Shown: positions 1 through 64,000, counted from the stretch's first letter. The stretch: DNA of 64,000 nucleotides from Verrucomicrobiia bacterium (GCA_963664225.1 OY760937.1:4480001-4544000); one strand, 5' to 3'. Notes: generated by a model not told the origin, from the sequence alone. Numbers and translations: made by a program.

Positions 1-2179
1 AGATTAGGGCGTCAAAGATGCGGTCTTTCAGCGGGTCATTCATGTCCGCCAAAGCCCAAAGCAAATACCCCGGATTATGCCCGCAAAAGTCGCCATGAGG
101 CATGCCGGGCTGGTTGGGAATAAACCCTCGTTCATTCACATGCTGTTTCATTTTCTTCGCGCACTGGATTGCCAACCGAGGATTATTTCCAAGGCTATGG
201 AAGTAAACCGGCATGAAAAGAAAATTGGAAATAGGAAACCGGGGCCTTTCCCCGTGCTCGCCTCGATACCAATCGTACATTCCTGTCTCTGCATTCCAGA
301 AATTGGAATACAGGGAGCCACGGATGGATTTAAGCATCTCCTTGTAGCGGGCTATTTTCTCGTTTTCACCGCGCTGCTCCAGATAGCGGATGAAGAAATC
401 CAGTGAGGCTTCGCATAACAACAAAGAGGGCATAGACCATTTTCCAGGCAGGTCCCAGAGTTTGATTCCCGCCCCGCCGGATTCTGTTTCATCCCTGTTA
501 AAGGGCAATTTCCAACCATTGGTCCGAGCGCAATCCAACTGGCATTTCATGGAAAACCGAAGGGATTCGTCGATGCTCTTCAGGGTTTCCATGTCGCCGG
601 TTGCTTTGAAATAGTTTTCTGCAATCAACATATACAAGGCAGGTGTTTCCGAGGACCAGTTCGCCTCGTCTCCAAAGCCCGGGAATTGCCCATCGCATCC
701 AATATTTGCTGCATTGGGTATGGGGAATTTCCCCTGAGACTTGAGCAGCTTGTATTTGTTATGCACCCATAACAAATAGCCTTTTGCCTCGGCGCTATGC
801 CCTGCGGCCAGCATTCCGCGCAGCGCGCTGTGAGTGTCCCGGATGTAGGAGGTTGTATAAAACCGGGGGGTGCACATAATCCCCCCATCTTCTCCCTGGA
901 GCATTTTAATCAGGCAGGAATTGGCCTCGACGATGTCGCGAACCCGAAGATCAGAAATCTGCTCCAAGGATATGCCTTCCGCCAACCACTTGCTCCACTG
1001 CTTGATGCAGTTTTCAAGGTCCGTGGAAACATCATGCGCGTGGATTTGTTCAATGATGCCCTTGCTGTCATCCTTGGTTCGGTGAGCATAGTGATAAAAA
1101 CCGGTTTGATAGGTCTTCCCGGGCTCGATGGTTGCCCCTTTTGTTCTCATGCTATACCTGCCATCAGAAATTTCAGTTAAAGACTGCGGTTCAGACGCGG
1201 CAATCGTCACTCCCAAATCGCCCTCTTGAATCATGCGCAGACCAACTTTCTCTATTATGGTGGGTTTCGTATTTACTGCAGACCCGCCGCTATCCCTGGC
1301 GACCGCGGGCTTGATGCTTGCTTTTATGACGCAAACATGAGGATTGGCCGTCTCATTCTTCACAAACACGGCTCTTATCACGAGAGGCGTGCCCTGAAGC
1401 GCGAAATCGATTAAATGCACGGTGATGCCCCCAATATTGGTCACACTCGCGAATGCTCCGGTTCCTCTGACTCGCTTCAAATCTTTGCCAAGAGAATATT
1501 CCTTGCCATCCAGGCTTATTGAAACCTTTTCCTCTTCAACATAGCTGACCGATGAATAGGCAGGCCCTATCAAATAATCCCAAACCCCATCGGGGCTGCC
1601 GCCAGCGCCAGCAATGCCATTTCCAAAGAAATTCTTCTCGAGCGGGCCCAAGTAGGGTGTCTGTGGCGGCAATGGTGTGCTTCCCAAAAGCAGTTTGCTG
1701 TGCGAATCCCTTTTAGTGAATGAAAACCATTCGATCACAGGACTAAATGTTCCATTGGCTCCCAGCAAGGCCAAATATACAGAATGCACACCCTCCACGT
1801 CATAAATTCCGGCTTGGGCGATATACCAATCCGTGCCGCCATCCCTCTGGGAAATCAGACACTTGCCGATTTGTTTGCCGGAAGGGCTGTCCAGCCGAAT
1901 ATCGATCCAGCCGGTGGGCAAATAGATCGCGCGGACATTCGCAATGAAACCGGAAACCTGGTTCCCTTGACCAAAGTCCACATTCTGAAATTCGTAAGTT
2001 CCAGACGACGGAATGCGATCAAATGCCGTCATTTGAATCTTATCAAAGGCACTCTTGGTCGGCTGCGATGCCAATTTTGATCCTTTGCCTGTTTTAGCGC
2101 TGCCGTGCGCCAATGGCGCTAATGACAAACAGATAAGAATCAATGAGGCGCAAATGAACCGTGCGGCGCTGCATTTCAT
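1..2179 (-). CDS. Secreted CBM6-like + six-hairpin (alpha/alpha)6 glycoside hydrolase-like protein; 3' end runs off the window
   Basis: Absent from the ORF track because no stop lies in the window. Manually translated segments share one frame: signal peptide MKCSAARFICASLILICLSLAPLAHG, CBM6-like VDFGQG...WIDIRLDSPSGKQIG, GH15-like YTTSYIRDTHSALRGMLAAGH and FWNAETGMYDW. Alternative in-frame ATG at 2239. Confidence 0.75.
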   Translation of the reverse strand, partial: MKCSAARFICASLILICLSLAPLAHGSAKTGKGSKLASQPTKSAFDKIQMTAFDRIPSSGTYEFQNVDFGQGNQVSGFIANVRAIYLPTGWIDIRLDSPSGKQIGKCLISQRDGGTDWYIAQAGIYDVEGVHSVYLALLGANGTFSPVIEWFSFTKRDSHSKLLLGSTPLPPQTPYLGPLEKNFFGNGIAGAGGSPDGVWDYLIGPAYSSVSYVEEEKVSISLDGKEYSLGKDLKRVRGTGAFASVTNIGGITVHLIDFALQGTPLVIRAVFVKNETANPHVCVIKASIKPAVARDSGGSAVNTKPTIIEKVGLRMIQEGDLGVTIAASEPQSLTEISDGRYSMRTKGATIEPGKTYQTGFYHYAHRTKDDSKGIIEQIHAHDVSTDLENCIKQWSKWLAEGISLEQISDLRVRDIVEANSCLIKMLQGEDGGIMCTPRFYTTSYIRDTHSALRGMLAAGHSAEAKGYLLWVHNKYKLLKSQGKFPIPNAANIGCDGQFPGFGDEANWSSETPALYMLIAENYFKATGDMETLKSIDESLRFSMKCQLDCARTNGWKLPFNRDETESGGAGIKLWDLPGKWSMPSLLLCEASLDFFIRYLEQRGENEKIARYKEMLKSIRGSLYSNFWNAETGMYDWYRGEHGERPRFPISNFLFMPVYFHSLGNNPRLAIQCAKKMKQHVNERGFIPNQPGMPHGDFCGHNPGYLLWALADMNDPLKDRIFDALI

Positions 2180-2243
2180 GGTGTTAAACGCAAAAGGGTC
2201 GGTCCCGGAATTCGGATTATTGTATATTGTATTGTTCATGAAA

Positions 2244-2562
2244 GTGAAAGTGGTCAGATCATGGAAACGTTCATTTATTATATACTTATACCATTCATCT
2301 AATTCCCTATTGAGCCTGCGGCTGCTTTTGATTTTGCATTCATTTATGCACGTTCGCGTTGGCCGCGGTCACCTGCTTGCGGAAGTAATCCTCACGGCTG
2401 GCAGAACGTGAAAGGGGTCAGACCATGAAAACGTTCATTTATTATTTACTTATACCATTCATTTTATTCCCTATTGAGCCTGCAGCTGCTTTTGATTTTG
2501 CATCCACTTATGCACGTTCGCGTTGGTCACGGTCACCTGCTTGCGGAAGTCTTCCTCACGGC
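2244..2562. repeat. Imperfect tandem duplication, two ~155-bp copies, period 164 bp
   Basis: 2244-2398 and 2408-2562 align (gtgaaag.ggtcaga.catg.aaacgttcatttatta...acctgcttgcggaagt..tcctcacggc). Confidence 0.9.
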
Positions 2563-2700
2563 GATCATCCACGACGGCACTGTTGACTGCCACAGAGGCG
2601 CTTGTATTGGCAATGCCCAACACATCCAATCCTCCCCGCACATCCCGGCTGATGTATTTGTTAACTGTATTGGCGGGGGACCTGTCCCGTTCAAGACAAA
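2471..2700 (-). pseudogene. Possible relic of an RHS/YD-repeat protein gene
   Basis: Peptide ANTVNKYISRDVRGGLDVLGIANTSASVAVNSAVVDDRREEDFRKQVTVTN (second copy EDYFRKQV) resembles, from memory, the 'N.LNQY.SR.VPG..DV.G.A...V.VN....RKGEYFRKEL' segment of verrucomicrobial RHS proteins; no credible start. Confidence 0.4.
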
Positions 2701-3058
2701 CGGTGATTCCTAGCCGCCGCTCCTGACGGCTGCCAGAACGGGAAGATGTCTGCGCAGAACATTTCACACGAACCGATTGTGCGCCCATTCGAGCCGTTGG
2801 ACAACCTTCGTTTTGTCGCTGTTTTCCGACGGGCGCATGACAAAAATCAGCAAGTGGAAAAAACGGCTCACGCGCTCTTACCGTAACGCGGGATGCCTCG
2901 CCTGCGGGTTCCAAGGGCGGCCTCGCCCCAGGACCTCACCGTATATACTCCAATGGCCTTTATTGGGGCTTTTTCCCATCGCCGAAGAATTTTGTTCCAC
3001 GCCCCTCGCAGCCTTTTTTCGGATTTGACGATTTGGCCTTTGCGTCCAAAGATAAAGC

Positions 3059-4312
3059 ATGAGCCCGATCTTTAATCTACCCATCATTAACCGCGTAGTG
3101 TCCAAAGCCAGTTGTCGATCCGCGGCAGGGCGGAATCAGAATGAACAGCGCATCCTGGTTATGGCTGCTTCCCTTATCTTTTGCGCGCTTTTGGTGACGC
3201 CGCTTGTCGCAGCTCCGACACCGGTCGCCGCGCCCGGCAAGAAGCTCATCGAATATGGCTGGGACGTGCCAACGCCCGTCCAGATGCGCGATGAACTTTC
3301 CGCCATGGAAAAACGTCCGTTCGATGGGCTTATCTTCCGGTTGAGCGCCGGCCACAACGCATTCGTCACGAAACCACTGGAGGCGGCCAATTTCGCGGAG
3401 GACGAACGCATCCTCCGGGACTTGCCCTTCACGCGCTTCAGCGACAACTTTGTGTTGGTCTGGGGCTCGCCGCCGGCCGACTTCGATTGGTTCAATGACA
3501 CCCAGTGGAGTGCGATCGAGGCGAACGCCAGGTTGCTCGTGGGCATTGCCCAAGCCGGTCGCGTGCGGGGCATCTGCTTTGATCCTGAGCCGTATGACTT
3601 CAGCTTGTGGGACTATGCCAAACAGTCTGCGACTAATTCCCACACCTTCGCCGAGTACCGGGCCAAAGTGCGGCAGCGCGGCGCCCAGCTCATGCGCGCG
3701 TTTGAGAAGCCCATGCCCGGTGCCACCATCCTGACATTCTTTCACGTGAGCCTCTTTGATCGATTTGCGACGCTGTCCGAGGCCCAGCGCACGGAGCGGT
3801 TGGCGAAGGATGGCTGGGGGCTCATGCCCGATTTCTTCGTGGGCATGTTGGAAGGCGCCAGCCCCAAGGCGCGGTTCATCGATGGCAACGAGAACGCCTA
3901 CTATTACACCTCACGCGAGCAATATTTCCGAGGGTATCATGCCATGCGCGAACGCGCGCGGGGCCTGGTGCCCGCCGATCTTCGCGAGAAATACGACCGG
4001 CAGGTTCAGGCGGGGCAGGCGCTCTACGTGGACCAGAACTTTGCTCTGCGGCAGCCCAACACGGAGCAGTATGTGAGCTTTCGCATGACGCCGGAGGAGC
4101 GAGCCAGATGGTTTGAGCACAACACCTACTGGGCTCTTTACACCACGGACGAATATGTCTGGTGCTACAGCGAACGGATGAACTGGTGGAAAAACCAGGT
4201 GCCGCCCGGTCTGGAGTCGGCTATCGTGAGCGCGCGGCAGAAAATCGCCGAGGGCAAGCCCTTTGGTTTCGACATTGAGCCGCTCATTGAAGCCGTCGGC
4301 AAGCGAAAGTAA
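3059..4312 (+). CDS. Secreted uncharacterised protein, probable TIM-barrel glycoside-hydrolase-like fold
   Basis: 417-aa ORF; signal peptide from likely start 3161 (MAASLIFCALLVTPLVAA); motifs KKLIEYGWD, RGICFDPEPY, FIDGNENAYYY. Confidence 0.7.
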   Translation: MSPIFNLPIINRVVSKASCRSAAGRNQNEQRILVMAASLIFCALLVTPLVAAPTPVAAPGKKLIEYGWDVPTPVQMRDELSAMEKRPFDGLIFRLSAGHNAFVTKPLEAANFAEDERILRDLPFTRFSDNFVLVWGSPPADFDWFNDTQWSAIEANARLLVGIAQAGRVRGICFDPEPYDFSLWDYAKQSATNSHTFAEYRAKVRQRGAQLMRAFEKPMPGATILTFFHVSLFDRFATLSEAQRTERLAKDGWGLMPDFFVGMLEGASPKARFIDGNENAYYYTSREQYFRGYHAMRERARGLVPADLREKYDRQVQAGQALYVDQNFALRQPNTEQYVSFRMTPEERARWFEHNTYWALYTTDEYVWCYSERMNWWKNQVPPGLESAIVSARQKIAEGKPFGFDIEPLIEAVGKRK

Positions 4313-4367
4313 GCGATAGTCGTGCCGCGGGCCATCGACCCAGCCCGAATGATCCATGACGGAAAGC

Positions 4368-5534
4368 TTACTGCACCCGTCCGTGCCTTTCCAATGGGGG
4401 CAGCGCGGGGAATGGAGCATGCGGCTCGGCCTGATACCAATAGGCGACCGAGGCGATATCGTCCGAGAGTAACTTGTATTTGCCGTCGTCACCCCAGCCC
4501 AGGGCCTGAATGGTGACCTTCAAATCGTGGTTGAAGCAGATGGGGTCCAGGATGTGCCATCGATAGAGGCTCCAATAATTCGGCGGCTGATGGTTGTCGC
4601 TGGCGGGAAGAGTGGTTCCACAGTAGGCGGTTGTGAAGGACTCTGGGAAACCGTAACTCCCGCCAAAATAATCCTCTGTGCCCGTGCCGCAAATGGTGGG
4701 GAACTGGCCGTCGCCGTCCATGAAGAATTTGATTTCACCTTCTCCGAACCAGCCCTTGCGGCGTTGCGTATAGGCCAGAAAGGTGCCGACATAGCGACCT
4801 TTACCCTTCACGCCATCCAGGATCACGTAGGGATTCTGCTGCGCGGTGTCTGCCCGGCGCCATTGGGCGTGGAAGTAGCCTGTATGCGCAGGCACCGGCG
4901 CCAGGGCATAATTGATCTGGAAGGCCAGCAACTCGAGGTCCTTGCCGGCTTCGTTCGAGAAGGTCACGCGGGCATGGCGCTTGAAGGGCATGGGCCAATA
5001 GCAATTCATGGCGTTGGCGGGGTTCACGACCACGACCTGGGAATTGACACGGGCAAACGACTCGTGCCCCACCGCGAAGAAATCCGGCGCGGGAACCTCG
5101 ACGGATGGGGTGGCCTCGTTGTCCCAGTAAATACGCACAATATTGGCCCGGCTCAGGCCTTCCACCATCCAGATATGCTGAATCACGCCGGGACCGTCCA
5201 CGTCCATCAGCGTAACGGTTTGGCCTGCGTTCACCCGGAGAAAGGGTTTAACCTTCCAACCCTGGCCGAGATTGTCGGCGGCCCGTGCACTGGCCGCAGG
5301 CTTGGATTCGCCCGGATTGGGAATCGCCATGCCACCCTGACCCTTGGCGCCGGTCAGGTTTTCGGCCGAGATCGAACGCGTCTGCGCATCGGTCAGCACG
5401 GGCAAACTGGCCAGGCCGCCGCTCAGAGCGGGCGATGAAAACGAGGCGGTTGGTTTTTGGCAGGGAGTGCCACAACCTGTCAACCAGGCGAACAGCGAGG
5501 CTGATAGAACCAGAGCGAAATTACGGGGATTCAT
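4368..5534 (-). CDS. DUF2961 / GH172 family glycoside hydrolase, lipoprotein
   Basis: Lipobox LTGC; TRSISAEN.TGAKG.GG, GPGVIQHIW, NCYWPMPF, YFHAQWRR, WFGEGEIKFFMDGD, GTGTEDYF, YRWHILDPI, DDIASVAYWYQ. Confidence 0.9.
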   Translation of the reverse strand: MNPRNFALVLSASLFAWLTGCGTPCQKPTASFSSPALSGGLASLPVLTDAQTRSISAENLTGAKGQGGMAIPNPGESKPAASARAADNLGQGWKVKPFLRVNAGQTVTLMDVDGPGVIQHIWMVEGLSRANIVRIYWDNEATPSVEVPAPDFFAVGHESFARVNSQVVVVNPANAMNCYWPMPFKRHARVTFSNEAGKDLELLAFQINYALAPVPAHTGYFHAQWRRADTAQQNPYVILDGVKGKGRYVGTFLAYTQRRKGWFGEGEIKFFMDGDGQFPTICGTGTEDYFGGSYGFPESFTTAYCGTTLPASDNHQPPNYWSLYRWHILDPICFNHDLKVTIQALGWGDDGKYKLLSDDIASVAYWYQAEPHAPFPALPPLERHGRVQ

Positions 5535-5751
5535 GCGTCCAATATTCCGTGGCCGATGGCTTCACGCAACGATAATGAAAGGGCTAATTCGGCATGGAAT
5601 TAACCGCAAAGCACATTCCCGAGCAGCGACCGCGCGTCAACGACCTGCGTGTCGAGTTCCTTCGGACCCGCGCTCTTGGCCTCCTCCGCAGTCAACGACA
5701 GAGCGGCAAGAAGCACGGGCAAAATGGAGGAAATTGGCTGGAGCGTTCTGG

Positions 5752-6396
5752 TCATGCGACTGGTGATTTGGCGTGGTCATTGAAATAACCATATGCGCAC
5801 TCCACGGACTTGACTGTGAGCCACCAATCCAGTGCAAGAATCATGGCGCCGCCGCCCAAAATAATGCCGAGAATCATCCCGGTGGTCACCTGAAACGGAA
5901 GGCCGAACATTCCCTGGAGATTGTGGGCTGTTGAATGATCAACCAGGGCGATTGAGGCGGATGCAATACACACCAATCCCAGGATGCTCGTTGTAAAAAC
6001 AGCGACTTGCCGCGCAGCCTTTCGCATGCGGGCGGAGTCCGCGCCGCTGTGGGCCAGCCAACAGCCGATAAAAAGTCCGGCAGGCAAGGCAAGCATGACA
6101 TTGAACACCGGAACTCCCATGAAAAATCCGAACATCCCGATGGAATAAAACAGGTAAACGGCCATCCAGACCCAGGACTTCATCGAATAGGCGCGACGAA
6201 CCCAACCTCCAAGGAAAATCACATCAACGAGGATCCCCAAAAGAATCCCGCCCAGGGCAAAAAGAACAATCCGGGATTCTGGAACGAAAGGGATGCTGAT
6301 CCACCACCCCGCCAGAAAGCAGGCGATGACAGGCACCGCTCCAAATATAATGCCTATCCCTGCATTTTCGATTTTTCGCATCGCATTTGTTTTCAT
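5752..6396 (-). CDS. Hypothetical multi-pass membrane protein
   Basis: 214 aa with about six hydrophobic segments; GFFMGVPVFN motif. Confidence 0.7.
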   Translation of the reverse strand: MKTNAMRKIENAGIGIIFGAVPVIACFLAGWWISIPFVPESRIVLFALGGILLGILVDVIFLGGWVRRAYSMKSWVWMAVYLFYSIGMFGFFMGVPVFNVMLALPAGLFIGCWLAHSGADSARMRKAARQVAVFTTSILGLVCIASASIALVDHSTAHNLQGMFGLPFQVTTGMILGIILGGGAMILALDWWLTVKSVECAYGYFNDHAKSPVA

Positions 6397-6654
6397 AATT
6401 GATCAGGACTGATGTGAAAGTGCCTGACGATCAATCCACCACCGGAGGTCTCTCCGCGGCGACGATATTCAGTATGGTCCGATGGAGTGATCGAGTCAAG
6501 TAGAATAACATGTATGAAAAAGCTGAAATGAGGACATTGCCTTGCAAGAATACGGGGATCGGCGGTGGCAGAATGGACGGATGCCAGGCTTGGGCAATGG
6601 AGAGAACAGGATTTAAATCAACGCGCACAGCGTCGGGAATTCTGGAGAGCGATC

Positions 6655-6687
6655 ACACCGGGTGGAACTCTGCGTTCAACCCGGTGT
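6655..6687. terminator. GC-rich hairpin downstream of the CotH gene (terminator-like or REP-like)
   Basis: acaccgggt-g-gaac / gttc-a-acccggtgt inverted repeat; no clear U-tract. Confidence 0.4.
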
Positions 6688-6764
6688 TGAGAGATTGAAA
6701 CCAGTTCCGCGTTGCCGAAGCGTATTGGCATTTCGTTTTCGTCAACCATTCTGCCCAATGATCC

Positions 6765-9700
6765 TTACTTCTTGAGCCGGTAAAAGCGCGCGACGGAGTT
6801 GGTGTCGAGTGACGCTTGTGTGCCGCTGACGTTGGGCACGGCTGACCATTGCGGTTGTGAGAGGCTGTCGGTGAATTCCAGGGTGTAGCCCGTGGCAGTA
6901 TCGGGCCAGGTAATGAGGATGCTCGATCCGGAGATTTGCACCGAAAGCGAGGGAGGAGCGGTATTCGTGAAGGTGGCTGCCGTCAGCGCGCTCCAGACGC
7001 CGGATTTGAGGGTGCGGGCCAGAACGGTCTGGCTGGTGCCGATGGTGATCGGTCCCTGATAAGTTTTCGCTCCAGAATAAATAGCGCCGCCCACAACTCG
7101 GGGATCCACGCCGTTGGTGGTGTAATAAGTCACGCCGGAGGCAGAGCTTATGGAAAGCTGGACCGGCGCGGTGAATTCGCCGCCCTGGGCGCTGAATTCG
7201 GGGGCGGCCAATCGTGGATACAAGTCGGCGTTGATGAGTTGGTTGATGAGCAGACTGGTGCGCTGCGGGAAGAAGTCCGTGAGCAGCCGTTGTTTTTCCG
7301 TGAGCCATTCCGCGTTGCGCGTGTAGGGCTTGGAGGTGCGGACGACATCGCCCCAGCGGGCGGATTCGCCGACGATGGCGCTGTCGATGGAGTCGCAGAG
7401 GGAGAGAAAGCGCGGGATCGTCTGGTTGGTGGTGAGGGCGCCATTGTTGAATAATTGGAGGTGCGCGCGGTCCGCAAAGAGCTGCCGCCATTCGGCGTTT
7501 TGCCGGAGCTGGTTGTAAAGGTAGGCGGGCGAATTGGCCTCGCTGGAATCCGCGCCCACAGTGGTGCGATCAGCGGGGACCCATGGGGGCGTTTCCAGGG
7601 TGTATTCGGCATCCCAGGCAAAGAAGTGGAACAGGGCATTGGTTTCGCGTTTGCGGGCGGCGTTCCAATTCTGCCAGGGCCAGTCCACGGTGGCGCAATA
7701 GAAATTGAGCATCATGTAATCGGCCAGGTTGGTCACATTGGCGTATTGCTGGATTTTCGCGTAGGAAGTTGCGTCTGTGACGCCGCCCCTTGCAATGGCG
7801 AACATTTGATTCCACGCGATGGTGTTGCCGTCGGTGGCCACGGGCACGGTGCTGGGATCGCTGAAGATCGCGTCGTAATCCTCCTTGAGACCGCCGAGAT
7901 AGGCGGCAGCGAAGGAGGCATCGGTGCGTTCGCTGGGATTGTAGAGCCCCCAATAGAGGCCGTCGATGTAGAGGTGGACGAACCGCTCGTGCGCGCTCGG
8001 ACTGCCCATGGCCCGCTGGCTGTCCTTGGTGAACTGGTCGCGCACGTAGATGGCGTGCGTGCGCTCCGCGCCGTCGGCGTTGCCGTTGTTCAGCGGCCCG
8101 GAATAGTCGGTGCGCACCCAGGACATGTTGAAGTTGGGGCGGAACGCCAGGGAGTCAAACTCGGTCAGGTCGGAATTGTCGAAAAACTTGTATTTCAGTT
8201 TGCCGCTGCCGTATTTCGCGCGGAAGAACAAGCCAACCCCGTGCTTGGGCGACATGCTGCGGCTGGCGGAGCCGACGATATGCGTGCCGCAGTTGATCTG
8301 GAATCCCGGTTGCGAGCCGTCCGGGAAGAACATTTCCGCCGAGCATGGTTTTTCGTAATCCTCACCCCGCGAAGAGGCCTGGGTATAGATGCCCGCGGGG
8401 CCCCAAAAATCGTCCGGGTTCAACACAATGCTGACCACGGGCAGCGATTTGAGATCATTGCGAATACGGCCGGCATAGGCGGCATTGGTGACCACGCGGG
8501 GGTCCATCTGCCAATCGTTACCCCAGGCGGTGGGCATGCCCGCACCGGTTTGGGCGAGCACCTGGTCCATAAACAAGTAAGTGCAGGTCACCGAGCCGGG
8601 GACCAGCCAGCCGTCCAGAAACGCGTTTGCGCGCACGCAGGTGGTGCCCGTGATGGCAATCGGGCCGGTGTAGCGCGTGCCGGTGGTCACGGTGGGTTCG
8701 ACGCCGTTGGTGGTGTAATAAATCGCGGCTTGCGCGGTGGCACAGGCCAGCGCCAGTGTGAACGGGGCGTCATAGAATCCACGCGCACGATCGAACTGGA
8801 CGGTTTCGATGACGCCCAGATATCCGGCGCCATTGGCGGCCCCGGGCGTCGGTTCAGGAAAGTAACGCGCACCCAGGCTGGTTTCCGCGACTCCGGCCAG
8901 TGCGGGCAAAATGAGAAAATCCGAATCGCCGGGGCTCAGGTTAAGGCCGTGGATGGCGAGCACGTTTGAACCGGTTTGCAGCGCGCCCAATGCGGCGGAC
9001 ACGTCCATCTTCTCCCATGTGGTGGCCAAAGCCAGCGGATGTTCCGCGGTGGCGGCGGAGTTCCACACGAGGGGGTCCGGGGCATTGAGGGCCGCCACGG
9101 GCGTTCCGTTGAGATAGGCGGCGAAGCCATCGTCATACTGGAGGCTCAATTCGAGCGAGGTGAACGACGCGCCCTCCGGCACGGTAAAGGGCACGCGCAG
9201 CCAGGCGCTGGAGTTGACCCCGCGCATGGCTTTGCCGATATCGGTGGCCACCGCGCCGCCCACACCCGTGAGCGCGGCGGGGGAAACGCCCTGATAAAGC
9301 CGCTGGATTTGGTCCGCGGTCAGCGCAGAGGTCCAGAGGGAGATGTCATCGAGCAGGCCATCGGCATTTTCGCCCGGAGCCCCGGGATCGCCGCCCCAAT
9401 AAAATGGATTTTGCGCAATGTCGCTGCTGGCGATAGAGTTGCCCACCACGACGCCATTTTCGTAATACTGCATTTCGGCCCCGTTTTTCACCACCGCCAG
9501 ATGCAGCCATTGGTCGGAAGGGAGGATGTGCGAAATGAAACCCACGTTGCCGTCGCGGTAATATTCGAAATTGCTGGGTGTGAACTTGATGAATTGGACC
9601 GCGTCGGGGCCGCCGCCGGAGCGGTTGCCCAGCACGACGCAATTCCCGTTCGGCACCGAGCGCTGCCGGTACCAGAACGACCAGGTGAAATTGCTGGTGG

Positions 9701-10511
9701 ACTGGCCCATCATGGGAATGGCGCCGGCCTCCACATAGCTGGTTTGGCCGTTGAAACTCAGGACCGTGCCCCGCTCGGGATCGTTGGTCCACACCGCGTC
9801 ATGCAGGATGCCGCTGGCTCCACTGGCCACCCAATTGGAGGCCACATTTCCCGTGCCTTCGGCCATTGGCCAATACGCATAAAGCCCGGTGCTGGCGGCG
9901 GCGGCCTGGGTGTCGAAGCCGATGCCTGTGGGGCCATTACTCCAGCCGGTAGAGTCAAACGACGGCTGCATCCAAAGCGTGTCCAGCACTCCATTGGTGG
10001 GGACATGGTACCAGGCGGTCGCGCCACTGGCCACAAGTTGGCTGCTGGTGATCGTTCTGGCGCCGCCATAGGAGATGTTTTTGTATTGCTGGGGGTACGG
10101 ATTAAACTCCGTCGCCACGGTCACCCCATCCGGCTCGATCAGCGCCAGATAGCCGCCCTTGGCGTCCATTTGAAAACTGGTGTGAAGCGGCAACCCGGGC
10201 ACGGCCTGGTTGGTGCCGGAGGCGAACACAATCATATAGCCATTGGCGGCAATGTTCGTCGCAGGGAAGGTCCACCATTTCGCCTTGTTGGCTGAACCGG
10301 CCAGGAACCAGCCCTCCAGGTTCACCGGAGCGCTGGTGACATTGCGCAATTCAATCCAGTCCCGGTAAATGCCATTCTCGTCAACCAGTCCCGACGTATT
10401 TTTGGCCATGAACTCGCTGATGACCAGTGGCGCGCTGACGGCGGCGGCGGCCCAATTCAGGCCCGCAACAAATAGACAAAACAGCAACCACAAGGCTGAC
10501 TTTCGTAACAT
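6765..10511 (-). CDS. Secreted multidomain CotH-kinase-family protein (lamin-tail, LamG, FN3/CHB_HEX_C-like, CotH, C-terminal RFYR domain)
   Basis: Signal peptide; LVISEFMAKN...DWIELRN (lamin tail); WLHLAVV...GLLDDISLW (LamG); AIYYTTNG.EPT; FVHLYIDGLYWGLYNPSER, DWPWQNW, WDAE (CotH). Start moved to ATG 10511. Confidence 0.85.
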   Translation of the reverse strand: MLRKSALWLLFCLFVAGLNWAAAAVSAPLVISEFMAKNTSGLVDENGIYRDWIELRNVTSAPVNLEGWFLAGSANKAKWWTFPATNIAANGYMIVFASGTNQAVPGLPLHTSFQMDAKGGYLALIEPDGVTVATEFNPYPQQYKNISYGGARTITSSQLVASGATAWYHVPTNGVLDTLWMQPSFDSTGWSNGPTGIGFDTQAAAASTGLYAYWPMAEGTGNVASNWVASGASGILHDAVWTNDPERGTVLSFNGQTSYVEAGAIPMMGQSTSNFTWSFWYRQRSVPNGNCVVLGNRSGGGPDAVQFIKFTPSNFEYYRDGNVGFISHILPSDQWLHLAVVKNGAEMQYYENGVVVGNSIASSDIAQNPFYWGGDPGAPGENADGLLDDISLWTSALTADQIQRLYQGVSPAALTGVGGAVATDIGKAMRGVNSSAWLRVPFTVPEGASFTSLELSLQYDDGFAAYLNGTPVAALNAPDPLVWNSAATAEHPLALATTWEKMDVSAALGALQTGSNVLAIHGLNLSPGDSDFLILPALAGVAETSLGARYFPEPTPGAANGAGYLGVIETVQFDRARGFYDAPFTLALACATAQAAIYYTTNGVEPTVTTGTRYTGPIAITGTTCVRANAFLDGWLVPGSVTCTYLFMDQVLAQTGAGMPTAWGNDWQMDPRVVTNAAYAGRIRNDLKSLPVVSIVLNPDDFWGPAGIYTQASSRGEDYEKPCSAEMFFPDGSQPGFQINCGTHIVGSASRSMSPKHGVGLFFRAKYGSGKLKYKFFDNSDLTEFDSLAFRPNFNMSWVRTDYSGPLNNGNADGAERTHAIYVRDQFTKDSQRAMGSPSAHERFVHLYIDGLYWGLYNPSERTDASFAAAYLGGLKEDYDAIFSDPSTVPVATDGNTIAWNQMFAIARGGVTDATSYAKIQQYANVTNLADYMMLNFYCATVDWPWQNWNAARKRETNALFHFFAWDAEYTLETPPWVPADRTTVGADSSEANSPAYLYNQLRQNAEWRQLFADRAHLQLFNNGALTTNQTIPRFLSLCDSIDSAIVGESARWGDVVRTSKPYTRNAEWLTEKQRLLTDFFPQRTSLLINQLINADLYPRLAAPEFSAQGGEFTAPVQLSISSASGVTYYTTNGVDPRVVGGAIYSGAKTYQGPITIGTSQTVLARTLKSGVWSALTAATFTNTAPPSLSVQISGSSILITWPDTATGYTLEFTDSLSQPQWSAVPNVSGTQASLDTNSVARFYRLKK

Positions 10512-10658
10512 GGCATTCTCATTAGCAAATCCTGTGCCCGTTGTCATCGTGCGAATCAACGGCCCCACGGCCTATTCAGGCCATGGAGACCGCAGATCGG
10601 GATTTCCGTGCTGCCCGTGAGGGAGCTGAAAATGACTCACTAGCAGCGCCACTGGCGC

Positions 10659-11672
10659 CTACGCTCGGGCCAGCTCGCGCAAAAAGGCCGTTTCACGCTT
10701 GAGCACCGCCGCATGCTCGGCCGCTGGATAATGCCCCAAACACTCGTTTTCAAGACATAAATCCCCCTGATAATGGCCCTTCTTCAATAGAGTGAGAATG
10801 CGCCGGTAATCCAGGTCTCCGTCAGCCAGCGTGATGCTGTATTTGTCATACTCCCAGCCGATCGCCCGGGTCGTCTCGCGTTTGTCCGCGGGATACTTGA
10901 TGTTCTTGCAGTGCGTGTGAAAGCAGCGATCCGCAAATTGCCCGATGATGACATACACTTTCTCCAGCGGATGGCCGTACCAATAGAAATTGTTCGGATC
11001 CAGCGTCAGTCCCAGCCGGTCCGATCCCACCCCTGTGAACAATGCCTCCAGAAACACCGGATCATTGGTCGTATTGCCATGGTTCTCGATGCCGTAACGC
11101 ACCTCCGTGCCTTCCGCCAGCTTGCATAGACTCCGGCACGCGCTCACCGCGAAAGGCAGGAACTTGTCCCTGGCAATCGCGTGCGGCACCACATCCAGGC
11201 GGATGGCTTTGACCCCCAGCGCCTGGGCGGCGGGCAGCAGCGCCCTGGTCCACGCCAATTCCTGTTCCAGCCGCTCGTCGAAACGGTTATTCATGCAAAA
11301 CGCAGTAATCCGGATGTTTTGCGCGCTGAGTTCTTTGCGCAGCGCATCGATGCCCGCCGCGTCCGCCACCGAGTATTTCTTGCCCGGATGATAGAGCAAA
11401 TGACAGTCGAGCTTCTCGTTCACGGCCACTTCCACGCCCGTCGCCCCCAGCGCCTTAAGGGCCGACCAGCAATCCGCTTCGCCAGTCGTTTTTAAATGCG
11501 AATCCCGGCACGCGACCGTTAACACGGGCTGCGCCTCCGCCGCGCTGGCGGCTGGAACCAACGCCGGGAGAGCCCCTGCGGCGTAAAGGCAGCCACTGGC
11601 AAGCGTGGCGGTTTTGATGAAGGCACGGCGGGACAAAGCCGCACTGCGAAGTTTGGTAAGTCTTGAGTTCAT
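10659..11672 (-). CDS. Tat-exported sugar-phosphate isomerase/epimerase (xylose isomerase-like TIM barrel)
   Basis: SRRAFIK Tat motif; YGIENHG, LTLDPNN, HTHCKN, LCLENE metal motifs. Confidence 0.85.
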   Translation of the reverse strand: MNSRLTKLRSAALSRRAFIKTATLASGCLYAAGALPALVPAASAAEAQPVLTVACRDSHLKTTGEADCWSALKALGATGVEVAVNEKLDCHLLYHPGKKYSVADAAGIDALRKELSAQNIRITAFCMNNRFDERLEQELAWTRALLPAAQALGVKAIRLDVVPHAIARDKFLPFAVSACRSLCKLAEGTEVRYGIENHGNTTNDPVFLEALFTGVGSDRLGLTLDPNNFYWYGHPLEKVYVIIGQFADRCFHTHCKNIKYPADKRETTRAIGWEYDKYSITLADGDLDYRRILTLLKKGHYQGDLCLENECLGHYPAAEHAAVLKRETAFLRELARA

Positions 11673-12168
11673 GGGCCAATCATGCCGCATGAATTGGATT
11701 TTGCCAACGCACATTTGGGCAGCCCATTTTTCAGGTAGGGCAGGCAATAATGCATAGCGCAGAGAGCTGAGAGCGGAGGGCAAAGAGCTGAGGGGTGATG
11801 GTTAAGAGTTGAGCTCGGCAGACGGTGGAAGATCACATGGATGGACACGATTAACAGGATGGAAATGGATCCTGCGAATCTTGTTCATCGATGTTTGAAA
11901 TCCGGATTGGACTGCCAGAAACGTGAATCAAGCGACATGAGAAACACCCGGCATGCCAAAGCCCCAACCACCGTTTCGTTCACGCCTGCGCCTGTGCAAT
12001 ACCGAGTGCATCCTTGATCATTTGAATGCACGTCGCGCCACGTCTGGCCAGGTCGTGCGTGATTAGCCCAGGCGTGAGGTCAGCTTGATGCTGAAAACCC
12101 AAGCCAAAGAAAGAATCATGGGCGACTCCTTCTCGCCTGTAATCGGATTCAATCGCGAAACTGCGGTA

Positions 12169-15100
12169 TTATCCGCCGCGTCGGTTCTCCTCAAACATTT
12201 CGACTGGCATCGGATGCTCCAGAAGCCAAACCATCTGGATCGGTCGCTCGGATTGGTGGCTGACGTAATCGGATGGTCCGAGGTATGTGAACGGAGCCGT
12301 GACCCCATTCACTTTCTTCAGTGATCGAACGAAGAAAAGCATCGTGTAGCCGCGTTCCTTGTGGTGGACAAGATTCTGACCAGTCTCGCTTGCGAGGCTC
12401 GTTTGCGATTGGCTTTCCCAATGCAACAACTCGCGACTGATAGGGTAGTCTTGATACATTGTGCTTGGAGAGAACTCTTTCTCCGTTTTCTGAAAGGTAA
12501 CCAATGAGACGATGGTTTTTATGTTTGGGAAGTGAAGCCAGCCAACGCCCGTGACACCCGCAGTCTCAAAGGTTGCTCCACCAAGCGCTGCTTTAATTTC
12601 ATCACTCCCGTAAGTGGCATGCAGTTCCAGCGGACATGGAAACGGGAGGTCAAGAGGTTTGCTTCCAACACAGGACTCATCGGCTGACCATTCCAACACT
12701 TCTTCAAGATCGCGTAGCACTGATGGATTCCGGGCAGCCCTCTGGAAGGATTCCTCGATATTCGCAATTCCCAACTTATGGCCCGGTTGTCCCCAGAGTC
12801 GATAGTGGGTGAGAACTGCAGAGTCTCCGGCCTCTGCGAGCGCTGCTTCCGGGTTTCCTGCTCTCAGATAAGTGACGACCTTCCGTAATCGAGCGATCTC
12901 GCGTGGTCCGGAAGTCTGCGCTGCGCTGATGAGTGAGTCCTTCAAGCGACCGATATCGGGGTCGGCCGGGATTTCGGTGAGACGGGCGCTAGCTTTCCAC
13001 TGAGACCAAGTCTTTCTGGAGAGGAGCGTTTCAGGTTCGTAGTCGTGAAAACGGACAAAGTTTCCGAATGTCAGTTGCTGCTGAGCTTCACTTTCAAACG
13101 ATTCCAATCGGTCAGGAACTTGATCAGCCAGATTGCGTAGGTTCTCGCGGATATTGGCCAACACATAATCACGTGCTAACCGGTCGAGTTGAATGCTGCA
13201 ACCGGCAGGTAGGTGTGGAAATTCCATTTCCACCTCCCGCAGGATATTGAACCGCCGCTTGCTTAGCAGAGCTTTAAGCTTGCGGTCTATTCGGTATTTG
13301 CGATGCGCCTGTCCAACGAAGTCCAGGACTGTCAGGCAATCCTTCTCGGGTGAATGACGCAGACCGCGGCCTAATTGCTGAAGGAACACAGTCAGACTTT
13401 CCGTGGGCCGAAGAAACAGAACGGTATTGACCTCCGGAACGTCGAGACCCTCGTTGAGCACATCCCGAGTAAAGAGGAAGCGGATCTTGCCGGCGCGAAA
13501 ATCATTCATTAAAGCCGTTCGGTCATCCGTGAGTGTTTCGCCAACCAACACTGCGGAAGTAATCCCACGCTCATTGAACTTTTCGGCCATGAATTCCGCG
13601 TGACGTACGGATACGCAAAATCCAATGCCGCGAACTCGGTCTAAATATGGCTCGTATCGGAGCAAAGAGCTGAGGACAACATCCACGCGCTGGAGAGCGA
13701 CAGCATGTGCGCCTGTGAAAACTTTCTCCAACTCTGCAACATCGTATTTTCCACTCCGCCAGAACTGGTCTCCTGCCAATGAAACGGGATCTGCAACGCC
13801 GAAGTAGTGGAATGGGCATAGGAGCTTTTCTTCCAACGCCTCGGGCAGTCGGATTTCGGCAGCGAAATGATTGTCAAAATCTGCTGCAACACTCGCACCA
13901 TCCATACGTTCTGGAGTTGCCGTTAATCCAAGAAGAATACGTGGATTGAATTGATCAAATATCGCTCGATAACTGGCAGCGGGACCGTGATGCACCTCAT
14001 CCACAATAATGAAGTCGAAAAAATCGGCTCCGACTTGCTCCCACAAGCGCCGAGTTCCGAGCATGTCCACCGAGCAAAATAGATGGTCGAAACGCGTAGC
14101 GACGTGGGGACCGCCCAGCAGTTCACCGAAATCTGGCGTTCGAAGCACCATGCGGAACATTGCGGCTGCTTGTTCCAAAATTTCGCGTCGATGCGCTACA
14201 AACAACAACCGGGCTTGGCGTTGATTGCTCAAATAGAACCGTTTGAAGTCGAATGCCGCGACGACCGTTTTTCCAGTTCCAGTTGCCGCAACGATGAGGT
14301 TCCTCCATCGGTTATGAACGCTGCGTTCAATTGCCAAAGCGTCGAGAATACGTTCCTGAAATGGATGGGGCGTCATGTCCACCAACAACGTGGAAATGAA
14401 GCCATTCTTACGACCCTGCTGAATCGCATCCCTCAGCACCATGGGTTCATCTGGATTGAATGGAATGAACTCGCGGCTGTTCCAGTACGTTTCAAACTCC
14501 GCTTTGAATTTCTCCAGAATGTGGGGCAGATCCTGATTTGTGATTTTCAGATTCCATTCCAACCCACTGGTCATCGCCGCATGTGACATGTTGGCAGAGC
14601 CAATGTATGCAGTCGAGAAACCGCTGTTGCGTTTGAAATGATATGCCTTTGCATGGAGGCGTGTTCGTGTGGTGTCGTAGGAAATGCGAATCGATACATT
14701 TGGAAGACGGGCCAGCCATTCGATAGCTTCTGGATCCGATGCGCCCATGTAGGAAGTCGTGATGATTCGTACAGGGACACCGCGACCAGCAGCTTCCTCA
14801 AACGCTGGCATCAAAAGTCGAAGCCCGGACCATTTAATGAAGGACACGAGCAAATCCACATAGTCCGCCGAGTGCATCTCGCTACCCAATTCATGGACGA
14901 GCTGTGGGTCGGATGGCGAGCCAGTGAACAAACTGCTTTCTGTGAGAGGCGTTTCAGGCCGTGGCAAGGCTCCTTGCGCGTAATGCGGAGGAGTAATTTC
15001 AAGGAGCACAGGTTTGTCAGAGGAAACGAGACGTCTGTTTTGAAGAAAAGCCGACGACGGACTACCTGCAATTCGCTCAATAATGTCATTGCACAGCCGC

Positions 15101-15294
15101 ATCCGTGTGGCTGTATCACTTTCAAGACGCAGAGCCTTCACTAACAGCTTCGATAGAAAAGCGGCATAGCGTGCCGGTTCTTCCTCTGAGTCGAGTTTAC
15201 CAAAAACCGAACGTAACTCCGGGTGTCGATCAAGAATGGATTGTAGATCCTCGTCAAGGAGCGCTTCATAGATGCCTTGGGCAGGGATTGTCAT
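12169..15294 (-). CDS. PLD nuclease - SF2 helicase - DUF3427 protein (SauUSI-like modification-dependent restriction endonuclease)
   Basis: LHAKAYHF...AYIGSANMS (PLD); ATGTGKT, DEVHH, GLTATPER, LQQLGRGLR (SF2); FSPSTMYQDYPISRELLHWESQS (DUF3427). Confidence 0.88.
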   Translation of the reverse strand: MTIPAQGIYEALLDEDLQSILDRHPELRSVFGKLDSEEEPARYAAFLSKLLVKALRLESDTATRMRLCNDIIERIAGSPSSAFLQNRRLVSSDKPVLLEITPPHYAQGALPRPETPLTESSLFTGSPSDPQLVHELGSEMHSADYVDLLVSFIKWSGLRLLMPAFEEAAGRGVPVRIITTSYMGASDPEAIEWLARLPNVSIRISYDTTRTRLHAKAYHFKRNSGFSTAYIGSANMSHAAMTSGLEWNLKITNQDLPHILEKFKAEFETYWNSREFIPFNPDEPMVLRDAIQQGRKNGFISTLLVDMTPHPFQERILDALAIERSVHNRWRNLIVAATGTGKTVVAAFDFKRFYLSNQRQARLLFVAHRREILEQAAAMFRMVLRTPDFGELLGGPHVATRFDHLFCSVDMLGTRRLWEQVGADFFDFIIVDEVHHGPAASYRAIFDQFNPRILLGLTATPERMDGASVAADFDNHFAAEIRLPEALEEKLLCPFHYFGVADPVSLAGDQFWRSGKYDVAELEKVFTGAHAVALQRVDVVLSSLLRYEPYLDRVRGIGFCVSVRHAEFMAEKFNERGITSAVLVGETLTDDRTALMNDFRAGKIRFLFTRDVLNEGLDVPEVNTVLFLRPTESLTVFLQQLGRGLRHSPEKDCLTVLDFVGQAHRKYRIDRKLKALLSKRRFNILREVEMEFPHLPAGCSIQLDRLARDYVLANIRENLRNLADQVPDRLESFESEAQQQLTFGNFVRFHDYEPETLLSRKTWSQWKASARLTEIPADPDIGRLKDSLISAAQTSGPREIARLRKVVTYLRAGNPEAALAEAGDSAVLTHYRLWGQPGHKLGIANIEESFQRAARNPSVLRDLEEVLEWSADESCVGSKPLDLPFPCPLELHATYGSDEIKAALGGATFETAGVTGVGWLHFPNIKTIVSLVTFQKTEKEFSPSTMYQDYPISRELLHWESQSQTSLASETGQNLVHHKERGYTMLFFVRSLKKVNGVTAPFTYLGPSDYVSHQSERPIQMVWLLEHPMPVEMFEENRRGG

Positions 15295-15556
15295 CGCACT
15301 CCAATCTCAGAGTGAGGCCATGCACAGACCCGTTGTTGAACACACCACTCTGCTTCCACTGGAAGTCGAGGTTGGGTGATGGGCCTACCAATCCTGAATA
15401 AAAATCGCGCCATACCAATTATCCGAACCGATTGGATGTAATGTAAATACTTAGATGCCAAACAGATCAATAATATTTAATAACAATGTTTCGCACTTCG
15501 CCTTTTAAGTGGCCTTTTGCCCATCACCGAAACTTTTTGGCTAACACTCAGTCCGA

Positions 15557-15873
15557 TAGGGCGTGCAGTCCTCTGCGCGCCGATCTTGGGGCTCCCATTC
15601 ATTCCCGCCGCGTGGATCATCCTTGGCACCTTCCATCCGTCCGTGTCCTCAACCCGGAACGGGTTGAAATCTTTCAGCCCCGGGTCGCGAGGAACGAGCC
15701 ACCCGGGGTCATCGTGCACCCTCCATAATTTCCCCAACGCTGTAGGCGTTGCATCGAATCCTGTTACCTAAAAACTCCAATAAGTTTGCTGGTATTCATG
15801 AATGCCACGGTCTCGCACCGTCCCGCGCGGGAAATGCTATCCTCGCTTGGTAGGGTGAGGCTCTCGCCGAGCC
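15557..15873. repeat. Cluster of REP-like extragenic palindromes
   Basis: Hairpins ggcgtgcag-tcct-ctgcgcgcc (15560-15581), caacccggaacgggttg, ccccgggt...acccgggg, caacgctgtaggcgttg (15650-15751) and ggctc-tcgcc-gagcc (about 15859-15873); two follow a (G)TAGGG start. Confidence 0.55.
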
Positions 15874-16028
15874 ATCCTGGTTTCGCGCTAAATCGTTCAC
15901 GACCTATATACTCGCATGGCCGTTTAGTGGCTTTTTCCGCTCGTTGAGCATTTTTGGCTTTCGCTCTAATTGTGCCCAGGCGCACTGCGTCTCATTGACA
16001 CCGGGATCGTGATGGATAAAATCCGGGC

Positions 16029-17981
16029 ATGAAAACACCCCATCTGCTGTGCCTGGCCATCGCTGCGGCTGCCGTCAGCGCCTCGGCCACGGAATTTCAT
16101 GTCGCTCCCACAGGCAACGATGCCAGCCGGGGAACCCGGAAAGCTCCCTGGCGCACCATCCAGCACGCCGCCGATCTCGCGCAACCCGGCGATGTCATCA
16201 CCGTGCATGCGGGCGTTTATCGCGAGCGCATCAATCCACCGCGCGGCGGCACGTCCGAGCGCAAGCGCATCGTCTATCAGGCGGCCCCGGGCGAGAAGGT
16301 CGAGATCAAGGGTTCCGAAGTCGTCACGAACTGGACGAAGGTGCAGGAGGATGTCTGGAAGGTGACGCTGCCCAATTCATTTTTTGGAAACTTCAATCCC
16401 TTCAACGACCTGATCCATGGCGACTGGTTTGCGCGCCGTGACCGCGATCATCACACAGGCGCGGTCTATCTGAACGGCGAGTGGTTGATCGAATCGGCGA
16501 CGATGGACGAAGTCCTGAGGCCCCTCGGACCAATCCCGCCCTCGGTGAGCCAGGGAAACGTGGCCGCCATGCCCGATCCACGGCTCTGGTTTGCCAAGGT
16601 GGATGCGAACAACACCACCATCTGGGCGCAGTTCAAGGACGTCGATCCCAACACGCAGTTGACCGAGATCAATGTGCGTCGCACCGTTTTTTATCCCGAT
16701 CAACCCGGCCGGAATTACATCACCGTGCGCGGTTTCATCCTGCGGCAGGCCGCCACACCCTGGGCGCCGCCGACCGCCGAACAGATCGGCTTGATCGGCA
16801 CGCATTGGAGCAGGGGATGGATCATTGAGAACAACGTGGTGAGCCACTCGACGTGCTCAGGCATCTCGCTCGGCAAACACGGCGACGCACATGACAACAC
16901 CTCCGCTGACACCGCTGAGGGATACGTCAAAACCATCGAGCGCGCCCATGCCCATGCCATCGCCTGGACCCCCGTAAACATCGGCCATCACATCGTGCGC
17001 AACAACACCATCTCCCATTGCGAACAGGCCGGCATCGTCGGCAGCCTGGGGGCGATGTTCAGCACCGTCACCGGCAATGACATCTACGACATCCATTATC
17101 GGCGGCTCTTCACCGGCGCGGAAATGGCCGGCATCAAGATTCACGCGGCGATTGACACCCTCATCCAGGGTAACCATATCCATCGCACCTGCCGCGGCCT
17201 CTGGCTCGACTGGATGGCGCAGGGAACGCGCGTCACGGGCAATCTCTTCCATGACAACGCCTATGAAGACCTCTTCGTGGAAGTCAACCACGGGCCGTTC
17301 ATGGTGGATAACAACCTGTTCCTTTCCGGCACGAGCCTTACGGATATGTCCGAGGGCGGCGCCTACGTGCACAACCTGTTCACCGGCGTGATTTCGAGCA
17401 CCCAGGAGGCCGAGCGGCAAACGCCTTACCACCCCGCGCATCAGACTTCCATTGCGGGAATGAGCGACCTCAAGGGCGGCGACAATCGTTTCTATAACAA
17501 CCTTTTTGTCGGCAATGGCAACGGCCCTGGCGAAGTGGTCAAGGGTGACAAGCGCCACTACCGCGTCAATGGCTATGGACTCTGGGTCTATGACACCCGG
17601 GCCTACCCGCTCGAGACCGGCGGCAACGTCTCCCTCCATCACGCCCAGGCCTATGCCAGGGAAACCACCCCGCTCGTGCTCATGGATTACGATCCGCAGG
17701 TCAAACTGGTGGAGCAGGGCGATCAGTTTATTTTGAACCTGACCTCCTGCCCGGAGTTAAAGCAGGCCCGCACGACCGTTGTCACCACCGCATTGCTCGG
17801 CAAAGCCCGGATACCCTACCTGCCTTACGAGAGCGTGACCGGTTCCCGCTTGAAAATCAGCACCGACTACCTCGGCCGGAAACGCAGCACAACGCATCCC
17901 ACCCCCGGCCCCTTCGAGAATCCCGGAACGGAGGCGTTTGCCCCGGTGGTCTGGGGGCCACACGGAGTGGTTGCGCCGTAA
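16029..17981 (+). CDS. Secreted beta-helix glycoside hydrolase, GH120-like (beta-xylosidase), N-terminal DUF1565
   Basis: Signal peptide; PWRTIQHAADLAQPGDVITVHAGVYRE; WAPPTAEQIGLIGTHWSRGWIIEN; GAEMAGIKIHAAID; LWLDWMAQG. Confidence 0.85.
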   Translation: MKTPHLLCLAIAAAAVSASATEFHVAPTGNDASRGTRKAPWRTIQHAADLAQPGDVITVHAGVYRERINPPRGGTSERKRIVYQAAPGEKVEIKGSEVVTNWTKVQEDVWKVTLPNSFFGNFNPFNDLIHGDWFARRDRDHHTGAVYLNGEWLIESATMDEVLRPLGPIPPSVSQGNVAAMPDPRLWFAKVDANNTTIWAQFKDVDPNTQLTEINVRRTVFYPDQPGRNYITVRGFILRQAATPWAPPTAEQIGLIGTHWSRGWIIENNVVSHSTCSGISLGKHGDAHDNTSADTAEGYVKTIERAHAHAIAWTPVNIGHHIVRNNTISHCEQAGIVGSLGAMFSTVTGNDIYDIHYRRLFTGAEMAGIKIHAAIDTLIQGNHIHRTCRGLWLDWMAQGTRVTGNLFHDNAYEDLFVEVNHGPFMVDNNLFLSGTSLTDMSEGGAYVHNLFTGVISSTQEAERQTPYHPAHQTSIAGMSDLKGGDNRFYNNLFVGNGNGPGEVVKGDKRHYRVNGYGLWVYDTRAYPLETGGNVSLHHAQAYARETTPLVLMDYDPQVKLVEQGDQFILNLTSCPELKQARTTVVTTALLGKARIPYLPYESVTGSRLKISTDYLGRKRSTTHPTPGPFENPGTEAFAPVVWGPHGVVAP

Positions 17982-18291
17982 GGTCGTTTGAGAATTCCGA
18001 ATAGGTTCTGCGGTGAGGGGATGTCGTGGCCTGGACTTGCGCTAGCCGGCCCACTCCAGCCCGTGCTGTCGCATTACGGCCCTACGGGTCTTGGAATCGT
18101 TGTTCCCTTTGAATTAATCCCGGCAACTCACGCTTCAGGATATCAATGGGATCAAGGCGGATCGCATTATGCTGCCGGGGTTTCCGTGCTTTGCAAGCGC
18201 CGTGCTGAAGATTCGTGGTAAACGGTGGCGTCTCATTCATCCCTTCCAGTCGCGTGTGGAGAGATGTCGGGATGCAACAATGTTTCAGGGC

Positions 18292-18333
18292 AAAAAAAAG
18301 TCCCCCAGCCCATCGAAGTTCTGAATGGGCGGG
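18292..18333 (-). terminator. Intrinsic terminator-like hairpin with U-tract on the minus strand
   Basis: Minus strand reads ccc-gcccat-tcagaacttcg-atgggc-tggggga-c-tttttttt. Confidence 0.5.
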
Positions 18334-18539
18334 TGCGCCTTCTTGGAACCATGCATTTTCAGGGTTGGCGACCGTTCATCCTTTTGAGCAAAGTTTTTCA
18401 TTGCGGACAGGCGTTGTCGAAGGGAAAAGCGTCAGATTAAAGGATCAGAGCAATAACTCGCAAGTCGATGCTGCGAAGGGAGGAAACGTGGGAAGACCTC
18501 CGATGGTTTGACAGGCAACCCGCCAAGACCGGCTTTCAT

Positions 18540-18988
18540 TTAAAATCGCCACTTTTAACAACACGTTTGCATTGCCAATACAATAAGAAAACATAATGAC
18601 AATATATGCCATACTATTGGCACGATACGTGTAGCGCATCAGAAGGTGAAAAAAGTAGTCTGGCGCGCATGTATATAAATCGCATAAAAGCCTGCTATTA
18701 CTGGCCAATAGCAGCATCATGGCAGCATGACGAGAATGATGATACATACAAAATAAAAGTTTTAAAAAGCAATATAAAATAAAAAATTAAAAAACAAATA
18801 TGTCCCGTTTTGAAGCGTAATATTCCAACAATAAGACACTATAATGTTACAGTTACCATTAATCGGTGTCTGGCTGAAGGCTGTCTTTGCTTATGCGTGA
18901 TATTACAAAGTCTGCTTCCAGATGACTCATTTCCGGCTCCTGTGATTGAACAACCGATAACCACCCATAACTCTTCAACACCACTGTT
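18540..18988 (+). promoter_or_regulatory. AT-rich upstream region of the hydrogenase cluster
   Basis: Long A/T tracts (about 18745-18800) against GC-rich flanking genes; no credible CDS. Confidence 0.5.
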
Positions 18989-19960
18989 ATGAATATAACC
19001 CGACGAAGTTTTCTAAGTTACTGCACCCTGTCCGCAGCGGCGCTTGGCCTGGATGCGCACAAATTGCGTTTCCTTTCAGAGGCCCTGGCCAATCCCAGCG
19101 CGCCAACGGTCATCTGGCTCATTGGGGCCTCCTGCAACGGCTGCTCAGTGTCGTTGCTCAATCGTTTTTCCGACAAGGCCGGCGAGCCTGCGGATGTGGC
19201 GGGAGTGCTGACCGGCGCGATCAACCTGGTTTATCATCCAGTCATCATGGCGGCGGCGGGTGAAACTGCCGTGTCGGCTCTCAAGCAGGCCTATAACCGG
19301 GGCAACTATGTTCTGGTGGTCGAAGGGGCGATACCCACGGCTTTCGGCGGCTACACTTGCGGAGTCTGGAACTACAACGGCCAGGACGTCACAATGCAGC
19401 AGGCGGTCCAGGAATTGACCGCCCGGGCTCTGGCCACCGTATGCGTGGGCACCTGCGCGAGTTTCGGCGGCATTCCGGCCTCAGGTTCGAATCCCACGGC
19501 CGCAATGGGCGTGCATCAATTTACGGGTCGGCCCACCATCAATCTCTCAGGGTGTCCGGTCAATCCCGATTGGATCGTCTGGGCGGTGGTGCAATTGTTG
19601 ACGGGCACCCCGGTCACGCTGGATGCGGATGGCCGTCCCTCCGCGCTTTACACCACGAGCTTCAGCGGGGCCGCCGAAGCTGCCATCATCCATGACAAGT
19701 GTCCCCGCAATCCGGCCAACACCGGCACGCTTGAGGCGGTCAATTTCGGGGAAAACGGCCATTGTTTGAAGGCCCTGGGCTGCCGTGGACCGGCCACCAA
19801 GTCGCGCTGTCAGGCGGCCTGGAATGGAATCGGAGGCCATGTGGCCCCGCAACTGCACCCGGGCCACTGGTGCATTGAGGCCAACGCCCCCTGCCAGGGC
19901 TGCGTTGAAAAGACCTTCCCGGGATCCCAACCGTTCCACGAGCCCTACATCCCGGCCTAA
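18989..19960 (+). CDS. [NiFe] hydrogenase small subunit, Tat-exported, group 1 (1a-like)
   Basis: TRRSFL Tat motif; WLIGASCNGCSVSLL, GTCASFGGIP, SGCP (proximal cluster); HDKC...CLKALGC (distal); RC...WNG...WC...PCQGC (medial); no C-terminal TM helix. Confidence 0.93.
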   Translation: MNITRRSFLSYCTLSAAALGLDAHKLRFLSEALANPSAPTVIWLIGASCNGCSVSLLNRFSDKAGEPADVAGVLTGAINLVYHPVIMAAAGETAVSALKQAYNRGNYVLVVEGAIPTAFGGYTCGVWNYNGQDVTMQQAVQELTARALATVCVGTCASFGGIPASGSNPTAAMGVHQFTGRPTINLSGCPVNPDWIVWAVVQLLTGTPVTLDADGRPSALYTTSFSGAAEAAIIHDKCPRNPANTGTLEAVNFGENGHCLKALGCRGPATKSRCQAAWNGIGGHVAPQLHPGHWCIEANAPCQGCVEKTFPGSQPFHEPYIPA

Positions 19961-20023
19961 ACACCGCCATCGCAAATCAATTCATCCAACACCAACACAT
20001 TTAACCGCAATACAGGAATTACC

Positions 20024-21487
20024 ATGCCAGTCATTACTGCCGCAATAGACCCGATCACCCGCATCGAAGGGCACATGAAGGTCGAGGTCAAAATCGACAC
20101 CATAAACGGCGTTCAACAAGTCGTTGACGCCAGCGCCATCGGAACGCTGTTTCGCGGTTTCGAGAAACTGCTCGAGGGCCGTGCGCCCCGGGACGCCACA
20201 ATCATCACCTCCCGCATCTGTGGAGTGTGCCCCACTTCACACGCCATGGCTTCCGCGCTGGCGCTGGATAGCGCCTATGGTGTCAATGGGGACACACCCA
20301 GCAGAACGGCCTCCCGTTTGCTGAGAAATCTGGTGCATGGCGCATGCTTCCTGGAGTCGCACATCCTGCACTTCTATCTTCTATCGTTGCCGGACTATAT
20401 CTCCGGGGTGCCGATGGCGCCCTGGCTGCCCGGTTGGGAAGTGGGAAAACGATTTGATACCGCGACGGTGAATCGGTTCACAGGCAATTTCCTGGCCGCG
20501 ATCACCGCGCGTCGAAACGCCCATGAAATGGGCGCCATCTATGGCGGCAAACTGCCGCATTCCCCCGCCTATATCGGTGGTGGCGGTTTTACCTCCATTG
20601 CCTCGAACGCCAGCACCACCGCCTTTCAGGCCTATCTGACCGACCTGCTGAACTTCATTCAAACCAAATACATTCCGGATGCGGAGTTGCTGGCCAATCT
20701 CTACAGCGATTATTTTCTGCTGGGCAGGGGCTATGGAAGCCTCATGGCTTATGGCGTGTTCGAACAGGACAACTCCACCAGCCCACAACTGCTCCTGAAA
20801 CGGGGCCGTGTGGTGAACGGTACCTCCACAGTCCAGGCGGTCGATGTCTCACAAATCACGGAGCAACTTCGCTATTCCTGGTATGCCAGTGCCGATAATC
20901 AGAATCCCGCCGTCGAAGACACGGTGGCCCAATACCCGAAAGCCGAGGCCTATTCCTGGCTCAAGGCGCCCCGGTATGGTGGCGCGCCCTATGAAGTGGG
21001 TCCGCTGGCCCGCATGACCGTCAATGGCGATTACACCAACGGCGTTTCCGTGATGGACCGGCATCTGGCCCGGGCTCGTGAGGCGCTCAAGATCGCCCAG
21101 GCCATGCAGGCGTGGCTCAACGCGCTGACATCGGGCCAAAGCGCGTACACGGATGCACCCAAACCGGCGAGTGCCACCGCCATGGGTTTAACCGAGGCGC
21201 CGCGCGGGGCCTTGGGCCACTGGCTCCAGGTATCCAACAGCACGATCTCCAAATATCAGATCGTCACCCCAACCTGCTGGAATGTCTCGCCCAAGGACAG
21301 CTCCAACCAGCATGGGCCTCTGGAGCAGGCACTCATCGGCCTGCCCGTGGTCAACATCGACAAGCCCATCGAGGTATTGCGCGTGGTGCACTCATTCGAC
21401 CCGTGTCTGGACTGTGCGACGCACGTAACCCGGGCGGAGCCGGGCGCCAGGGTGTTCGTTCCAGGTGGATTGCCGGTGAAAAACTGA
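20024..21487 (+). CDS. [NiFe] hydrogenase large subunit
   Basis: DPITRIEGH; L1 RICGVCP; EAPRGALGHW; L2 SFDPCLDCATH followed by a 20-aa C-terminal extension. Confidence 0.95.
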   Translation: MPVITAAIDPITRIEGHMKVEVKIDTINGVQQVVDASAIGTLFRGFEKLLEGRAPRDATIITSRICGVCPTSHAMASALALDSAYGVNGDTPSRTASRLLRNLVHGACFLESHILHFYLLSLPDYISGVPMAPWLPGWEVGKRFDTATVNRFTGNFLAAITARRNAHEMGAIYGGKLPHSPAYIGGGGFTSIASNASTTAFQAYLTDLLNFIQTKYIPDAELLANLYSDYFLLGRGYGSLMAYGVFEQDNSTSPQLLLKRGRVVNGTSTVQAVDVSQITEQLRYSWYASADNQNPAVEDTVAQYPKAEAYSWLKAPRYGGAPYEVGPLARMTVNGDYTNGVSVMDRHLARAREALKIAQAMQAWLNALTSGQSAYTDAPKPASATAMGLTEAPRGALGHWLQVSNSTISKYQIVTPTCWNVSPKDSSNQHGPLEQALIGLPVVNIDKPIEVLRVVHSFDPCLDCATHVTRAEPGARVFVPGGLPVKN

Positions 21488-21508
21488 TTAATCACCAGGA
21501 ATCACCCT

Positions 21509-22051
21509 ATGAAGCAAGAAATGGCGAATCAGTTCATGCCTCAACACTCCCGAAAGGGGGAGCCGTCTCGTTTCCTGATTGCCGGCGTGGGAAACGAATT
21601 GCTTTGCGACGATGGCGTGGGAATCCATGCGATCCGGGAATTGCAGCGTGAACCCATTCCCGGAGTGACGATGGTGGATTTGGGCACGGCCATCCTCCAC
21701 GGTCTCGGCTTCCTGGAAGCGGCCGACCGGGTGCTGGTCATCGACGCAGCCAAAGGGGGCCAGGCTCCGGGCACCATTTACCTCTTTGAAGCGGGCGTGA
21801 ATACTCAGGCCCAACCCATGACCTCTGTCCATTCAATGGGCCTGCGCGAAGCCGCCGGCTTGTTGATGGCGGGTCAGGCTCCCCCGATGACCGTGCTGGG
21901 CGTTGAACCGGAATCCTTCAAATACTCCATGTCCCTGTCGGATCCGGTGCAGGCGGCCGTGGCACGCGTGGTTTCCCTGGCCCGGGAGACCATCACGGCA
22001 TGGCGACAGGCCGAACGAAATGAAGAAATGGCTGTTCCAGCCGAAGTATAA
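21509..22051 (+). CDS. Hydrogenase maturation endopeptidase (HyaD/HybD/HycI family)
   Basis: GVGNELLCDDGVG, VDLGT, VIDAA, SVHSMGL, GVEP. Confidence 0.93.
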   Translation: MKQEMANQFMPQHSRKGEPSRFLIAGVGNELLCDDGVGIHAIRELQREPIPGVTMVDLGTAILHGLGFLEAADRVLVIDAAKGGQAPGTIYLFEAGVNTQAQPMTSVHSMGLREAAGLLMAGQAPPMTVLGVEPESFKYSMSLSDPVQAAVARVVSLARETITAWRQAERNEEMAVPAEV

Positions 22052-22095
22052 AACGAACTAAAAACCACTCCAATCCCTTTAACCCAAGACCTACT

Positions 22096-25000
22096 GTGAA
22101 AAATATTCTGAAACTGATGGGCGCCATATTACTCGGCGCAATACTGACCCAGGGGGTCAGTGCGGCAACGACCGATGGCACTGCCACCCTCAATGTGACG
22201 CTGACGGATCCTGCGGGCAATTACAACCGGCGTGTCGATGCGTTTTGGATCACCGATGGCACGGGCCGATTCATTGTGACCGTGCGCAAAGACGCGGCGT
22301 CTGAGCAGGCCTACCTCTACCAATGGAACACCGCCCGCGGGACATCCACGGTGGTGGATGGCTACAGCGGCGCCACAATCACCACCTGGACGCCGATGTC
22401 CGTGCCTTGGAATGGCCGGGACGCCAACAATGTGCTGGTGCCCGATGGCAACTACCGGTTTTACGCTGAGTTTACCGATCATAACGGACAAGGTTGGTGG
22501 ACCACCAACGGGCTAGCCTTCACCAAAGGCGCCAGCGCCTACACCACCAACTATCCCGCGCTGCAATACCTGACCGCCATGTCCGTCACTTATGCCCCGG
22601 TGGCCGTGGTGCATGACATTGCGGTGACCAGCATGACTCCCAGCACGGCTGTGGCCAACACCACCGTGGCAGTACAGGTTGGAGTGACCAATCGAACCGC
22701 CAATGCGGAAACCTTTAGCGTGATCCTGAGCAACGCCACCAGCGGGGTTGTCGTCGGCACACAGACGGTCACCTCTCTGGCTGGCAACGCGGCCTCCAGC
22801 GTAACCTTCCAATGGAATACCGCCGGTTTGCAGGGCAATTACGCCTTGCGGGCAACGGCGGGTCCTGTGACTGGCGAAACCAGCACTGCGGATAATAGCT
22901 ACACCAACACCGTTGCCGTGCAACCCCTGGTCCACGATATCGCCGTCACCAGCATGGCTCCCAATACGGCCCAGGCGAACACCACTGTTTCGGTTCAAGT
23001 TGGCGTAACGAATAAGACCGCCAATGCGGAGTCTTTTAGCGTGACACTGAGCAACGTCACCACCGCAACCCTCATCGGCACACAGACCGTCGGCGCGTTG
23101 GCGGGAAATGCAACCACAAGCGCCGCATTCGCATGGAATACCGCTGGTTTGCAGGGTAATTACGTTCTGCGTGCGGTGGCCGGGCCCGTGACTGGCGAAA
23201 CGATTACTGCGAACAACAGTTTCACGAACACTGTCGCTGTGCAGTCTGTGGCTCATGATATCGCGGTGACCAGCCTATCGCCCAGCCTGGCGCTTCCAGG
23301 CACAAACGTCACCATCACTGTAGGGGTCACCAACCTCACAATAAACACCGAAACCTTCTCGGTAGTGCTGAGCAATCTCACCTCCGCCTCAAGGATCGGC
23401 ACGCAGCAGATTACCGCTCTGGCCGGCAACAGGACTACCAGTGCAACCTTCCAGTGGAGCACCACCAACCTGTCTGGCAATTATGTCCTGCAGGCCAGCG
23501 CCGGTCCAGTGACCGGGGAAACCGCCACGACTGACAATACGCGCACCAGTACGGTGGCTGTAAGGAGCTTGATTCATGATGTGGCCATCGCCGCCATAAA
23601 CGTCCCGGCCCTGGTTTCACCCAACAGCACGGCCACTATTTCGGTGCTGGCAACCAATGCCGGGGAAACCGCCGAGTCGTTTGGGGTGCAATTATTTGAC
23701 GACACCGACGCACGCGCCATCGGCGGGACCTACCAGGTCAGCAATCTGGCAGTGGCAGCCACCCTGAACGTGCCTTTCACCTGGAGCACCACCAACAGTT
23801 CGCTCGGCGTCCACACCCTGAGGGCCGTGGCCGTCGCGGTCACTGGTGAAACCGCTCTTGCCAACAATACCAAATCCGCAGCCGTGACCGTGCAGACGGT
23901 CAACCATGATGTGGCGATTGCCACAATTCTTGCGCCAACGTTCGTGGCACCCAATGGGACCGCCACAATTTCCGTGGTGGCCACAAACCTCGGCGCGGTG
24001 GCCGAATCCTTTGGTGTTCAACTGCTCGACGACACCGATGCGCGCACCATTGGCGCCACTTACCAAGTCACCAATCTGGCCGTCGCTGCGGCAGTCAATA
24101 TACCCTTCACCTGGAAGGCCACCAACAGTTCCCTCGGCTATCACATGTTGCGCGCCGTGGCCAATCCCGTGTCTGGCGAAACGACCCTGGCCAATAACAC
24201 CAATACCGTCAGGGTTGCGGTCGCGACAGGCTTGGGCACCAACACCTACATCGCCAAAGCCAGTCCCTGGCGCTATAATGACCAGGGACTGGACCTGACA
24301 CAGACCCCGTGGCGCCTACCCGATTATTATGACGCCACCTGGAGCCTGGGTGCCGCGCCATTGGGTTACAGCGCGAACAGCAGCTTAACCAATCTCACCA
24401 CCCGGCTGAGCTGGGGACCGGTCGCGACAAACAAATACCCCACCTATTATCTGCGGCGGGAATTCTATGCGGACGTTTTGCCCGCTGCGATGACCCTTAA
24501 CATGCGATGCGTGGACGGAGCCATCCTCTACCTCAACGGTGTTGAGCTGACCCGTCAAAATATCGCCTGGTCCATGGGCTATTCGGACCTTGCGGATGCG
24601 CCGGTGACGGGAACAAACCGTTATACTTACGTCTCGACGAGCCTGGTTCCCACCAATGTGGTTCTGGGCCGAAACGTCCTGGCGGTGGAATTGCATCGGG
24701 CGGACCTGACGGGTTCAGGCCTGGCGTTTGACCTCGAAATGATTGGAACCGCGCCTCAAGCCACTGCCAAACACCTGGTGGACACGATTAGCATGACCAC
24801 CTCCGGGAGCGCGATTCTGGGCGACCAACTGCCGGTATCGGTCACCGTGACCAACCGTGGAAATGTCACAGAGTCCGTGCAAGTGTTTCTCAAGAACAAT
24901 ACGACAGGCCAGATTATTGGTTCTCAAACCATTACCAGCCTGGTTCCGGGAGGCACCACTTCGATCAATTTCGACTGGGGCACTCTGGGGGCCAATAATG

Positions 25001-27243
25001 GCGCAAACAGCCTGACGGCCTACACGGTCGTGGGTGGGGTCACCAACATGGCTGGTTCCTATACCAACACCGCACTCATCAGCGGTACGGGTTTTGTCAC
25101 CAATCCCGTCAACACAACTGCAACCATCGGGGGCCGGTGTTTCGCGATGGCAACCGCTTCCGGCCACTTGCTCGTTGGTTCCGGAGCGACACTCGAAATA
25201 TGGGATGTCAGCCATCCATCCTCACCCGTCCGGCAAGGGGCCGTGCGTTTGCCAGGATTGATTCAGGATATTGCCGCCACCGAGTCTTACGCTTACGTCG
25301 CCTGCGGCTCGGCCGGCGTCCAGTTCGTGGATCTGCATTCGTCCTCCCAGCCCATTCATCGACGCACGCTCAATACCGCCGGCAATGCCTACTCAGTGGC
25401 GGTGAGCGGAAGCTATTTGTATGTGGCTGACGGCAATGCGGGCCTGCGCATCGTCAACATTTCGAGTCCCTCCAGTCCCTCGATGGCTGGAGTGTATTAC
25501 ACCTCGGGACCGGCCCGGGCCGTTGCCGTTTCCAACAGCCGTGCCTACCTCCTCGACCAGCAGCAGGGTTTGTTGATTCTTGATGTGTCGAGCCCAAGAA
25601 CTCCGTCGCTCCTGGGTGTTTACCCCAACTTCGATGCGGGCGTGGCCCTGGCGGTTTCCAGTTCGTATGCATACCTGCTGGATGCCAATAATCACTTCGC
25701 CATCGTCAACGTCTCCACTCCGGCGAGTCCGACATTAAGCGGTTCGCTCATTTTGACGAACATGATCGGTCAGAGCATTGCCGTGAATGGTTCACGAGCT
25801 TATGTTTCGGCCGGAGTCAGCGGTTTGGTGACCATCAATGTCTCCACACCCTCGGCTCCCACGATCGTTTCAACCACTGCCATGCCGGGTGAAGCGGGGG
25901 AAATAGCGCGTTCCAGCTCGACCCTCTATGTGGCTGACGGCTTTGCCGGATTCCAGGTGTTCAATGTCTCTTCATCGTCGGCACCATCGCTCCAGGCGGA
26001 TTACCCGACTGCGTTGCGGGCAACCGATGTGGCCATCACCAACAATCTGGCGTATGTGGCTGCGGGTGAAAGCGGTTTGCGAATCTTCTCGCTGACCAAT
26101 GCCGGTTCGCCAGCGCTCCTCGGCCGGTTCACCGGAGCGGCCAACGCCCGCGCGGTGGCCGTTTCAGGTTCCCGCGCTTATGTGGGTGACGGGCCCAATG
26201 GTTTGAAAATTGTCAATGTCGCCAACCCGGCGGCCCCCACGTTATTGGGCAGCTATACGAACTCGAAGCTGGGCAGCATCCGTGATGTCGGAGTATCTGG
26301 TTCGCTGGTGGTGGTGAGCGATGGACGAACCATGCTCCTGCTGGACGCTTCCACCTCATCGAGGCCAACCCTGGTGGGCACGTATAACACACCGGCCTTC
26401 GCGTTCGCGATGACCGTAAACAACAACCGCGCCTATGTGGCTTGCGGCAAGGCCGGCCTGGTGATTCTCAATGTTTCTCGCAGTTCATTCGCCACCCTGG
26501 GCAGCCTGGTCATGCCTTCGCTGGTAAACGACGTTTCCGTTGCCGGCACCTCAGCCTATCTTTCAGGACCCGTCGGAGGCTGGTGGACCGTCGATGTTTC
26601 GACTCCGTCGGCGCCCCATCTGGTGCAGAGCGCCACCGGTCAGGGAGCCATCATGGGTCTGGCCGCTCTGGGCACCAACGTCGCAGTCCTGACCACGACC
26701 AATTATCTGGTTACAATGAACGCTTCGGTGCCATTGAGGCCGGTATCCATGAAATCCTTCGGACCGTTGGTTGGCGCGATCCGGCTGGCCGTCAGCTCGA
26801 ACTTCGTGGCCTCTGCAGAAGATGAAGCAGGCTTGGGCCTGTTTGCCGTGGCTTTTGGCGGCGGATCGAGCCGGAGCCTGGAACTGGATTCGTTCGTGGC
26901 AAAGAGTGTGGGTGCTGAAAGCGGCCCAGTGCTGCTCGGCGCATCACTGGCTGTAGCTAATCCTGCGGCGGGCACTTTAACGCCTGCCGCGCAGGTTTCG
27001 CCAGCCTCGACTGCCACGGATGCCGCATCGACGAATGCGAACTTCACACTGCACTGGCAGAGCGTGGCTGGTCAGACTTACACCGTCTATCGTTCGACAG
27101 ATCTCAAGGGTGGATTCACCCCATTGCAGACTCACATACCGGCGACGCCGCCAACGAACGTCTTTATCGATCCTGTCGCGCATGATGCGGCCTTCTATAT
27201 GATCGTGATCGAGGAAACGGGTGCCGCGCCAGCGAATCAATAA
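22096..27243 (+). CDS. 1715-aa secreted protein: DUF2271-like flavinylation domain + 5 CARDB/Ig-like repeats + jelly-roll domain + LVIVD repeats + C-terminal domain
   Basis: GTG start and signal peptide; AFWITDGTGRFIVTV...VDGYSGAT...WNGRDANNVLVPDGNY; HD(I/V)A(V/I) repeats; PWRYND...LGY...TYYLRREF; many V.VSG..AYVA.G..GL.I.(D/N)VS.P..P repeats. Confidence 0.85.
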   Translation: MKNILKLMGAILLGAILTQGVSAATTDGTATLNVTLTDPAGNYNRRVDAFWITDGTGRFIVTVRKDAASEQAYLYQWNTARGTSTVVDGYSGATITTWTPMSVPWNGRDANNVLVPDGNYRFYAEFTDHNGQGWWTTNGLAFTKGASAYTTNYPALQYLTAMSVTYAPVAVVHDIAVTSMTPSTAVANTTVAVQVGVTNRTANAETFSVILSNATSGVVVGTQTVTSLAGNAASSVTFQWNTAGLQGNYALRATAGPVTGETSTADNSYTNTVAVQPLVHDIAVTSMAPNTAQANTTVSVQVGVTNKTANAESFSVTLSNVTTATLIGTQTVGALAGNATTSAAFAWNTAGLQGNYVLRAVAGPVTGETITANNSFTNTVAVQSVAHDIAVTSLSPSLALPGTNVTITVGVTNLTINTETFSVVLSNLTSASRIGTQQITALAGNRTTSATFQWSTTNLSGNYVLQASAGPVTGETATTDNTRTSTVAVRSLIHDVAIAAINVPALVSPNSTATISVLATNAGETAESFGVQLFDDTDARAIGGTYQVSNLAVAATLNVPFTWSTTNSSLGVHTLRAVAVAVTGETALANNTKSAAVTVQTVNHDVAIATILAPTFVAPNGTATISVVATNLGAVAESFGVQLLDDTDARTIGATYQVTNLAVAAAVNIPFTWKATNSSLGYHMLRAVANPVSGETTLANNTNTVRVAVATGLGTNTYIAKASPWRYNDQGLDLTQTPWRLPDYYDATWSLGAAPLGYSANSSLTNLTTRLSWGPVATNKYPTYYLRREFYADVLPAAMTLNMRCVDGAILYLNGVELTRQNIAWSMGYSDLADAPVTGTNRYTYVSTSLVPTNVVLGRNVLAVELHRADLTGSGLAFDLEMIGTAPQATAKHLVDTISMTTSGSAILGDQLPVSVTVTNRGNVTESVQVFLKNNTTGQIIGSQTITSLVPGGTTSINFDWGTLGANNGANSLTAYTVVGGVTNMAGSYTNTALISGTGFVTNPVNTTATIGGRCFAMATASGHLLVGSGATLEIWDVSHPSSPVRQGAVRLPGLIQDIAATESYAYVACGSAGVQFVDLHSSSQPIHRRTLNTAGNAYSVAVSGSYLYVADGNAGLRIVNISSPSSPSMAGVYYTSGPARAVAVSNSRAYLLDQQQGLLILDVSSPRTPSLLGVYPNFDAGVALAVSSSYAYLLDANNHFAIVNVSTPASPTLSGSLILTNMIGQSIAVNGSRAYVSAGVSGLVTINVSTPSAPTIVSTTAMPGEAGEIARSSSTLYVADGFAGFQVFNVSSSSAPSLQADYPTALRATDVAITNNLAYVAAGESGLRIFSLTNAGSPALLGRFTGAANARAVAVSGSRAYVGDGPNGLKIVNVANPAAPTLLGSYTNSKLGSIRDVGVSGSLVVVSDGRTMLLLDASTSSRPTLVGTYNTPAFAFAMTVNNNRAYVACGKAGLVILNVSRSSFATLGSLVMPSLVNDVSVAGTSAYLSGPVGGWWTVDVSTPSAPHLVQSATGQGAIMGLAALGTNVAVLTTTNYLVTMNASVPLRPVSMKSFGPLVGAIRLAVSSNFVASAEDEAGLGLFAVAFGGGSSRSLELDSFVAKSVGAESGPVLLGASLAVANPAAGTLTPAAQVSPASTATDAASTNANFTLHWQSVAGQTYTVYRSTDLKGGFTPLQTHIPATPPTNVFIDPVAHDAAFYMIVIEETGAAPANQ
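22612..24230 (+). repeat. Five intragenic ~107-110-aa CARDB-like repeats
   Basis: HD(I/V)A codons at 22612, 22933, 23254, 23575, 23905 (spacings 321, 321, 321, 330 bp). Confidence 0.85.
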
Positions 27244-27280
27244 AACTTGCGACGCACGAATAACACGTTGAACCTGTAGC

Positions 27281-28396
27281 ATGCGAGCTTCAGGTCTCAA
27301 CATGAACCGGTGTACACGGAGCGCGGGACGCATGACCCGCAGCTCCGTTCAATTCATCCTCCTGCTTGGATGGGTGTCAATTCTGGCACCCATCCTTTCC
27401 CTCCCGGTACGTGGTGCCGATTTTCCGCTCATTTCCTGGCAGGGCCAGACCATGGGGTCCACGTACACCGTGAAAATCGTGGACGCCCAACTTGCCGAAC
27501 CGACAGTGGAGGCCTTAAAGCTTGAAATCGAGCGGTGCCTGAAGGAAGTCAATCGTCAGGTGTCGCATTACCAACCGGAGAGTGAATTATCACGGTTCAA
27601 CCGTTCACCTGCGAACACCCCTTTTAAAGCCTCCCCGGGTTTCTTCCGCGTCCTCCAGCATAGCCTCGAATTGAACCGTCAATCGCAAGGCGCCTTTGAT
27701 CCCACGCTGGGACCACTCATCGACCTGTGGGGATTTGGCGCGAAGACTAACAACAAGGCAGTGCCGACCGACGCGCAAATCTCGGAGGCGAAGAAACTCT
27801 ACGGTTGCCAGCACCTCTCTCTGACCGCCAACGGGGAAATCCTCAAAGACATTCCGGAACTGCGCCTAAACCTCAGTTCCGCCGGCAAAGGTTTTGGCAC
27901 CGATGAAATGGCGCGCGTTCTTCGAGCACATGGCTTGACGAACATTTACGTCTCCATCAGTGGCGATGTCTTCACCCAGGGACACAATGCCCAAGGCAAA
28001 AAATGGCAGGTGGGCATTTCAGCTCCAATGCCCGATTGGAGTCCCGGAGATCCACTGGTCACGGTGCTCTCTGTATCGGGACAGGCCGTTTCCACATCGG
28101 GCGATTATCAGAAATATTTGATCGACGCCCAGGGACGGCGTCTTGGCCATATCTTCGATCCGAAAACCGGCTGGCCTGTTCAGCATAATCTGGCGGGCGT
28201 CTCGGTGGTGGCCGGGGATTGCATGACTTCCAGTTCCCTGGCCACGACACTCTTTGTGCTTGGGCCGGATGAAGGACTTCGATTCATTGAATCCCGGACC
28301 AATGCCGCCGCACTATTCGTGGTCCAGGATGCCGATCATAAATTCCAATCGATCCCCAGTTCTCGGTTTAAGGTCATGACCGGATATCAGCCGTGA
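27281..28396 (+). CDS. apbE: FAD:protein FMN transferase (ApbE/Ftp family)
   Basis: GQTMGSTYTVK, SELSRFN, GAFDPTLGPLIDLWGFG, LNLSSAGKG, VSTSGDY, HIFDPKTG. Start could be 27302 or 27332. Confidence 0.92.
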   Translation: MRASGLNMNRCTRSAGRMTRSSVQFILLLGWVSILAPILSLPVRGADFPLISWQGQTMGSTYTVKIVDAQLAEPTVEALKLEIERCLKEVNRQVSHYQPESELSRFNRSPANTPFKASPGFFRVLQHSLELNRQSQGAFDPTLGPLIDLWGFGAKTNNKAVPTDAQISEAKKLYGCQHLSLTANGEILKDIPELRLNLSSAGKGFGTDEMARVLRAHGLTNIYVSISGDVFTQGHNAQGKKWQVGISAPMPDWSPGDPLVTVLSVSGQAVSTSGDYQKYLIDAQGRRLGHIFDPKTGWPVQHNLAGVSVVAGDCMTSSSLATTLFVLGPDEGLRFIESRTNAAALFVVQDADHKFQSIPSSRFKVMTGYQP

Positions 28397-28479
28397 AGTT
28401 TGGAACTGCGTTGGCCACCTGATTCACATTCTGATTCAACTTGTGCGCATCGGGAGGATGAGGCACGTTTTAGGAAAGC

Positions 28480-29445
28480 ATGAATCGCCGTGAATTTATC
28501 CAAAGCGTTGCGGCTGGACTGGCCGTTGCACCCCTGCTGACCTCTGCCGCACCCGTTGGCATCCCCACACGCTCGCTGGGCCGCACCGGCATCAAAGTTC
28601 CCATTATTGGCTTCGGCTCCGGGAGCCGTTTCCTGATGTATCAAAAGGACGAAGACGCCTGGGAGGCGCTCAACCGGGCCATCGACCTGGGCATAACTTA
28701 CATCGACACCGCGCATGCCTATGGGAATGGCAAGAGCGAGGAGCGCGTTGGACATGTGATGGCCACGCGGCGCAAGGAAGTGGTTCTGGCCACGAAAATT
28801 CCCGGGCGCACGGCGGACCAGGCCCGGCGGCAAATTGAGCTGAGCCTGAAGCGTCTTCAAACCGACCATCTGGATGTGCTGCATATTCACGACCTGAAAG
28901 GCGATAAAGACATTGAGGCCATTGAGGCGCGCGGCGGTGTGCTCGAGGCGTTGCATGAGGCCCGTGATCAGAAAATCACCCGCGCCATTGGGATCACCTG
29001 TCACGCCAATCCCGCCGGTCTGAAGACCATGCTCGAACGCCATGATTTCGATTGCACACAGATGGCCTTGAATGCGGGATTGGCCCGCATGGCGGATCTT
29101 CCGGGCGGCATGAAGGCGACACTGGCCGGGGAGGGAAGTTTCGAGCGACTCGCCTTGCCGGTGGCCACGCGAAAGCACATGGGTGTCATCGCCATGAAAG
29201 TATTCGGTCAGGAGCAACTCCTGGGGGCGGCATCGGTGGAAAACCTGCTGGCGTATGTGCTTTCCCTGCCGATCAGCCTTGCGAGCCTGGGCATGCCCCG
29301 ATTGGAGCATATCGAGAAAAACGCCTCCCTTGCATGCACCAGCAAACGCATGTCCGGCAGCCAGCGTCGGAAGCTTTCGGAAACCATCGAATCAGAGAAA
29401 AAGCTGGCCATGATGCGCTTCTTTGAGGCCCATCAGGATTGCTGA
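28480..29445 (+). CDS. Tat-signal aldo/keto reductase
   Basis: MNRREF; RSLGRTG, IDTAHAYGNGKSEERVG, VVLATK, SLKRLQTDHLDVLHIH, GVIAMK. Confidence 0.9.
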   Translation: MNRREFIQSVAAGLAVAPLLTSAAPVGIPTRSLGRTGIKVPIIGFGSGSRFLMYQKDEDAWEALNRAIDLGITYIDTAHAYGNGKSEERVGHVMATRRKEVVLATKIPGRTADQARRQIELSLKRLQTDHLDVLHIHDLKGDKDIEAIEARGGVLEALHEARDQKITRAIGITCHANPAGLKTMLERHDFDCTQMALNAGLARMADLPGGMKATLAGEGSFERLALPVATRKHMGVIAMKVFGQEQLLGAASVENLLAYVLSLPISLASLGMPRLEHIEKNASLACTSKRMSGSQRRKLSETIESEKKLAMMRFFEAHQDC

Positions 29446-29670
29446 TCGTACTCTGCTGAATTTGGCAAATTGGTTAATGTGCCAGAGCTAAAGGGCCAAA
29501 CTCGATGCGGCCCTGTTCGCTTGGAAATGACCTTGATCCTGAAACAGAACAGGCACCCGGCTGACTGTTGAAAGGATTGGTCAAGTGCTTCCTGAGGCGC
29601 GCTTTTCGTCCACGAATTGCACTTGCCATGTGCGTCATGGCCCGATTCAATCAACGGACCCATCCAACAA

Positions 29671-30975
29671 ATGACTGCCGAATCGAGTTTTGAAGCCAGG
29701 ACCTATGCCAAAGTCGATTGGCGCCTGATTCCGTTTCTGTTCCTTTGTTACATCCTGGCTTATCTGGACCGGGTGAACATCGGATTCGCCAAGCTGCAAA
29801 TGCTCAAGGATCTCGAATTGAGCGATGCGGCGTTTGCCACGGGCGCGGGGATTTTCTTCATCGGATATTTTGTTTTCGAGGTTCCGAGCAACGTGCTTTT
29901 GAGACGATTTGGCGCCCGAACATGGATAGCCCGGATCATGATTTCCTGGGGGATCATCTCCTCGGCGATGATGTTTGTGCGCGGCGAGACCGCCTTTTAC
30001 GCCATGCGCATGCTGCTCGGATTTGCGGAGGCGGGCTTTTTCCCGGGAATCATTTTTTATCTGACGTTGTGGTATCCTTCCCGGTTGCGCTCGACCCGGA
30101 CGGCGCTCTTTGTTTCGGCCATCGCCGTTTCAGGCGTGCTGGGCAATCCCATTTCGGGGCTGATCATGGACAAGCTTTCGGGAACAGCGGGGCTGGCTGG
30201 CTGGCAATGGCTGTTCCTGGCCGAGGGCATTCCCTCGATCCTCGTGGGAATCTGTGTCTTGTTCTATCTGGATAGCAGCATTGTGGAAGCCAGATGGTTG
30301 AGCGCGGATGAAAAGGCGCTGCTGGCCAAAAACCTCGAGATCGAAGATCGCCATAAGGACCAGGTCCGGTTGTTGGACGCCTTGAAGTCAGGAAAAGTTT
30401 ACGCCCTGGCGGCCATTTATTTCACGCTGATGATCGGGCTTTATGGTATTTCATTCTGGCTTCCGACACTGGTCAAGGCCTTTGGCGTGAAGGGCTATCT
30501 GAATACCGGCCTGATCATCGCCATTCCTTACGCGGTGGCGGTGGTGGGGATGATCCTCTTGAGCCGCAATTCCGACCGAACTGGAGAGCGGCGGATGCAT
30601 TACGTTCTTAACGTGACCGCCGGTGGGATCGGGCTGATTCTCAGCGGCGTTTTTGCGGCACAGCCAGTTCTGGCCATTATTTTTCTGTCGATGGGAACGT
30701 TGGGAGTGGTTGGTTCCATGCCATTGTTCTGGCCTGTGCCTTCCACGTTCCTTGCCGGAACTGCAGCGGCGGCGGGCATTGGGGTGGTTAATTCCGTTGG
30801 CAACCTTGGTGGCTACATCGGTCCGAACGTTCCCATCTGGGTCAGGCATTGGACGTCTGATCCTTCGGGAGCTCTCTACGTCTTTGCGGTATCGCTCTTT
30901 GTGGGGGCTGCCATGGCCTATTTTGTTTTTCCCCGGAGTCCTGGGATTCAATCCAGCCGAGCCGAGCCGGAATGA
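29671..30975 (+). CDS. MFS transporter, anion:cation symporter family (tartrate/phthalate permease-like)
   Basis: AYLDRVNIGFA, FEVPSN, RMLLGFAEAGFFPG, GWQWLFLAEGIP; about 12 TM segments. Confidence 0.92.
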   Translation: MTAESSFEARTYAKVDWRLIPFLFLCYILAYLDRVNIGFAKLQMLKDLELSDAAFATGAGIFFIGYFVFEVPSNVLLRRFGARTWIARIMISWGIISSAMMFVRGETAFYAMRMLLGFAEAGFFPGIIFYLTLWYPSRLRSTRTALFVSAIAVSGVLGNPISGLIMDKLSGTAGLAGWQWLFLAEGIPSILVGICVLFYLDSSIVEARWLSADEKALLAKNLEIEDRHKDQVRLLDALKSGKVYALAAIYFTLMIGLYGISFWLPTLVKAFGVKGYLNTGLIIAIPYAVAVVGMILLSRNSDRTGERRMHYVLNVTAGGIGLILSGVFAAQPVLAIIFLSMGTLGVVGSMPLFWPVPSTFLAGTAAAAGIGVVNSVGNLGGYIGPNVPIWVRHWTSDPSGALYVFAVSLFVGAAMAYFVFPRSPGIQSSRAEPE

Positions 30976-30979
30976 TTTT

Positions 30980-32347
30980 ATGCAATGGATGTTGATTATA
31001 CTTGGGTTGTCCCTGTCACCACTTTTCGCACAGGAGCATGTTCCGGCGAGGGTGGGGGACAGGGAAAAACAAGCGGTGACTGAGGTTAAATCCGGCACGA
31101 TAAATCGCGCCGCTCCATTGACGCGAGATGATGTGCTGTCGATCAAGGACGGGCGGTTCTTCCTGGACGGGAAGCCCTTTGCCGAAATCAGTTTCAACAA
31201 GTTCGACCTGTTGTGGCAGTTGTATGATTAGTTGGCCGCAGGCCAGAAACTGGATGACACGAACCTGATGGTTAAGGCTCAGGACAAGGCCTTGCGCAAT
31301 CTTCACGAATTGGGATTCCAATCCATCCGTATCTTTGCCCTGCCATGGGGCCCGGAGGGTCCGGGGTCTTATGCTGATCCGGCGAAGCGCAAGAACCTCT
31401 ACGCCGCCCTCGACAAGACACTGGAACTGTGCGACGCGCACGACATCCGCGTCGTCTGGTCCCTGGGTGTCCTAACCTTTACCGACACGAAACTGGAGCC
31501 TGGCAAGGGCTGGGTGTTTGGCGAGGAACAGGAGCGCGAACTGGTCTCCAACCCGGAATCCCGCAGCCGCAAGTTTCTCTATCGCTATATCGATGAAACT
31601 GTGGCGCGTTACAAACAGCGCAAAGCCGTGCTGATGTGGGAACTCTCCAACGAAATCACGCTGGATGCGGACATCGGCGATGGCAACCGCGTTTACGAAG
31701 GACAACGCATGCCCACGCTCAAGGACGTTGCCGGGTTCTTTGACGATGTCGCCAGGCGAATCAAGTCTTCCGATCCCCTGCGCCTGGTCAACAGCGGCGG
31801 CTCGAACATGCGCGAAAGCCAGTGGCATCTTTACCTCGGTCAGGGCTGGAAAAAGGACACTTTTGAGGAGCAATTTAAATGCTTCGAGCTGCTCTATGCG
31901 AAATCCGCCATCGACATCATAGATATCCATTCGTATCCAAACACCAAGCCCGGCTACGCCATCCTGGGCGAGGACGGCAAGGAAATGTGGTTGGACAACA
32001 AGGGTTACATGACCTTTGCCAAGCGCCTGGGTAAACCGCTCATGATCGGTGAGCTTGGTTTGCAGGCCAAACCGAGGACGGACAAGAAACTCTGGGAGGA
32101 GACACCGAATTACTTCGAGAGTTACGACGATACGGCCGCCGCCAGGCCCTGGGTCATGAAGACGCTCAAGGACGTGATCGATGCCGAAGTGCCGCTGACC
32201 TACTGGTGGTGCTACCAATCGGACCGTTCCGACGACCAGAACAACCGCCAGCGGTTCGACATCGATCGTGATCGCAATCCGGAGCTCATGGCCCTTTTCG
32301 TGGAGGCCAACAAGCGCCTGAAGGCAAAAATCTTTTCAAAGCCTTGA
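30980..32347 (+). pseudogene. Secreted clan-A (GH5-like) glycoside hydrolase interrupted by one in-frame TAG at 31229-31231
   Basis: Track ORFs ending 31231 and starting 31232 share a frame; signal peptide from ATG 30980; WELSNE (acid/base), DIHSY, MIGELG (nucleophile). Confidence 0.75.
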
Positions 32348-32687
32348 AAAGCCGGAATTTCAGAATAATTCAATATTGGATGCGGAATGGCTGGAGTGTG
32401 GATTTTTGCCTGGGACGAGGAATTGCAGTGGAACGATATTAAATCTGGAATGGCTTATGGAAACGGTTGAAGGAGCCAGCAGAGTTTGAAGGTTTGAAGT
32501 TTGTGCATGTGGATATTCTGGTGGTTTAACAGAGCTTGGGAACCGGTCAAAACGCAAACGCGCCCAGCGATGGTGGCGTTGGTCTAATCAATCTGATCGT
32601 AATTAATGGTTTGTATGTTGGAGCCGAATGGGCCATTCTGCCGCAAGGTGGTTCGTTGATTCGATGTTCGGAGATAGTCATGCGTTT

Positions 32688-33026
32688 ATGAATACAGAAC
32701 AAGAGTCCCTTGCGCCAATTGTTGAAAAATCAAATGCCCCAGCCACGGTTGCCGATGAGCTAACCCGCGTCAAAATCTTTCTGGGCATTCAGGCGTTCTT
32801 CCTCGTCATTTCCGTGTTTACGGGCGGCTTCAATTTTAAGTTGTGGTCGATGCTCGACACGGCGCTAATGATCCAATCGATTGGAGTCACGGCCCTCGTC
32901 ATCGTTCTTGAAGATGCCAGGCACCGGAGGATTGCATTCAAGGCGGCCATTGTTCTTTACTTGCTCGCAATTCTTGATATGGGAATAAACGTATGCATCT
33001 CAGGTGTGGTTGGATGGAAATCCTAA
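32688..33026 (+). CDS. Small hypothetical membrane protein
   Basis: Three hydrophobic segments; start chosen at ATG 32688. Confidence 0.55.
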   Translation: MNTEQESLAPIVEKSNAPATVADELTRVKIFLGIQAFFLVISVFTGGFNFKLWSMLDTALMIQSIGVTALVIVLEDARHRRIAFKAAIVLYLLAILDMGINVCISGVVGWKS

Positions 33027-33096
33027 TCTGCATGGCTCGAACTCCGAACCTGATCGGTTTCATTACATCAGTTTGAGCACAACCGAATGTCCCACT

Positions 33097-33489
33097 ATGG
33101 CAACATTTAAGTCACCTCTTTTAAACGGACTCAAAGACATCACCATGGAGGAATGGTGGAAGGATCCTTACATTGTGGTCGATGCCCTGGAACGCAAACT
33201 CGATGGACTCCCGGTCAATCGAAAAGCAAATCCGGTGCTGGATGTGGAGATTCACCAAGCGCTGCGACTCCTGCGTGCAATCGCCAGCCGGAGTTACGGC
33301 CAGATTTCGATGCTGGCGGTGCTCGATCTGCTGCTGGCGATCGATTATTTTCTGGTTCTCCAAGACAAGCACCACGACAGCCATGACAGTGGCTATGATG
33401 ATGATGAGGAGGCGTTGCAGAATGTATTCAAGAAGCACGAGGTCGAGATCGACAATTTCCGTGTTTGGTTCAACCAGCAGCGAAAATAA
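33097..33489 (+). CDS. Hypothetical protein, divergent YkvA/DUF1232-like
   Basis: LLAIDYFLVLQDKHHDSHDSGYDDD...EIDNFRVW parallels the DUF1232 pattern AL.Y..P.D.IPD....GY.DD. Confidence 0.5.
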   Translation: MATFKSPLLNGLKDITMEEWWKDPYIVVDALERKLDGLPVNRKANPVLDVEIHQALRLLRAIASRSYGQISMLAVLDLLLAIDYFLVLQDKHHDSHDSGYDDDEEALQNVFKKHEVEIDNFRVWFNQQRK

Positions 33490-33517
33490 CACACGCAAGA
33501 ATCGAGCGGCTCGAATT

Positions 33518-35902
33518 ATGTCCTCCTTTTCAACCCGGCGCAAATTTTTGAAAACTGTTACGGCCATGGGAGCCTCGCTGCCCATTATGGCCCATTCCGG
33601 ATGGGCCGCATCCGACACGGTCAAGGCTTCGAGCCAAATCGAGAACGAATACTTCTCTTTGGTGTTTGATGCGTCCACCGGACGGTTGAGCTCCTGGCGA
33701 AAAGGGAGCGGCAGGCTTCTGGATGGGGTGGTCGCACGCGCCAATCTGAAGAGCGGACGGCGCAGCACTAGCGAGTCGGCCTATCGCCATGCGGTCGAAA
33801 CGGTCCAAGTGAAAGATCAGCTCGGCGTTGGTCAGCAATTAGTGGTTCACTGCGTCGATTCCAAGCAGCAATTGAATTTTGTGCTGCGCCACACTCTCTA
33901 TGAACGGCGGGACGCCATCCTGATCGAGGCCGAATGCCAGAATGTGTCCTCCGCGCCGTTGGTTTTGCTGAGCCTGGAGCCACTTTGTGCGATTCGGGAA
34001 GAGCAGGGCGGGCTTTATTGGCTGGGGGTGACCAAGGTTTTGACCAATGGCCCGATGTATTATGACCCAGGCGTGGTGGCGGACTTTGCAAAGATTGATC
34101 CAAAGGGCTTGCGGAGCTGGTGGAATGTCGGTTTCTTCCGCGGTTACGATCATTCTGGCCTTGTGTGCGGGTACGTGGAGAACAAGGTTGCGCTTGGTCA
34201 GTTGATGGTCCGTCCGGAATCCCAAGGTTCCATTTCATTGATCGCCGAATCGGTGTTTGCGAAGGAATTTGTGCTGGCCGCAGGTCAGAAGATCACCTCC
34301 AACCGACTCATGGTTAATGCCGCTCCTGATCCCTACCTCGCCCTGGAGAATTATGCCCAGGCGATGGGCGACGTGGGGCAGGCCCGTCTGCATTCGATCC
34401 TCAACGGTTGGTGCGACTGGCCTTATGCCTTCGAAGGGATCACTGAGGATGAAATGATCGCCAACGCCGAGTTTGCCGCTCGCGTTCTCAAACCTTATGG
34501 CTTCGAATACATTCAGGTCGATGAGGGTTTCCAACGGTGGCATGGAGATTGGGAGGGGAACGCCAAGTTCCCGCACGGAATGAAATGGCTGGCCGACCGC
34601 ATCCGGGCGCTCGGCCTCAAACCCGGCATCTGGCTGGCACCTTATGTCATTTCCGAACCGTCCCAGGTTTATCAGGAACATCCGGAGTGGATGCTGCGGG
34701 AACCGGATGGCAAGCTAAAGGAAGTGCTGTCCGGCGCCGGGAACACGAAACGTTTCGCGCTCGATATCACCCATCCCGGTGCGGCCGAGTGGCTCTACAA
34801 CCTCTTCGACACTGTTGCGAACAAATGGGGTTACGAATTGATCAAAATCGATTTTGTGGACTGGTCGCTGCTCTCTGCTGAGCGATACCACGATCCCAAC
34901 GTGAGCCGCGCGCAGGCCTATCGAAAAGGCGTTGAAATCATGCGCCGAGCCATCGGACCCCGATGCCACCTGCTAGACTGCGGTCCGGGTCCGGTCTCTG
35001 TGGGCATGCTCGATAGCATGAGGATCGAACTGGACCAGCCGCCGGTGAACTGGAACCAGTATTTCCTGCAATCCGCCAGCACCGCTCCCGCCGCCGCCAA
35101 GCGCTATTACTTTCACAAACGAACCTGGATCAACGATGCCGACCATGTGTGTCTCGGGCTGTTGACGATTCCGCAGGCGCAGGCCGCCACCAGCCTGATC
35201 GCCCTGACAGGAGGCAATCTGATGGCGGGTGATCGGCTGCCAGACCTTGATGTCGCCCGGTTGGACATTTTAAAGAAAATATTTCCCTCTTACGGTGAAG
35301 CGGCGCGTCCGGTGGACTTGTTCGACTCGGATCGCCCATCCATCTTCGCGCTCAAGATTCAAAAGCCTTTTGGCACCTGGACCGTGGCGGGCTTCTTCAA
35401 CGCAAGCGAGACCGAATCCGTGGAACGGACGATTCCATTGAGCCGTCTTTGGCTTGATCCGGGCAAAACTCACCTTGCTTTCGACTTTTGGCAGCAGCGT
35501 TTGCTGGGGGAATTTACCGGCGAACTGCGGGTTAAGGTGGCTCCCGCCAGCGTCACACTCCTGGCGCTGCATGAAAAACAAGGTATTCCCCAGGTGCTCT
35601 CGACAGATCGGCATGTCCTGCAAGGGGCTTTGGAATTGGAAAATGTGGTCTGGAATGCCCCGGCCAAGATCCTGGAGGGTGTTTCCCTGGGGCCGGAACA
35701 AACGGCTCATAACGTCTCCGTTTATATCCCGGAAGCTCACCCCTGGTTTCAAGGCGGACCATTCCTCTTCCACGATTTCCCAGGTTACACCGTGAAAATG
35801 ATGGACGAACATATCCTCCGCATCCGTGTCCGCTTTGACAACACGAAGCGCGTTCCGTGGCGAGTCGATCTTAATCAGTTGTTCGCGAAACGAGAAGCGT
35901 GA
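33518..35902 (+). CDS. Tat-exported alpha-galactosidase (GH36/GH27 clan D)
   Basis: TRRKFL; GWCDW, YIQVDEGFQ, KFPHGM, KPGIWLAPY, LDITHP, IKIDF, MRIELD, WINDAD. The upstream extension in the ORF track overlaps another gene and is not used. Confidence 0.88.
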   Translation: MSSFSTRRKFLKTVTAMGASLPIMAHSGWAASDTVKASSQIENEYFSLVFDASTGRLSSWRKGSGRLLDGVVARANLKSGRRSTSESAYRHAVETVQVKDQLGVGQQLVVHCVDSKQQLNFVLRHTLYERRDAILIEAECQNVSSAPLVLLSLEPLCAIREEQGGLYWLGVTKVLTNGPMYYDPGVVADFAKIDPKGLRSWWNVGFFRGYDHSGLVCGYVENKVALGQLMVRPESQGSISLIAESVFAKEFVLAAGQKITSNRLMVNAAPDPYLALENYAQAMGDVGQARLHSILNGWCDWPYAFEGITEDEMIANAEFAARVLKPYGFEYIQVDEGFQRWHGDWEGNAKFPHGMKWLADRIRALGLKPGIWLAPYVISEPSQVYQEHPEWMLREPDGKLKEVLSGAGNTKRFALDITHPGAAEWLYNLFDTVANKWGYELIKIDFVDWSLLSAERYHDPNVSRAQAYRKGVEIMRRAIGPRCHLLDCGPGPVSVGMLDSMRIELDQPPVNWNQYFLQSASTAPAAAKRYYFHKRTWINDADHVCLGLLTIPQAQAATSLIALTGGNLMAGDRLPDLDVARLDILKKIFPSYGEAARPVDLFDSDRPSIFALKIQKPFGTWTVAGFFNASETESVERTIPLSRLWLDPGKTHLAFDFWQQRLLGEFTGELRVKVAPASVTLLALHEKQGIPQVLSTDRHVLQGALELENVVWNAPAKILEGVSLGPEQTAHNVSVYIPEAHPWFQGGPFLFHDFPGYTVKMMDEHILRIRVRFDNTKRVPWRVDLNQLFAKREA

Positions 35903-36043
35903 GGAGCCACGAATGCTCCAGGTTCCGACGCACGGGCGGCTAAAGGAAACGCACAACGATATTGATGCGTTCGTTCAACCAACGGCTATTACTGTCGATA
36001 TCCCAAGTCAAAAACGAAACGAAAACATGGGATTGCCAAGCCT

Positions 36044-37252
36044 TCAATGGTGCCGCTTCACCAGAGCGGCCAATCGGGCAATGCCTGACTCGATGGCCTC
36101 AGGACGCGCATTGGAAAAATTCAAGCGCAACGTGCTGGCACCCTCGCCATTGAGGTGAAATTCCTCTCCAGGAACAAAAGCGACCTTTTGCTCCAAGGCA
36201 TGAGGCAGGAGGTGGGTCGCATTGATTTCCGGCGGGAGAGTCATCAGAAGGAACATCCCCCCTTGCGGCTGGGTCCAGGTAGCCAGCCCCGAAAAATGCC
36301 GTTGCAACGATGCGATCATCACATCACGGCGCTGACGATAGGTGCGACAGAGCAGCGGCACGAATTCTTCCAAGAAGCCATTCTGGACTAATTCCCACAC
36401 GATATATTGGTTCAATGATCCGGTATGCAGGTCAGCGGCTTGTTTGGCTTGGACCAGTTTTTCGATGACCGGCCGGGCCGCAGCCACCCAACCCACCCGA
36501 AGACCTGGCATGAGAATCTTGGAAAAGCTCCCCACCCGGATTACCTGGCTCTCCAGACCGGTTCCGGGCTCGATCGCTGCATCCAATTCGAAGAGCGAGG
36601 GCAAGGACTCTCCATCGTAGCGCAACTGGCCATACGGATCGTCCTCAACGGCCACGACGTTATTGGCTTTGAGCCATGCGACCAATTCGTGGCGACGGCT
36701 ACGACTCAGAGTGGTGCCCTGGGGATTTTGAAAGTTGGGCACGAGATACAAAAGTTTGGGTCGTTTATTCAAAACCAGCTCATCCAAGCCGTCGAGACGC
36801 ATGCCAGACTGATCCGAACCGGCGCTGACAAATTCAACTCCCAATGGCCGCCAGGCCGAAAGCAGGGCAAGGTAGGTGGGATTCTCCACCAGAACACGGT
36901 CACCGGCATCCAACATCACCCGGCCAATCAGGTCCAAAGCCTGTTGGGCGCCACTGGTCACAAGCACATTTTCAGGATGAACAGAGAGGTGTGGACTGCT
37001 CAACCGGCGGGCAATCCATTCTCGCAAGCCAGCCAATCCCTCGGTTTCAGCGTATTGGAGGCTTTGGCCGCCCACACGCTTGAACACTGCCTCAACGGCC
37101 GCTTGAACCTGTGGTATTGGAAAGAGATCGGCAGCAGGCAACCCGCCGGCAAAGGAGATGATGTCCGGCCGGCTGGTCACTTTAAGTATCTCCCGCACAG
37201 CCGAGCGTTTCATCTGGGTTGTGCGGCGCGCAAAGCATTGGTTCCAATTCAT
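36044..37252 (-). CDS. PLP-dependent class I/II aminotransferase (2-aminoadipate transaminase/MocR-like)
   Basis: ISFAGGLP, TSGAQQALDL, PNFQNPQG, EDDPY, GSFSKILMPGLRVGW, LRLNFS. Confidence 0.92.
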   Translation of the reverse strand: MNWNQCFARRTTQMKRSAVREILKVTSRPDIISFAGGLPAADLFPIPQVQAAVEAVFKRVGGQSLQYAETEGLAGLREWIARRLSSPHLSVHPENVLVTSGAQQALDLIGRVMLDAGDRVLVENPTYLALLSAWRPLGVEFVSAGSDQSGMRLDGLDELVLNKRPKLLYLVPNFQNPQGTTLSRSRRHELVAWLKANNVVAVEDDPYGQLRYDGESLPSLFELDAAIEPGTGLESQVIRVGSFSKILMPGLRVGWVAAARPVIEKLVQAKQAADLHTGSLNQYIVWELVQNGFLEEFVPLLCRTYRQRRDVMIASLQRHFSGLATWTQPQGGMFLLMTLPPEINATHLLPHALEQKVAFVPGEEFHLNGEGASTLRLNFSNARPEAIESGIARLAALVKRHH

Positions 37253-37408
37253 ACGAGTTAACGGGATCCGCTTCGGCGCGGGCATTCTCAAACTTCAGCG
37301 ATTTGCCCGAATCGAATCAAGCGGCAGTCAAAAGATTACTGACGCCACCGCCAATGGGCCAATACTTCAATGTTCCAGTGGCAATGCCTTTCGGGTATGG
37401 TGTCGGGC

Positions 37409-38287
37409 ATGGAATTGCGGCATTTGCGTTATTTTGTCTGCGTGGCCGAGGAGTTGAATTTCACCCAGGCCGCCCGGAGGTTGCGTGTGGCCCAGCCTGC
37501 GTTGAGCCGCCAGGTGCGCCAGCTTGAAACTGAATTGGGAGTCCAACTTTTGGAACGGGATTCGCACGGGGTGCGTTTGACGGAGGCTGGGCGCGCATTT
37601 CGGATTGAAGCCAGCGCGATACTTGCACAAAGCGAACGGGCGGTACGGGTGGCCCGGCAAACCGGAAAACTCGACTCCAACCCATTACGTCTGGGGTATG
37701 TTTGGGGTTTGTTCCATTCGCTGGTTCCGCCATTGATCGAACAGTTCCGACGGCAAGCCCCCTTGACGCCGGTTCATCTGTTCGACCTGGCTCCGTCGGA
37801 ACAATCGCGGCAGCTTTTGGCCGGGGAGTTGGATGCCGGTTTTATCGGCTTCGCACAGGAGGCTGACGAGGCGGGTCTGCACAAACGCAAGATTACCTCC
37901 TGCGAATTCGTCGCGGCGCTGCCCAAAGGCCATCACGCCGCCCGCAAGTCAACAGTGGAACTAAGCAGCCTCGCGAACGATTTCTTCCTGGGCATCTCGG
38001 AGCAAACGTACCCAGATGCGTCACATCATGTGCAGGAAGCCTGCCGCCGGGCCGGTTTTCGCCCCAAGGTGCTCCAGATGGTCGAACGCGGCTTCACTAT
38101 TCTGGGCCTGGTGGCCGGGGGAGGCGGGGTGGCCATTCTGCCCAAGTCGCTCAAAGCCATGCCTCACTCTGGAGTCGTATTCAGGCCGCTGACCGATCCG
38201 CCGGTAGCGGATTTGTTCCTGGCGTGGAAAGTGCAAACACCGTCGCCGCTTCTTGAGGAGTTTCTCAAAGTGCTTCCCGCTGTATGA
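37409..38287 (+). CDS. LysR-family transcriptional regulator, divergent from the aminotransferase
   Basis: MELRHLRYFVCVAEELNFTQAARRLRVAQPALSRQVRQLE HTH. Confidence 0.95.
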   Translation: MELRHLRYFVCVAEELNFTQAARRLRVAQPALSRQVRQLETELGVQLLERDSHGVRLTEAGRAFRIEASAILAQSERAVRVARQTGKLDSNPLRLGYVWGLFHSLVPPLIEQFRRQAPLTPVHLFDLAPSEQSRQLLAGELDAGFIGFAQEADEAGLHKRKITSCEFVAALPKGHHAARKSTVELSSLANDFFLGISEQTYPDASHHVQEACRRAGFRPKVLQMVERGFTILGLVAGGGGVAILPKSLKAMPHSGVVFRPLTDPPVADLFLAWKVQTPSPLLEEFLKVLPAV

Positions 38288-38512
38288 ACCGTTGGGAATC
38301 GCGTCTGAGATCTAACGATTGGCGCATTCCAAAGAATTCCATGATGTGGAGGGACAACCCCAGACGCGCAGCAGCTTGCGACCAGCATGCGGCCTTGCCC
38401 AGCATCACCATGCGCCCGATCAACCAGGTGCAATAGTTTTCAAATTACCGAACCAAGCGATGTTGACGCTTTCCTTTTCCAAAGGAACCAGACGCCACTT
38501 GGGCGCTTACGC

Positions 38513-40465
38513 CTATGGGATGGCCACTATCCGGTAATACCGACGAGGCTGAGTCCCATCGGACACGTTAACGCTGGTGTCCATCCAGAGCTGAACCGGC
38601 TGGGTCAAGGTGATGTTTGTGAGAGTGGTCCAGGTGTTCGTTGCTGACACGTCGGTCGTGAATTGTATTCCGAAGTTCCTGCCGACTGTGCCTTCGATGG
38701 TCAAACCCGGATACATGCCGAGTGCAATGCCCGCGGGATTCACCACGAGCAGGGTTGGGGTGCTGGTAATGCTTCCAAAGTTGTTGCTGACTTTGACCTG
38801 GTAGGTGCCGGCGTCATAGAGTTCCAGACTCGGGATTGTCAGCGTGGCATTCGTGCCCCATGAAATCGGAAATTCATTAAAGTACCATTGATAGAATAGA
38901 GGCGAGGCTCCCTTGACCGTCACCTGCATGGAAGCGCTCTTCCCCCAATATCCGACCTGCCCGCTCGGTTGGGTCACGATAGTCGGGGGCGTCTCATCAC
39001 TAAGGGCCGCAATTTGGAGTCCGTTGAGATGACTGTAGCCTGCAAGACCACCATAGGCTCTAATGTTCAGCGGGGCGGCGCCGTTGGTTATGACGATATT
39101 GTGGAAGACGACGTACTGCGATCCCTCGACCCAATTAGTCAGGGCATAGCTGGCGTCAGTAGTGGTTGATTGGTACCCATAATCATGACCCCCCACCAGC
39201 AACTGGAAGATGGTGTTTGCATTAGCCGACCCGCCGTGGCCATAGAGATACACATCATAGCGCCCGCTGGACAGGTTGGTCACTGTCACGTCGATGGGGC
39301 CGGTCACGGTGTAGCAGTAGGTGCTGTACATTAGGTCTGGATGCGCAAAGTTCCAGTGGCCTGGACCGTTCTGGACAGTCAATCCCACGGAGGTTGTGGT
39401 TCCATCGGCTGTCTGCAGGTTTGTCACGCCCGCCAAAGTTGCATAAGGAGCCGTATAATTATTCCACAGGTCATTGGCGCTCTGCCCTGTGGCGGCATAT
39501 CCCACTTTTGCCAAATCATAAGCTGCGAAGTTAACGTTGAACAAGGTCAGCGGCTGGGACGGAGATACGATTAGAACAGCGTTGGAACTGGTTGTAGATC
39601 CGGAAGCATTAGAAACCACCACTGAATAACTCCCCGCATCGGCGAGTTGGGCATTGGTGAGCACCAGTGAAGAGCTGATGGCTCCGGTCAGCGCCGTCCC
39701 GTTCCGCAACCATTGATATTGGAGGGGCGGAGCACCCGTCGCGCTCACTGCAAACGTTGCGGCCTCGCCGACCAGCACAGTCCGGTTCGTGGGTTGCTCC
39801 AGAATCATGGGGGAAGCAGCCAAGGCCATCTGCAATCCGTTGAGGTGTGCGTCACCGGAGAGACCCGGGTGGGCTTTGACGGTGAGCGGTGCGCCGCCGT
39901 TGGTCACGGCCACATTCCGAAATACCACATATTGTGCTCCTTCAACAAAGTTGGTAAGGGCATAGCTTGCATTGGTGGTGGTGGGTTGAATCCCGTAATC
40001 GTAGCCATCGACCAGTACCTGAAAGAGGGTGTTTGCTTCGTTGGCTCCACCATGCCCGTATAGATATATATCCCATTTTCCGGACGGTAAATTTGTAACC
40101 GTCATCGTGATGTCTCCTTGGTCTTGGGAATAGCAATAGGTGCTGTACATCAAATCAGGATGCGAAAAATTCCAGTGGCCGGCGCCATTGTGAACGGTCA
40201 GTCCAATGGACGTGCCCGTTCCGGCAGCCGTTCTTAAATTGCTCAATCCAGCCAGTGCCTGATACGGGGCGGTGTAAGTGTTCCAGAAATCGTTCGCGCC
40301 CTGACCGGTGCCGGCAAAACCGGTCTTCACCAGATCATAAGCCGCGAAGTTCACGTTTACCAAAGTTTGTGCATGGGAGGACGACAGAGTGAGGATCAGC
40401 AAACTCGCAACCATTGCCACACGGAAGAACAACGAAGGCTGAATTTTATCTCCAAGGGTTCGCAT
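38513..40465 (-). CDS. Secreted protein: two copies of a beta-sandwich domain, each followed by an Ig domain, plus the shared C-terminal domain
   Basis: Signal peptide; NVNFAAYDL.K.G.A.TGQ.AND.WN.YTAPY twice; Ig motifs YQW....DAG.Y.V.VSN; ends RRYYRIVAIP. Confidence 0.8.
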   Translation of the reverse strand: MRTLGDKIQPSLFFRVAMVASLLILTLSSSHAQTLVNVNFAAYDLVKTGFAGTGQGANDFWNTYTAPYQALAGLSNLRTAAGTGTSIGLTVHNGAGHWNFSHPDLMYSTYCYSQDQGDITMTVTNLPSGKWDIYLYGHGGANEANTLFQVLVDGYDYGIQPTTTNASYALTNFVEGAQYVVFRNVAVTNGGAPLTVKAHPGLSGDAHLNGLQMALAASPMILEQPTNRTVLVGEAATFAVSATGAPPLQYQWLRNGTALTGAISSSLVLTNAQLADAGSYSVVVSNASGSTTSSNAVLIVSPSQPLTLFNVNFAAYDLAKVGYAATGQSANDLWNNYTAPYATLAGVTNLQTADGTTTSVGLTVQNGPGHWNFAHPDLMYSTYCYTVTGPIDVTVTNLSSGRYDVYLYGHGGSANANTIFQLLVGGHDYGYQSTTTDASYALTNWVEGSQYVVFHNIVITNGAAPLNIRAYGGLAGYSHLNGLQIAALSDETPPTIVTQPSGQVGYWGKSASMQVTVKGASPLFYQWYFNEFPISWGTNATLTIPSLELYDAGTYQVKVSNNFGSITSTPTLLVVNPAGIALGMYPGLTIEGTVGRNFGIQFTTDVSATNTWTTLTNITLTQPVQLWMDTSVNVSDGTQPRRYYRIVAIP

Positions 40466-40645
40466 AATATCGCTTTCTTGTGATGACGGCGCTCCGAACT
40501 GACTATTTTATAACGAAGGCGTCATTATGACGAAGTAGCGAAAGACGTCAACGAATAACTGAAAAAACTTGCGTTATTGCTGCCTTCAGTTCCAGGGAAC
40601 ATCAGTCGTTGTAAAAACGAATTGCCTCCGGGTTAAATCGACTGG

Positions 40646-40921
40646 TTAGCTCGATTTGTCGGCGAGATGCGCGCTGACCGCCTGGGCAATGGTGGAGACG
40701 TTTTGGAGGATCTGACGGGCGATTTCCGGACTGGGGATCTTGAGGCCGTAGGTTTTATCGAGTGCGACAACCAATTGCAGGGCGTCCACCGAGTCCAAAC
40801 CCAGGCTTCCCGGACCAAACAGGAGTTGTTCGTCGCCGATTTCGTCGTCGGTCACCTGCAGCATGAGGTTTTCCACCATCATACGCTTGATTTGCCGCTT
40901 ATAATCCAATTCCGTTTCCAT
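40646..40921 (-). CDS. Acyl carrier protein
   Basis: 91 aa, acidic, LGLDSVDAL phosphopantetheine site. Confidence 0.92.
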   Translation of the reverse strand: METELDYKRQIKRMMVENLMLQVTDDEIGDEQLLFGPGSLGLDSVDALQLVVALDKTYGLKIPSPEIARQILQNVSTIAQAVSAHLADKSS

Positions 40922-41652
40922 CAGAGAATTCCACCGTCAATTTTCAGAACTGAGCCTGTGATATAGCCCGCTTCATCACAAGCCAAAAAGCGGATGGCTG
41001 CGGCGATTTCTTCGGGTTTGCCGAACCGCCGCATGGGAATGCGCGATTGCAGGGACTGACGCTCCGGGCCGGTCATTTTCGAGAGCACGTCCGTTTCGAT
41101 GTATCCTGGGCAGAGGGCGTTGACGGTGATTCCAATGCGGGCCATTTCCTTGGCCAGGGATTGGGTCAAAGCCACAACACCGGCCTTTGCGGCGGCATAG
41201 TTGGTCTGGCCTGCCGGTGGAAGCAGCGCGCTCAGGGAAGAGATGTTGATGATCCGGCCTTTGCGCTGGCTGATCATGGCGGGTAACACCGCCTGGCAAC
41301 CGTAAAAAACACCGTTGAGATTTGTGTCCAAAACCTGCCGCCAACTCGCTGGGGTCATGGTGCCCAGGAGCGCGTCATCGTGCGTCCCGGCATTGTTCAC
41401 CAGCACATCCACACGCGTGTCTGCGTCGAGTAATGCATCAACGGCGCCCTTCCATGCCTCTGGAGAGGTCACGTCCAGCGGCACGCATCGGCATCGGCCC
41501 GGATACTCGCGAGTCAGTTGATCCGCGCGTTCCCGCCGGGAACGGACGGCAAGCCAGATGGAGTTCTCCGGGCGCTCCGCAAGGAACGCCTTTGCGACTG
41601 CAATGCCCAGTCCGCCGTTGGCACCGGTAATTAAAATGACGCGTTTATTCAT
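40921..41652 (-). CDS. fabG: 3-oxoacyl-ACP reductase (FabG-like SDR)
   Basis: TGANGGLG, LVNNAG, NYAAAK, PGYIET, IDGG. Confidence 0.9.
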   Translation of the reverse strand: MNKRVILITGANGGLGIAVAKAFLAERPENSIWLAVRSRRERADQLTREYPGRCRCVPLDVTSPEAWKGAVDALLDADTRVDVLVNNAGTHDDALLGTMTPASWRQVLDTNLNGVFYGCQAVLPAMISQRKGRIINISSLSALLPPAGQTNYAAAKAGVVALTQSLAKEMARIGITVNALCPGYIETDVLSKMTGPERQSLQSRIPMRRFGKPEEIAAAIRFLACDEAGYITGSVLKIDGGIL

Positions 41653-42704
41653 GGGGCAGATTGGGCCGGAACCGTTGCGGGTTGAGCGCGTTCAAAACGC
41701 GCTCCAATCGCCTGTTGACTGCCGCCGACCAAACTGATGTTCACGCCAATGTATGGTCCCTGCATCAAAGCATCAACCCCGGCGACACATTGCCAGGCGG
41801 CGGCGGCCATCAAACCTTCGCCCAGGATTCGTTTCGGGCTCAGGCGCGGATTGGTCCAATCGCGCCATGCCGCCAGTTCCGGCGCGCTGGAACGGAAGCT
41901 TTCGCTGGTGCCGTCGCAGAGCAGGTCGCCGGATTGATTTGCCGGCAACTCGCTGCGCATTGACTTTACAGCGGCAGTGCGGCAAGTGTGGTGGGTCATT
42001 GAATGCGCACTGGTAATGGCGGTCAGACCGGCCCCGATGGACCAGGCGGGATTGAGACTCAAGCACAAGGCGCCGGCACCCCCGCTGAGGATTGCCGAAT
42101 GTTCCAGGTGCCACAGCGCGTCGGCCAGCAACCAGTTGGTTTCCTCGGCGCCCACCACGACGCAGGCATCGACCTGCCGGTCCTCCAGCCAATCAATCGC
42201 GAGCGAGAGTCCCTGCAGGAACGTGCCGGGATCGCCGACCAGGGTGTAAACGGACGGTGTGTCGCCCAACAAGGCGCTCACATGGCTGGCCGGCGCCGAG
42301 AAGACCGTTTCAGGAAACAGGAGCGGGCTGGCCGTGGCCGGATCCTGGAGCGCTTCCGCCCAGAACCGGGAGGAATAAAGCACACATCCGGCATTGAGAC
42401 AGGAGATCACGCCCAGACGGCAATGGGGCCCGGCAATGGATTGCACTCGGGCCACAGCTTCCAATGTGGCCGATGCGGCGTAATGCGTAATGGGACTGGC
42501 GCGCCTTAAACGTGGATGGCTGAGAAATGCGGGACGACCGATTGGCGCAGGCACCGGGCGCGATCGCAACGGCTTGCTCCAGCCGGGTCTGAGCAATGGT
42601 TCAACCGGAAGTGGAACGCCCTGACTCAATGCCTGACGCATGGCCGCCACATCCCAGCCCGCTGGTGACACTGCTCCCACGCCGCAGACAAATACCTGGC
42701 TCAT
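41649..42704 (-). CDS. Ketosynthase-like protein without catalytic Cys (chain-length-factor-like)
   Basis: CGVGAVSPAG, RLRR.S, ASPLLFPETV; YTLVGD where KS has the active Cys; ATGA-coupled to the KS gene. Confidence 0.8.
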   Translation of the reverse strand: MSQVFVCGVGAVSPAGWDVAAMRQALSQGVPLPVEPLLRPGWSKPLRSRPVPAPIGRPAFLSHPRLRRASPITHYAASATLEAVARVQSIAGPHCRLGVISCLNAGCVLYSSRFWAEALQDPATASPLLFPETVFSAPASHVSALLGDTPSVYTLVGDPGTFLQGLSLAIDWLEDRQVDACVVVGAEETNWLLADALWHLEHSAILSGGAGALCLSLNPAWSIGAGLTAITSAHSMTHHTCRTAAVKSMRSELPANQSGDLLCDGTSESFRSSAPELAAWRDWTNPRLSPKRILGEGLMAAAAWQCVAGVDALMQGPYIGVNISLVGGSQQAIGARFERAQPATVPAQSAP

Positions 42705-43939
42705 GGCCACCTCCGAAAAAGCAGTGTGGCGTTGATTCCACCAAACCCAAATGAGTTTGAGAGCACCACGTTCAATGTTGCATCTTGAGGTTGTCGCACC
42801 ACAGGAAAGTTGCAGGCGGGATCGGGAGTTTCAACGTCGATTTCCGGCGGCAGCCACTGTTCCCGAAGCGTCATGAGACAAACGACGGCCTCCGCTGCTC
42901 CCGCTGCGCCGAGCAAGTGCCCGACGCTGGCTTTGGTGGAACTGACTGGCAAAGTTACCGCCCGCGCGCCGGCCCAACGGTTGATGGCGGTGGCTTCGGC
43001 AGAATCGTTCAAAGGCGTTCCTGTGCCGTGGGCGTTGATATAGTCCACCTCGGCCGGCTCGATGCGGGCCGACTTGCAGGCCAGATTCATCGCCGCCAGT
43101 GCGCCGTCCCCCTGAGGATGGGGCTGGGTCAAATGATGCCTATCGATGGTCGAACCGTAACCGATGATTTCTCCCAGGATGAAGGCACCACGGCGCCTGG
43201 CATGCGGCAAGGACTCCAATGCCAGCACACCTGCTCCTTCGCCCAAAAGCAGGCCGTTGCGAGCGGCATCAAACGGACGGCATGTCGTTGGTGAAAGCAC
43301 CTGAAGCGAGTCGAAGCCCGCATAGACCATCTGGCTGTGGGCATCGTAACCCCCGGCCAAAATTCGCTCCGCATGGCCGTGGCGAATCATCTGCCAGGCG
43401 AGCCCGACCGCGTCGCTGCCCGAAGCGCAGGCGTTGGACACAATGCGCACCGGCCCAGTGAAACCCAAGGCTTCGCTGACGGCCCGGGCCTGGGTCTGCG
43501 CCTGGTAATGGAGCGCGCGGGTGGGTTGGCGACCATGGTGGCTGGGAGTTTCCACCGCCTGACGATAATAATCCTCGCCCAGGTTCATGCCGCCAGCCGT
43601 GGTTCCGAGTACGAACGGCAAATCTTCCGCAGACTGCCAACCCGATTGCTCCCAGGCTTCATGGGCGGCGAGCAGAAGCAATTTCGCCCCACGATCCAGC
43701 CGAGCCGCCTGCCGCGTGGTCAACTGGCCCATGGGGATGCTCTGTGGCAAATCCACCTCCGCGGCTAATTTGACCTTTTGGCGGCTGACATCAAAAAGAG
43801 TCACAGGGCGCGCGGTTGTGCGACCGACGCGAAAGCCCCCTGCATTGCTTTTCCAACCAATGCCCAAGGCCGAGACAATACCGGCACCGGTGATCACCAC
43901 TCTCGGCGGTTCGGCGGGTCTATTTATCGGATAGAGCAT
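42701..43939 (-). CDS. Beta-ketoacyl-ACP synthase (FabF-like, type II PKS/FAS)
   Basis: VVITGAG, SNACASG (Cys), NAHGTGTPLND, GHLLGAAG, SNSFGFGG. Confidence 0.93.
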   Translation of the reverse strand: MLYPINRPAEPPRVVITGAGIVSALGIGWKSNAGGFRVGRTTARPVTLFDVSRQKVKLAAEVDLPQSIPMGQLTTRQAARLDRGAKLLLLAAHEAWEQSGWQSAEDLPFVLGTTAGGMNLGEDYYRQAVETPSHHGRQPTRALHYQAQTQARAVSEALGFTGPVRIVSNACASGSDAVGLAWQMIRHGHAERILAGGYDAHSQMVYAGFDSLQVLSPTTCRPFDAARNGLLLGEGAGVLALESLPHARRRGAFILGEIIGYGSTIDRHHLTQPHPQGDGALAAMNLACKSARIEPAEVDYINAHGTGTPLNDSAEATAINRWAGARAVTLPVSSTKASVGHLLGAAGAAEAVVCLMTLREQWLPPEIDVETPDPACNFPVVRQPQDATLNVVLSNSFGFGGINATLLFRRWP

Positions 43940-45245
43940 GTCGCGCAAGTTTATGTACGCTTTGGCGAAAGCCAAGGTTCATTGGGTAAAAAAGGTTCTT
44001 CCACGCGGTGGTGCCCCAGAGGCGTTTGACGATTGAGGGAATGGTATAGACCTCTTTGAGGGCGCCGAAATAGCCCCTCAGAAGTTGATCTGGAGTGAAG
44101 TGTTTTGGCTGAAACACCACATGGTTGGCGTCATAGAGGGACCAATCGCGGCTGATAATACGGCCCTCATCCTCCAGGCGTTTGTGCAGCCGCGTGCCGG
44201 GATAAGGAGTGAGAATCGAAAAATAGGCCACCTCGAGCTTGGCCTTTTCGACGAAGTCCAGGGTCCGATCGAAAACGCCCTCATCATCCGTGTCGAAACC
44301 GAAAACAAACGAACCGTCGATGCCAATGCCGTGGTCATGAATGCGATGCACCACGTCCATATAATCCTGGGGCCGGTTGACGCGTTTGCCCACCGACTCG
44401 AGGGTTTGGGACGAGAGCGTTTCGAAACCGAGAAACAGCCCCCGGCAACCGCTTTGCTGACAAAGTTTCAACAGAGCGTCGTCTTTGGCGATGTTCATTG
44501 AAGTCTGGCCGAACCATTGCAGGCCCATATCACTGATGCGGGTCAGCAGTTCGTGAGCATACGCACGATTGCTGATGATGTTGTCATCGACAAAGAAAAG
44601 GCAGTTTTTGAGAGTGAACCGGCCACCAAACGGCTCCAGACCCTGCAATTCGGACAGGACTTCCTCAATGGGGCGGTTGCGGTAACGGCCTCCAAACGCG
44701 CTGGTAACGGCGCAGAATTCACAATTAATGGGACAGCCCCGGGTGGTTTCCACAAAATGCACCGGCAGATATTTTTTGGGCCGGTAGAGATTCCAATCCG
44801 GCTGGGGCAATTCCGCCAGCGGAGGCAAATCGCCCGTGTGCTCGTAGATGGGCTCAAGCTGGTTTCGTTCCAGGTCCCGCAGCAGGCGCGGCCACAGCCC
44901 TTCGGCCTCCGCCACCACCACACTATCGCAATGCTGCAAGGCTTCCTGAGGCAGGCACGATACATGCATTCCGCCCATGACCACTTTGATCCCCTTGCGA
45001 CGAAAGTGGTCGGCAATCTCGTAACCGCGCTGCGCCGTGGTTGTCATGGTGCTGATGCCCACCAAATCAGCTTCGAGTTCCAAGTCGAGAGTTTCGACCC
45101 GCTCGTCCACCAGCGTCACATCCCAATCTGGCGGAGTAAGAGCGGCGACTTTCAACAGCCCCAGCGAGGGCATGCGAAAGAAGAAACTACCGCCCATGAG
45201 GCTGTTTTTCGCCAGAGGAGAAATGAGTAAAAGCCGCTTGTTCAT
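43920..45245 (-). CDS. B12-binding radical SAM protein
   Basis: PSLGL, VVMGGMH, RGCPINCEFC, FFVDDN, FVFGFD, TPYPGT; ATG 45245 overlaps the upstream TGA. Confidence 0.92.
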   Translation of the reverse strand: MNKRLLLISPLAKNSLMGGSFFFRMPSLGLLKVAALTPPDWDVTLVDERVETLDLELEADLVGISTMTTTAQRGYEIADHFRRKGIKVVMGGMHVSCLPQEALQHCDSVVVAEAEGLWPRLLRDLERNQLEPIYEHTGDLPPLAELPQPDWNLYRPKKYLPVHFVETTRGCPINCEFCAVTSAFGGRYRNRPIEEVLSELQGLEPFGGRFTLKNCLFFVDDNIISNRAYAHELLTRISDMGLQWFGQTSMNIAKDDALLKLCQQSGCRGLFLGFETLSSQTLESVGKRVNRPQDYMDVVHRIHDHGIGIDGSFVFGFDTDDEGVFDRTLDFVEKAKLEVAYFSILTPYPGTRLHKRLEDEGRIISRDWSLYDANHVVFQPKHFTPDQLLRGYFGALKEVYTIPSIVKRLWGTTAWKNLFYPMNLGFRQSVHKLARHALSDK

Positions 45246-46654
45246 TTGAAAGGGCTGCTGTCGGCCCCTTGGGGCCAAAGTCGCTGGATGACTGAAAAAT
45301 AACTCCACAACGGGCCAACCACACCGCGTCGGCGCAACCGTTCGACCAGTTCGGTGTAGGCGGGTGCGGGATCGCCCACCACCCAATTGGGCGAAAGGCG
45401 GGCGAATTCACGCAACTGTTCAAACACCGCGCCATTATTCAAGCCCGGAGCCAGATAGTAGTGTGGATAGAGCAGAACTTGCGCTGGTTGAATCTGGCCC
45501 TCCACCACTGCCCGGTTGTAAAGGTCGGTTTGTGGATAGATACGCATTCCCACCACGGCCATGATCGTCGAGTCGCGAAGTTGCTTCGCATTCTCAAAGC
45601 CCTGGCGGAGGCTTGCCATGGTTTCGCCAGGACCGCCCGCGATGAGAAAGTGGCAGCAATCCATATGCGTTTTGCGGGCCAACTCCGTCGAAAACAAAAT
45701 ATCTTCGAAGCTGAATCCTTTCTGGTAGGCGTGGAGCACGTCATCGCAAAAACTATCCGAACCAAATTCGACATGGGCCAGTCCGGCACGGGCCATGAGC
45801 TGCATCAGTTCGGCAGTCAGACCTTGCGGACGCAGGAAGCAGCCCCAGGAGATTTTGACACCCCGACGAAGGATGGCTTCACAAATCTCCTCAACATGCT
45901 GTCGGGAGGAATTGAACACCGAATCGACAATGAACGCATATTTGACGTTCAAGCGCTCCAGTTGGGAAAATTCCTCGGCCACCAGTTCCGCTGGACGCCG
46001 CCGATGTCCCCGTCCCTCCACAACCGGATAGGTGCAGTAGCAGCAGCGATAGGCACAACCGCGCTGGGTTTGGACGTTGAGGACTCCGCTGGTGTTTCGA
46101 TAGCGGTCCACCACCGCAACAGGTCTGTCCGATTCCATCACCACACTGTCGAAAGGCCGTGGCTCGGGCGGATTGATCATTACCTGACCATTCTTTCGAT
46201 GAACCAGTCCTGGAATACCCTCCCAGTTTTTGCCTTCTTCAAGGCTTTGAATTAGGCGCGTCAGGCTCGATTCGCCTTCGCCAGAGATGCCAAAATCGGC
46301 TCCTGAGAGTTCGAGCAATTGGGCGGGGAATATGGTAAAGCCGCTGCCTCCAAGAATAATGCGGCGGACATTATGATGACGGATGGTGGCACAGATGGAG
46401 GGCAGATCGTCGAAGAAAGTCTGTTGTTTGCGGATGATCACATCGTCAATGTTCCGCAAGGATATGCCCACAAAATCTGGGTGAAAGGATTCGAGCGTCG
46501 CATCGAGCTGGTCGGCCTGGTCGAGAAGATCCAGCCAGAGGCATTCATGGCCGGACTGGCGCAGGGCCGCCTGCAGATAGGTCAGCCCCAAGGGAAAGAC
46601 CCGCTCGGGATTCGCACACCGGTTGGCGCTAATTAGAAGAATCCGGCTCGGCAT
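45242..46654 (-). CDS. Lipid-biosynthesis B12-binding radical SAM protein (type found in ladderane-like clusters)
   Basis: VFPLGL, GISLRNIDD, ILGGSGF, QTQRGCAYRCCYCTYP, DSVFN, GGPGET, GMRIYP. Confidence 0.88.
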   Translation of the reverse strand: MPSRILLISANRCANPERVFPLGLTYLQAALRQSGHECLWLDLLDQADQLDATLESFHPDFVGISLRNIDDVIIRKQQTFFDDLPSICATIRHHNVRRIILGGSGFTIFPAQLLELSGADFGISGEGESSLTRLIQSLEEGKNWEGIPGLVHRKNGQVMINPPEPRPFDSVVMESDRPVAVVDRYRNTSGVLNVQTQRGCAYRCCYCTYPVVEGRGHRRRPAELVAEEFSQLERLNVKYAFIVDSVFNSSRQHVEEICEAILRRGVKISWGCFLRPQGLTAELMQLMARAGLAHVEFGSDSFCDDVLHAYQKGFSFEDILFSTELARKTHMDCCHFLIAGGPGETMASLRQGFENAKQLRDSTIMAVVGMRIYPQTDLYNRAVVEGQIQPAQVLLYPHYYLAPGLNNGAVFEQLREFARLSPNWVVGDPAPAYTELVERLRRRGVVGPLWSYFSVIQRLWPQGADSSPFK

Positions 46655-46791
46655 CGTTTTTCATGCCCCAACGTTTGAATTTGATGCAATGCGCCACATC
46701 TAGGACTGAGGTTCTAGCCGTGAACACGTCCCAGGCGCAACATTAAATGGATTCTCTTCAATTATATCGGCCAATCCTGTAGATTGGGGTT

Positions 46792-47523
46792 GTGGATTCG
46801 AATTGGCCTGAAAGGGGCGCGGCTGTGGTTCCGTGCATTAACGAAGCCGCCACCATCGGAAGAGTGGTGGGCGAACTGCGCGCCTTTCTGCCGAAGGTCA
46901 TCATTGTGGACGATGGCTCGACCGATGCAACCGCCGTCATCGCGACCCAGGCAGGGGCGGGAGTGGTGCGCCATTCAAGGAACTTGGGCAAAGGGGCCGC
47001 TTTAAAGACAGGCTTTGCCGCAGCCATCGATGCGGGCGCCGAATGGGCCGTGATGCTGGACGGGGACGGTCAGCACAAGCCAATGGATATTCCCGCCATA
47101 CTAACCTGCGCACAAACCACCGGTGCGCCACTTGTGGTAGGGAATCGGATGCACGATAAGCGAGCCATTCCCTGGCTACGACGGCAGGTGAACGCAGGCA
47201 TGAGCCGCGCAATCTCGCGTCATCTCGGCCATCATCTTCCAGATACGCAGTGCGGTTTTCGATTTGTGGACCTGAAAGTGTGGCGCACGTTGTCGATCCG
47301 AAGCTGCCATTTCGAGATCGAGTCGGAGATGCTGGCGGCTTTCATTCTCGCGGGCTGCCGGGTGGAGTTTGTTCCGATTCAGGTGGTTGGGTGCGGGCCA
47401 TGCAGCCGTATTCGCCCAATTCGAGACACCTGGCGCTGGCTCAAATGGTGGGTCTCGCTCCTCAAACCTGTCGCATTCGACTTGCGCGAGAGTCCCCCGG
47501 CAGCGCATCCTCCTGCCCAATGA
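46792..47523 (+). CDS. Glycosyltransferase family 2 (polyprenol-phosphate sugar transferase-like)
   Basis: VVPCINE, VDDGSTD, NLGKGAAL, LDGDGQH, DTQCGFR. Confidence 0.9.
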   Translation: MDSNWPERGAAVVPCINEAATIGRVVGELRAFLPKVIIVDDGSTDATAVIATQAGAGVVRHSRNLGKGAALKTGFAAAIDAGAEWAVMLDGDGQHKPMDIPAILTCAQTTGAPLVVGNRMHDKRAIPWLRRQVNAGMSRAISRHLGHHLPDTQCGFRFVDLKVWRTLSIRSCHFEIESEMLAAFILAGCRVEFVPIQVVGCGPCSRIRPIRDTWRWLKWWVSLLKPVAFDLRESPPAAHPPAQ

Positions 47524-47885
47524 TACCGACTGCCTCCAGTCTCAAACCAGTGTCGGCCCGTCGTGGTTGGGCAAATCGCCTGGCACGGAAGGTCCTGTCT
47601 CTTGTGGTCGCGGGGATTGTACTGGGTTGGGCCTACGAATGGGCGGCCGTGCGTTTCTACCAGGCAGACCGTACGGCAGGTTTCTGGCACGGAACGATGC
47701 ACGGTGCGTTAATGCCCGCGGCCCTGCCGAGCCTGTTGTTGGGCAAGGACGTCCCTATTTTCGCCGGAAACAACACAGGGCGCACTTACAAACTTGGCTA
47801 CATCACCGGTATTAACGCCTGCGGATTGCTCTTCTTTGGCCTGGCCTTCCGAAATCCAAAATCGACCACCGACCCAGAGGCGTAG
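47520..47885 (+). CDS. Small hypothetical membrane protein
   Basis: ATG 47520 overlaps the GT2 stop (ATGA); AGFWHG..HGALMP, YKLGYITGIN; hydrophobic segments. Confidence 0.7.
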   Translation: MIPTASSLKPVSARRGWANRLARKVLSLVVAGIVLGWAYEWAAVRFYQADRTAGFWHGTMHGALMPAALPSLLLGKDVPIFAGNNTGRTYKLGYITGINACGLLFFGLAFRNPKSTTDPEA

Positions 47886-47900
47886 GAACTGGCGATTCGT

Positions 47901-48635
47901 TCAGTAAAACCAACCGCGATACACCTCGATGACATCCAATGGGCCACCCGCCCAGTAGTGGTTCTGCGGGAATGAAAACGTCCGTTGCGTCTGGTCATAA
48001 ACCAACTGAGTCGGCGCAGCCGGTTGGTTGGGATCATACGCAGAGAAGCAAATATTCTCATCCGACCTGGCCAGATTAAAGAGTGTGATGCCATGATTGA
48101 TGGTCAATTGCGGAAAGCGAACCAGATGGACAATGGGATCCGGTTTGGTTTTAAACGCATGAATCAGCCGTTCGGCCATGTCCTCCTGATGATTGCGTGA
48201 AATCGGGAAAACCATCCGCCAATGACTGCGCAGGAAATAGGATTGCCAGGCGCCGCCGCAATGGGCCTTGAGGACCGGTTCCTGGGCGCGGCTGAAGGAT
48301 CGAAGACAGTCGTAGCCTGGAATCATTATCCGACTGCTTTCAGGGCTGGGCACCCTTGGGTCGCGCTGAACAACCGCGCGAATCAACCGGGCATAAGTGG
48401 AGGCGTCCGCCACAGGTTCGTTCGGGGCAAACCGGGCATGATAAAAGAACTGCCGGGCGGAGCGCACCATTACAAAGCAGCGGTGCGCATAGGTTGGGGG
48501 AGGGGAGTTGCGCCGGGTGGTCAGGGCTCCGGTTGCGGGATCGAACCGATACTCCCAGAACAATTCGTTGGCGAATGCAAAGGTGTCCTGCTCGAAGTTG
48601 AAAGGGCGGTTCTGGTGGTCAACATCGCAAATCAT
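47901..48635 (-). CDS. Hypothetical protein inside the lipid cluster
   Basis: 244-aa ORF filling the gap; DTFAFANE, HRCFVM, INHG, YDPN. Confidence 0.7.
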   Translation of the reverse strand: MICDVDHQNRPFNFEQDTFAFANELFWEYRFDPATGALTTRRNSPPPTYAHRCFVMVRSARQFFYHARFAPNEPVADASTYARLIRAVVQRDPRVPSPESSRIMIPGYDCLRSFSRAQEPVLKAHCGGAWQSYFLRSHWRMVFPISRNHQEDMAERLIHAFKTKPDPIVHLVRFPQLTINHGITLFNLARSDENICFSAYDPNQPAAPTQLVYDQTQRTFSFPQNHYWAGGPLDVIEVYRGWFY

Positions 48636-48674
48636 GCTTGCGGCAGACTCTAGCGATTGATTAGGAAGGTGTAA

Positions 48675-50012
48675 ATGCTGTTCAACCTATGGAGCGAAAT
48701 CGCCCGCCATCACGCCAGTGAACCGGCCCTTTGGGACCTGACTGCCGGTCGGCGATGGAGCTTTCGAGACTTGGCCGAAGCGGCTGAGAGATCCGGCCCC
48801 GTTACTCAACCCATGGTCCACCCGACTTTTCGTTCCCTGACGGAACAAGGCCTGCGAGAGAGATCCGGCCCCGTTACTCAACCCATGGTCCACCCCCAGG
48901 GAAACGGCGCGGAATTCATCCTGACCGTTTTACGGGCCTGGCGGGACGGAGTCGTGGTCTGTCCATTGGAACCCTATCAAACCCCGCCGCCGATACCCCA
49001 GCCACCTGACGGCTGCAAGCATCTGAAGTTAACGTCGGCCACTTCTGGCGCGGCGAGAATGATTGCCTTCACGGAAGAGCAGTTGGCTGCAGACGCCATT
49101 AATATCGTTCAAACGATGGGATTGCGGCCTGAGTGGCCGAATCTGGGTGCAATCTCAATGGCCCATTCTTACGGATTCTCAAACCTCGTGTTGCCACTCT
49201 TGCTGCACGGAATTCCGCTCATCCTCGCGCCATCCGCGCTGCCCGAGATGGTCCGTCGTGCCGCTGCAGATCACCCCTTCGTGACACTGGCGGGGGTGCC
49301 GGCGCTGTGGAGGGCCTGGCACGAGTCCGGAGCCATTCCGGCCAACGTTGCGCTGGCCATCTCAGCGGGTGCGCCTCTTTCCATTGAGCTGGAGCGGGCG
49401 GTGCATTCGGGCTGCGGTCTGAAAATCCATAATTTCTACGGTTCGTCCGAATGCGGCGGGATTGCCTACGACGACACCACGACGCCCCGCGTTGAGGAAG
49501 GTCTAGTTGGGCGTGCCATGCGGAATGTGGATTTGTCTTTGACCAATCAAGGCTGTCTCGAGGTTCGCAGCCGGGCCGTGGGAGAAACCTATTGTCCGGA
49601 AATGAACGAGTCCCTGGGAAACGGGCGTTTTCAAACGAGCGACCTTGCAGAATTTCATAACGGCGCGCTTTATTTGCGTGGACGACTCGGCGATCTCATT
49701 AACGTGGCCGGCCGCAAAGTCTCACCCGGAGCCATCGAACAGGTCCTGCGGGGTCATCCCGCCGTAAAGGAATGCCTCGTTTTTGGCGCGCCCGATGTGC
49801 AAGGCGAGCGGACGGATCGCATTGTGGCGTGCGTGGTGGCCAATGGCAGCGGACTGGCGAATGCTGAGCCTCTCCGGCAGTTTCTGCTGCGCAGCCTGCC
49901 CGCCTGGCAGATGCCCCGGGACTGGTGGTTTGTGGATTCTTTAAGTCCCAACAGCCGGGGTAAAATCTCCCGTGCGGAATGGAGACAGCGATACATCACG
50001 CGCCAGGAATAG
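48675..50012 (+). CDS. AMP-dependent acyl-CoA/acyl-ACP ligase-like protein (ANL superfamily) with a 24-aa insertion
   Basis: HSYGF, SAGAPL, NFYGSSECGG, FQTSDL, GRLGDLINVAGRKV, RGKI. Confidence 0.85.
   Translation: MLFNLWSEIARHHASEPALWDLTAGRRWSFRDLAEAAERSGPVTQPMVHPTFRSLTEQGLRERSGPVTQPMVHPQGNGAEFILTVLRAWRDGVVVCPLEPYQTPPPIPQPPDGCKHLKLTSATSGAARMIAFTEEQLAADAINIVQTMGLRPEWPNLGAISMAHSYGFSNLVLPLLLHGIPLILAPSALPEMVRRAAADHPFVTLAGVPALWRAWHESGAIPANVALAISAGAPLSIELERAVHSGCGLKIHNFYGSSECGGIAYDDTTTPRVEEGLVGRAMRNVDLSLTNQGCLEVRSRAVGETYCPEMNESLGNGRFQTSDLAEFHNGALYLRGRLGDLINVAGRKVSPGAIEQVLRGHPAVKECLVFGAPDVQGERTDRIVACVVANGSGLANAEPLRQFLLRSLPAWQMPRDWWFVDSLSPNSRGKISRAEWRQRYITRQE
48786..48895. repeat. Perfect 38-bp direct repeat flanking a 34-bp unique segment
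   Basis: gagagatccggccccgttactcaacccatggtccaccc at 48786-48823 and 48858-48895. Confidence 0.95.
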
Positions 50013-50084
50013 TGCGTTGCATCGTTGCATCGGGGCACAGTTTCCCCACTTGACGAATGGGTTCTTTAAGGGAAGTGTCTTTAA

Positions 50085-50459
50085 ATGAATAAGTGCCATA
50101 TCTTTTCGCTGGCTGCGGTGTCCGCAACGTTGCTGCTCGTGGGTTGTGTCAATACTCCAATAGATCCCAGTGCGGAGCGCGGTCCCCAAGGCACCATTCT
50201 TTATGAGGTCAAGGTGGAGGCCAGCGATCCGGGCACCAAGATCGAGGCGAACGGAGATTATGTTGGTCAGGCCCCGTGCGTTATTAAGATTTATGGCGAC
50301 CCTGACGGCACATTCCATAATTTCGGCCGATACGATTACACCATCAGGGCGTTCCCAGGCAATTCCAGTCTTCATGAGAAGGTGAAAGTGTTCCGCACTG
50401 GCGGCTGGTTTACACCAGAAGACCTGATTCCCAAACGGATCTATTTCGATATGAAATAA
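50085..50459 (+). CDS. Small lipoprotein, PEGA-like
   Basis: Lipobox LVGC; VEASDPGTKIEANGDYVGQAP. Confidence 0.7.
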   Translation: MNKCHIFSLAAVSATLLLVGCVNTPIDPSAERGPQGTILYEVKVEASDPGTKIEANGDYVGQAPCVIKIYGDPDGTFHNFGRYDYTIRAFPGNSSLHEKVKVFRTGGWFTPEDLIPKRIYFDMK

Positions 50460-50507
50460 CCGACGTGCGGACCGGCTGAAGGTTTCGCACGATGACGCCC
50501 TGAAATC

Positions 50508-50939
50508 TCAAGGCGCGCCGCTCAATGTGAGATCGGCCTGCAGGACGAGTTGATCACCGACAAATCCCCTGGCGTGCGCCTGAACAAGGCTCCCCATGCG
50601 GCCTGTCAATTGAGCTTCAAGGCGCAGCACTTCTCCGGGGCGGGCTGTGCCTAGAATTTTAACCCCGCGCAATGCGGTCAGCTTCAGCCCTGCGAGCGGC
50701 GGTGTAATGGGATCGCTCTGGGTTATCACTCCAGCCAATTGGGCGGCGGCTTCCACCAGCAGCACGCCAGGAAATATTGGTTCCCCCGGGAAATGACCTT
50801 TCAGGAACGGTTCGTCTCCGCGAACCCGGTATTCTCCCACGCCTTCCCTGCCGGGGATCAGGCTTAAAAGCCGGTCCAGAAACCGGAACTCAGGGCCGTG
50901 TGGCAGAGTTTTGAGCGCCGCTTCCAGAACATTCTCCAT
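50508..50939 (-). CDS. 3-hydroxyacyl-ACP dehydratase (FabZ/FabA-like)
   Basis: LPHGPEFRFLDR, FLKGHFPGEPIFPGVLLVEAAAQ. Confidence 0.92.
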   Translation of the reverse strand: MENVLEAALKTLPHGPEFRFLDRLLSLIPGREGVGEYRVRGDEPFLKGHFPGEPIFPGVLLVEAAAQLAGVITQSDPITPPLAGLKLTALRGVKILGTARPGEVLRLEAQLTGRMGSLVQAHARGFVGDQLVLQADLTLSGAP

Positions 50940-50943
50940 ACTC

Positions 50944-51624
50944 TTACTTCTTGAGCGGTTCGACCAACTTGGTGTCCGCGTCGAGTTGAACCTCGAACAG
51001 GTCCTTGGGCAATGCCGTGTTCAAAACGGAATGACTGAAATCATTGCGCATGCTGGAGCCATCGCTGAACTGGAGTTCTGTCGAGGATGGCGAGTAGTCC
51101 TTCGTGCTAAAACTGATTTGGAGCTGGCTCATGAACTTTCGCGCAAAGGCGCTTTTGGGCTGAAGGGACAATTGCACAATGTCGTTGGTTTGCACGACCG
51201 ATAAGACGGTGAAGCGCGATTCCAACTCGGCTCGGCTGCGGGGAAAGCTGGCCTCCAGAAGAGCCAGCGCGTCACGCCAGGGGCCGGGAGCGTTTCCGGT
51301 CAGGGGATATTTCTCGGCTCGCTTGAGCTTGGGATACAAAAGCCACAATTGATCAGGCTGGCGCACCGCGATCGTTTGCGGAGGCTGGCCCAGCTCCCAA
51401 CGAAAGTGGTCAGGCACCACGACCCACACCTTGCCGGTCGAAACCAGTGGCTGGGAAAATGTTTTGATCGAACGCGTTTGAACCGCATCAGCAGTCCAAG
51501 TGTGGACGTTGGTCTGCGCGGCGAACCATTGATCCAATAGGGCACTGGTATCGGCCGCCTTGACTGCAGAGTTTCCAACCAACAGAAAACCCAGCAACAC
51601 GGACAGAAACCGTGACACCTTCAT
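50944..51624 (-). CDS. LolA-like periplasmic lipid/lipoprotein carrier
   Basis: Signal peptide from ATG 51624 (overlaps MMPL stop); QTR....QPLVSTGKVW...P.HFRWE. Confidence 0.8.
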   Translation of the reverse strand: MKVSRFLSVLLGFLLVGNSAVKAADTSALLDQWFAAQTNVHTWTADAVQTRSIKTFSQPLVSTGKVWVVVPDHFRWELGQPPQTIAVRQPDQLWLLYPKLKRAEKYPLTGNAPGPWRDALALLEASFPRSRAELESRFTVLSVVQTNDIVQLSLQPKSAFARKFMSQLQISFSTKDYSPSSTELQFSDGSSMRNDFSHSVLNTALPKDLFEVQLDADTKLVEPLKK

Positions 51625-54600
51625 AAAGGGGTGGGAGTATTCCCATTGGCTCGATTGCCGCTGGACGCTTTTGCAATCAGCGATGCCTTTGACCAAATTG
51701 GAACAAAATGAAACCATTGGTCCAAATGCTGCCGAATCCGCGGCTCGAATGCACGCAGGATTTGTCGGGTGAGTTCATGCCGGGCTTCCCGGTTGCCCAG
51801 GGTTGCGCGGTCATATTGAAATTCTTGAAACACCTGGGCGAGGTAGCGGCCGTCGGGGCAGCGTAAAACAGTAACCCCGAAAAGGGCGCAACCGGAGGCC
51901 CGCGCCAGTTCGGCTGGTGCGATGGAGGCTTGAAATGGCCTGCCAAAAAGTTCCACCTCGACAGCGCTGGACGGTTGAGGTCGATCCACCAGCAACGCAA
52001 TGATCGCACCTTCCTGCAATCGGCGGATGACATCGACGAAGCCGAACGCGTTGTTGCCAATGACCAGCGTTTCGATCCCCCATCTGGCTCGCGAGGTCCG
52101 GCGCAACTCGGTCAATCCTTCGCCCGGTTCGGCCTGTGTGATGACCAGCAAATTAATTCCATGCTCCCTGAGCAAAAGCGCGCCCACTTCCCAATTTCCC
52201 AGATGAGGCGTCAGGAGTAATACGCCCCGACCCTTTTTTTGAATGTCTGCCAGGGCCGCGGTGGAAATGGCTTCTGTGTTGGTCTGTGGATTGGAAGCGG
52301 CGGCTGTATCAGAGCTTTGAGGACTGTCCACAAATGCGATGGCGGAGGAAATGCCATTTTCAAACCTCCACAAATCCAGAAGTTTTAGCGCAAATTGTTG
52401 ATATAGTCGGCGAGCTGTTCCCTCAGCGCGCTTGCGATCCCCGCCAACCGCAGGCAATAAGTTCTCAATCACCACTTCACGCCTCGGGCGATCCAGCCGG
52501 AAATGAGCCGCCGCCAATACCAGGCAAAACTGTCGGACCAACACCAGCGGCATCATTCGGGTCAGCAGCATCCCCAAGCGCCACAGCCAGGCCCGATACA
52601 AAGCGGAAGGTTTCGTTGGCAGATCGGAGTGTGGAGCGGGGCACTGTTCCGGTAAATCTGTCCGGTTAATGGTCCTACACCACCAGGTGGGCAGCAGGTA
52701 GATCGAGATGAGCATGTTGGCCAATATGCCCATGGCGCAGACCTTGCCCAGACTGGCCATGCCCACATTCGCTGACCACGCCAGGGAACCGAAACCGGCA
52801 ATGGCGGTGCCGCCGCAGAGCAAAAGCGCCCGGCCTATGGAGTTGCGCACCATCGCCACATCTCCTCCATGCCGACGCAGGCCAAGTTGGATGAAAATGC
52901 CATAATCCACCCCGGTGCCCAGAATCAAAGGCAACGCCATTAAGTTGAGCAGATTCCATGTCCATCCGTTCAATACCATGAATGCCAGCAAACACAGGCC
53001 CGAGAGCAGGAGCACCGCAACGCCCAGCAGCACCTCACGAACATTTCGGAAGGCCAGCCACAATGATACCAGCACCAGCGCCACCATGGGCAGTACCACA
53101 AGCCACAGCCGGTCTTTGACGCGTGCCAGTGTCACAGTGCCCAGCAGCGGCCAACCCGACAGGGAAATATGTGCTTTTTCAAACTCATCCGCCAATCGGA
53201 CCAGGCCCGTGTCGGAAACTTGATTGGTGGAGGGATAAACAAGGCCCAGGGCCAGCCATTGATTTGTGGAATGGGCGACAAAACGTTTGAGCAGCCATTG
53301 ACTCATCTGGTTGGTGGGCCACGACACTCCGTTACCGGCGCCCAGTCGCTCCCAGGTTCTCAACAGTTCATCCGTTAGGAATAATGCGTTGGTATTGAAT
53401 CCCTCATGCAAGGCCGCCTCCCGCAAAGGCGTCTCCTGACCTGACAGCCAAAGCGCTGCCGGACGGTTGGCCTCCTGGTTGGCCACGTGCGGCCACAACG
53501 GCGTGGGAATCATATAACCGCTGATTTGCTGGTTGGAACTGGCCCGCGCCAGCAAAGCTTCCGCCCGGCTGAGTTGCTCATACACTTCCGATTCGGTCCG
53601 GCCTGATGCAATCGTCCAGAGCGGATCCTGAGGGATGCCGACCGCCGAAGAGATTTCATCGAGCGCCACCTCCGCTTCTGTGTGCTGGAGCCGAAGTGCG
53701 TCCCCGGAGCGATCCACACCGGGCAAGCCCCGCACAAGTCCCAAAGCCGCCACTAAAATCACCGCCCCGGTCACCAGCAGCCCAATGCGGCAACACCGCG
53801 TCGGCGGATTCCCAGCCCACACGATTCGCTCCGGCGGGGGTGGAAAGAGAAAAGTAATCAACCGGGGACGTGCAATGCCGGGGGGCAGTTGGCGGCGTTT
53901 TGGAAAGAGTGGCGGCAGAAACGCCACCACCATGACCAAGGCCGCCAGGCTCACCCCAATGGCCACCAGCGATCCCAATTGCGCAAGACCGGGCAGGCCG
54001 CCAAAGCTCAACATCAGGAATGCGGCTATGGTTGTGATGGCCGCCCAAAGGATGCTCGGTGAAATGGCGCGACGGATTTCTGGAACGGTTAGTTGCGGAT
54101 GAGCCAGGGCCTCCTGGTAATGGACCACGGCGTAGTCCACGGCCAACCCGAGCAACACCGCTGCGAATCCCAGGCTGATCACGTTGATGGTTCCCAGGAG
54201 AAGACTCCCCAGCCCCAAGGTCGCCACCAGGATGAGTCCCAAGAGCGTCAGCAGCCAGAGCATTGGAAGCCAGCGCCGGTGCGTCAGCCAGAATAGCAGC
54301 GCAATGATGATGGCGGTGCCAATAATCGACCCGCTCAAATCCCGTTGCATGCTCGACGCAATCTCCGCCACAAACGCCGGTCGGCCCGTGTAGCGAATCG
54401 TCACGTCCCGCCATTCGGATTTCTGTGCGCGCGTCTCCTCAACGGTCCGACGAATCGCCTCCAGCCAGTCCACGCAGGCGCGATAGCCGGCCAATGCGGG
54501 GCGAGCCTGGAGAAACACCAATCGAAAAGTGCCGTCGGAGGAGCCAAACATCTGCTGGCCTTGATCGGCGGACATGCCGCTGAAATTCGCCAGTGTCGGT

Positions 54601-55091
54601 AGGTTCAACAGATCGTAGGGATCGAACGCGCGCCGGGCGATGTCCATGGGTGAGAGGGAGGTGGCCAAAGCCTCTCGGGACTCCCCGAGGACCGTGGCGC
54701 GATGGGCAGGCGACAGACGATTGGTCAGGGCGTTGAACACTTCTGGCGGTTGGTTGAACCACAGATATGCAACGATCTCAGCGGCCTGGGCTGGCTGCTC
54801 CATCCAGGGCGGTTGCCAGGAGACTTCGGTAACCAGATTGGTCTGCGGACGCAAACGGGTTGCCAATTCCGCAGCCAGGCTTTCGGTTGTTTCACCGGAC
54901 GGCGCGCGCAAGGTAATGATTAACTCGCGGGCATTGGCAAAATGCTCCTGGTAGAGTTTCAATCCCTGCACGCTGGGAATGTCGGGCGGCAGGAGGTTCA
55001 GGACATCGACGTCGAATCGCAGACGGCCCAACCCAAGCAGCACCAGAACCGCAAGCGGCAGCCACCACCATTTTTTAAACAGCGCACTCAC
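51621..55091 (-). CDS. MMPL/RND-family exporter fused to a C-terminal LpxL-type lipid acyltransferase
   Basis: DVLNLLP, GLAVDYAV, GTGVDYGIF, TAIAGFGSL (MMPL); C-terminal LLTPHLGNWE, ALLVDR, ELFGRP, QWFHF. Confidence 0.88.
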   Translation of the reverse strand: MSALFKKWWWLPLAVLVLLGLGRLRFDVDVLNLLPPDIPSVQGLKLYQEHFANARELIITLRAPSGETTESLAAELATRLRPQTNLVTEVSWQPPWMEQPAQAAEIVAYLWFNQPPEVFNALTNRLSPAHRATVLGESREALATSLSPMDIARRAFDPYDLLNLPTLANFSGMSADQGQQMFGSSDGTFRLVFLQARPALAGYRACVDWLEAIRRTVEETRAQKSEWRDVTIRYTGRPAFVAEIASSMQRDLSGSIIGTAIIIALLFWLTHRRWLPMLWLLTLLGLILVATLGLGSLLLGTINVISLGFAAVLLGLAVDYAVVHYQEALAHPQLTVPEIRRAISPSILWAAITTIAAFLMLSFGGLPGLAQLGSLVAIGVSLAALVMVVAFLPPLFPKRRQLPPGIARPRLITFLFPPPPERIVWAGNPPTRCCRIGLLVTGAVILVAALGLVRGLPGVDRSGDALRLQHTEAEVALDEISSAVGIPQDPLWTIASGRTESEVYEQLSRAEALLARASSNQQISGYMIPTPLWPHVANQEANRPAALWLSGQETPLREAALHEGFNTNALFLTDELLRTWERLGAGNGVSWPTNQMSQWLLKRFVAHSTNQWLALGLVYPSTNQVSDTGLVRLADEFEKAHISLSGWPLLGTVTLARVKDRLWLVVLPMVALVLVSLWLAFRNVREVLLGVAVLLLSGLCLLAFMVLNGWTWNLLNLMALPLILGTGVDYGIFIQLGLRRHGGDVAMVRNSIGRALLLCGGTAIAGFGSLAWSANVGMASLGKVCAMGILANMLISIYLLPTWWCRTINRTDLPEQCPAPHSDLPTKPSALYRAWLWRLGMLLTRMMPLVLVRQFCLVLAAAHFRLDRPRREVVIENLLPAVGGDRKRAEGTARRLYQQFALKLLDLWRFENGISSAIAFVDSPQSSDTAAASNPQTNTEAISTAALADIQKKGRGVLLLTPHLGNWEVGALLLREHGINLLVITQAEPGEGLTELRRTSRARWGIETLVIGNNAFGFVDVIRRLQEGAIIALLVDRPQPSSAVEVELFGRPFQASIAPAELARASGCALFGVTVLRCPDGRYLAQVFQEFQYDRATLGNREARHELTRQILRAFEPRIRQHLDQWFHFVPIWSKASLIAKASSGNRANGNTPTPL

Positions 55092-55588
55092 GGCGAGAGA
55101 AACCCTTCGATGCTCTCACCGGAATTGGTGTTTTGAAGAATCCAGCCGCCATCGGGTTTGCGTTCAAAGAGGAACGCCTTGGGAAGCGGTTTGCCTTCCA
55201 GCGCTGCCCCCAAATAGAGCCAGGTGAAACGCAAGGGAGGTTGTCCCTTGCCTCCAAAGCTGTATCGCTGCGCCGGAAACTGTATGAGCCAGTTGGTCGA
55301 TGTGGTATGGCCCATCGTGATCGGCAGGGGCGTTTTTTCAAAGTCGAAGATATAACTTCCATTCTCATGGCGGGCGACCAGGAGATCGCCGCCCAGTTCG
55401 GGTCGGTTGCGACTTGGCCGCCACACAGCCTGCCCATTCAGCACCCGCCAGCCAGGACCCGCTGTGGAAATTCGTGAGGCATCTCCGAATGTGCGACATC
55501 CCGTGGTAAAAACCACCAGAACCAATAATGCCACACCACAGAGACCCAAAAACAACCGCATGCAGCGCAATCCCATAGGTCTGGCCAT
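55088..55588 (-). CDS. Hypothetical lipoprotein, first gene of the MMPL operon
   Basis: Lipobox FTTGC; GPGW....GQAVW; stop overlaps the MMPL GTG start. Start could be 55561. Confidence 0.7.
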   Translation of the reverse strand: MARPMGLRCMRLFLGLCGVALLVLVVFTTGCRTFGDASRISTAGPGWRVLNGQAVWRPSRNRPELGGDLLVARHENGSYIFDFEKTPLPITMGHTTSTNWLIQFPAQRYSFGGKGQPPLRFTWLYLGAALEGKPLPKAFLFERKPDGGWILQNTNSGESIEGFLSP

Positions 55589-55790
55589 TGTTATTAGAGC
55601 CAGCCTTTGATGAAAGCTTTTGTTTCGCGCTGTGGTCGAAATATTGTGTGAATCTTTGGATGGTCGGGCAATTTGGGCGGAATTGTCCACATCAGCGATC
55701 TTGCCATTCAAGCAAACTGCGGATCGCCAGGGCAAGGTCGTGCCTCGTCCGAACGTCTGGAAGCCATTCCGCTCACATTCCGACGGACCA

Positions 55791-57947
55791 TCAGGGATTC
55801 GCGTAATCCACTTTCAGGAATGCATTGGTGTTGAAGGACGGGCCCAGTCGGACAGGCAGCTTGCGACCATGCACAACGACATTCATACGTCCGTTGAACC
55901 AGGTCCAGGAGACCGCGCCAAAGCGGGTCGAAATTCCGCGCACACTCATGGGTTTGTCCAACCAGAAGCCCGGTATGCCCGCGCCCACGATCAGCACAGG
56001 TTCGGGGGTGCTTTCATCGACACAGGCCAGCATATCGCATTGGAGCAGGAACATCTCCGCGGCGGTCCAGTAATGGGGGGTCGATTGCGAGGGGGTGACC
56101 CAGCCCCGCACGCGCTCCCATTGATGCTGATTGGGATTCTCGCCGGCGCCATCGCCCCACGTGTAGAGCCCGGGAGAGGATTGGTTTTTCCAAAACCATT
56201 TGACTGTGTCCCACACCGTTTCGGGCTTGTTCAAGTAGAGCCATTGATGGGCTTTATCCAAGAGGACATAAGGATGCGCGGTGTCTTCGGCTGAAGGCCG
56301 GGCGTCAAAACCCAGGCTCGGCGTGTGTTCTTTCAATGCTGTTGCAAAAACTTCGCGATGAGGACCCGCTGACCAGGAAGGCCACAAGCCATTGATCCAG
56401 GTCCATTCCTCAGCCGCATAGGGTGATTTCAGAGCGTTGAACCAGGATTCGCGCATCTGTGCCGCGTCGATGCGCCATTGGAGCCCATAGATGCCCGCAC
56501 CGAGCCTTTCCATGAATTCCGCGGCAGCGGTCAGGCCGCCCGAGTTTGCGGCGTTGATATAGAGCAGGGGATGGGTGCCGCCGGCCTTGCCCATGATCAA
56601 TCCATTCTGGGCGGGATCGCAAAGCAAAGTTAATTGGGGATCGTTCAGATACTGCGGGTCCACGGGCGGCGTGACCGGTTTGCGAATGGGTTTGTCTGCG
56701 GCGAGCATTTCATGAATCAACTGGGCTTTTCGCATGACATGCGGTTGGAGATAAGAATCAAATGATCCCTGGTTGAGCCGTCCTGCAATTTCCATCAAGG
56801 CCCAGAGAGCCAAACCCGGGGCATCCGCCTCGGGGCCGCGGCCTCCAAAGAAGTCGCGTTCCGCGAAGGGGCGGGCCAACTGGCTGGCCAGGTTGATCTG
56901 TCCGGCGCGCGCCAGTGCGACCAGAATGGAAGCGCCTTCGCGTAATGAGGAGATTGGATATTGCATGGGATCTCCCGGGCGCGTTTCCGAGCCGGTAATG
57001 CCCATGAGCAATTGGGCCGCCTGGGCATTCATGCAGGCGGCGAATTGCTCATCCGGCAGGCGAACCTCGATGGCAGATTTAATCGAGGCATAGGGCAGGG
57101 TCACCTGCATACCGGGTGAGGGATCGAAAATGGCGACTTTGAACTCGCGTCCCTTTGGGATTACGATCCGGGCAAAACCCCATCCGTCCGCATTGCGACA
57201 GAGGCGTTCAGTCGAGGCGGAGGCAGTCCAATTCTCGTCGCCTTCGTGTCCGGTATAAACAGCGGTCGGAGCTGGATCAAAGGACAAAATCCATCGGTTG
57301 TTGAGTTGGAGGGTTTTTCCATTCCATGCAATGTTTTGCAGGGGCCCGCCAGCCGGGCCGGGGCTGCGCACGAGCATTTGAACGGTGCTGGTGCTATTCG
57401 TGGGAAGAGTTAACGCCAGGCGTCCTTGGCCTGGACCCGCGAGCGACCAGAGGGCCTGGTAATAGACAGTGTCGGTCAATACGCCGGGTGGCGCGTTCAA
57501 TGCCGACCACACCCATTGCTGACGAATCTGGTCCGTGGTGATTTTTTCGCTCGTTGTCTGAAGTTTGCCCTCCTGATCATAAACCCAGAAGGAAATGCCA
57601 TAGCTGTTTATGCACGGACTAAAATTCCCGCCGGGCTCCAGATACGCCTTGCCCGTTTCGCGGCTGCCCGGGTAGGCGAGAATGACGTGCCCCGCGCTGC
57701 GCGGCCAGGAATCGTTGGGGCGCTGTTGGATGGCACGCAGAAGGACCTGATGACCATTTGTCTGCCCATAGCCAACCGGCGTCCAAGTGACGGCCAATAA
57801 CAGAAAAAGCAGCGCTGCCGTTACGCGCGATTTGCGAATCGGGGAGGCGGGATGGTTTGCAGGGCAATTTGATGCAGGCCCGGCGTTACGTGCAAAAAGC
57901 GACGTGGATGCCAGACAATTGGGCGCGTTTATGGCGTTCATGGGCAA
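55791..57947 (-). CDS. Secreted uncharacterised protein with probable six-hairpin glycosidase-like C-terminal half
   Basis: Hydrophobic leader; PGDPMQYPISSLREGASILVALARAG, EADAPGLALW, TPHYWTAAE. Start uncertain. Confidence 0.65.
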   Translation of the reverse strand: MPMNAINAPNCLASTSLFARNAGPASNCPANHPASPIRKSRVTAALLFLLLAVTWTPVGYGQTNGHQVLLRAIQQRPNDSWPRSAGHVILAYPGSRETGKAYLEPGGNFSPCINSYGISFWVYDQEGKLQTTSEKITTDQIRQQWVWSALNAPPGVLTDTVYYQALWSLAGPGQGRLALTLPTNSTSTVQMLVRSPGPAGGPLQNIAWNGKTLQLNNRWILSFDPAPTAVYTGHEGDENWTASASTERLCRNADGWGFARIVIPKGREFKVAIFDPSPGMQVTLPYASIKSAIEVRLPDEQFAACMNAQAAQLLMGITGSETRPGDPMQYPISSLREGASILVALARAGQINLASQLARPFAERDFFGGRGPEADAPGLALWALMEIAGRLNQGSFDSYLQPHVMRKAQLIHEMLAADKPIRKPVTPPVDPQYLNDPQLTLLCDPAQNGLIMGKAGGTHPLLYINAANSGGLTAAAEFMERLGAGIYGLQWRIDAAQMRESWFNALKSPYAAEEWTWINGLWPSWSAGPHREVFATALKEHTPSLGFDARPSAEDTAHPYVLLDKAHQWLYLNKPETVWDTVKWFWKNQSSPGLYTWGDGAGENPNQHQWERVRGWVTPSQSTPHYWTAAEMFLLQCDMLACVDESTPEPVLIVGAGIPGFWLDKPMSVRGISTRFGAVSWTWFNGRMNVVVHGRKLPVRLGPSFNTNAFLKVDYANP

Positions 57948-57951
57948 TTAA

Positions 57952-58019
57952 TAACAAACAATCTGGAGATTGTGTTCTCCACGTTGTCAACGTGCCAAAC
58001 AAATCCATGGAAATCAACC
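57952..58019 (-). promoter_or_regulatory. Copy 1 of a duplicated 68-bp upstream element containing palindrome TGGAGA-N6-TCTCCA
   Basis: 58/68 identical without gaps to 61946-62013. Confidence 0.65.
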
Positions 58020-58277
58020 GCACGAAGTTTGGATTTAAATGGAGCAGAACTTTGGAGAATGGCCGAACAGGATTGGAAGTGCGTTGCTGCAAGTTTGAAG
58101 CAGGATCGCTGCTTGAAAGAAAACCTGAGATTCCACGGCACGGAGCAAGTCCGAGTCTTGGTTCAAATAATAACAAGATGGTCAAAAATCAAACCGATGG
58201 GCAGGATGGGCGAGAATTCTGTGAAAGCAGCGGTAACACGCTTGGAATCCGACATGACCATGAATTCGATCTCTTTG

Positions 58278-58994
58278 ATGAAATACACGTATGAGGAGAT
58301 GGCGGGAATGATCGATCATTCCCTGCTGCATCCGACCATGACAGACGCCGAGTTGGAGGTTGGATGCAAACTTGCGGCCAAATACAAAGTGGCATCGGTC
58401 TGCATCAAACCCTATGCCGTGAAGATGGCGGCCGGGATTTTGAACGGCACCGGTGTCAAGGTGGGCGCGGTTGTCGGCTTCCCCCACGGCGGTAGTACGA
58501 CCGAATCGAAATGCTTTGAAACTGTGGTCGCGTGCAACGATGGCGCCACCGAAATCGATATGGTCATTAATATCGGCAAGGCGCTTTCGGGCGATTGGGT
58601 TTATGTGACCCGGGATATTCGGCAAGTCACGGAAACCGCCCACAAGCATGGCGCCATTGTCAAAGTGATCTTCGAAAACGATTTCGTTACCGACGACAAA
58701 CTTAAAATCAAGCTGTGCCAGATTTGCGAAAGTGTGTGGGCTGATTTTGTAAAGACATCGACCGGCTATGGATTTGTGAAGGGCTCGGATGGCAAGTATT
58801 CCTACAAAGGCGCCACCGAGGAGGACTTGAAGCTGATGCGGGCTAATTGCTCGACAAAAGTGCAAGTCAAGGCCGCTGGCGGCATCCGGGATCTGGATGC
58901 GTTAATTCATGCCCGTGATCTCGGTGTCTCGCGTGTTGGCGCCACGGCCACGGCCCAGATGTTGGATGAATATCGAAGGCGCGCATCGTTGTGA
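58278..58994 (+). CDS. deoC: Deoxyribose-phosphate aldolase
   Basis: IDHSLL, ASVCI, VVGFPHG, EIDMVIN, VKVIFEN, FVKTSTG, VKAAGGIR. Confidence 0.95.
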   Translation: MKYTYEEMAGMIDHSLLHPTMTDAELEVGCKLAAKYKVASVCIKPYAVKMAAGILNGTGVKVGAVVGFPHGGSTTESKCFETVVACNDGATEIDMVINIGKALSGDWVYVTRDIRQVTETAHKHGAIVKVIFENDFVTDDKLKIKLCQICESVWADFVKTSTGYGFVKGSDGKYSYKGATEEDLKLMRANCSTKVQVKAAGGIRDLDALIHARDLGVSRVGATATAQMLDEYRRRASL

Positions 58995-59392
58995 TGGGCA
59001 GTCAGAACAAACCCTGCTTCCAGGGGAAAACATCGAACCCGACTTTGAAACACCCGTATGCTGGATTGCCAATTGTGTAGCGTCTGACCGCAGGCTCCAC
59101 GTCAGCCGCAGGCAAGAGGAATGCCGGTTTTGTAACCTCTAAAATTACCACGTCTCCTGTGGCAACTGGCATGGCGAGGCCAATCGATGCAAGAGTCAGA
59201 ACTAAACTCAGAATTGGCTTCATACGGTTTGAGTTTGTGAAACCGCATCTGCTGGTTCTCTCTATCGCCCTCAACCATGGTAAAGCCAAAAGCACAACAA
59301 CACGTCGCGAATATATTGATGAGACGCGTTTGTGATTTTTTCAACAAGTCCATTATAATGGAGTTCAGTGATATGAAATTGGATGTGAATGC

Positions 59393-60433
59393 TCAGCACA
59401 GGATGCCTCTCTCGCGGTAAACGGCCAGGATATTCTCAGGCGGTACGTCTGGCTGAAACAGATGGGCGGGGCCGAGAATATAACCGCCGCCTGCGCCCAG
59501 TACTTCGCAGTAACGATGTGCTTCTGCGTTCACTTGAGAGGGAGTCGCGTGAGGGAGCAGGTGTTGCATGTCCATCCCACCGTGAAAACTCAGGTGGTCA
59601 CCAAAGTCCCTTTTCAAACCCTCTGGATTCATTTCGGGACCGGTGGGCTGGATGGGATCCAACACATCCACGCCCAACTCGATCAAGTCCGGTATGAAAG
59701 GCCGCACCATGCCGCAACTGTGAAACAGGGCTTTTCCTCCCAGGCTGTGAATGCAGTCGCACATCTCCTTCAGATAAGGCGCCACGAATTGGCCGAACAT
59801 GGCGATTGAGATCAGCGGTCGGTGCTGCGAACCCAGATCGCTGATGACCAGGTAGAGGTCGATGCGTCCACTGGTGATTTCCGCCGCGCGAGTGTAATCC
59901 TCCAGGTAAAAATCGGTGAATTTGCGGCAAAGGAAATGAACCCATTCCGGCCGTTCGACCATGTCCAAAAACATGTTGTCCCAGCCGCGCACCAAGGCAG
60001 GACGCTGCCAGACGTCTGCAAAGCCATAGAGCAACGCCCGCGTCTCATGGCGCTGGCATTGTTCGCTGAGTTGGAAGTGATCGATGCAGTCTGGTGACGG
60101 CCAGCTAAAGGTTTCCAACTCAGCAATGCTCTTCGCGCCAGCCAGTGCGCCTTTGACATCCTCGCGCAGTGGGCCCCAGGGTGTCGGCTGGTATATAAAC
60201 CGCTCGCCCCAGAAGTTCTGGAAGACTCCGCCACCGATCGTTTGGTCCGGTGGCGGCAGAGCCTCGAGATGTCTGATATCTATGCCCAGCGAGTCGAGTA
60301 GTTTGTGCTTATCGTCGTGGCCCACGTGCGCAAACAATCGTTTCCAGGTCGGCGGTTCCGCCCAGAAATCACGCGGTGTGCGGTCAGGATGCTCATGCCG
60401 CAGGGCGGTAAGGACTCTTTCTCGCGACGTCAC
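59393..60433 (-). CDS. Uroporphyrinogen decarboxylase-family (URO-D/MtaA-like) protein
   Basis: MTSRERV...PDR.P, RGW, SDLGSQ, FHSCG, FHGGMD, GGGYILGPAH, VPPENI. Confidence 0.88.
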   Translation of the reverse strand: MTSRERVLTALRHEHPDRTPRDFWAEPPTWKRLFAHVGHDDKHKLLDSLGIDIRHLEALPPPDQTIGGGVFQNFWGERFIYQPTPWGPLREDVKGALAGAKSIAELETFSWPSPDCIDHFQLSEQCQRHETRALLYGFADVWQRPALVRGWDNMFLDMVERPEWVHFLCRKFTDFYLEDYTRAAEITSGRIDLYLVISDLGSQHRPLISIAMFGQFVAPYLKEMCDCIHSLGGKALFHSCGMVRPFIPDLIELGVDVLDPIQPTGPEMNPEGLKRDFGDHLSFHGGMDMQHLLPHATPSQVNAEAHRYCEVLGAGGGYILGPAHLFQPDVPPENILAVYRERGILC

Positions 60434-61845
60434 AAGGTCCAGCCTTCGCGGTATTTTCGGCGGATCAGGACGTTGGCCTCTTTGTTGTTCGTTACCTCCA
60501 TCTTCTCACCGTTCCATAACAATGGCTTGTTGGGAAAGCGCACCGCCAGGTTGCCCATCAGCACCATTTCCGAAAGTGGGCCGGAATAGTCGAAATTCGA
60601 GCTGGCCGGTTTTCCGCCCTTGCAGGCGCGGACCCAGTCTTTTTCGTGTCCGTTCATCCCGCCGGGAATGCGATCGATGCTTTTGGGCACCTTTGCCACA
60701 TCGCTTCGCAATGTTTCCGGAAACACGCGTGGACTCAGACCGTAGCAGCCGCTGATCAAAACACCTTTGTCGCCCCGGAAAATCAGGCCGCCATCGCTAT
60801 CGCCCAACTCTTCGTCCGGCTCCAGGATTTCGGGACGTGGCGGCATCATGCCTCCATCCCACCAGGTTAGTTTGAGCTCGGGCAGGCCATCTCTGGCGGG
60901 AAATTTATAGCGCACAATGGTGGAGCGCGGGAAGTTTTCGTTTTTCGGATCCGTCTTTTTCCACAGGTCCTGCCAGTAGGTGGAGATGCAGCCTTCCACG
61001 CTGGTGGGATATTTGAGCTTCATGGCCCAGAAGGCGGCATCGAGGATGTGGCAGCCCAGATCGCCGAGCGAGCCGGTTCCAAAATCACACCAGGCACGCC
61101 AGGTGCCTGGCACATAGGCGGGATGGTAGGGACGGAGAGGCGCAGGCCCCAGCCACCGATCCCAATCAAGCCCGGCGGGCACGGGAGGTGTGTCTTTGGG
61201 GCGGTCCACTTCAACGCCCTGCGGCCAGACCGGGCGGTTGGTCCAGGCGTCGATTTCCTTCACGGTGCCAATGACACCGGCCTGGATCCACTCGCAGATC
61301 TGGCGGGTGCCATCCCCGGAATGTCCCTGGTTGCCCATCTGGGTGACAACCTTGTGTTCACGGGCGGCTTCGGTGATGGTGCGGGCTTCATGCACGGAAT
61401 AGGCCAGGGGCTTCTGCACATAGACATGTTTGCCGTGGCGAATGGCCTCCATGGCTATGACGGCGTGGGTGTGGTCGGGCGTGGCGATGATCACCGCATC
61501 GATGTCATTTTGCTTTTCCAGCATGTCGCGGTAGTCGCGATACAGTTTTGCCTTGGGAAATTCCTTGTAGGTCTTGGCCGCATAATCCTGATCAATATCG
61601 CAAAGCGCCACAATATTTTCCCCGGCGCATTGTTTGATATTATTGCCCCCCATGCCCCCCACGCCAATACCGGCAATATTCAACTTTTCGCCGGGCGCTT
61701 TCCCGCCTGCGGCTCGGACAAATACCGCAGGAGCCAGCGACAACGCGGCCGAAGTCAGCGCGGTTGTTTGCAGGAATTGACGGCGGGAGGCCGGTTTGGA
61801 AGTCGGAGAGTTGGCATCGTGCGGGGGTAAATTGTTGTTAATCAT
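60430..61845 (-). CDS. Tat-exported Gfo/Idh/MocA oxidoreductase
   Basis: SRRQFL; GIGVGGMG, ATPDHTH, YVQKPL, QMGNQ, GDLGCHILD. Confidence 0.93.
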   Translation of the reverse strand: MINNNLPPHDANSPTSKPASRRQFLQTTALTSAALSLAPAVFVRAAGGKAPGEKLNIAGIGVGGMGGNNIKQCAGENIVALCDIDQDYAAKTYKEFPKAKLYRDYRDMLEKQNDIDAVIIATPDHTHAVIAMEAIRHGKHVYVQKPLAYSVHEARTITEAAREHKVVTQMGNQGHSGDGTRQICEWIQAGVIGTVKEIDAWTNRPVWPQGVEVDRPKDTPPVPAGLDWDRWLGPAPLRPYHPAYVPGTWRAWCDFGTGSLGDLGCHILDAAFWAMKLKYPTSVEGCISTYWQDLWKKTDPKNENFPRSTIVRYKFPARDGLPELKLTWWDGGMMPPRPEILEPDEELGDSDGGLIFRGDKGVLISGCYGLSPRVFPETLRSDVAKVPKSIDRIPGGMNGHEKDWVRACKGGKPASSNFDYSGPLSEMVLMGNLAVRFPNKPLLWNGEKMEVTNNKEANVLIRRKYREGWTL

Positions 61846-61945
61846 AGCGGTGTTCAGTCTTGTTGAAGAAAATGGAATTCAGTTCCGGCATTCCGTGCGA
61901 AGGCCAGACCATTTGGCACGGATAGGACGTTTATGGGCAAACGTT

Positions 61946-62013
61946 TAACAAACAATCTGGAGATTGTGTTTTCCACGGTTTCAAAGTGCCAAAAAACGTC
62001 CGGGAAATCAACC
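61946..62013 (-). promoter_or_regulatory. Copy 2 of the duplicated 68-bp upstream element
   Basis: 58/68 identical to 57952-58019; lies between a terminator and the Gfo/Idh/MocA start. Confidence 0.65.
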
Positions 62014-62031
62014 ATTGCTGCACAACCTGCC

Positions 62032-62073
62032 GAAAAAAGAAGTGGGCCTGGCAACTCTTGTGACCAGGCCCAC
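62032..62073 (-). terminator. Rho-independent terminator
   Basis: Minus strand gtgggcctgg-N12-ccaggcccac followed by ttctttttt, just downstream of the 62121 stop. Confidence 0.8.
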
Positions 62074-62120
62074 GACGACCGCCTTTTTTGAAGGCAGCCA
62101 TTAAACTGCATCCGAACCGT

Positions 62121-63287
62121 TTATGGCACCAGCACTGTGCGATAGAACCGGGTGTTGCTTAAAGGCGAACTGGAATCGATGATCATTTGAGGTGATATCG
62201 TCAGTTTGTTGGTGCTGAGAGAAATCCATGTGGCGGGTGCGATTTCGGTGGAATAGTCCACCCGATAGGTGTCTCCGATTTTGCCGGTGATTGTAATGAC
62301 TGGATAGAAATTGATGGCCGTTAGTGCAAGCACTGCCTCACTGCTGAAGACGGTGCTCACCGTATTGGCAATCCGGACGCGATAGCGGCCGATATCGTTG
62401 GCAGAGGCGTTGGCTATGGAGAGAGTGCTGGTCGTGGCGCCGGAGATATTGCCGCCATCGGAGATGTTGGTGTCGTTAATCTGCCATTGATATGTGGCCC
62501 CCGTGAGATTGGAGATGGTGACGGAAAAGGTGGCTGTACTGCCGGGTGAAACCGTAGTATTGCCAGGTTGCTGGGTGATTACAGGCGCACCGGCAGGCGC
62601 TTCGGATTCAAGATCGAAGGCATCCACGAAGAAGGATTGAGCGCCAGTAGTGCCATAAGCGTTGAGCAGGAAAGCGCCCGCGCGCACTGTGGCGGTGTTG
62701 GCCGGAGCTGTGAATTGGGGCGTGGTGAATATCGCCATGCTTCCGGGGCCGGAGTTTGGAAGGCCAGCTATTACCAGGTCCAGCGCATTGCTGGCGATGA
62801 CGGTGTTGGCGGAATCGAGAAACTCGACGACAAAAAAGGCCGAAGGCGCGGGGGTATTGGTATTAAAGAACGCGCAGAAGTTGGCCTCACCGGCGGCATA
62901 ACCGGACAAAGTGTATTTCGTTCCCTCCACGGCCGGGAGATCCTGATAGAAATAGACGGAAATTGCGTCGGCCACGGTGCCCTGGAATGGCTTGAAAAAA
63001 AGCCCAAAACCATCAGGTCCCTGGACGTTGCAAAAAGTTTCAGAGGAGCATCCGTCCTGGAAGGCACCGGAGACGGCCTTGGTGGCAACCACAGACCAGC
63101 CGGTTGGGGTGGCGTTGGCCTGAGGACCGACGGTGGTTGAGTCCAGGTTGGCGTTGACCAGATCATTAGCCTGGCCCAGGGAGGCCCCAAAGGCCAGCAG
63201 GGATAATGCGACCGTCACAGAGAGCGCCCGGCCAAGTGGCATTGATGTCGCGTGGGGGGTATTTGTTCGTGCTGATTTCATAGCCAT
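62121..63287 (-). CDS. Secreted protein: jelly-roll-like domain + Ig domain + C-terminal RFYR domain
   Basis: Signal peptide; PVITQQP...YQWQ...LSIANAS.NDIGRYRV; ends TRFYRTVLVP. Confidence 0.8.
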   Translation of the reverse strand: MAMKSARTNTPHATSMPLGRALSVTVALSLLAFGASLGQANDLVNANLDSTTVGPQANATPTGWSVVATKAVSGAFQDGCSSETFCNVQGPDGFGLFFKPFQGTVADAISVYFYQDLPAVEGTKYTLSGYAAGEANFCAFFNTNTPAPSAFFVVEFLDSANTVIASNALDLVIAGLPNSGPGSMAIFTTPQFTAPANTATVRAGAFLLNAYGTTGAQSFFVDAFDLESEAPAGAPVITQQPGNTTVSPGSTATFSVTISNLTGATYQWQINDTNISDGGNISGATTSTLSIANASANDIGRYRVRIANTVSTVFSSEAVLALTAINFYPVITITGKIGDTYRVDYSTEIAPATWISLSTNKLTISPQMIIDSSSPLSNTRFYRTVLVP

Positions 63288-63598
63288 TCTTTCGTTTTTG
63301 TTGTACTGGTTTAGCCTGTAGTGGTGGAAAATGTCTTTGAGGTGATCAACTCTTGGCATCAGTTTGGACAATGGATCGCCATTGCTGAGGTCATGCGAAG
63401 TGCAAAACGGTCACGCGGCGCATCCATGAGAAGCCTCATTTCATATCTCAACTCCTATTGATCTGGTCGGCTTGCGGAAATGAGCGCAAATAACGCACGC
63501 CCCAAGCTATGTCCATCTAAAATACGATGGAGATCGACTTCTTAATATCGGCGCTGATTACAAATTCGCAAGTTGAACTTCAGAGGAAGCTTTATCCC

Positions 63599-64000
63599 CT
63601 ATGGCGGGCCGAATTGGAAAACGCGATAAAACCGCTGGCTGGCGCCAAAGGGAGGCGTTGCCGTGTCCGGTGGCCCGCCATCAATCCAGGTTACGGCGGG
63701 ACTCTGCGCCAGTGCGAGAGTCGGCAGGCTGAACCATGTCAATAAGTCGGGGGAGTATTCAACTTGGTAATAGGAACCAGTAAGGGAATCCCAGATGAGA
63801 GTTATGGCATTCTGTCCAGAGACTGGCTTGAGGATTGGACGCATGGAAGAGAGCGAAACGAATCCTGCTTTCTGAAGTCCGCGTTGGATTTCCTGGTTTC
63901 GCATGAATCGGCGCCAAACCTTCTGTGTGCGATAGTTTTCGATGGCGATGACGATAGGTCCCTGGTCGATCCCCACTTCGTCCGGACCCCACCACTGTGC
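63599..64000 (-). CDS. C-terminal part of a GH144-like (glucoamylase-family, beta-1,2-glucanase) protein with RFYR domain; 5' end outside the window
   Basis: WWGPDEVGIDQGPIVIAIENYRT...W..FM.N.EI.RGL.KAGF, then YQVEYSPDLLTW...QRFYRV. Confidence 0.8.
   Translation of the reverse strand, partial: AQWWGPDEVGIDQGPIVIAIENYRTQKVWRRFMRNQEIQRGLQKAGFVSLSSMRPILKPVSGQNAITLIWDSLTGSYYQVEYSPDLLTWFSLPTLALAQSPAVTWIDGGPPDTATPPFGASQRFYRVFQFGPP

Follow-up and report, generated by a model that had tools for sequence, protein, structure and literature searches.

To our knowledge, the electrons of every characterised group 1 [NiFe] hydrogenase go to a partner that carries haem or iron-sulfur clusters. The operons of [NiFeSe] enzymes, such as the periplasmic HysAB of Desulfovibrio vulgaris (group 1a; structures 5jsu and 2wpn), are not known to contain a cytochrome gene, and the partner, cytochrome c3, is encoded outside the operon. 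In Dehalococcoides, a quinone-independent periplasmic complex passes electrons from a group 1 hydrogenase to protein partners without cytochromes or quinones; these partners are iron-sulfur and molybdoenzyme-like proteins of a membrane complex, and no flavinylated protein is known to act directly beside the hydrogenase.

In the flavin-based route by which Gram-positive bacteria transfer electrons out of the cell (PplA, FmnB/ApbE), a secreted protein is flavinylated by an ApbE-type enzyme and carries electrons outside the cytoplasm; PplA-type and multi-flavinylated systems use FMN_bind domains and quinone-pool electrons that arrive via membrane proteins. The main text of one survey of flavinylation (Meheust et al. 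2021, PMC8238504) describes clusters in which a small, stand-alone, extracytosolic DUF2271 protein with an [S/T]GA[S/T]-type motif adjoins apbE, is fed by a PepSY-like membrane protein and is linked to iron uptake. According to the same text, DUF2271 is a demonstrated ApbE substrate, the motif threonine is the attachment site in one member and its change to alanine abolishes flavinylation, DUF2271 is linked to iron reduction, and large multi-domain flavinylated proteins are proposed to move electrons over some distance (PMC8238504). That main text never uses the word 'hydrogenase', and hydrogenases go unmentioned in the main text of either flavinylation survey.

The DNA analysed here, a stretch of 64,000 nucleotides from a Verrucomicrobiia bacterium (the window), carries hydrogenase genes, a giant protein led by a DUF2271-like domain and apbE in a single cluster (Table 1), a combination for which we found no published description. 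Its hydrogenase resembles HysAB in its Tat signal, in the lack of a membrane anchor on the small subunit, in its dedicated protease gene and in the extra cysteine that makes the medial cluster [4Fe-4S], whereas its large subunit has cysteine in place of selenocysteine and no lipobox-like sequence at the N-terminus, its scores lie below the NCBIfam cut-offs of the named [NiFeSe] families, and the partner gene would encode a flavinylatable giant protein instead of a cytochrome c3. Unlike the DUF2271 proteins of the surveyed clusters, the domain in the window is the tip of a 1715-aa protein with a hydrogenase as neighbour and with neither PepSY-like nor DUF4198 genes, and in contrast to PplA-type systems it is of the DUF2271 kind and probably has a soluble hydrogenase as its donor. 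With the Dehalococcoides complex the cluster shares a periplasm-facing group 1 hydrogenase and, by prediction, a direct hand-over to protein partners that involves neither cytochromes nor quinones.

The gene cluster and its enzymes

ORF calling confirmed the six co-directional genes of the original prediction, all on the + strand, and the intergenic gaps are, as it had stated, 63, 21, 44, 37 and 83 bp in order. The non-coding stretch 5' of the small-subunit gene contains a promoter-like match at 18555-18584 (10/12 positions); such matches are not enriched (9 seen against 6.0 expected from shuffles), and no Rfam family was found in the stretch. A Pfam scan of 40 window ORFs (those from about 90 aa upwards, less 10 short ones) detected neither a cytochrome gene nor any for HybA/HybB, hyp or PepSY-like proteins, bearing out the earlier claim that the cluster has no cytochrome or membrane module, and no ApbE substrate family other than that of the giant protein. 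PepSY-like and DUF4198 domains are absent both from these ORFs and from 11 related loci (Pfam). The sole window frame with two CxxCH motifs, 1057-1311 (+), is spurious, being antisense to a real 746-aa gene.

Table 1. Features of the hydrogenase cluster and of the giant protein, in window positions
Feature	Position	Strand	Basis
AT-rich non-coding stretch, likely promoter/regulatory region of the cassette	18512..18988		Sequence reading; 5' of small-subunit gene
[NiFe] hydrogenase small subunit, 323 aa	18989..19960	+	Pfam Oxidored_q6 and NiFe_hyd_SSU_C
[NiFe] hydrogenase large subunit, 487 aa	20024..21487	+	Pfam NiFeSe_Hases, E 2e-109
Hydrogenase maturation endopeptidase	21509..22051	+	Pfam HycI, E 3e-17
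Giant secreted protein, 1715 aa	22096..27243	+	Pfam CARDB and LVIVD; orthologues at related operons
Sec-type signal peptide, residues 1-23, ending VSA/AT	22096..22164	+	Inferred by reading the translation
Divergent DUF2271 domain, beta sandwich, residues 24-170	22165..22605	+	Pfam below cut-off; hhalign; AlphaFold2 pLDDT 93.7
Predicted ApbE flavinylation motif D88-G-Y-S-G-A-T94, FMN expected on T94	22357..22377	+	Sequence position; conservation
Five tandem CARDB (Ig-like) repeats, residues 176-720	22621..24255	+	Pfam CARDB, 5 stretches, E 1.6e-29
Beta-rich domain and sixth CARDB-like repeat, residues 721-1000	24256..25095	+	CARDB match, later part only, E 3e-4
LVIVD-repeat region, tandem double beta-propeller (model), residues about 1009-1584	25120..26847	+	Pfam LVIVD, E 2.7e-62; AlphaFold2 pLDDT 87.7
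C-terminal beta-sandwich domain, residues 1650-1706, past a disordered linker	27043..27213	+	AlphaFold2 model
ApbE FAD:protein FMN transferase, N-terminal hydrophobic segment (extracytosolic)	27281..28396	+	Pfam ApbE, E 3e-82
Tat-signal aldo/keto reductase, outside the conserved unit	28480..29445	+	Pfam Aldo_ket_red, E 1e-25

The Tat motif of the small subunit, TRRSFL, is visible in its translation (MNITRRSFLSY...), and both arginines, R5 and R6, are shared by all 16 of the small subunits aligned. Its best solved relative is the small subunit of the D. vulgaris [NiFeSe] enzyme (2wpn_A, E 1.8e-47), with an end-to-end alignment, and it has no C-terminal membrane anchor; 5jsu_B is the best PDB match of the large subunit (E 5.9e-110), so that HysAB is the closest solved match for both. 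Most cysteines that bind the iron-sulfur clusters are invariant across the 16 sequences, including the extra cysteine of WCIxxNxxCxGC, while the second proximal cysteine is replaced by aspartate at two loci (L005 and L010). The segment WCIEANAPCQGC pairs with WCVQ-NAVCIGC of 2wpn_A, its cysteines being invariant in the alignment, and the fourth cysteine at the medial cluster is thus present, as in [NiFeSe]/group 1a enzymes with three [4Fe-4S] clusters. The large subunit contains the metal-site motifs RICGVCPTSH and DPCLDCATH, the latter followed by a C-terminal extension of 20 more residues; the group 1 features of a Tat signal, RxCGxCxxxH and DPCxxCxxH motifs, a C-terminal extension and a protease gene are therefore all found.

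The selenocysteine of [NiFeSe] enzymes is not found: the C-terminal motif of the large subunit has cysteine, and none of 25 large-subunit sequences translated from the loci contains an in-frame stop. NCBIfam families NF033181 (large subunit, 536.7 bits against a cut-off of 600), NF045518 (471.5 against 780) and NF045520 (small subunit, 209 against 470) are the best-scoring families even though each score is below its cut-off. From these comparisons, the enzyme is predicted to be a soluble, Tat-exported hydrogenase closest to the [NiFeSe] (group 1a) lineage, with cysteine for selenocysteine. In a tree of large subunits the window clusters with loci L001, L002 and L009 (support 100/100), and the deeper backbone is not resolved.

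The endopeptidase scores above the cut-off of TIGR00072 (121.7 bits against 47.45), and ApbE above that of PF02424 (276.4 bits against 25.6, covering profile positions 1-266 of 266). The aldo/keto reductase has a Tat motif (NRREF) in its translation, and had been proposed as a member of the cluster; it has tblastn matches at 0/80 loci and is not conserved, and a likewise unconserved MFS transporter also lies outside the unit.

The giant protein and its predicted flavin site

The giant protein was originally described as carrying a DUF2271 domain, and this stands in modified form. On its own, the N-terminal domain falls short of the Pfam gathering cut-off (PF10029, 17.1 bits against 27.3, E 0.0047, profile positions 16-102 of 136). 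Among its short relatives, however, 66/82 reach the cut-off and 78/82 have E<=0.01, and a profile comparison (hhalign) of 13 hydrogenase-linked domains with 31 members that pass it gave a probability of 100% (E 8.6e-58, 148 columns); PF10029 is also precomputed on three relatives of the giant protein (P0277, P0283 and P0293). Because relatives pass the cut-off and the profiles agree, the domain clearly classes, on sequence comparison, as a divergent DUF2271.

The motif D88-G-Y-S-G-A-T94 lies where the original prediction had placed it, and hhalign aligns DGYSGAT to VDAITGAT of DUF2271 members, so that an [S/T]GA[S/T]-type motif with a preceding Asp occupies the conserved position of the family. 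Its Asp and Thr are invariant in 13/13 hydrogenase-linked domains, D88 and T94 are conserved at a level of at least 90% in 78 sequences, and [ST][GSA][APST][ST] is kept at this position in 150/174 related domains. This pattern indicates that the predicted flavinylation site is under selection. Several orthologues have [ST]SAT for [ST]GA[ST], and one has ATST; ApbE might not accept these variants, which count against our favoured reading of a flavinylated electron partner. As expected of an ApbE substrate and its enzyme, the giant protein and ApbE both have N-termini that resemble signal peptides by eye, and apbE follows 37 bp downstream. A second SGAT (residues 1029-1032) was rejected as a flavin site: it forms part of a blade of the propeller, where the family consensus reads GAGAT and no Asp precedes it, and two SGAT-type matches in the protein compare with 0.96 expected from shuffling, which makes this one a chance match.

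Beyond the DUF2271 domain, residues 721-1000 and the pattern W.S..G..Y.V..S..L of the C-terminal domain are kept in orthologues. The C-terminal domain has no match in Pfam or NCBIfam. Foldseek matched the propeller model to tandem propellers, for example Utp21 (4nsx, E 1.5e-18) and PorZ (5m11, E 3.4e-18). Apart from its predicted signal peptide the protein has no hydrophobic segment, and it contains 4 Cys, no CxxCH and no recognised sorting signal; the database version begins at M8 and has 1708 aa.

Recurrence at related loci

The key test of the original prediction was whether hydrogenase, DUF2271-led giant protein and ApbE recur together in other genomes, and they do. We counted an operon as readable if its sequence runs on beyond the protease gene or, where no such gene comes between, beyond the large-subunit gene. 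This gave 13 readable PVC operons from loci L001-L009 and L011-L013: L011 has two, one of which lacks a protease match and was counted past its large-subunit gene, while L010 ends inside the large-subunit gene. A DUF2271-like domain and CARDB lie directly downstream of the hydrogenase genes in 12/13, across Verrucomicrobiota, Lentisphaerota and Kiritimatiellota and with large-subunit identities to the window of down to 60%. The flanks of nine PVC loci have no neighbours in common (Pfam). Six relatives of the giant protein match large-subunit relatives, among those listed, exactly in the length of the longest contig, which suggests further co-located pairs. Since the loci share common ancestry, the 12 operons are not 12 independent events.

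ApbE follows the giant gene directly in 5/7 loci with at least 1 kb beyond that gene (L001, L002, L004, L009 and L013), as well as in the window. At the complete loci L006 and L012 it was not found in about 5 kb downstream of the giant gene or in 10 kb upstream, and this absence counts against our favoured reading of a flavinylated electron partner. The one exception to the DUF2271 arrangement, L008 (Kiritimatiellales), has after the operon a 654-aa protein of propeller and C-terminal domain only; since it keeps the propeller without DUF2271, the conserved link may run via the propeller instead of the flavin.

At 67 other hydrogenase loci (L014-L080) there is no tblastn match (E<=1e-3) to the DUF2271-like domain, CARDB, LVIVD or ApbE. 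The acidobacterial relative L014 has a NarI-like protein, an iron-sulfur protein and a Tat-signal Fer4_11 protein upstream. No frame with at least two CxxCH occurs in L001-L013, and Pfam detects no cytochrome b or iron-sulfur membrane module in the window or the nine PVC loci whose flanks were scanned. Gene content and order thus point to a conserved cassette of four to five genes in PVC bacteria.

The proposed electron partner of the hydrogenase

We propose that the PVC cassette encodes an exported hydrogenase with an ApbE-flavinylated giant protein as its electron partner, in the role of a cytochrome, and give this explanation as a whole somewhat better than even chances. After export, ApbE would attach FMN to T94 and the hydrogenase would dock on the giant protein, so that electrons from H2 could leave its distal [4Fe-4S] cluster for the tethered flavin. 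In this way the flavoprotein would stand in for the cytochrome c3, cytochrome b or HybA-type partners of other group 1 hydrogenases. The remainder of the giant protein would act as spacer and as binding scaffold, and would position the unit of hydrogenase and flavin within the cell envelope. Judging by linkage, the flavin-bearing domain most likely takes electrons from the hydrogenase; in favour of the reading as a whole, the small subunit has no anchor and the scan of window ORFs found no other ApbE substrate family. A single flavin needs a further acceptor, for which ferric iron (proposed for other DUF2271 systems), other extracytosolic oxidants or another flavoprotein would be candidates. 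The giant protein may be located at the cell surface. In this form the original interpretation is partly supported, by the DUF2271 domain and its motif, the ApbE neighbour, the lack of a cytochrome in the cluster and the recurrence, but not in its inclusion of the aldo/keto reductase or its placing of electron transfer at or beyond the cell surface. The missing cytochrome is weaker evidence than was first assumed, since [NiFeSe] operons are not known to have one either, and a cytochrome partner may be encoded elsewhere in the genome, beyond the window. A more specific version is a cytochrome-free complex with FMN as the sole redox partner of the hydrogenase, in which the CARDB stalk and double propeller carry or present the H2-charged flavin at the envelope or surface. 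The flavin would there pass electrons to acceptors that are insoluble or external, or to a second flavoprotein, for example the periplasmic flavin subunit of Rnf or Nqr. We regard this version as possible but rather doubtful.

The giant protein might instead serve as scaffold only, tethering or positioning the soluble hydrogenase through its double propeller and C-terminal domain while a cytochrome c or other carrier encoded elsewhere accepts the electrons and the flavin domain performs a separate or accessory redox task. L008, with just these two domains beside its hydrogenase, fits such an arrangement, as do the tandem double propeller of the model, a fold that typically binds proteins and that has PorZ among its matches, and the use of cytochrome c3 from outside the operon by [NiFeSe]-type enzymes. 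It leaves aside, however, a DUF2271 domain with invariant Asp and Thr in 12/13 operons and a usually adjoining ApbE, and no PVC locus has a cytochrome gene; we consider it unlikely, if a serious alternative. Functions that are independent, the giant protein being an adhesin or an iron-reducing surface flavoprotein that is merely co-regulated and has no direct interaction with the hydrogenase, would agree with the surface and adhesion proteins in which CARDB and LVIVD are typical (Pfam descriptions) and with the link of DUF2271 to iron reduction in the main text of PMC8238504. Yet the genes abut in fixed order over three phyla while all other neighbours vary, and the 67 other hydrogenase loci have none of these genes, which leaves this reading improbable.

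Electrons might also flow in reverse, from a membrane system encoded elsewhere through the flavin domain to the hydrogenase, with periplasmic H2 release as a fermentation outlet. [NiFeSe]-type enzymes produce H2 well in vitro, and there are fermenters among the groups of the relatives. In the DUF2271 systems described in the main text of PMC8238504, the electrons come from PepSY-like proteins of the membrane. Against this reading, none of the loci has a conserved membrane electron-export gene nearby. The potentials of flavins generally lie too high for H2 formation, and Tat-exported group 1 enzymes are as a rule uptake enzymes, so we give this direction of flow only a small chance. Chance adjacency in one genome has in its favour only the general fact that neighbouring genes may be unrelated, and is refuted, to the point of being negligible, by the same arrangement in 12/13 readable operons of different species.

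The analysis suggests, from sequence, a flavin in the usual role of a cytochrome beside an exported hydrogenase. If our favoured reading of a flavinylated partner is true, a covalently flavinylated, dedicated partner would be a new kind of hydrogenase wiring, and the hydrogenase would be a defined electron donor for the widespread and poorly understood ApbE/DUF2271 flavinylation systems; the cytochrome-free version, if true, would be a flavin-based counterpart to the cytochrome wiring of other hydrogen oxidisers. With its four to five genes, and a single enzyme for cofactor attachment on top of the usual maturation of the hydrogenase, the cassette is compact, which would make it attractive for H2-driven biocatalysis. 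Many PVC bacteria are polysaccharide degraders of sediments, soils and guts. A flavinylated partner could account for their use of a periplasmic hydrogenase that has no cytochrome encoded next to it.

Gene content and the type of hydrogenase

Six co-directional genes run from a hydrogenase small subunit to an aldo/keto reductase with intervening gaps of 63, 21, 44, 37 and 83 bp, exactly as the original prediction had them, and the DGYSGAT motif lies where it was placed in the giant secreted protein (see table). Some 470 bp of AT-rich non-coding DNA lie 5' of the small-subunit gene; promoter-like and terminator-like matches in the cluster region were no more numerous than in shuffled sequence, and no intrinsic terminator or promoter stands out. 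The translations show an N-terminal hydrophobic segment on ApbE and a Tat motif, NRREF, in the aldo/keto reductase. The claim that the cluster carries no cytochrome, HybA/HybB or membrane module was borne out, since Pfam scans of 40 window ORFs found no cytochrome, HybA/HybB, hyp, PepSY-like, FMN_bind, Nqr or Rnf genes. The sole window frame with two CxxCH motifs overlaps a real gene in antisense and was rejected as a part of the system. No RNA genes came up when the whole window was scanned for Rfam families and tRNAs.

Coordinates of features in the window and in related hydrogenase loci of other genomes (L-numbers)
Sequence	Feature	Positions	Strand	Content or match
Window	Rejected frame	1057-1311	+	Two CxxCH
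Window	1267-aa secreted-type protein	6765-10568	-	Lamin-tail, Laminin_G_3, CHB_HEX_C_1 and CotH kinase-like domains
Window	1041-aa protein	12169-15294	-	PLD nuclease, ResIII helicase and DUF3427 domains
Window	Hydrogenase small subunit	18989-19960	+	Pfam Oxidored_q6 and NiFe_hyd_SSU_C
Window	Hydrogenase large subunit	20024-21487	+	Pfam NiFeSe_Hases, E 2e-109
Window	Maturation protease	21509-22051	+	Pfam HycI
Window	Giant protein, 1715 aa	22096-27243	+	Pfam CARDB and LVIVD repeats
Window	DGYSGAT motif	22357-22377	+	Giant-protein residues 88-94
Window	ApbE	27281-28396	+	Pfam ApbE, 276 bits
Window	Aldo/keto reductase	28480-29445	+	Pfam Aldo_ket_red
Window	Aldo/keto reductase with MFS transporter	28480-30975		Transporter of galactonate/4-hydroxyphenylacetate type
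Window	Lipid-type biosynthesis cluster	40921-55091	mostly -	Short-chain dehydrogenase, ketoacyl synthase, B12-binding radical SAM enzyme, FabA-like dehydratase; 1156-aa fusion of MMPL transporter and lipid A-type acyltransferase; on the plus strand, AMP-binding enzyme and family 2 glycosyltransferase
L005	Small subunit	1022-1990		CTGDS for CTGCS
L008	Two genes just upstream of hydrogenase	1023-2357		DUF2202 (ferritin-like)
L010	Small subunit	3030-4001		CTGDS for CTGCS
L011	Hydrogenase and giant-protein cassette	2-4428	-	DUF2271-led giant protein
L011	Hydrogenase and giant-protein cassette	8962-17103	+	DUF2271-led giant protein
L012	Giant-protein orthologue	11934-16568		Two DUF2271-like domains
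L015	646-aa small subunit	779-2719		C-terminal Big_6 and CarboxypepD_reg Ig-like domains

The small subunit begins with a twin-arginine signal (MNITRRSFL), and its best match among solved structures, aligned end to end, is a Desulfovibrio [NiFeSe] hydrogenase (2wpn_A, E 1.8e-47). It stops where the Desulfovibrio counterpart stops, lacks a membrane helix, and retains the extra cysteine (WCIEANAPCQGC) to which the [NiFeSe] type owes its third [4Fe-4S] cluster. The large subunit is closest to a Desulfovibrio periplasmic [NiFeSe] enzyme (5jsu_B, E 5.9e-110) and carries the metal-site motifs RICGVCPTSH and DPCLDCATH, the latter placing Cys at the selenocysteine position of the Desulfovibrio enzymes. 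Because the [NiFeSe] models of NCBIfam rank first, yet every score falls below its curated cut-off, we call the enzyme a putative Cys-type member of a [NiFeSe]-like lineage; from its resemblance we take it to belong to group 1a. Its closest relatives carry the source names Verrucomicrobiota, Kiritimatiellales and Pontiella. The large-subunit tree joins the window to L001, L002 and L009 (100/100) and does not resolve the backbone among PVC and acidobacterial sequences. In L005 and L010 the small-subunit CxxC motif at the proximal cluster has Asp in its second Cys position, which may represent an altered ligand of that cluster.

Elsewhere in the window, the 1041-aa protein has a PADLOC match (E 4e-197) to the Type IV methyl-directed restriction enzyme model.

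The giant protein and its predicted flavinylation motif

The original prediction assigned the N-terminal domain of the giant protein to DUF2271, an identity that the window domain alone does not secure but that its relatives and a profile-profile comparison support. Against Pfam, residues 1-185 on their own give a weak DUF2271 match (17.1 bits, E 0.0047; cut-off 27.3 bits) and a match to FlgD_ig as well. An exhaustive search with residues 24-170 returned 1021 relatives at E<=0.001, 270 of them at E<=1e-10. Pfam was run on the 82 of the top 150 that are no longer than 450 aa (the other 68 being longer); DUF2271 was found at E<=0.01 in 78 and reached the cut-off in 66. A profile of 13 hydrogenase-linked domains aligned over 148 columns with one of 31 DUF2271 members (100% probability, E 8.6e-58), each of which passes Pfam's own threshold, although this set is not independent of the query because its members were found with it. 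The alignment sets DGYSGAT of the window opposite VDAITGAT of the DUF2271 members, and three giant-protein relatives bear a precomputed DUF2271 label. AlphaFold2 models the domain as a beta sandwich (pLDDT 93.7, pTM 0.89) for which Foldseek found no close structure in the PDB, the best being a weak match to the FlgD hook cap (E 8e-3, TM 0.39). On these comparisons we identify the domain as a divergent DUF2271.

PMC8238504 showed that DUF2271 is flavinylated by an adjoining ApbE on the Thr of the corresponding motif. In the giant protein this is T94, the predicted site of FMN attachment; in 78 aligned sequences both D88 and T94 reach at least 90% conservation. Among 174 related domains from the top 150 representatives, the strict form [ST]GA[ST] occurs in 90 and the looser [ST][GSA][APST][ST] in 150, and the final residue is Ser or Thr in 159; domains that depart from the pattern are for the most part FlgD-like repeats belonging to very large repeat proteins. 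Where the domain is linked to a hydrogenase, the motif reads DGYSGAT (window, L002, L009), DGFSGAT (L001), DAITGAT (L006, L007), DG(I/V/T)TSAT (both domains of L012, and L013, L011, L005), DGLSSAT (L004) or DGVATST (the second copy in L011). Its Asp and final Thr are invariant in all 13 full-length hydrogenase-linked domains (alignment A5), and are likewise kept in the partial domain of L007. The Gly is frequently replaced by Ser, as in L004 and L013, both of which have an adjoining ApbE. A second SGAT at residues 1029-1032 was rejected as a flavinylation site of the system.

Duplication of the domain is seen in the giant-protein orthologue of L012, where each copy (residues 29-182 and 407-559) has D-G-x-T-S-A-T, and four further relatives (P0123, P0132, P0135 and P0136) contain the DUF2271-like domain three or four times, with the motif in every copy. 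The latter may be multi-flavinylated proteins built on DUF2271 and not on FMN_bind domains. Many stand-alone DUF2271 relatives (the short ones in P0174-P0272) have a type IX secretion sorting domain (Por_Secre_tail) at the C-terminus, suggesting that Bacteroidota-type organisms carry DUF2271 flavoproteins on the cell surface.

A Sec-type signal peptide at the start of the giant protein can be read from the translation; residues 176-720 comprise five tandem CARDB repeats, followed by an unassigned beta-rich domain with a sixth CARDB-like unit, and the protein atlas gave no informative match for residues 721-905. Residues 1001-1715 were modelled by AlphaFold2 with a pLDDT of 87.7: the LVIVD region forms a continuous all-beta stretch (about residues 1009-1584), after which come a disordered linker and, at residues 1650-1706, a small C-terminal beta sandwich. 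The Foldseek matches are tandem double propellers, among them Utp21 (E 1.5e-18) and PorZ (E 3.4e-18), a two-propeller surface protein that also has a C-terminal domain; the top matches include no cofactor-bearing enzyme. With four cysteines and no CxxCH, the giant protein also lacks any hydrophobic segment beyond the signal peptide, and no NCBIfam sorting-signal model matches it. The build with DUF2271 first and LVIVD later is common to 31 of the top 150 representatives, and therefore defines a sizeable family.

Conservation of the neighbourhood

An alignment of 16 large subunits was searched against one genome per species (185,579 species), which confirmed 589 stretches; the best 80 of these were analysed as a sample. 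Thirteen loci (L001-L013), from Verrucomicrobiota, Lentisphaerota/Victivallales and Kiritimatiellota, encode large subunits with 60-78% identity to that of the window, and tblastn with the window proteins and phmmer on the locus ORFs gave a shared order of small subunit, large subunit, protease and giant protein. They yield 13 operons readable past the protease (or, in an L011 copy with no protease match, past the large-subunit gene), since L010 ends inside the large subunit and L011 has two operons. The combination, whose recurrence the original prediction proposed to check, does recur: a DUF2271-like domain with CARDB lies directly downstream of the hydrogenase genes in 12 of the 13, with the propeller and C-terminal domains present wherever the contig continues. 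ApbE follows the giant gene in five (L001, L002, L004, L009, L013) of the seven loci with at least 1 kb beyond it, and is absent from the surrounding DNA examined at L006 and L012. No frame with two or more CxxCH motifs occurs in L001-L013. Flanking genes vary by locus and include glycosidases, TPR and WD40 proteins, cell-division genes, two-component systems and TatC. The two L011 cassettes lie back to back on one Lentisphaeraceae contig, and the second has no protease match between large subunit and giant gene.

None of the 67 control loci (L014-L080) has a match at E<=1e-3 to the DUF2271-like, CARDB, middle, LVIVD or C-terminal domains, or to ApbE. The nearest non-PVC relative among the best 80 of 589, the acidobacterial L014 (53% identity), has upstream genes for a NarI-like membrane protein, an FeS protein and a Tat-signal Fer4_11 protein, which constitute a conventional electron-transfer module. 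In L015, also acidobacterial, the small subunit is fused to Ig-like domains, another way to join a hydrogenase to surface-type domains. Six pairs of giant-protein and listed large-subunit relatives have longest contigs of identical size (11561, 23794, 9203, 353890, 266757 and 27601), which hints at further linked genes.

The aldo/keto reductase, originally included in the unit, has to be removed from it: neither this gene nor the MFS transporter finds a match in any of the best 80 of 589 loci, and both were rejected as parts of the system, along with the following glycosidase-like gene. The reductase and transporter, which come after ApbE, suit the sugar-use genes further downstream in the window.

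A proposed mechanism and its alternatives

The separate parts are of known kinds, namely a group 1 hydrogenase, an ApbE enzyme and a DUF2271 substrate. A full-text literature search returned no text describing their arrangement with a DUF2271-led giant protein. The word 'hydrogenase' is absent from the main text of the flavinylation survey PMC8238504, whose large supplementary gene-cluster table might list such clusters, and from the main text of a second flavinylation survey (10.1101/2024.03.13.584918).

The genes present and their homologies, the motif and how well it is kept, and the recurring gene order are direct observations, as is the absence of any cytochrome or membrane module close by. 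Around them we propose the following model. ApbE would attach FMN to T94 in the periplasm, the soluble hydrogenase would bind the giant protein, and the distal cluster would hand electrons from H2 to the flavin, while the stalk and propellers would place the hydrogenase-flavin unit. That the flavin is the electron acceptor of the hydrogenase seems to us somewhat probable. In the main alternative, the propeller end serves only as a tether for the hydrogenase, and the electrons go to a cytochrome encoded elsewhere. This reading draws support from the exceptional L008, where the 654-aa partner protein carries a signal peptide of its own and, of the giant protein's domains, only the LVIVD propeller and C-terminal domain; nonetheless, we consider it unlikely. 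(This operon without DUF2271 is the one preceded by the two ferritin-like genes.) Electron flow in the reverse direction, towards H2 production, appears improbable, and we give equally little credence to the idea that the components have unrelated functions under shared regulation. Chance adjacency, set beside the recurrence of the gene order, is scarcely credible.

If the flavin does accept electrons from the hydrogenase, H2 would be oxidised and the electrons would apparently stay outside the cytoplasm, and so a reductive service is as plausible a purpose for the cassette as energy conservation. Such a service could be the reduction of another extracytosolic flavoprotein, or of ferric iron, a role that has been proposed for other DUF2271 systems.
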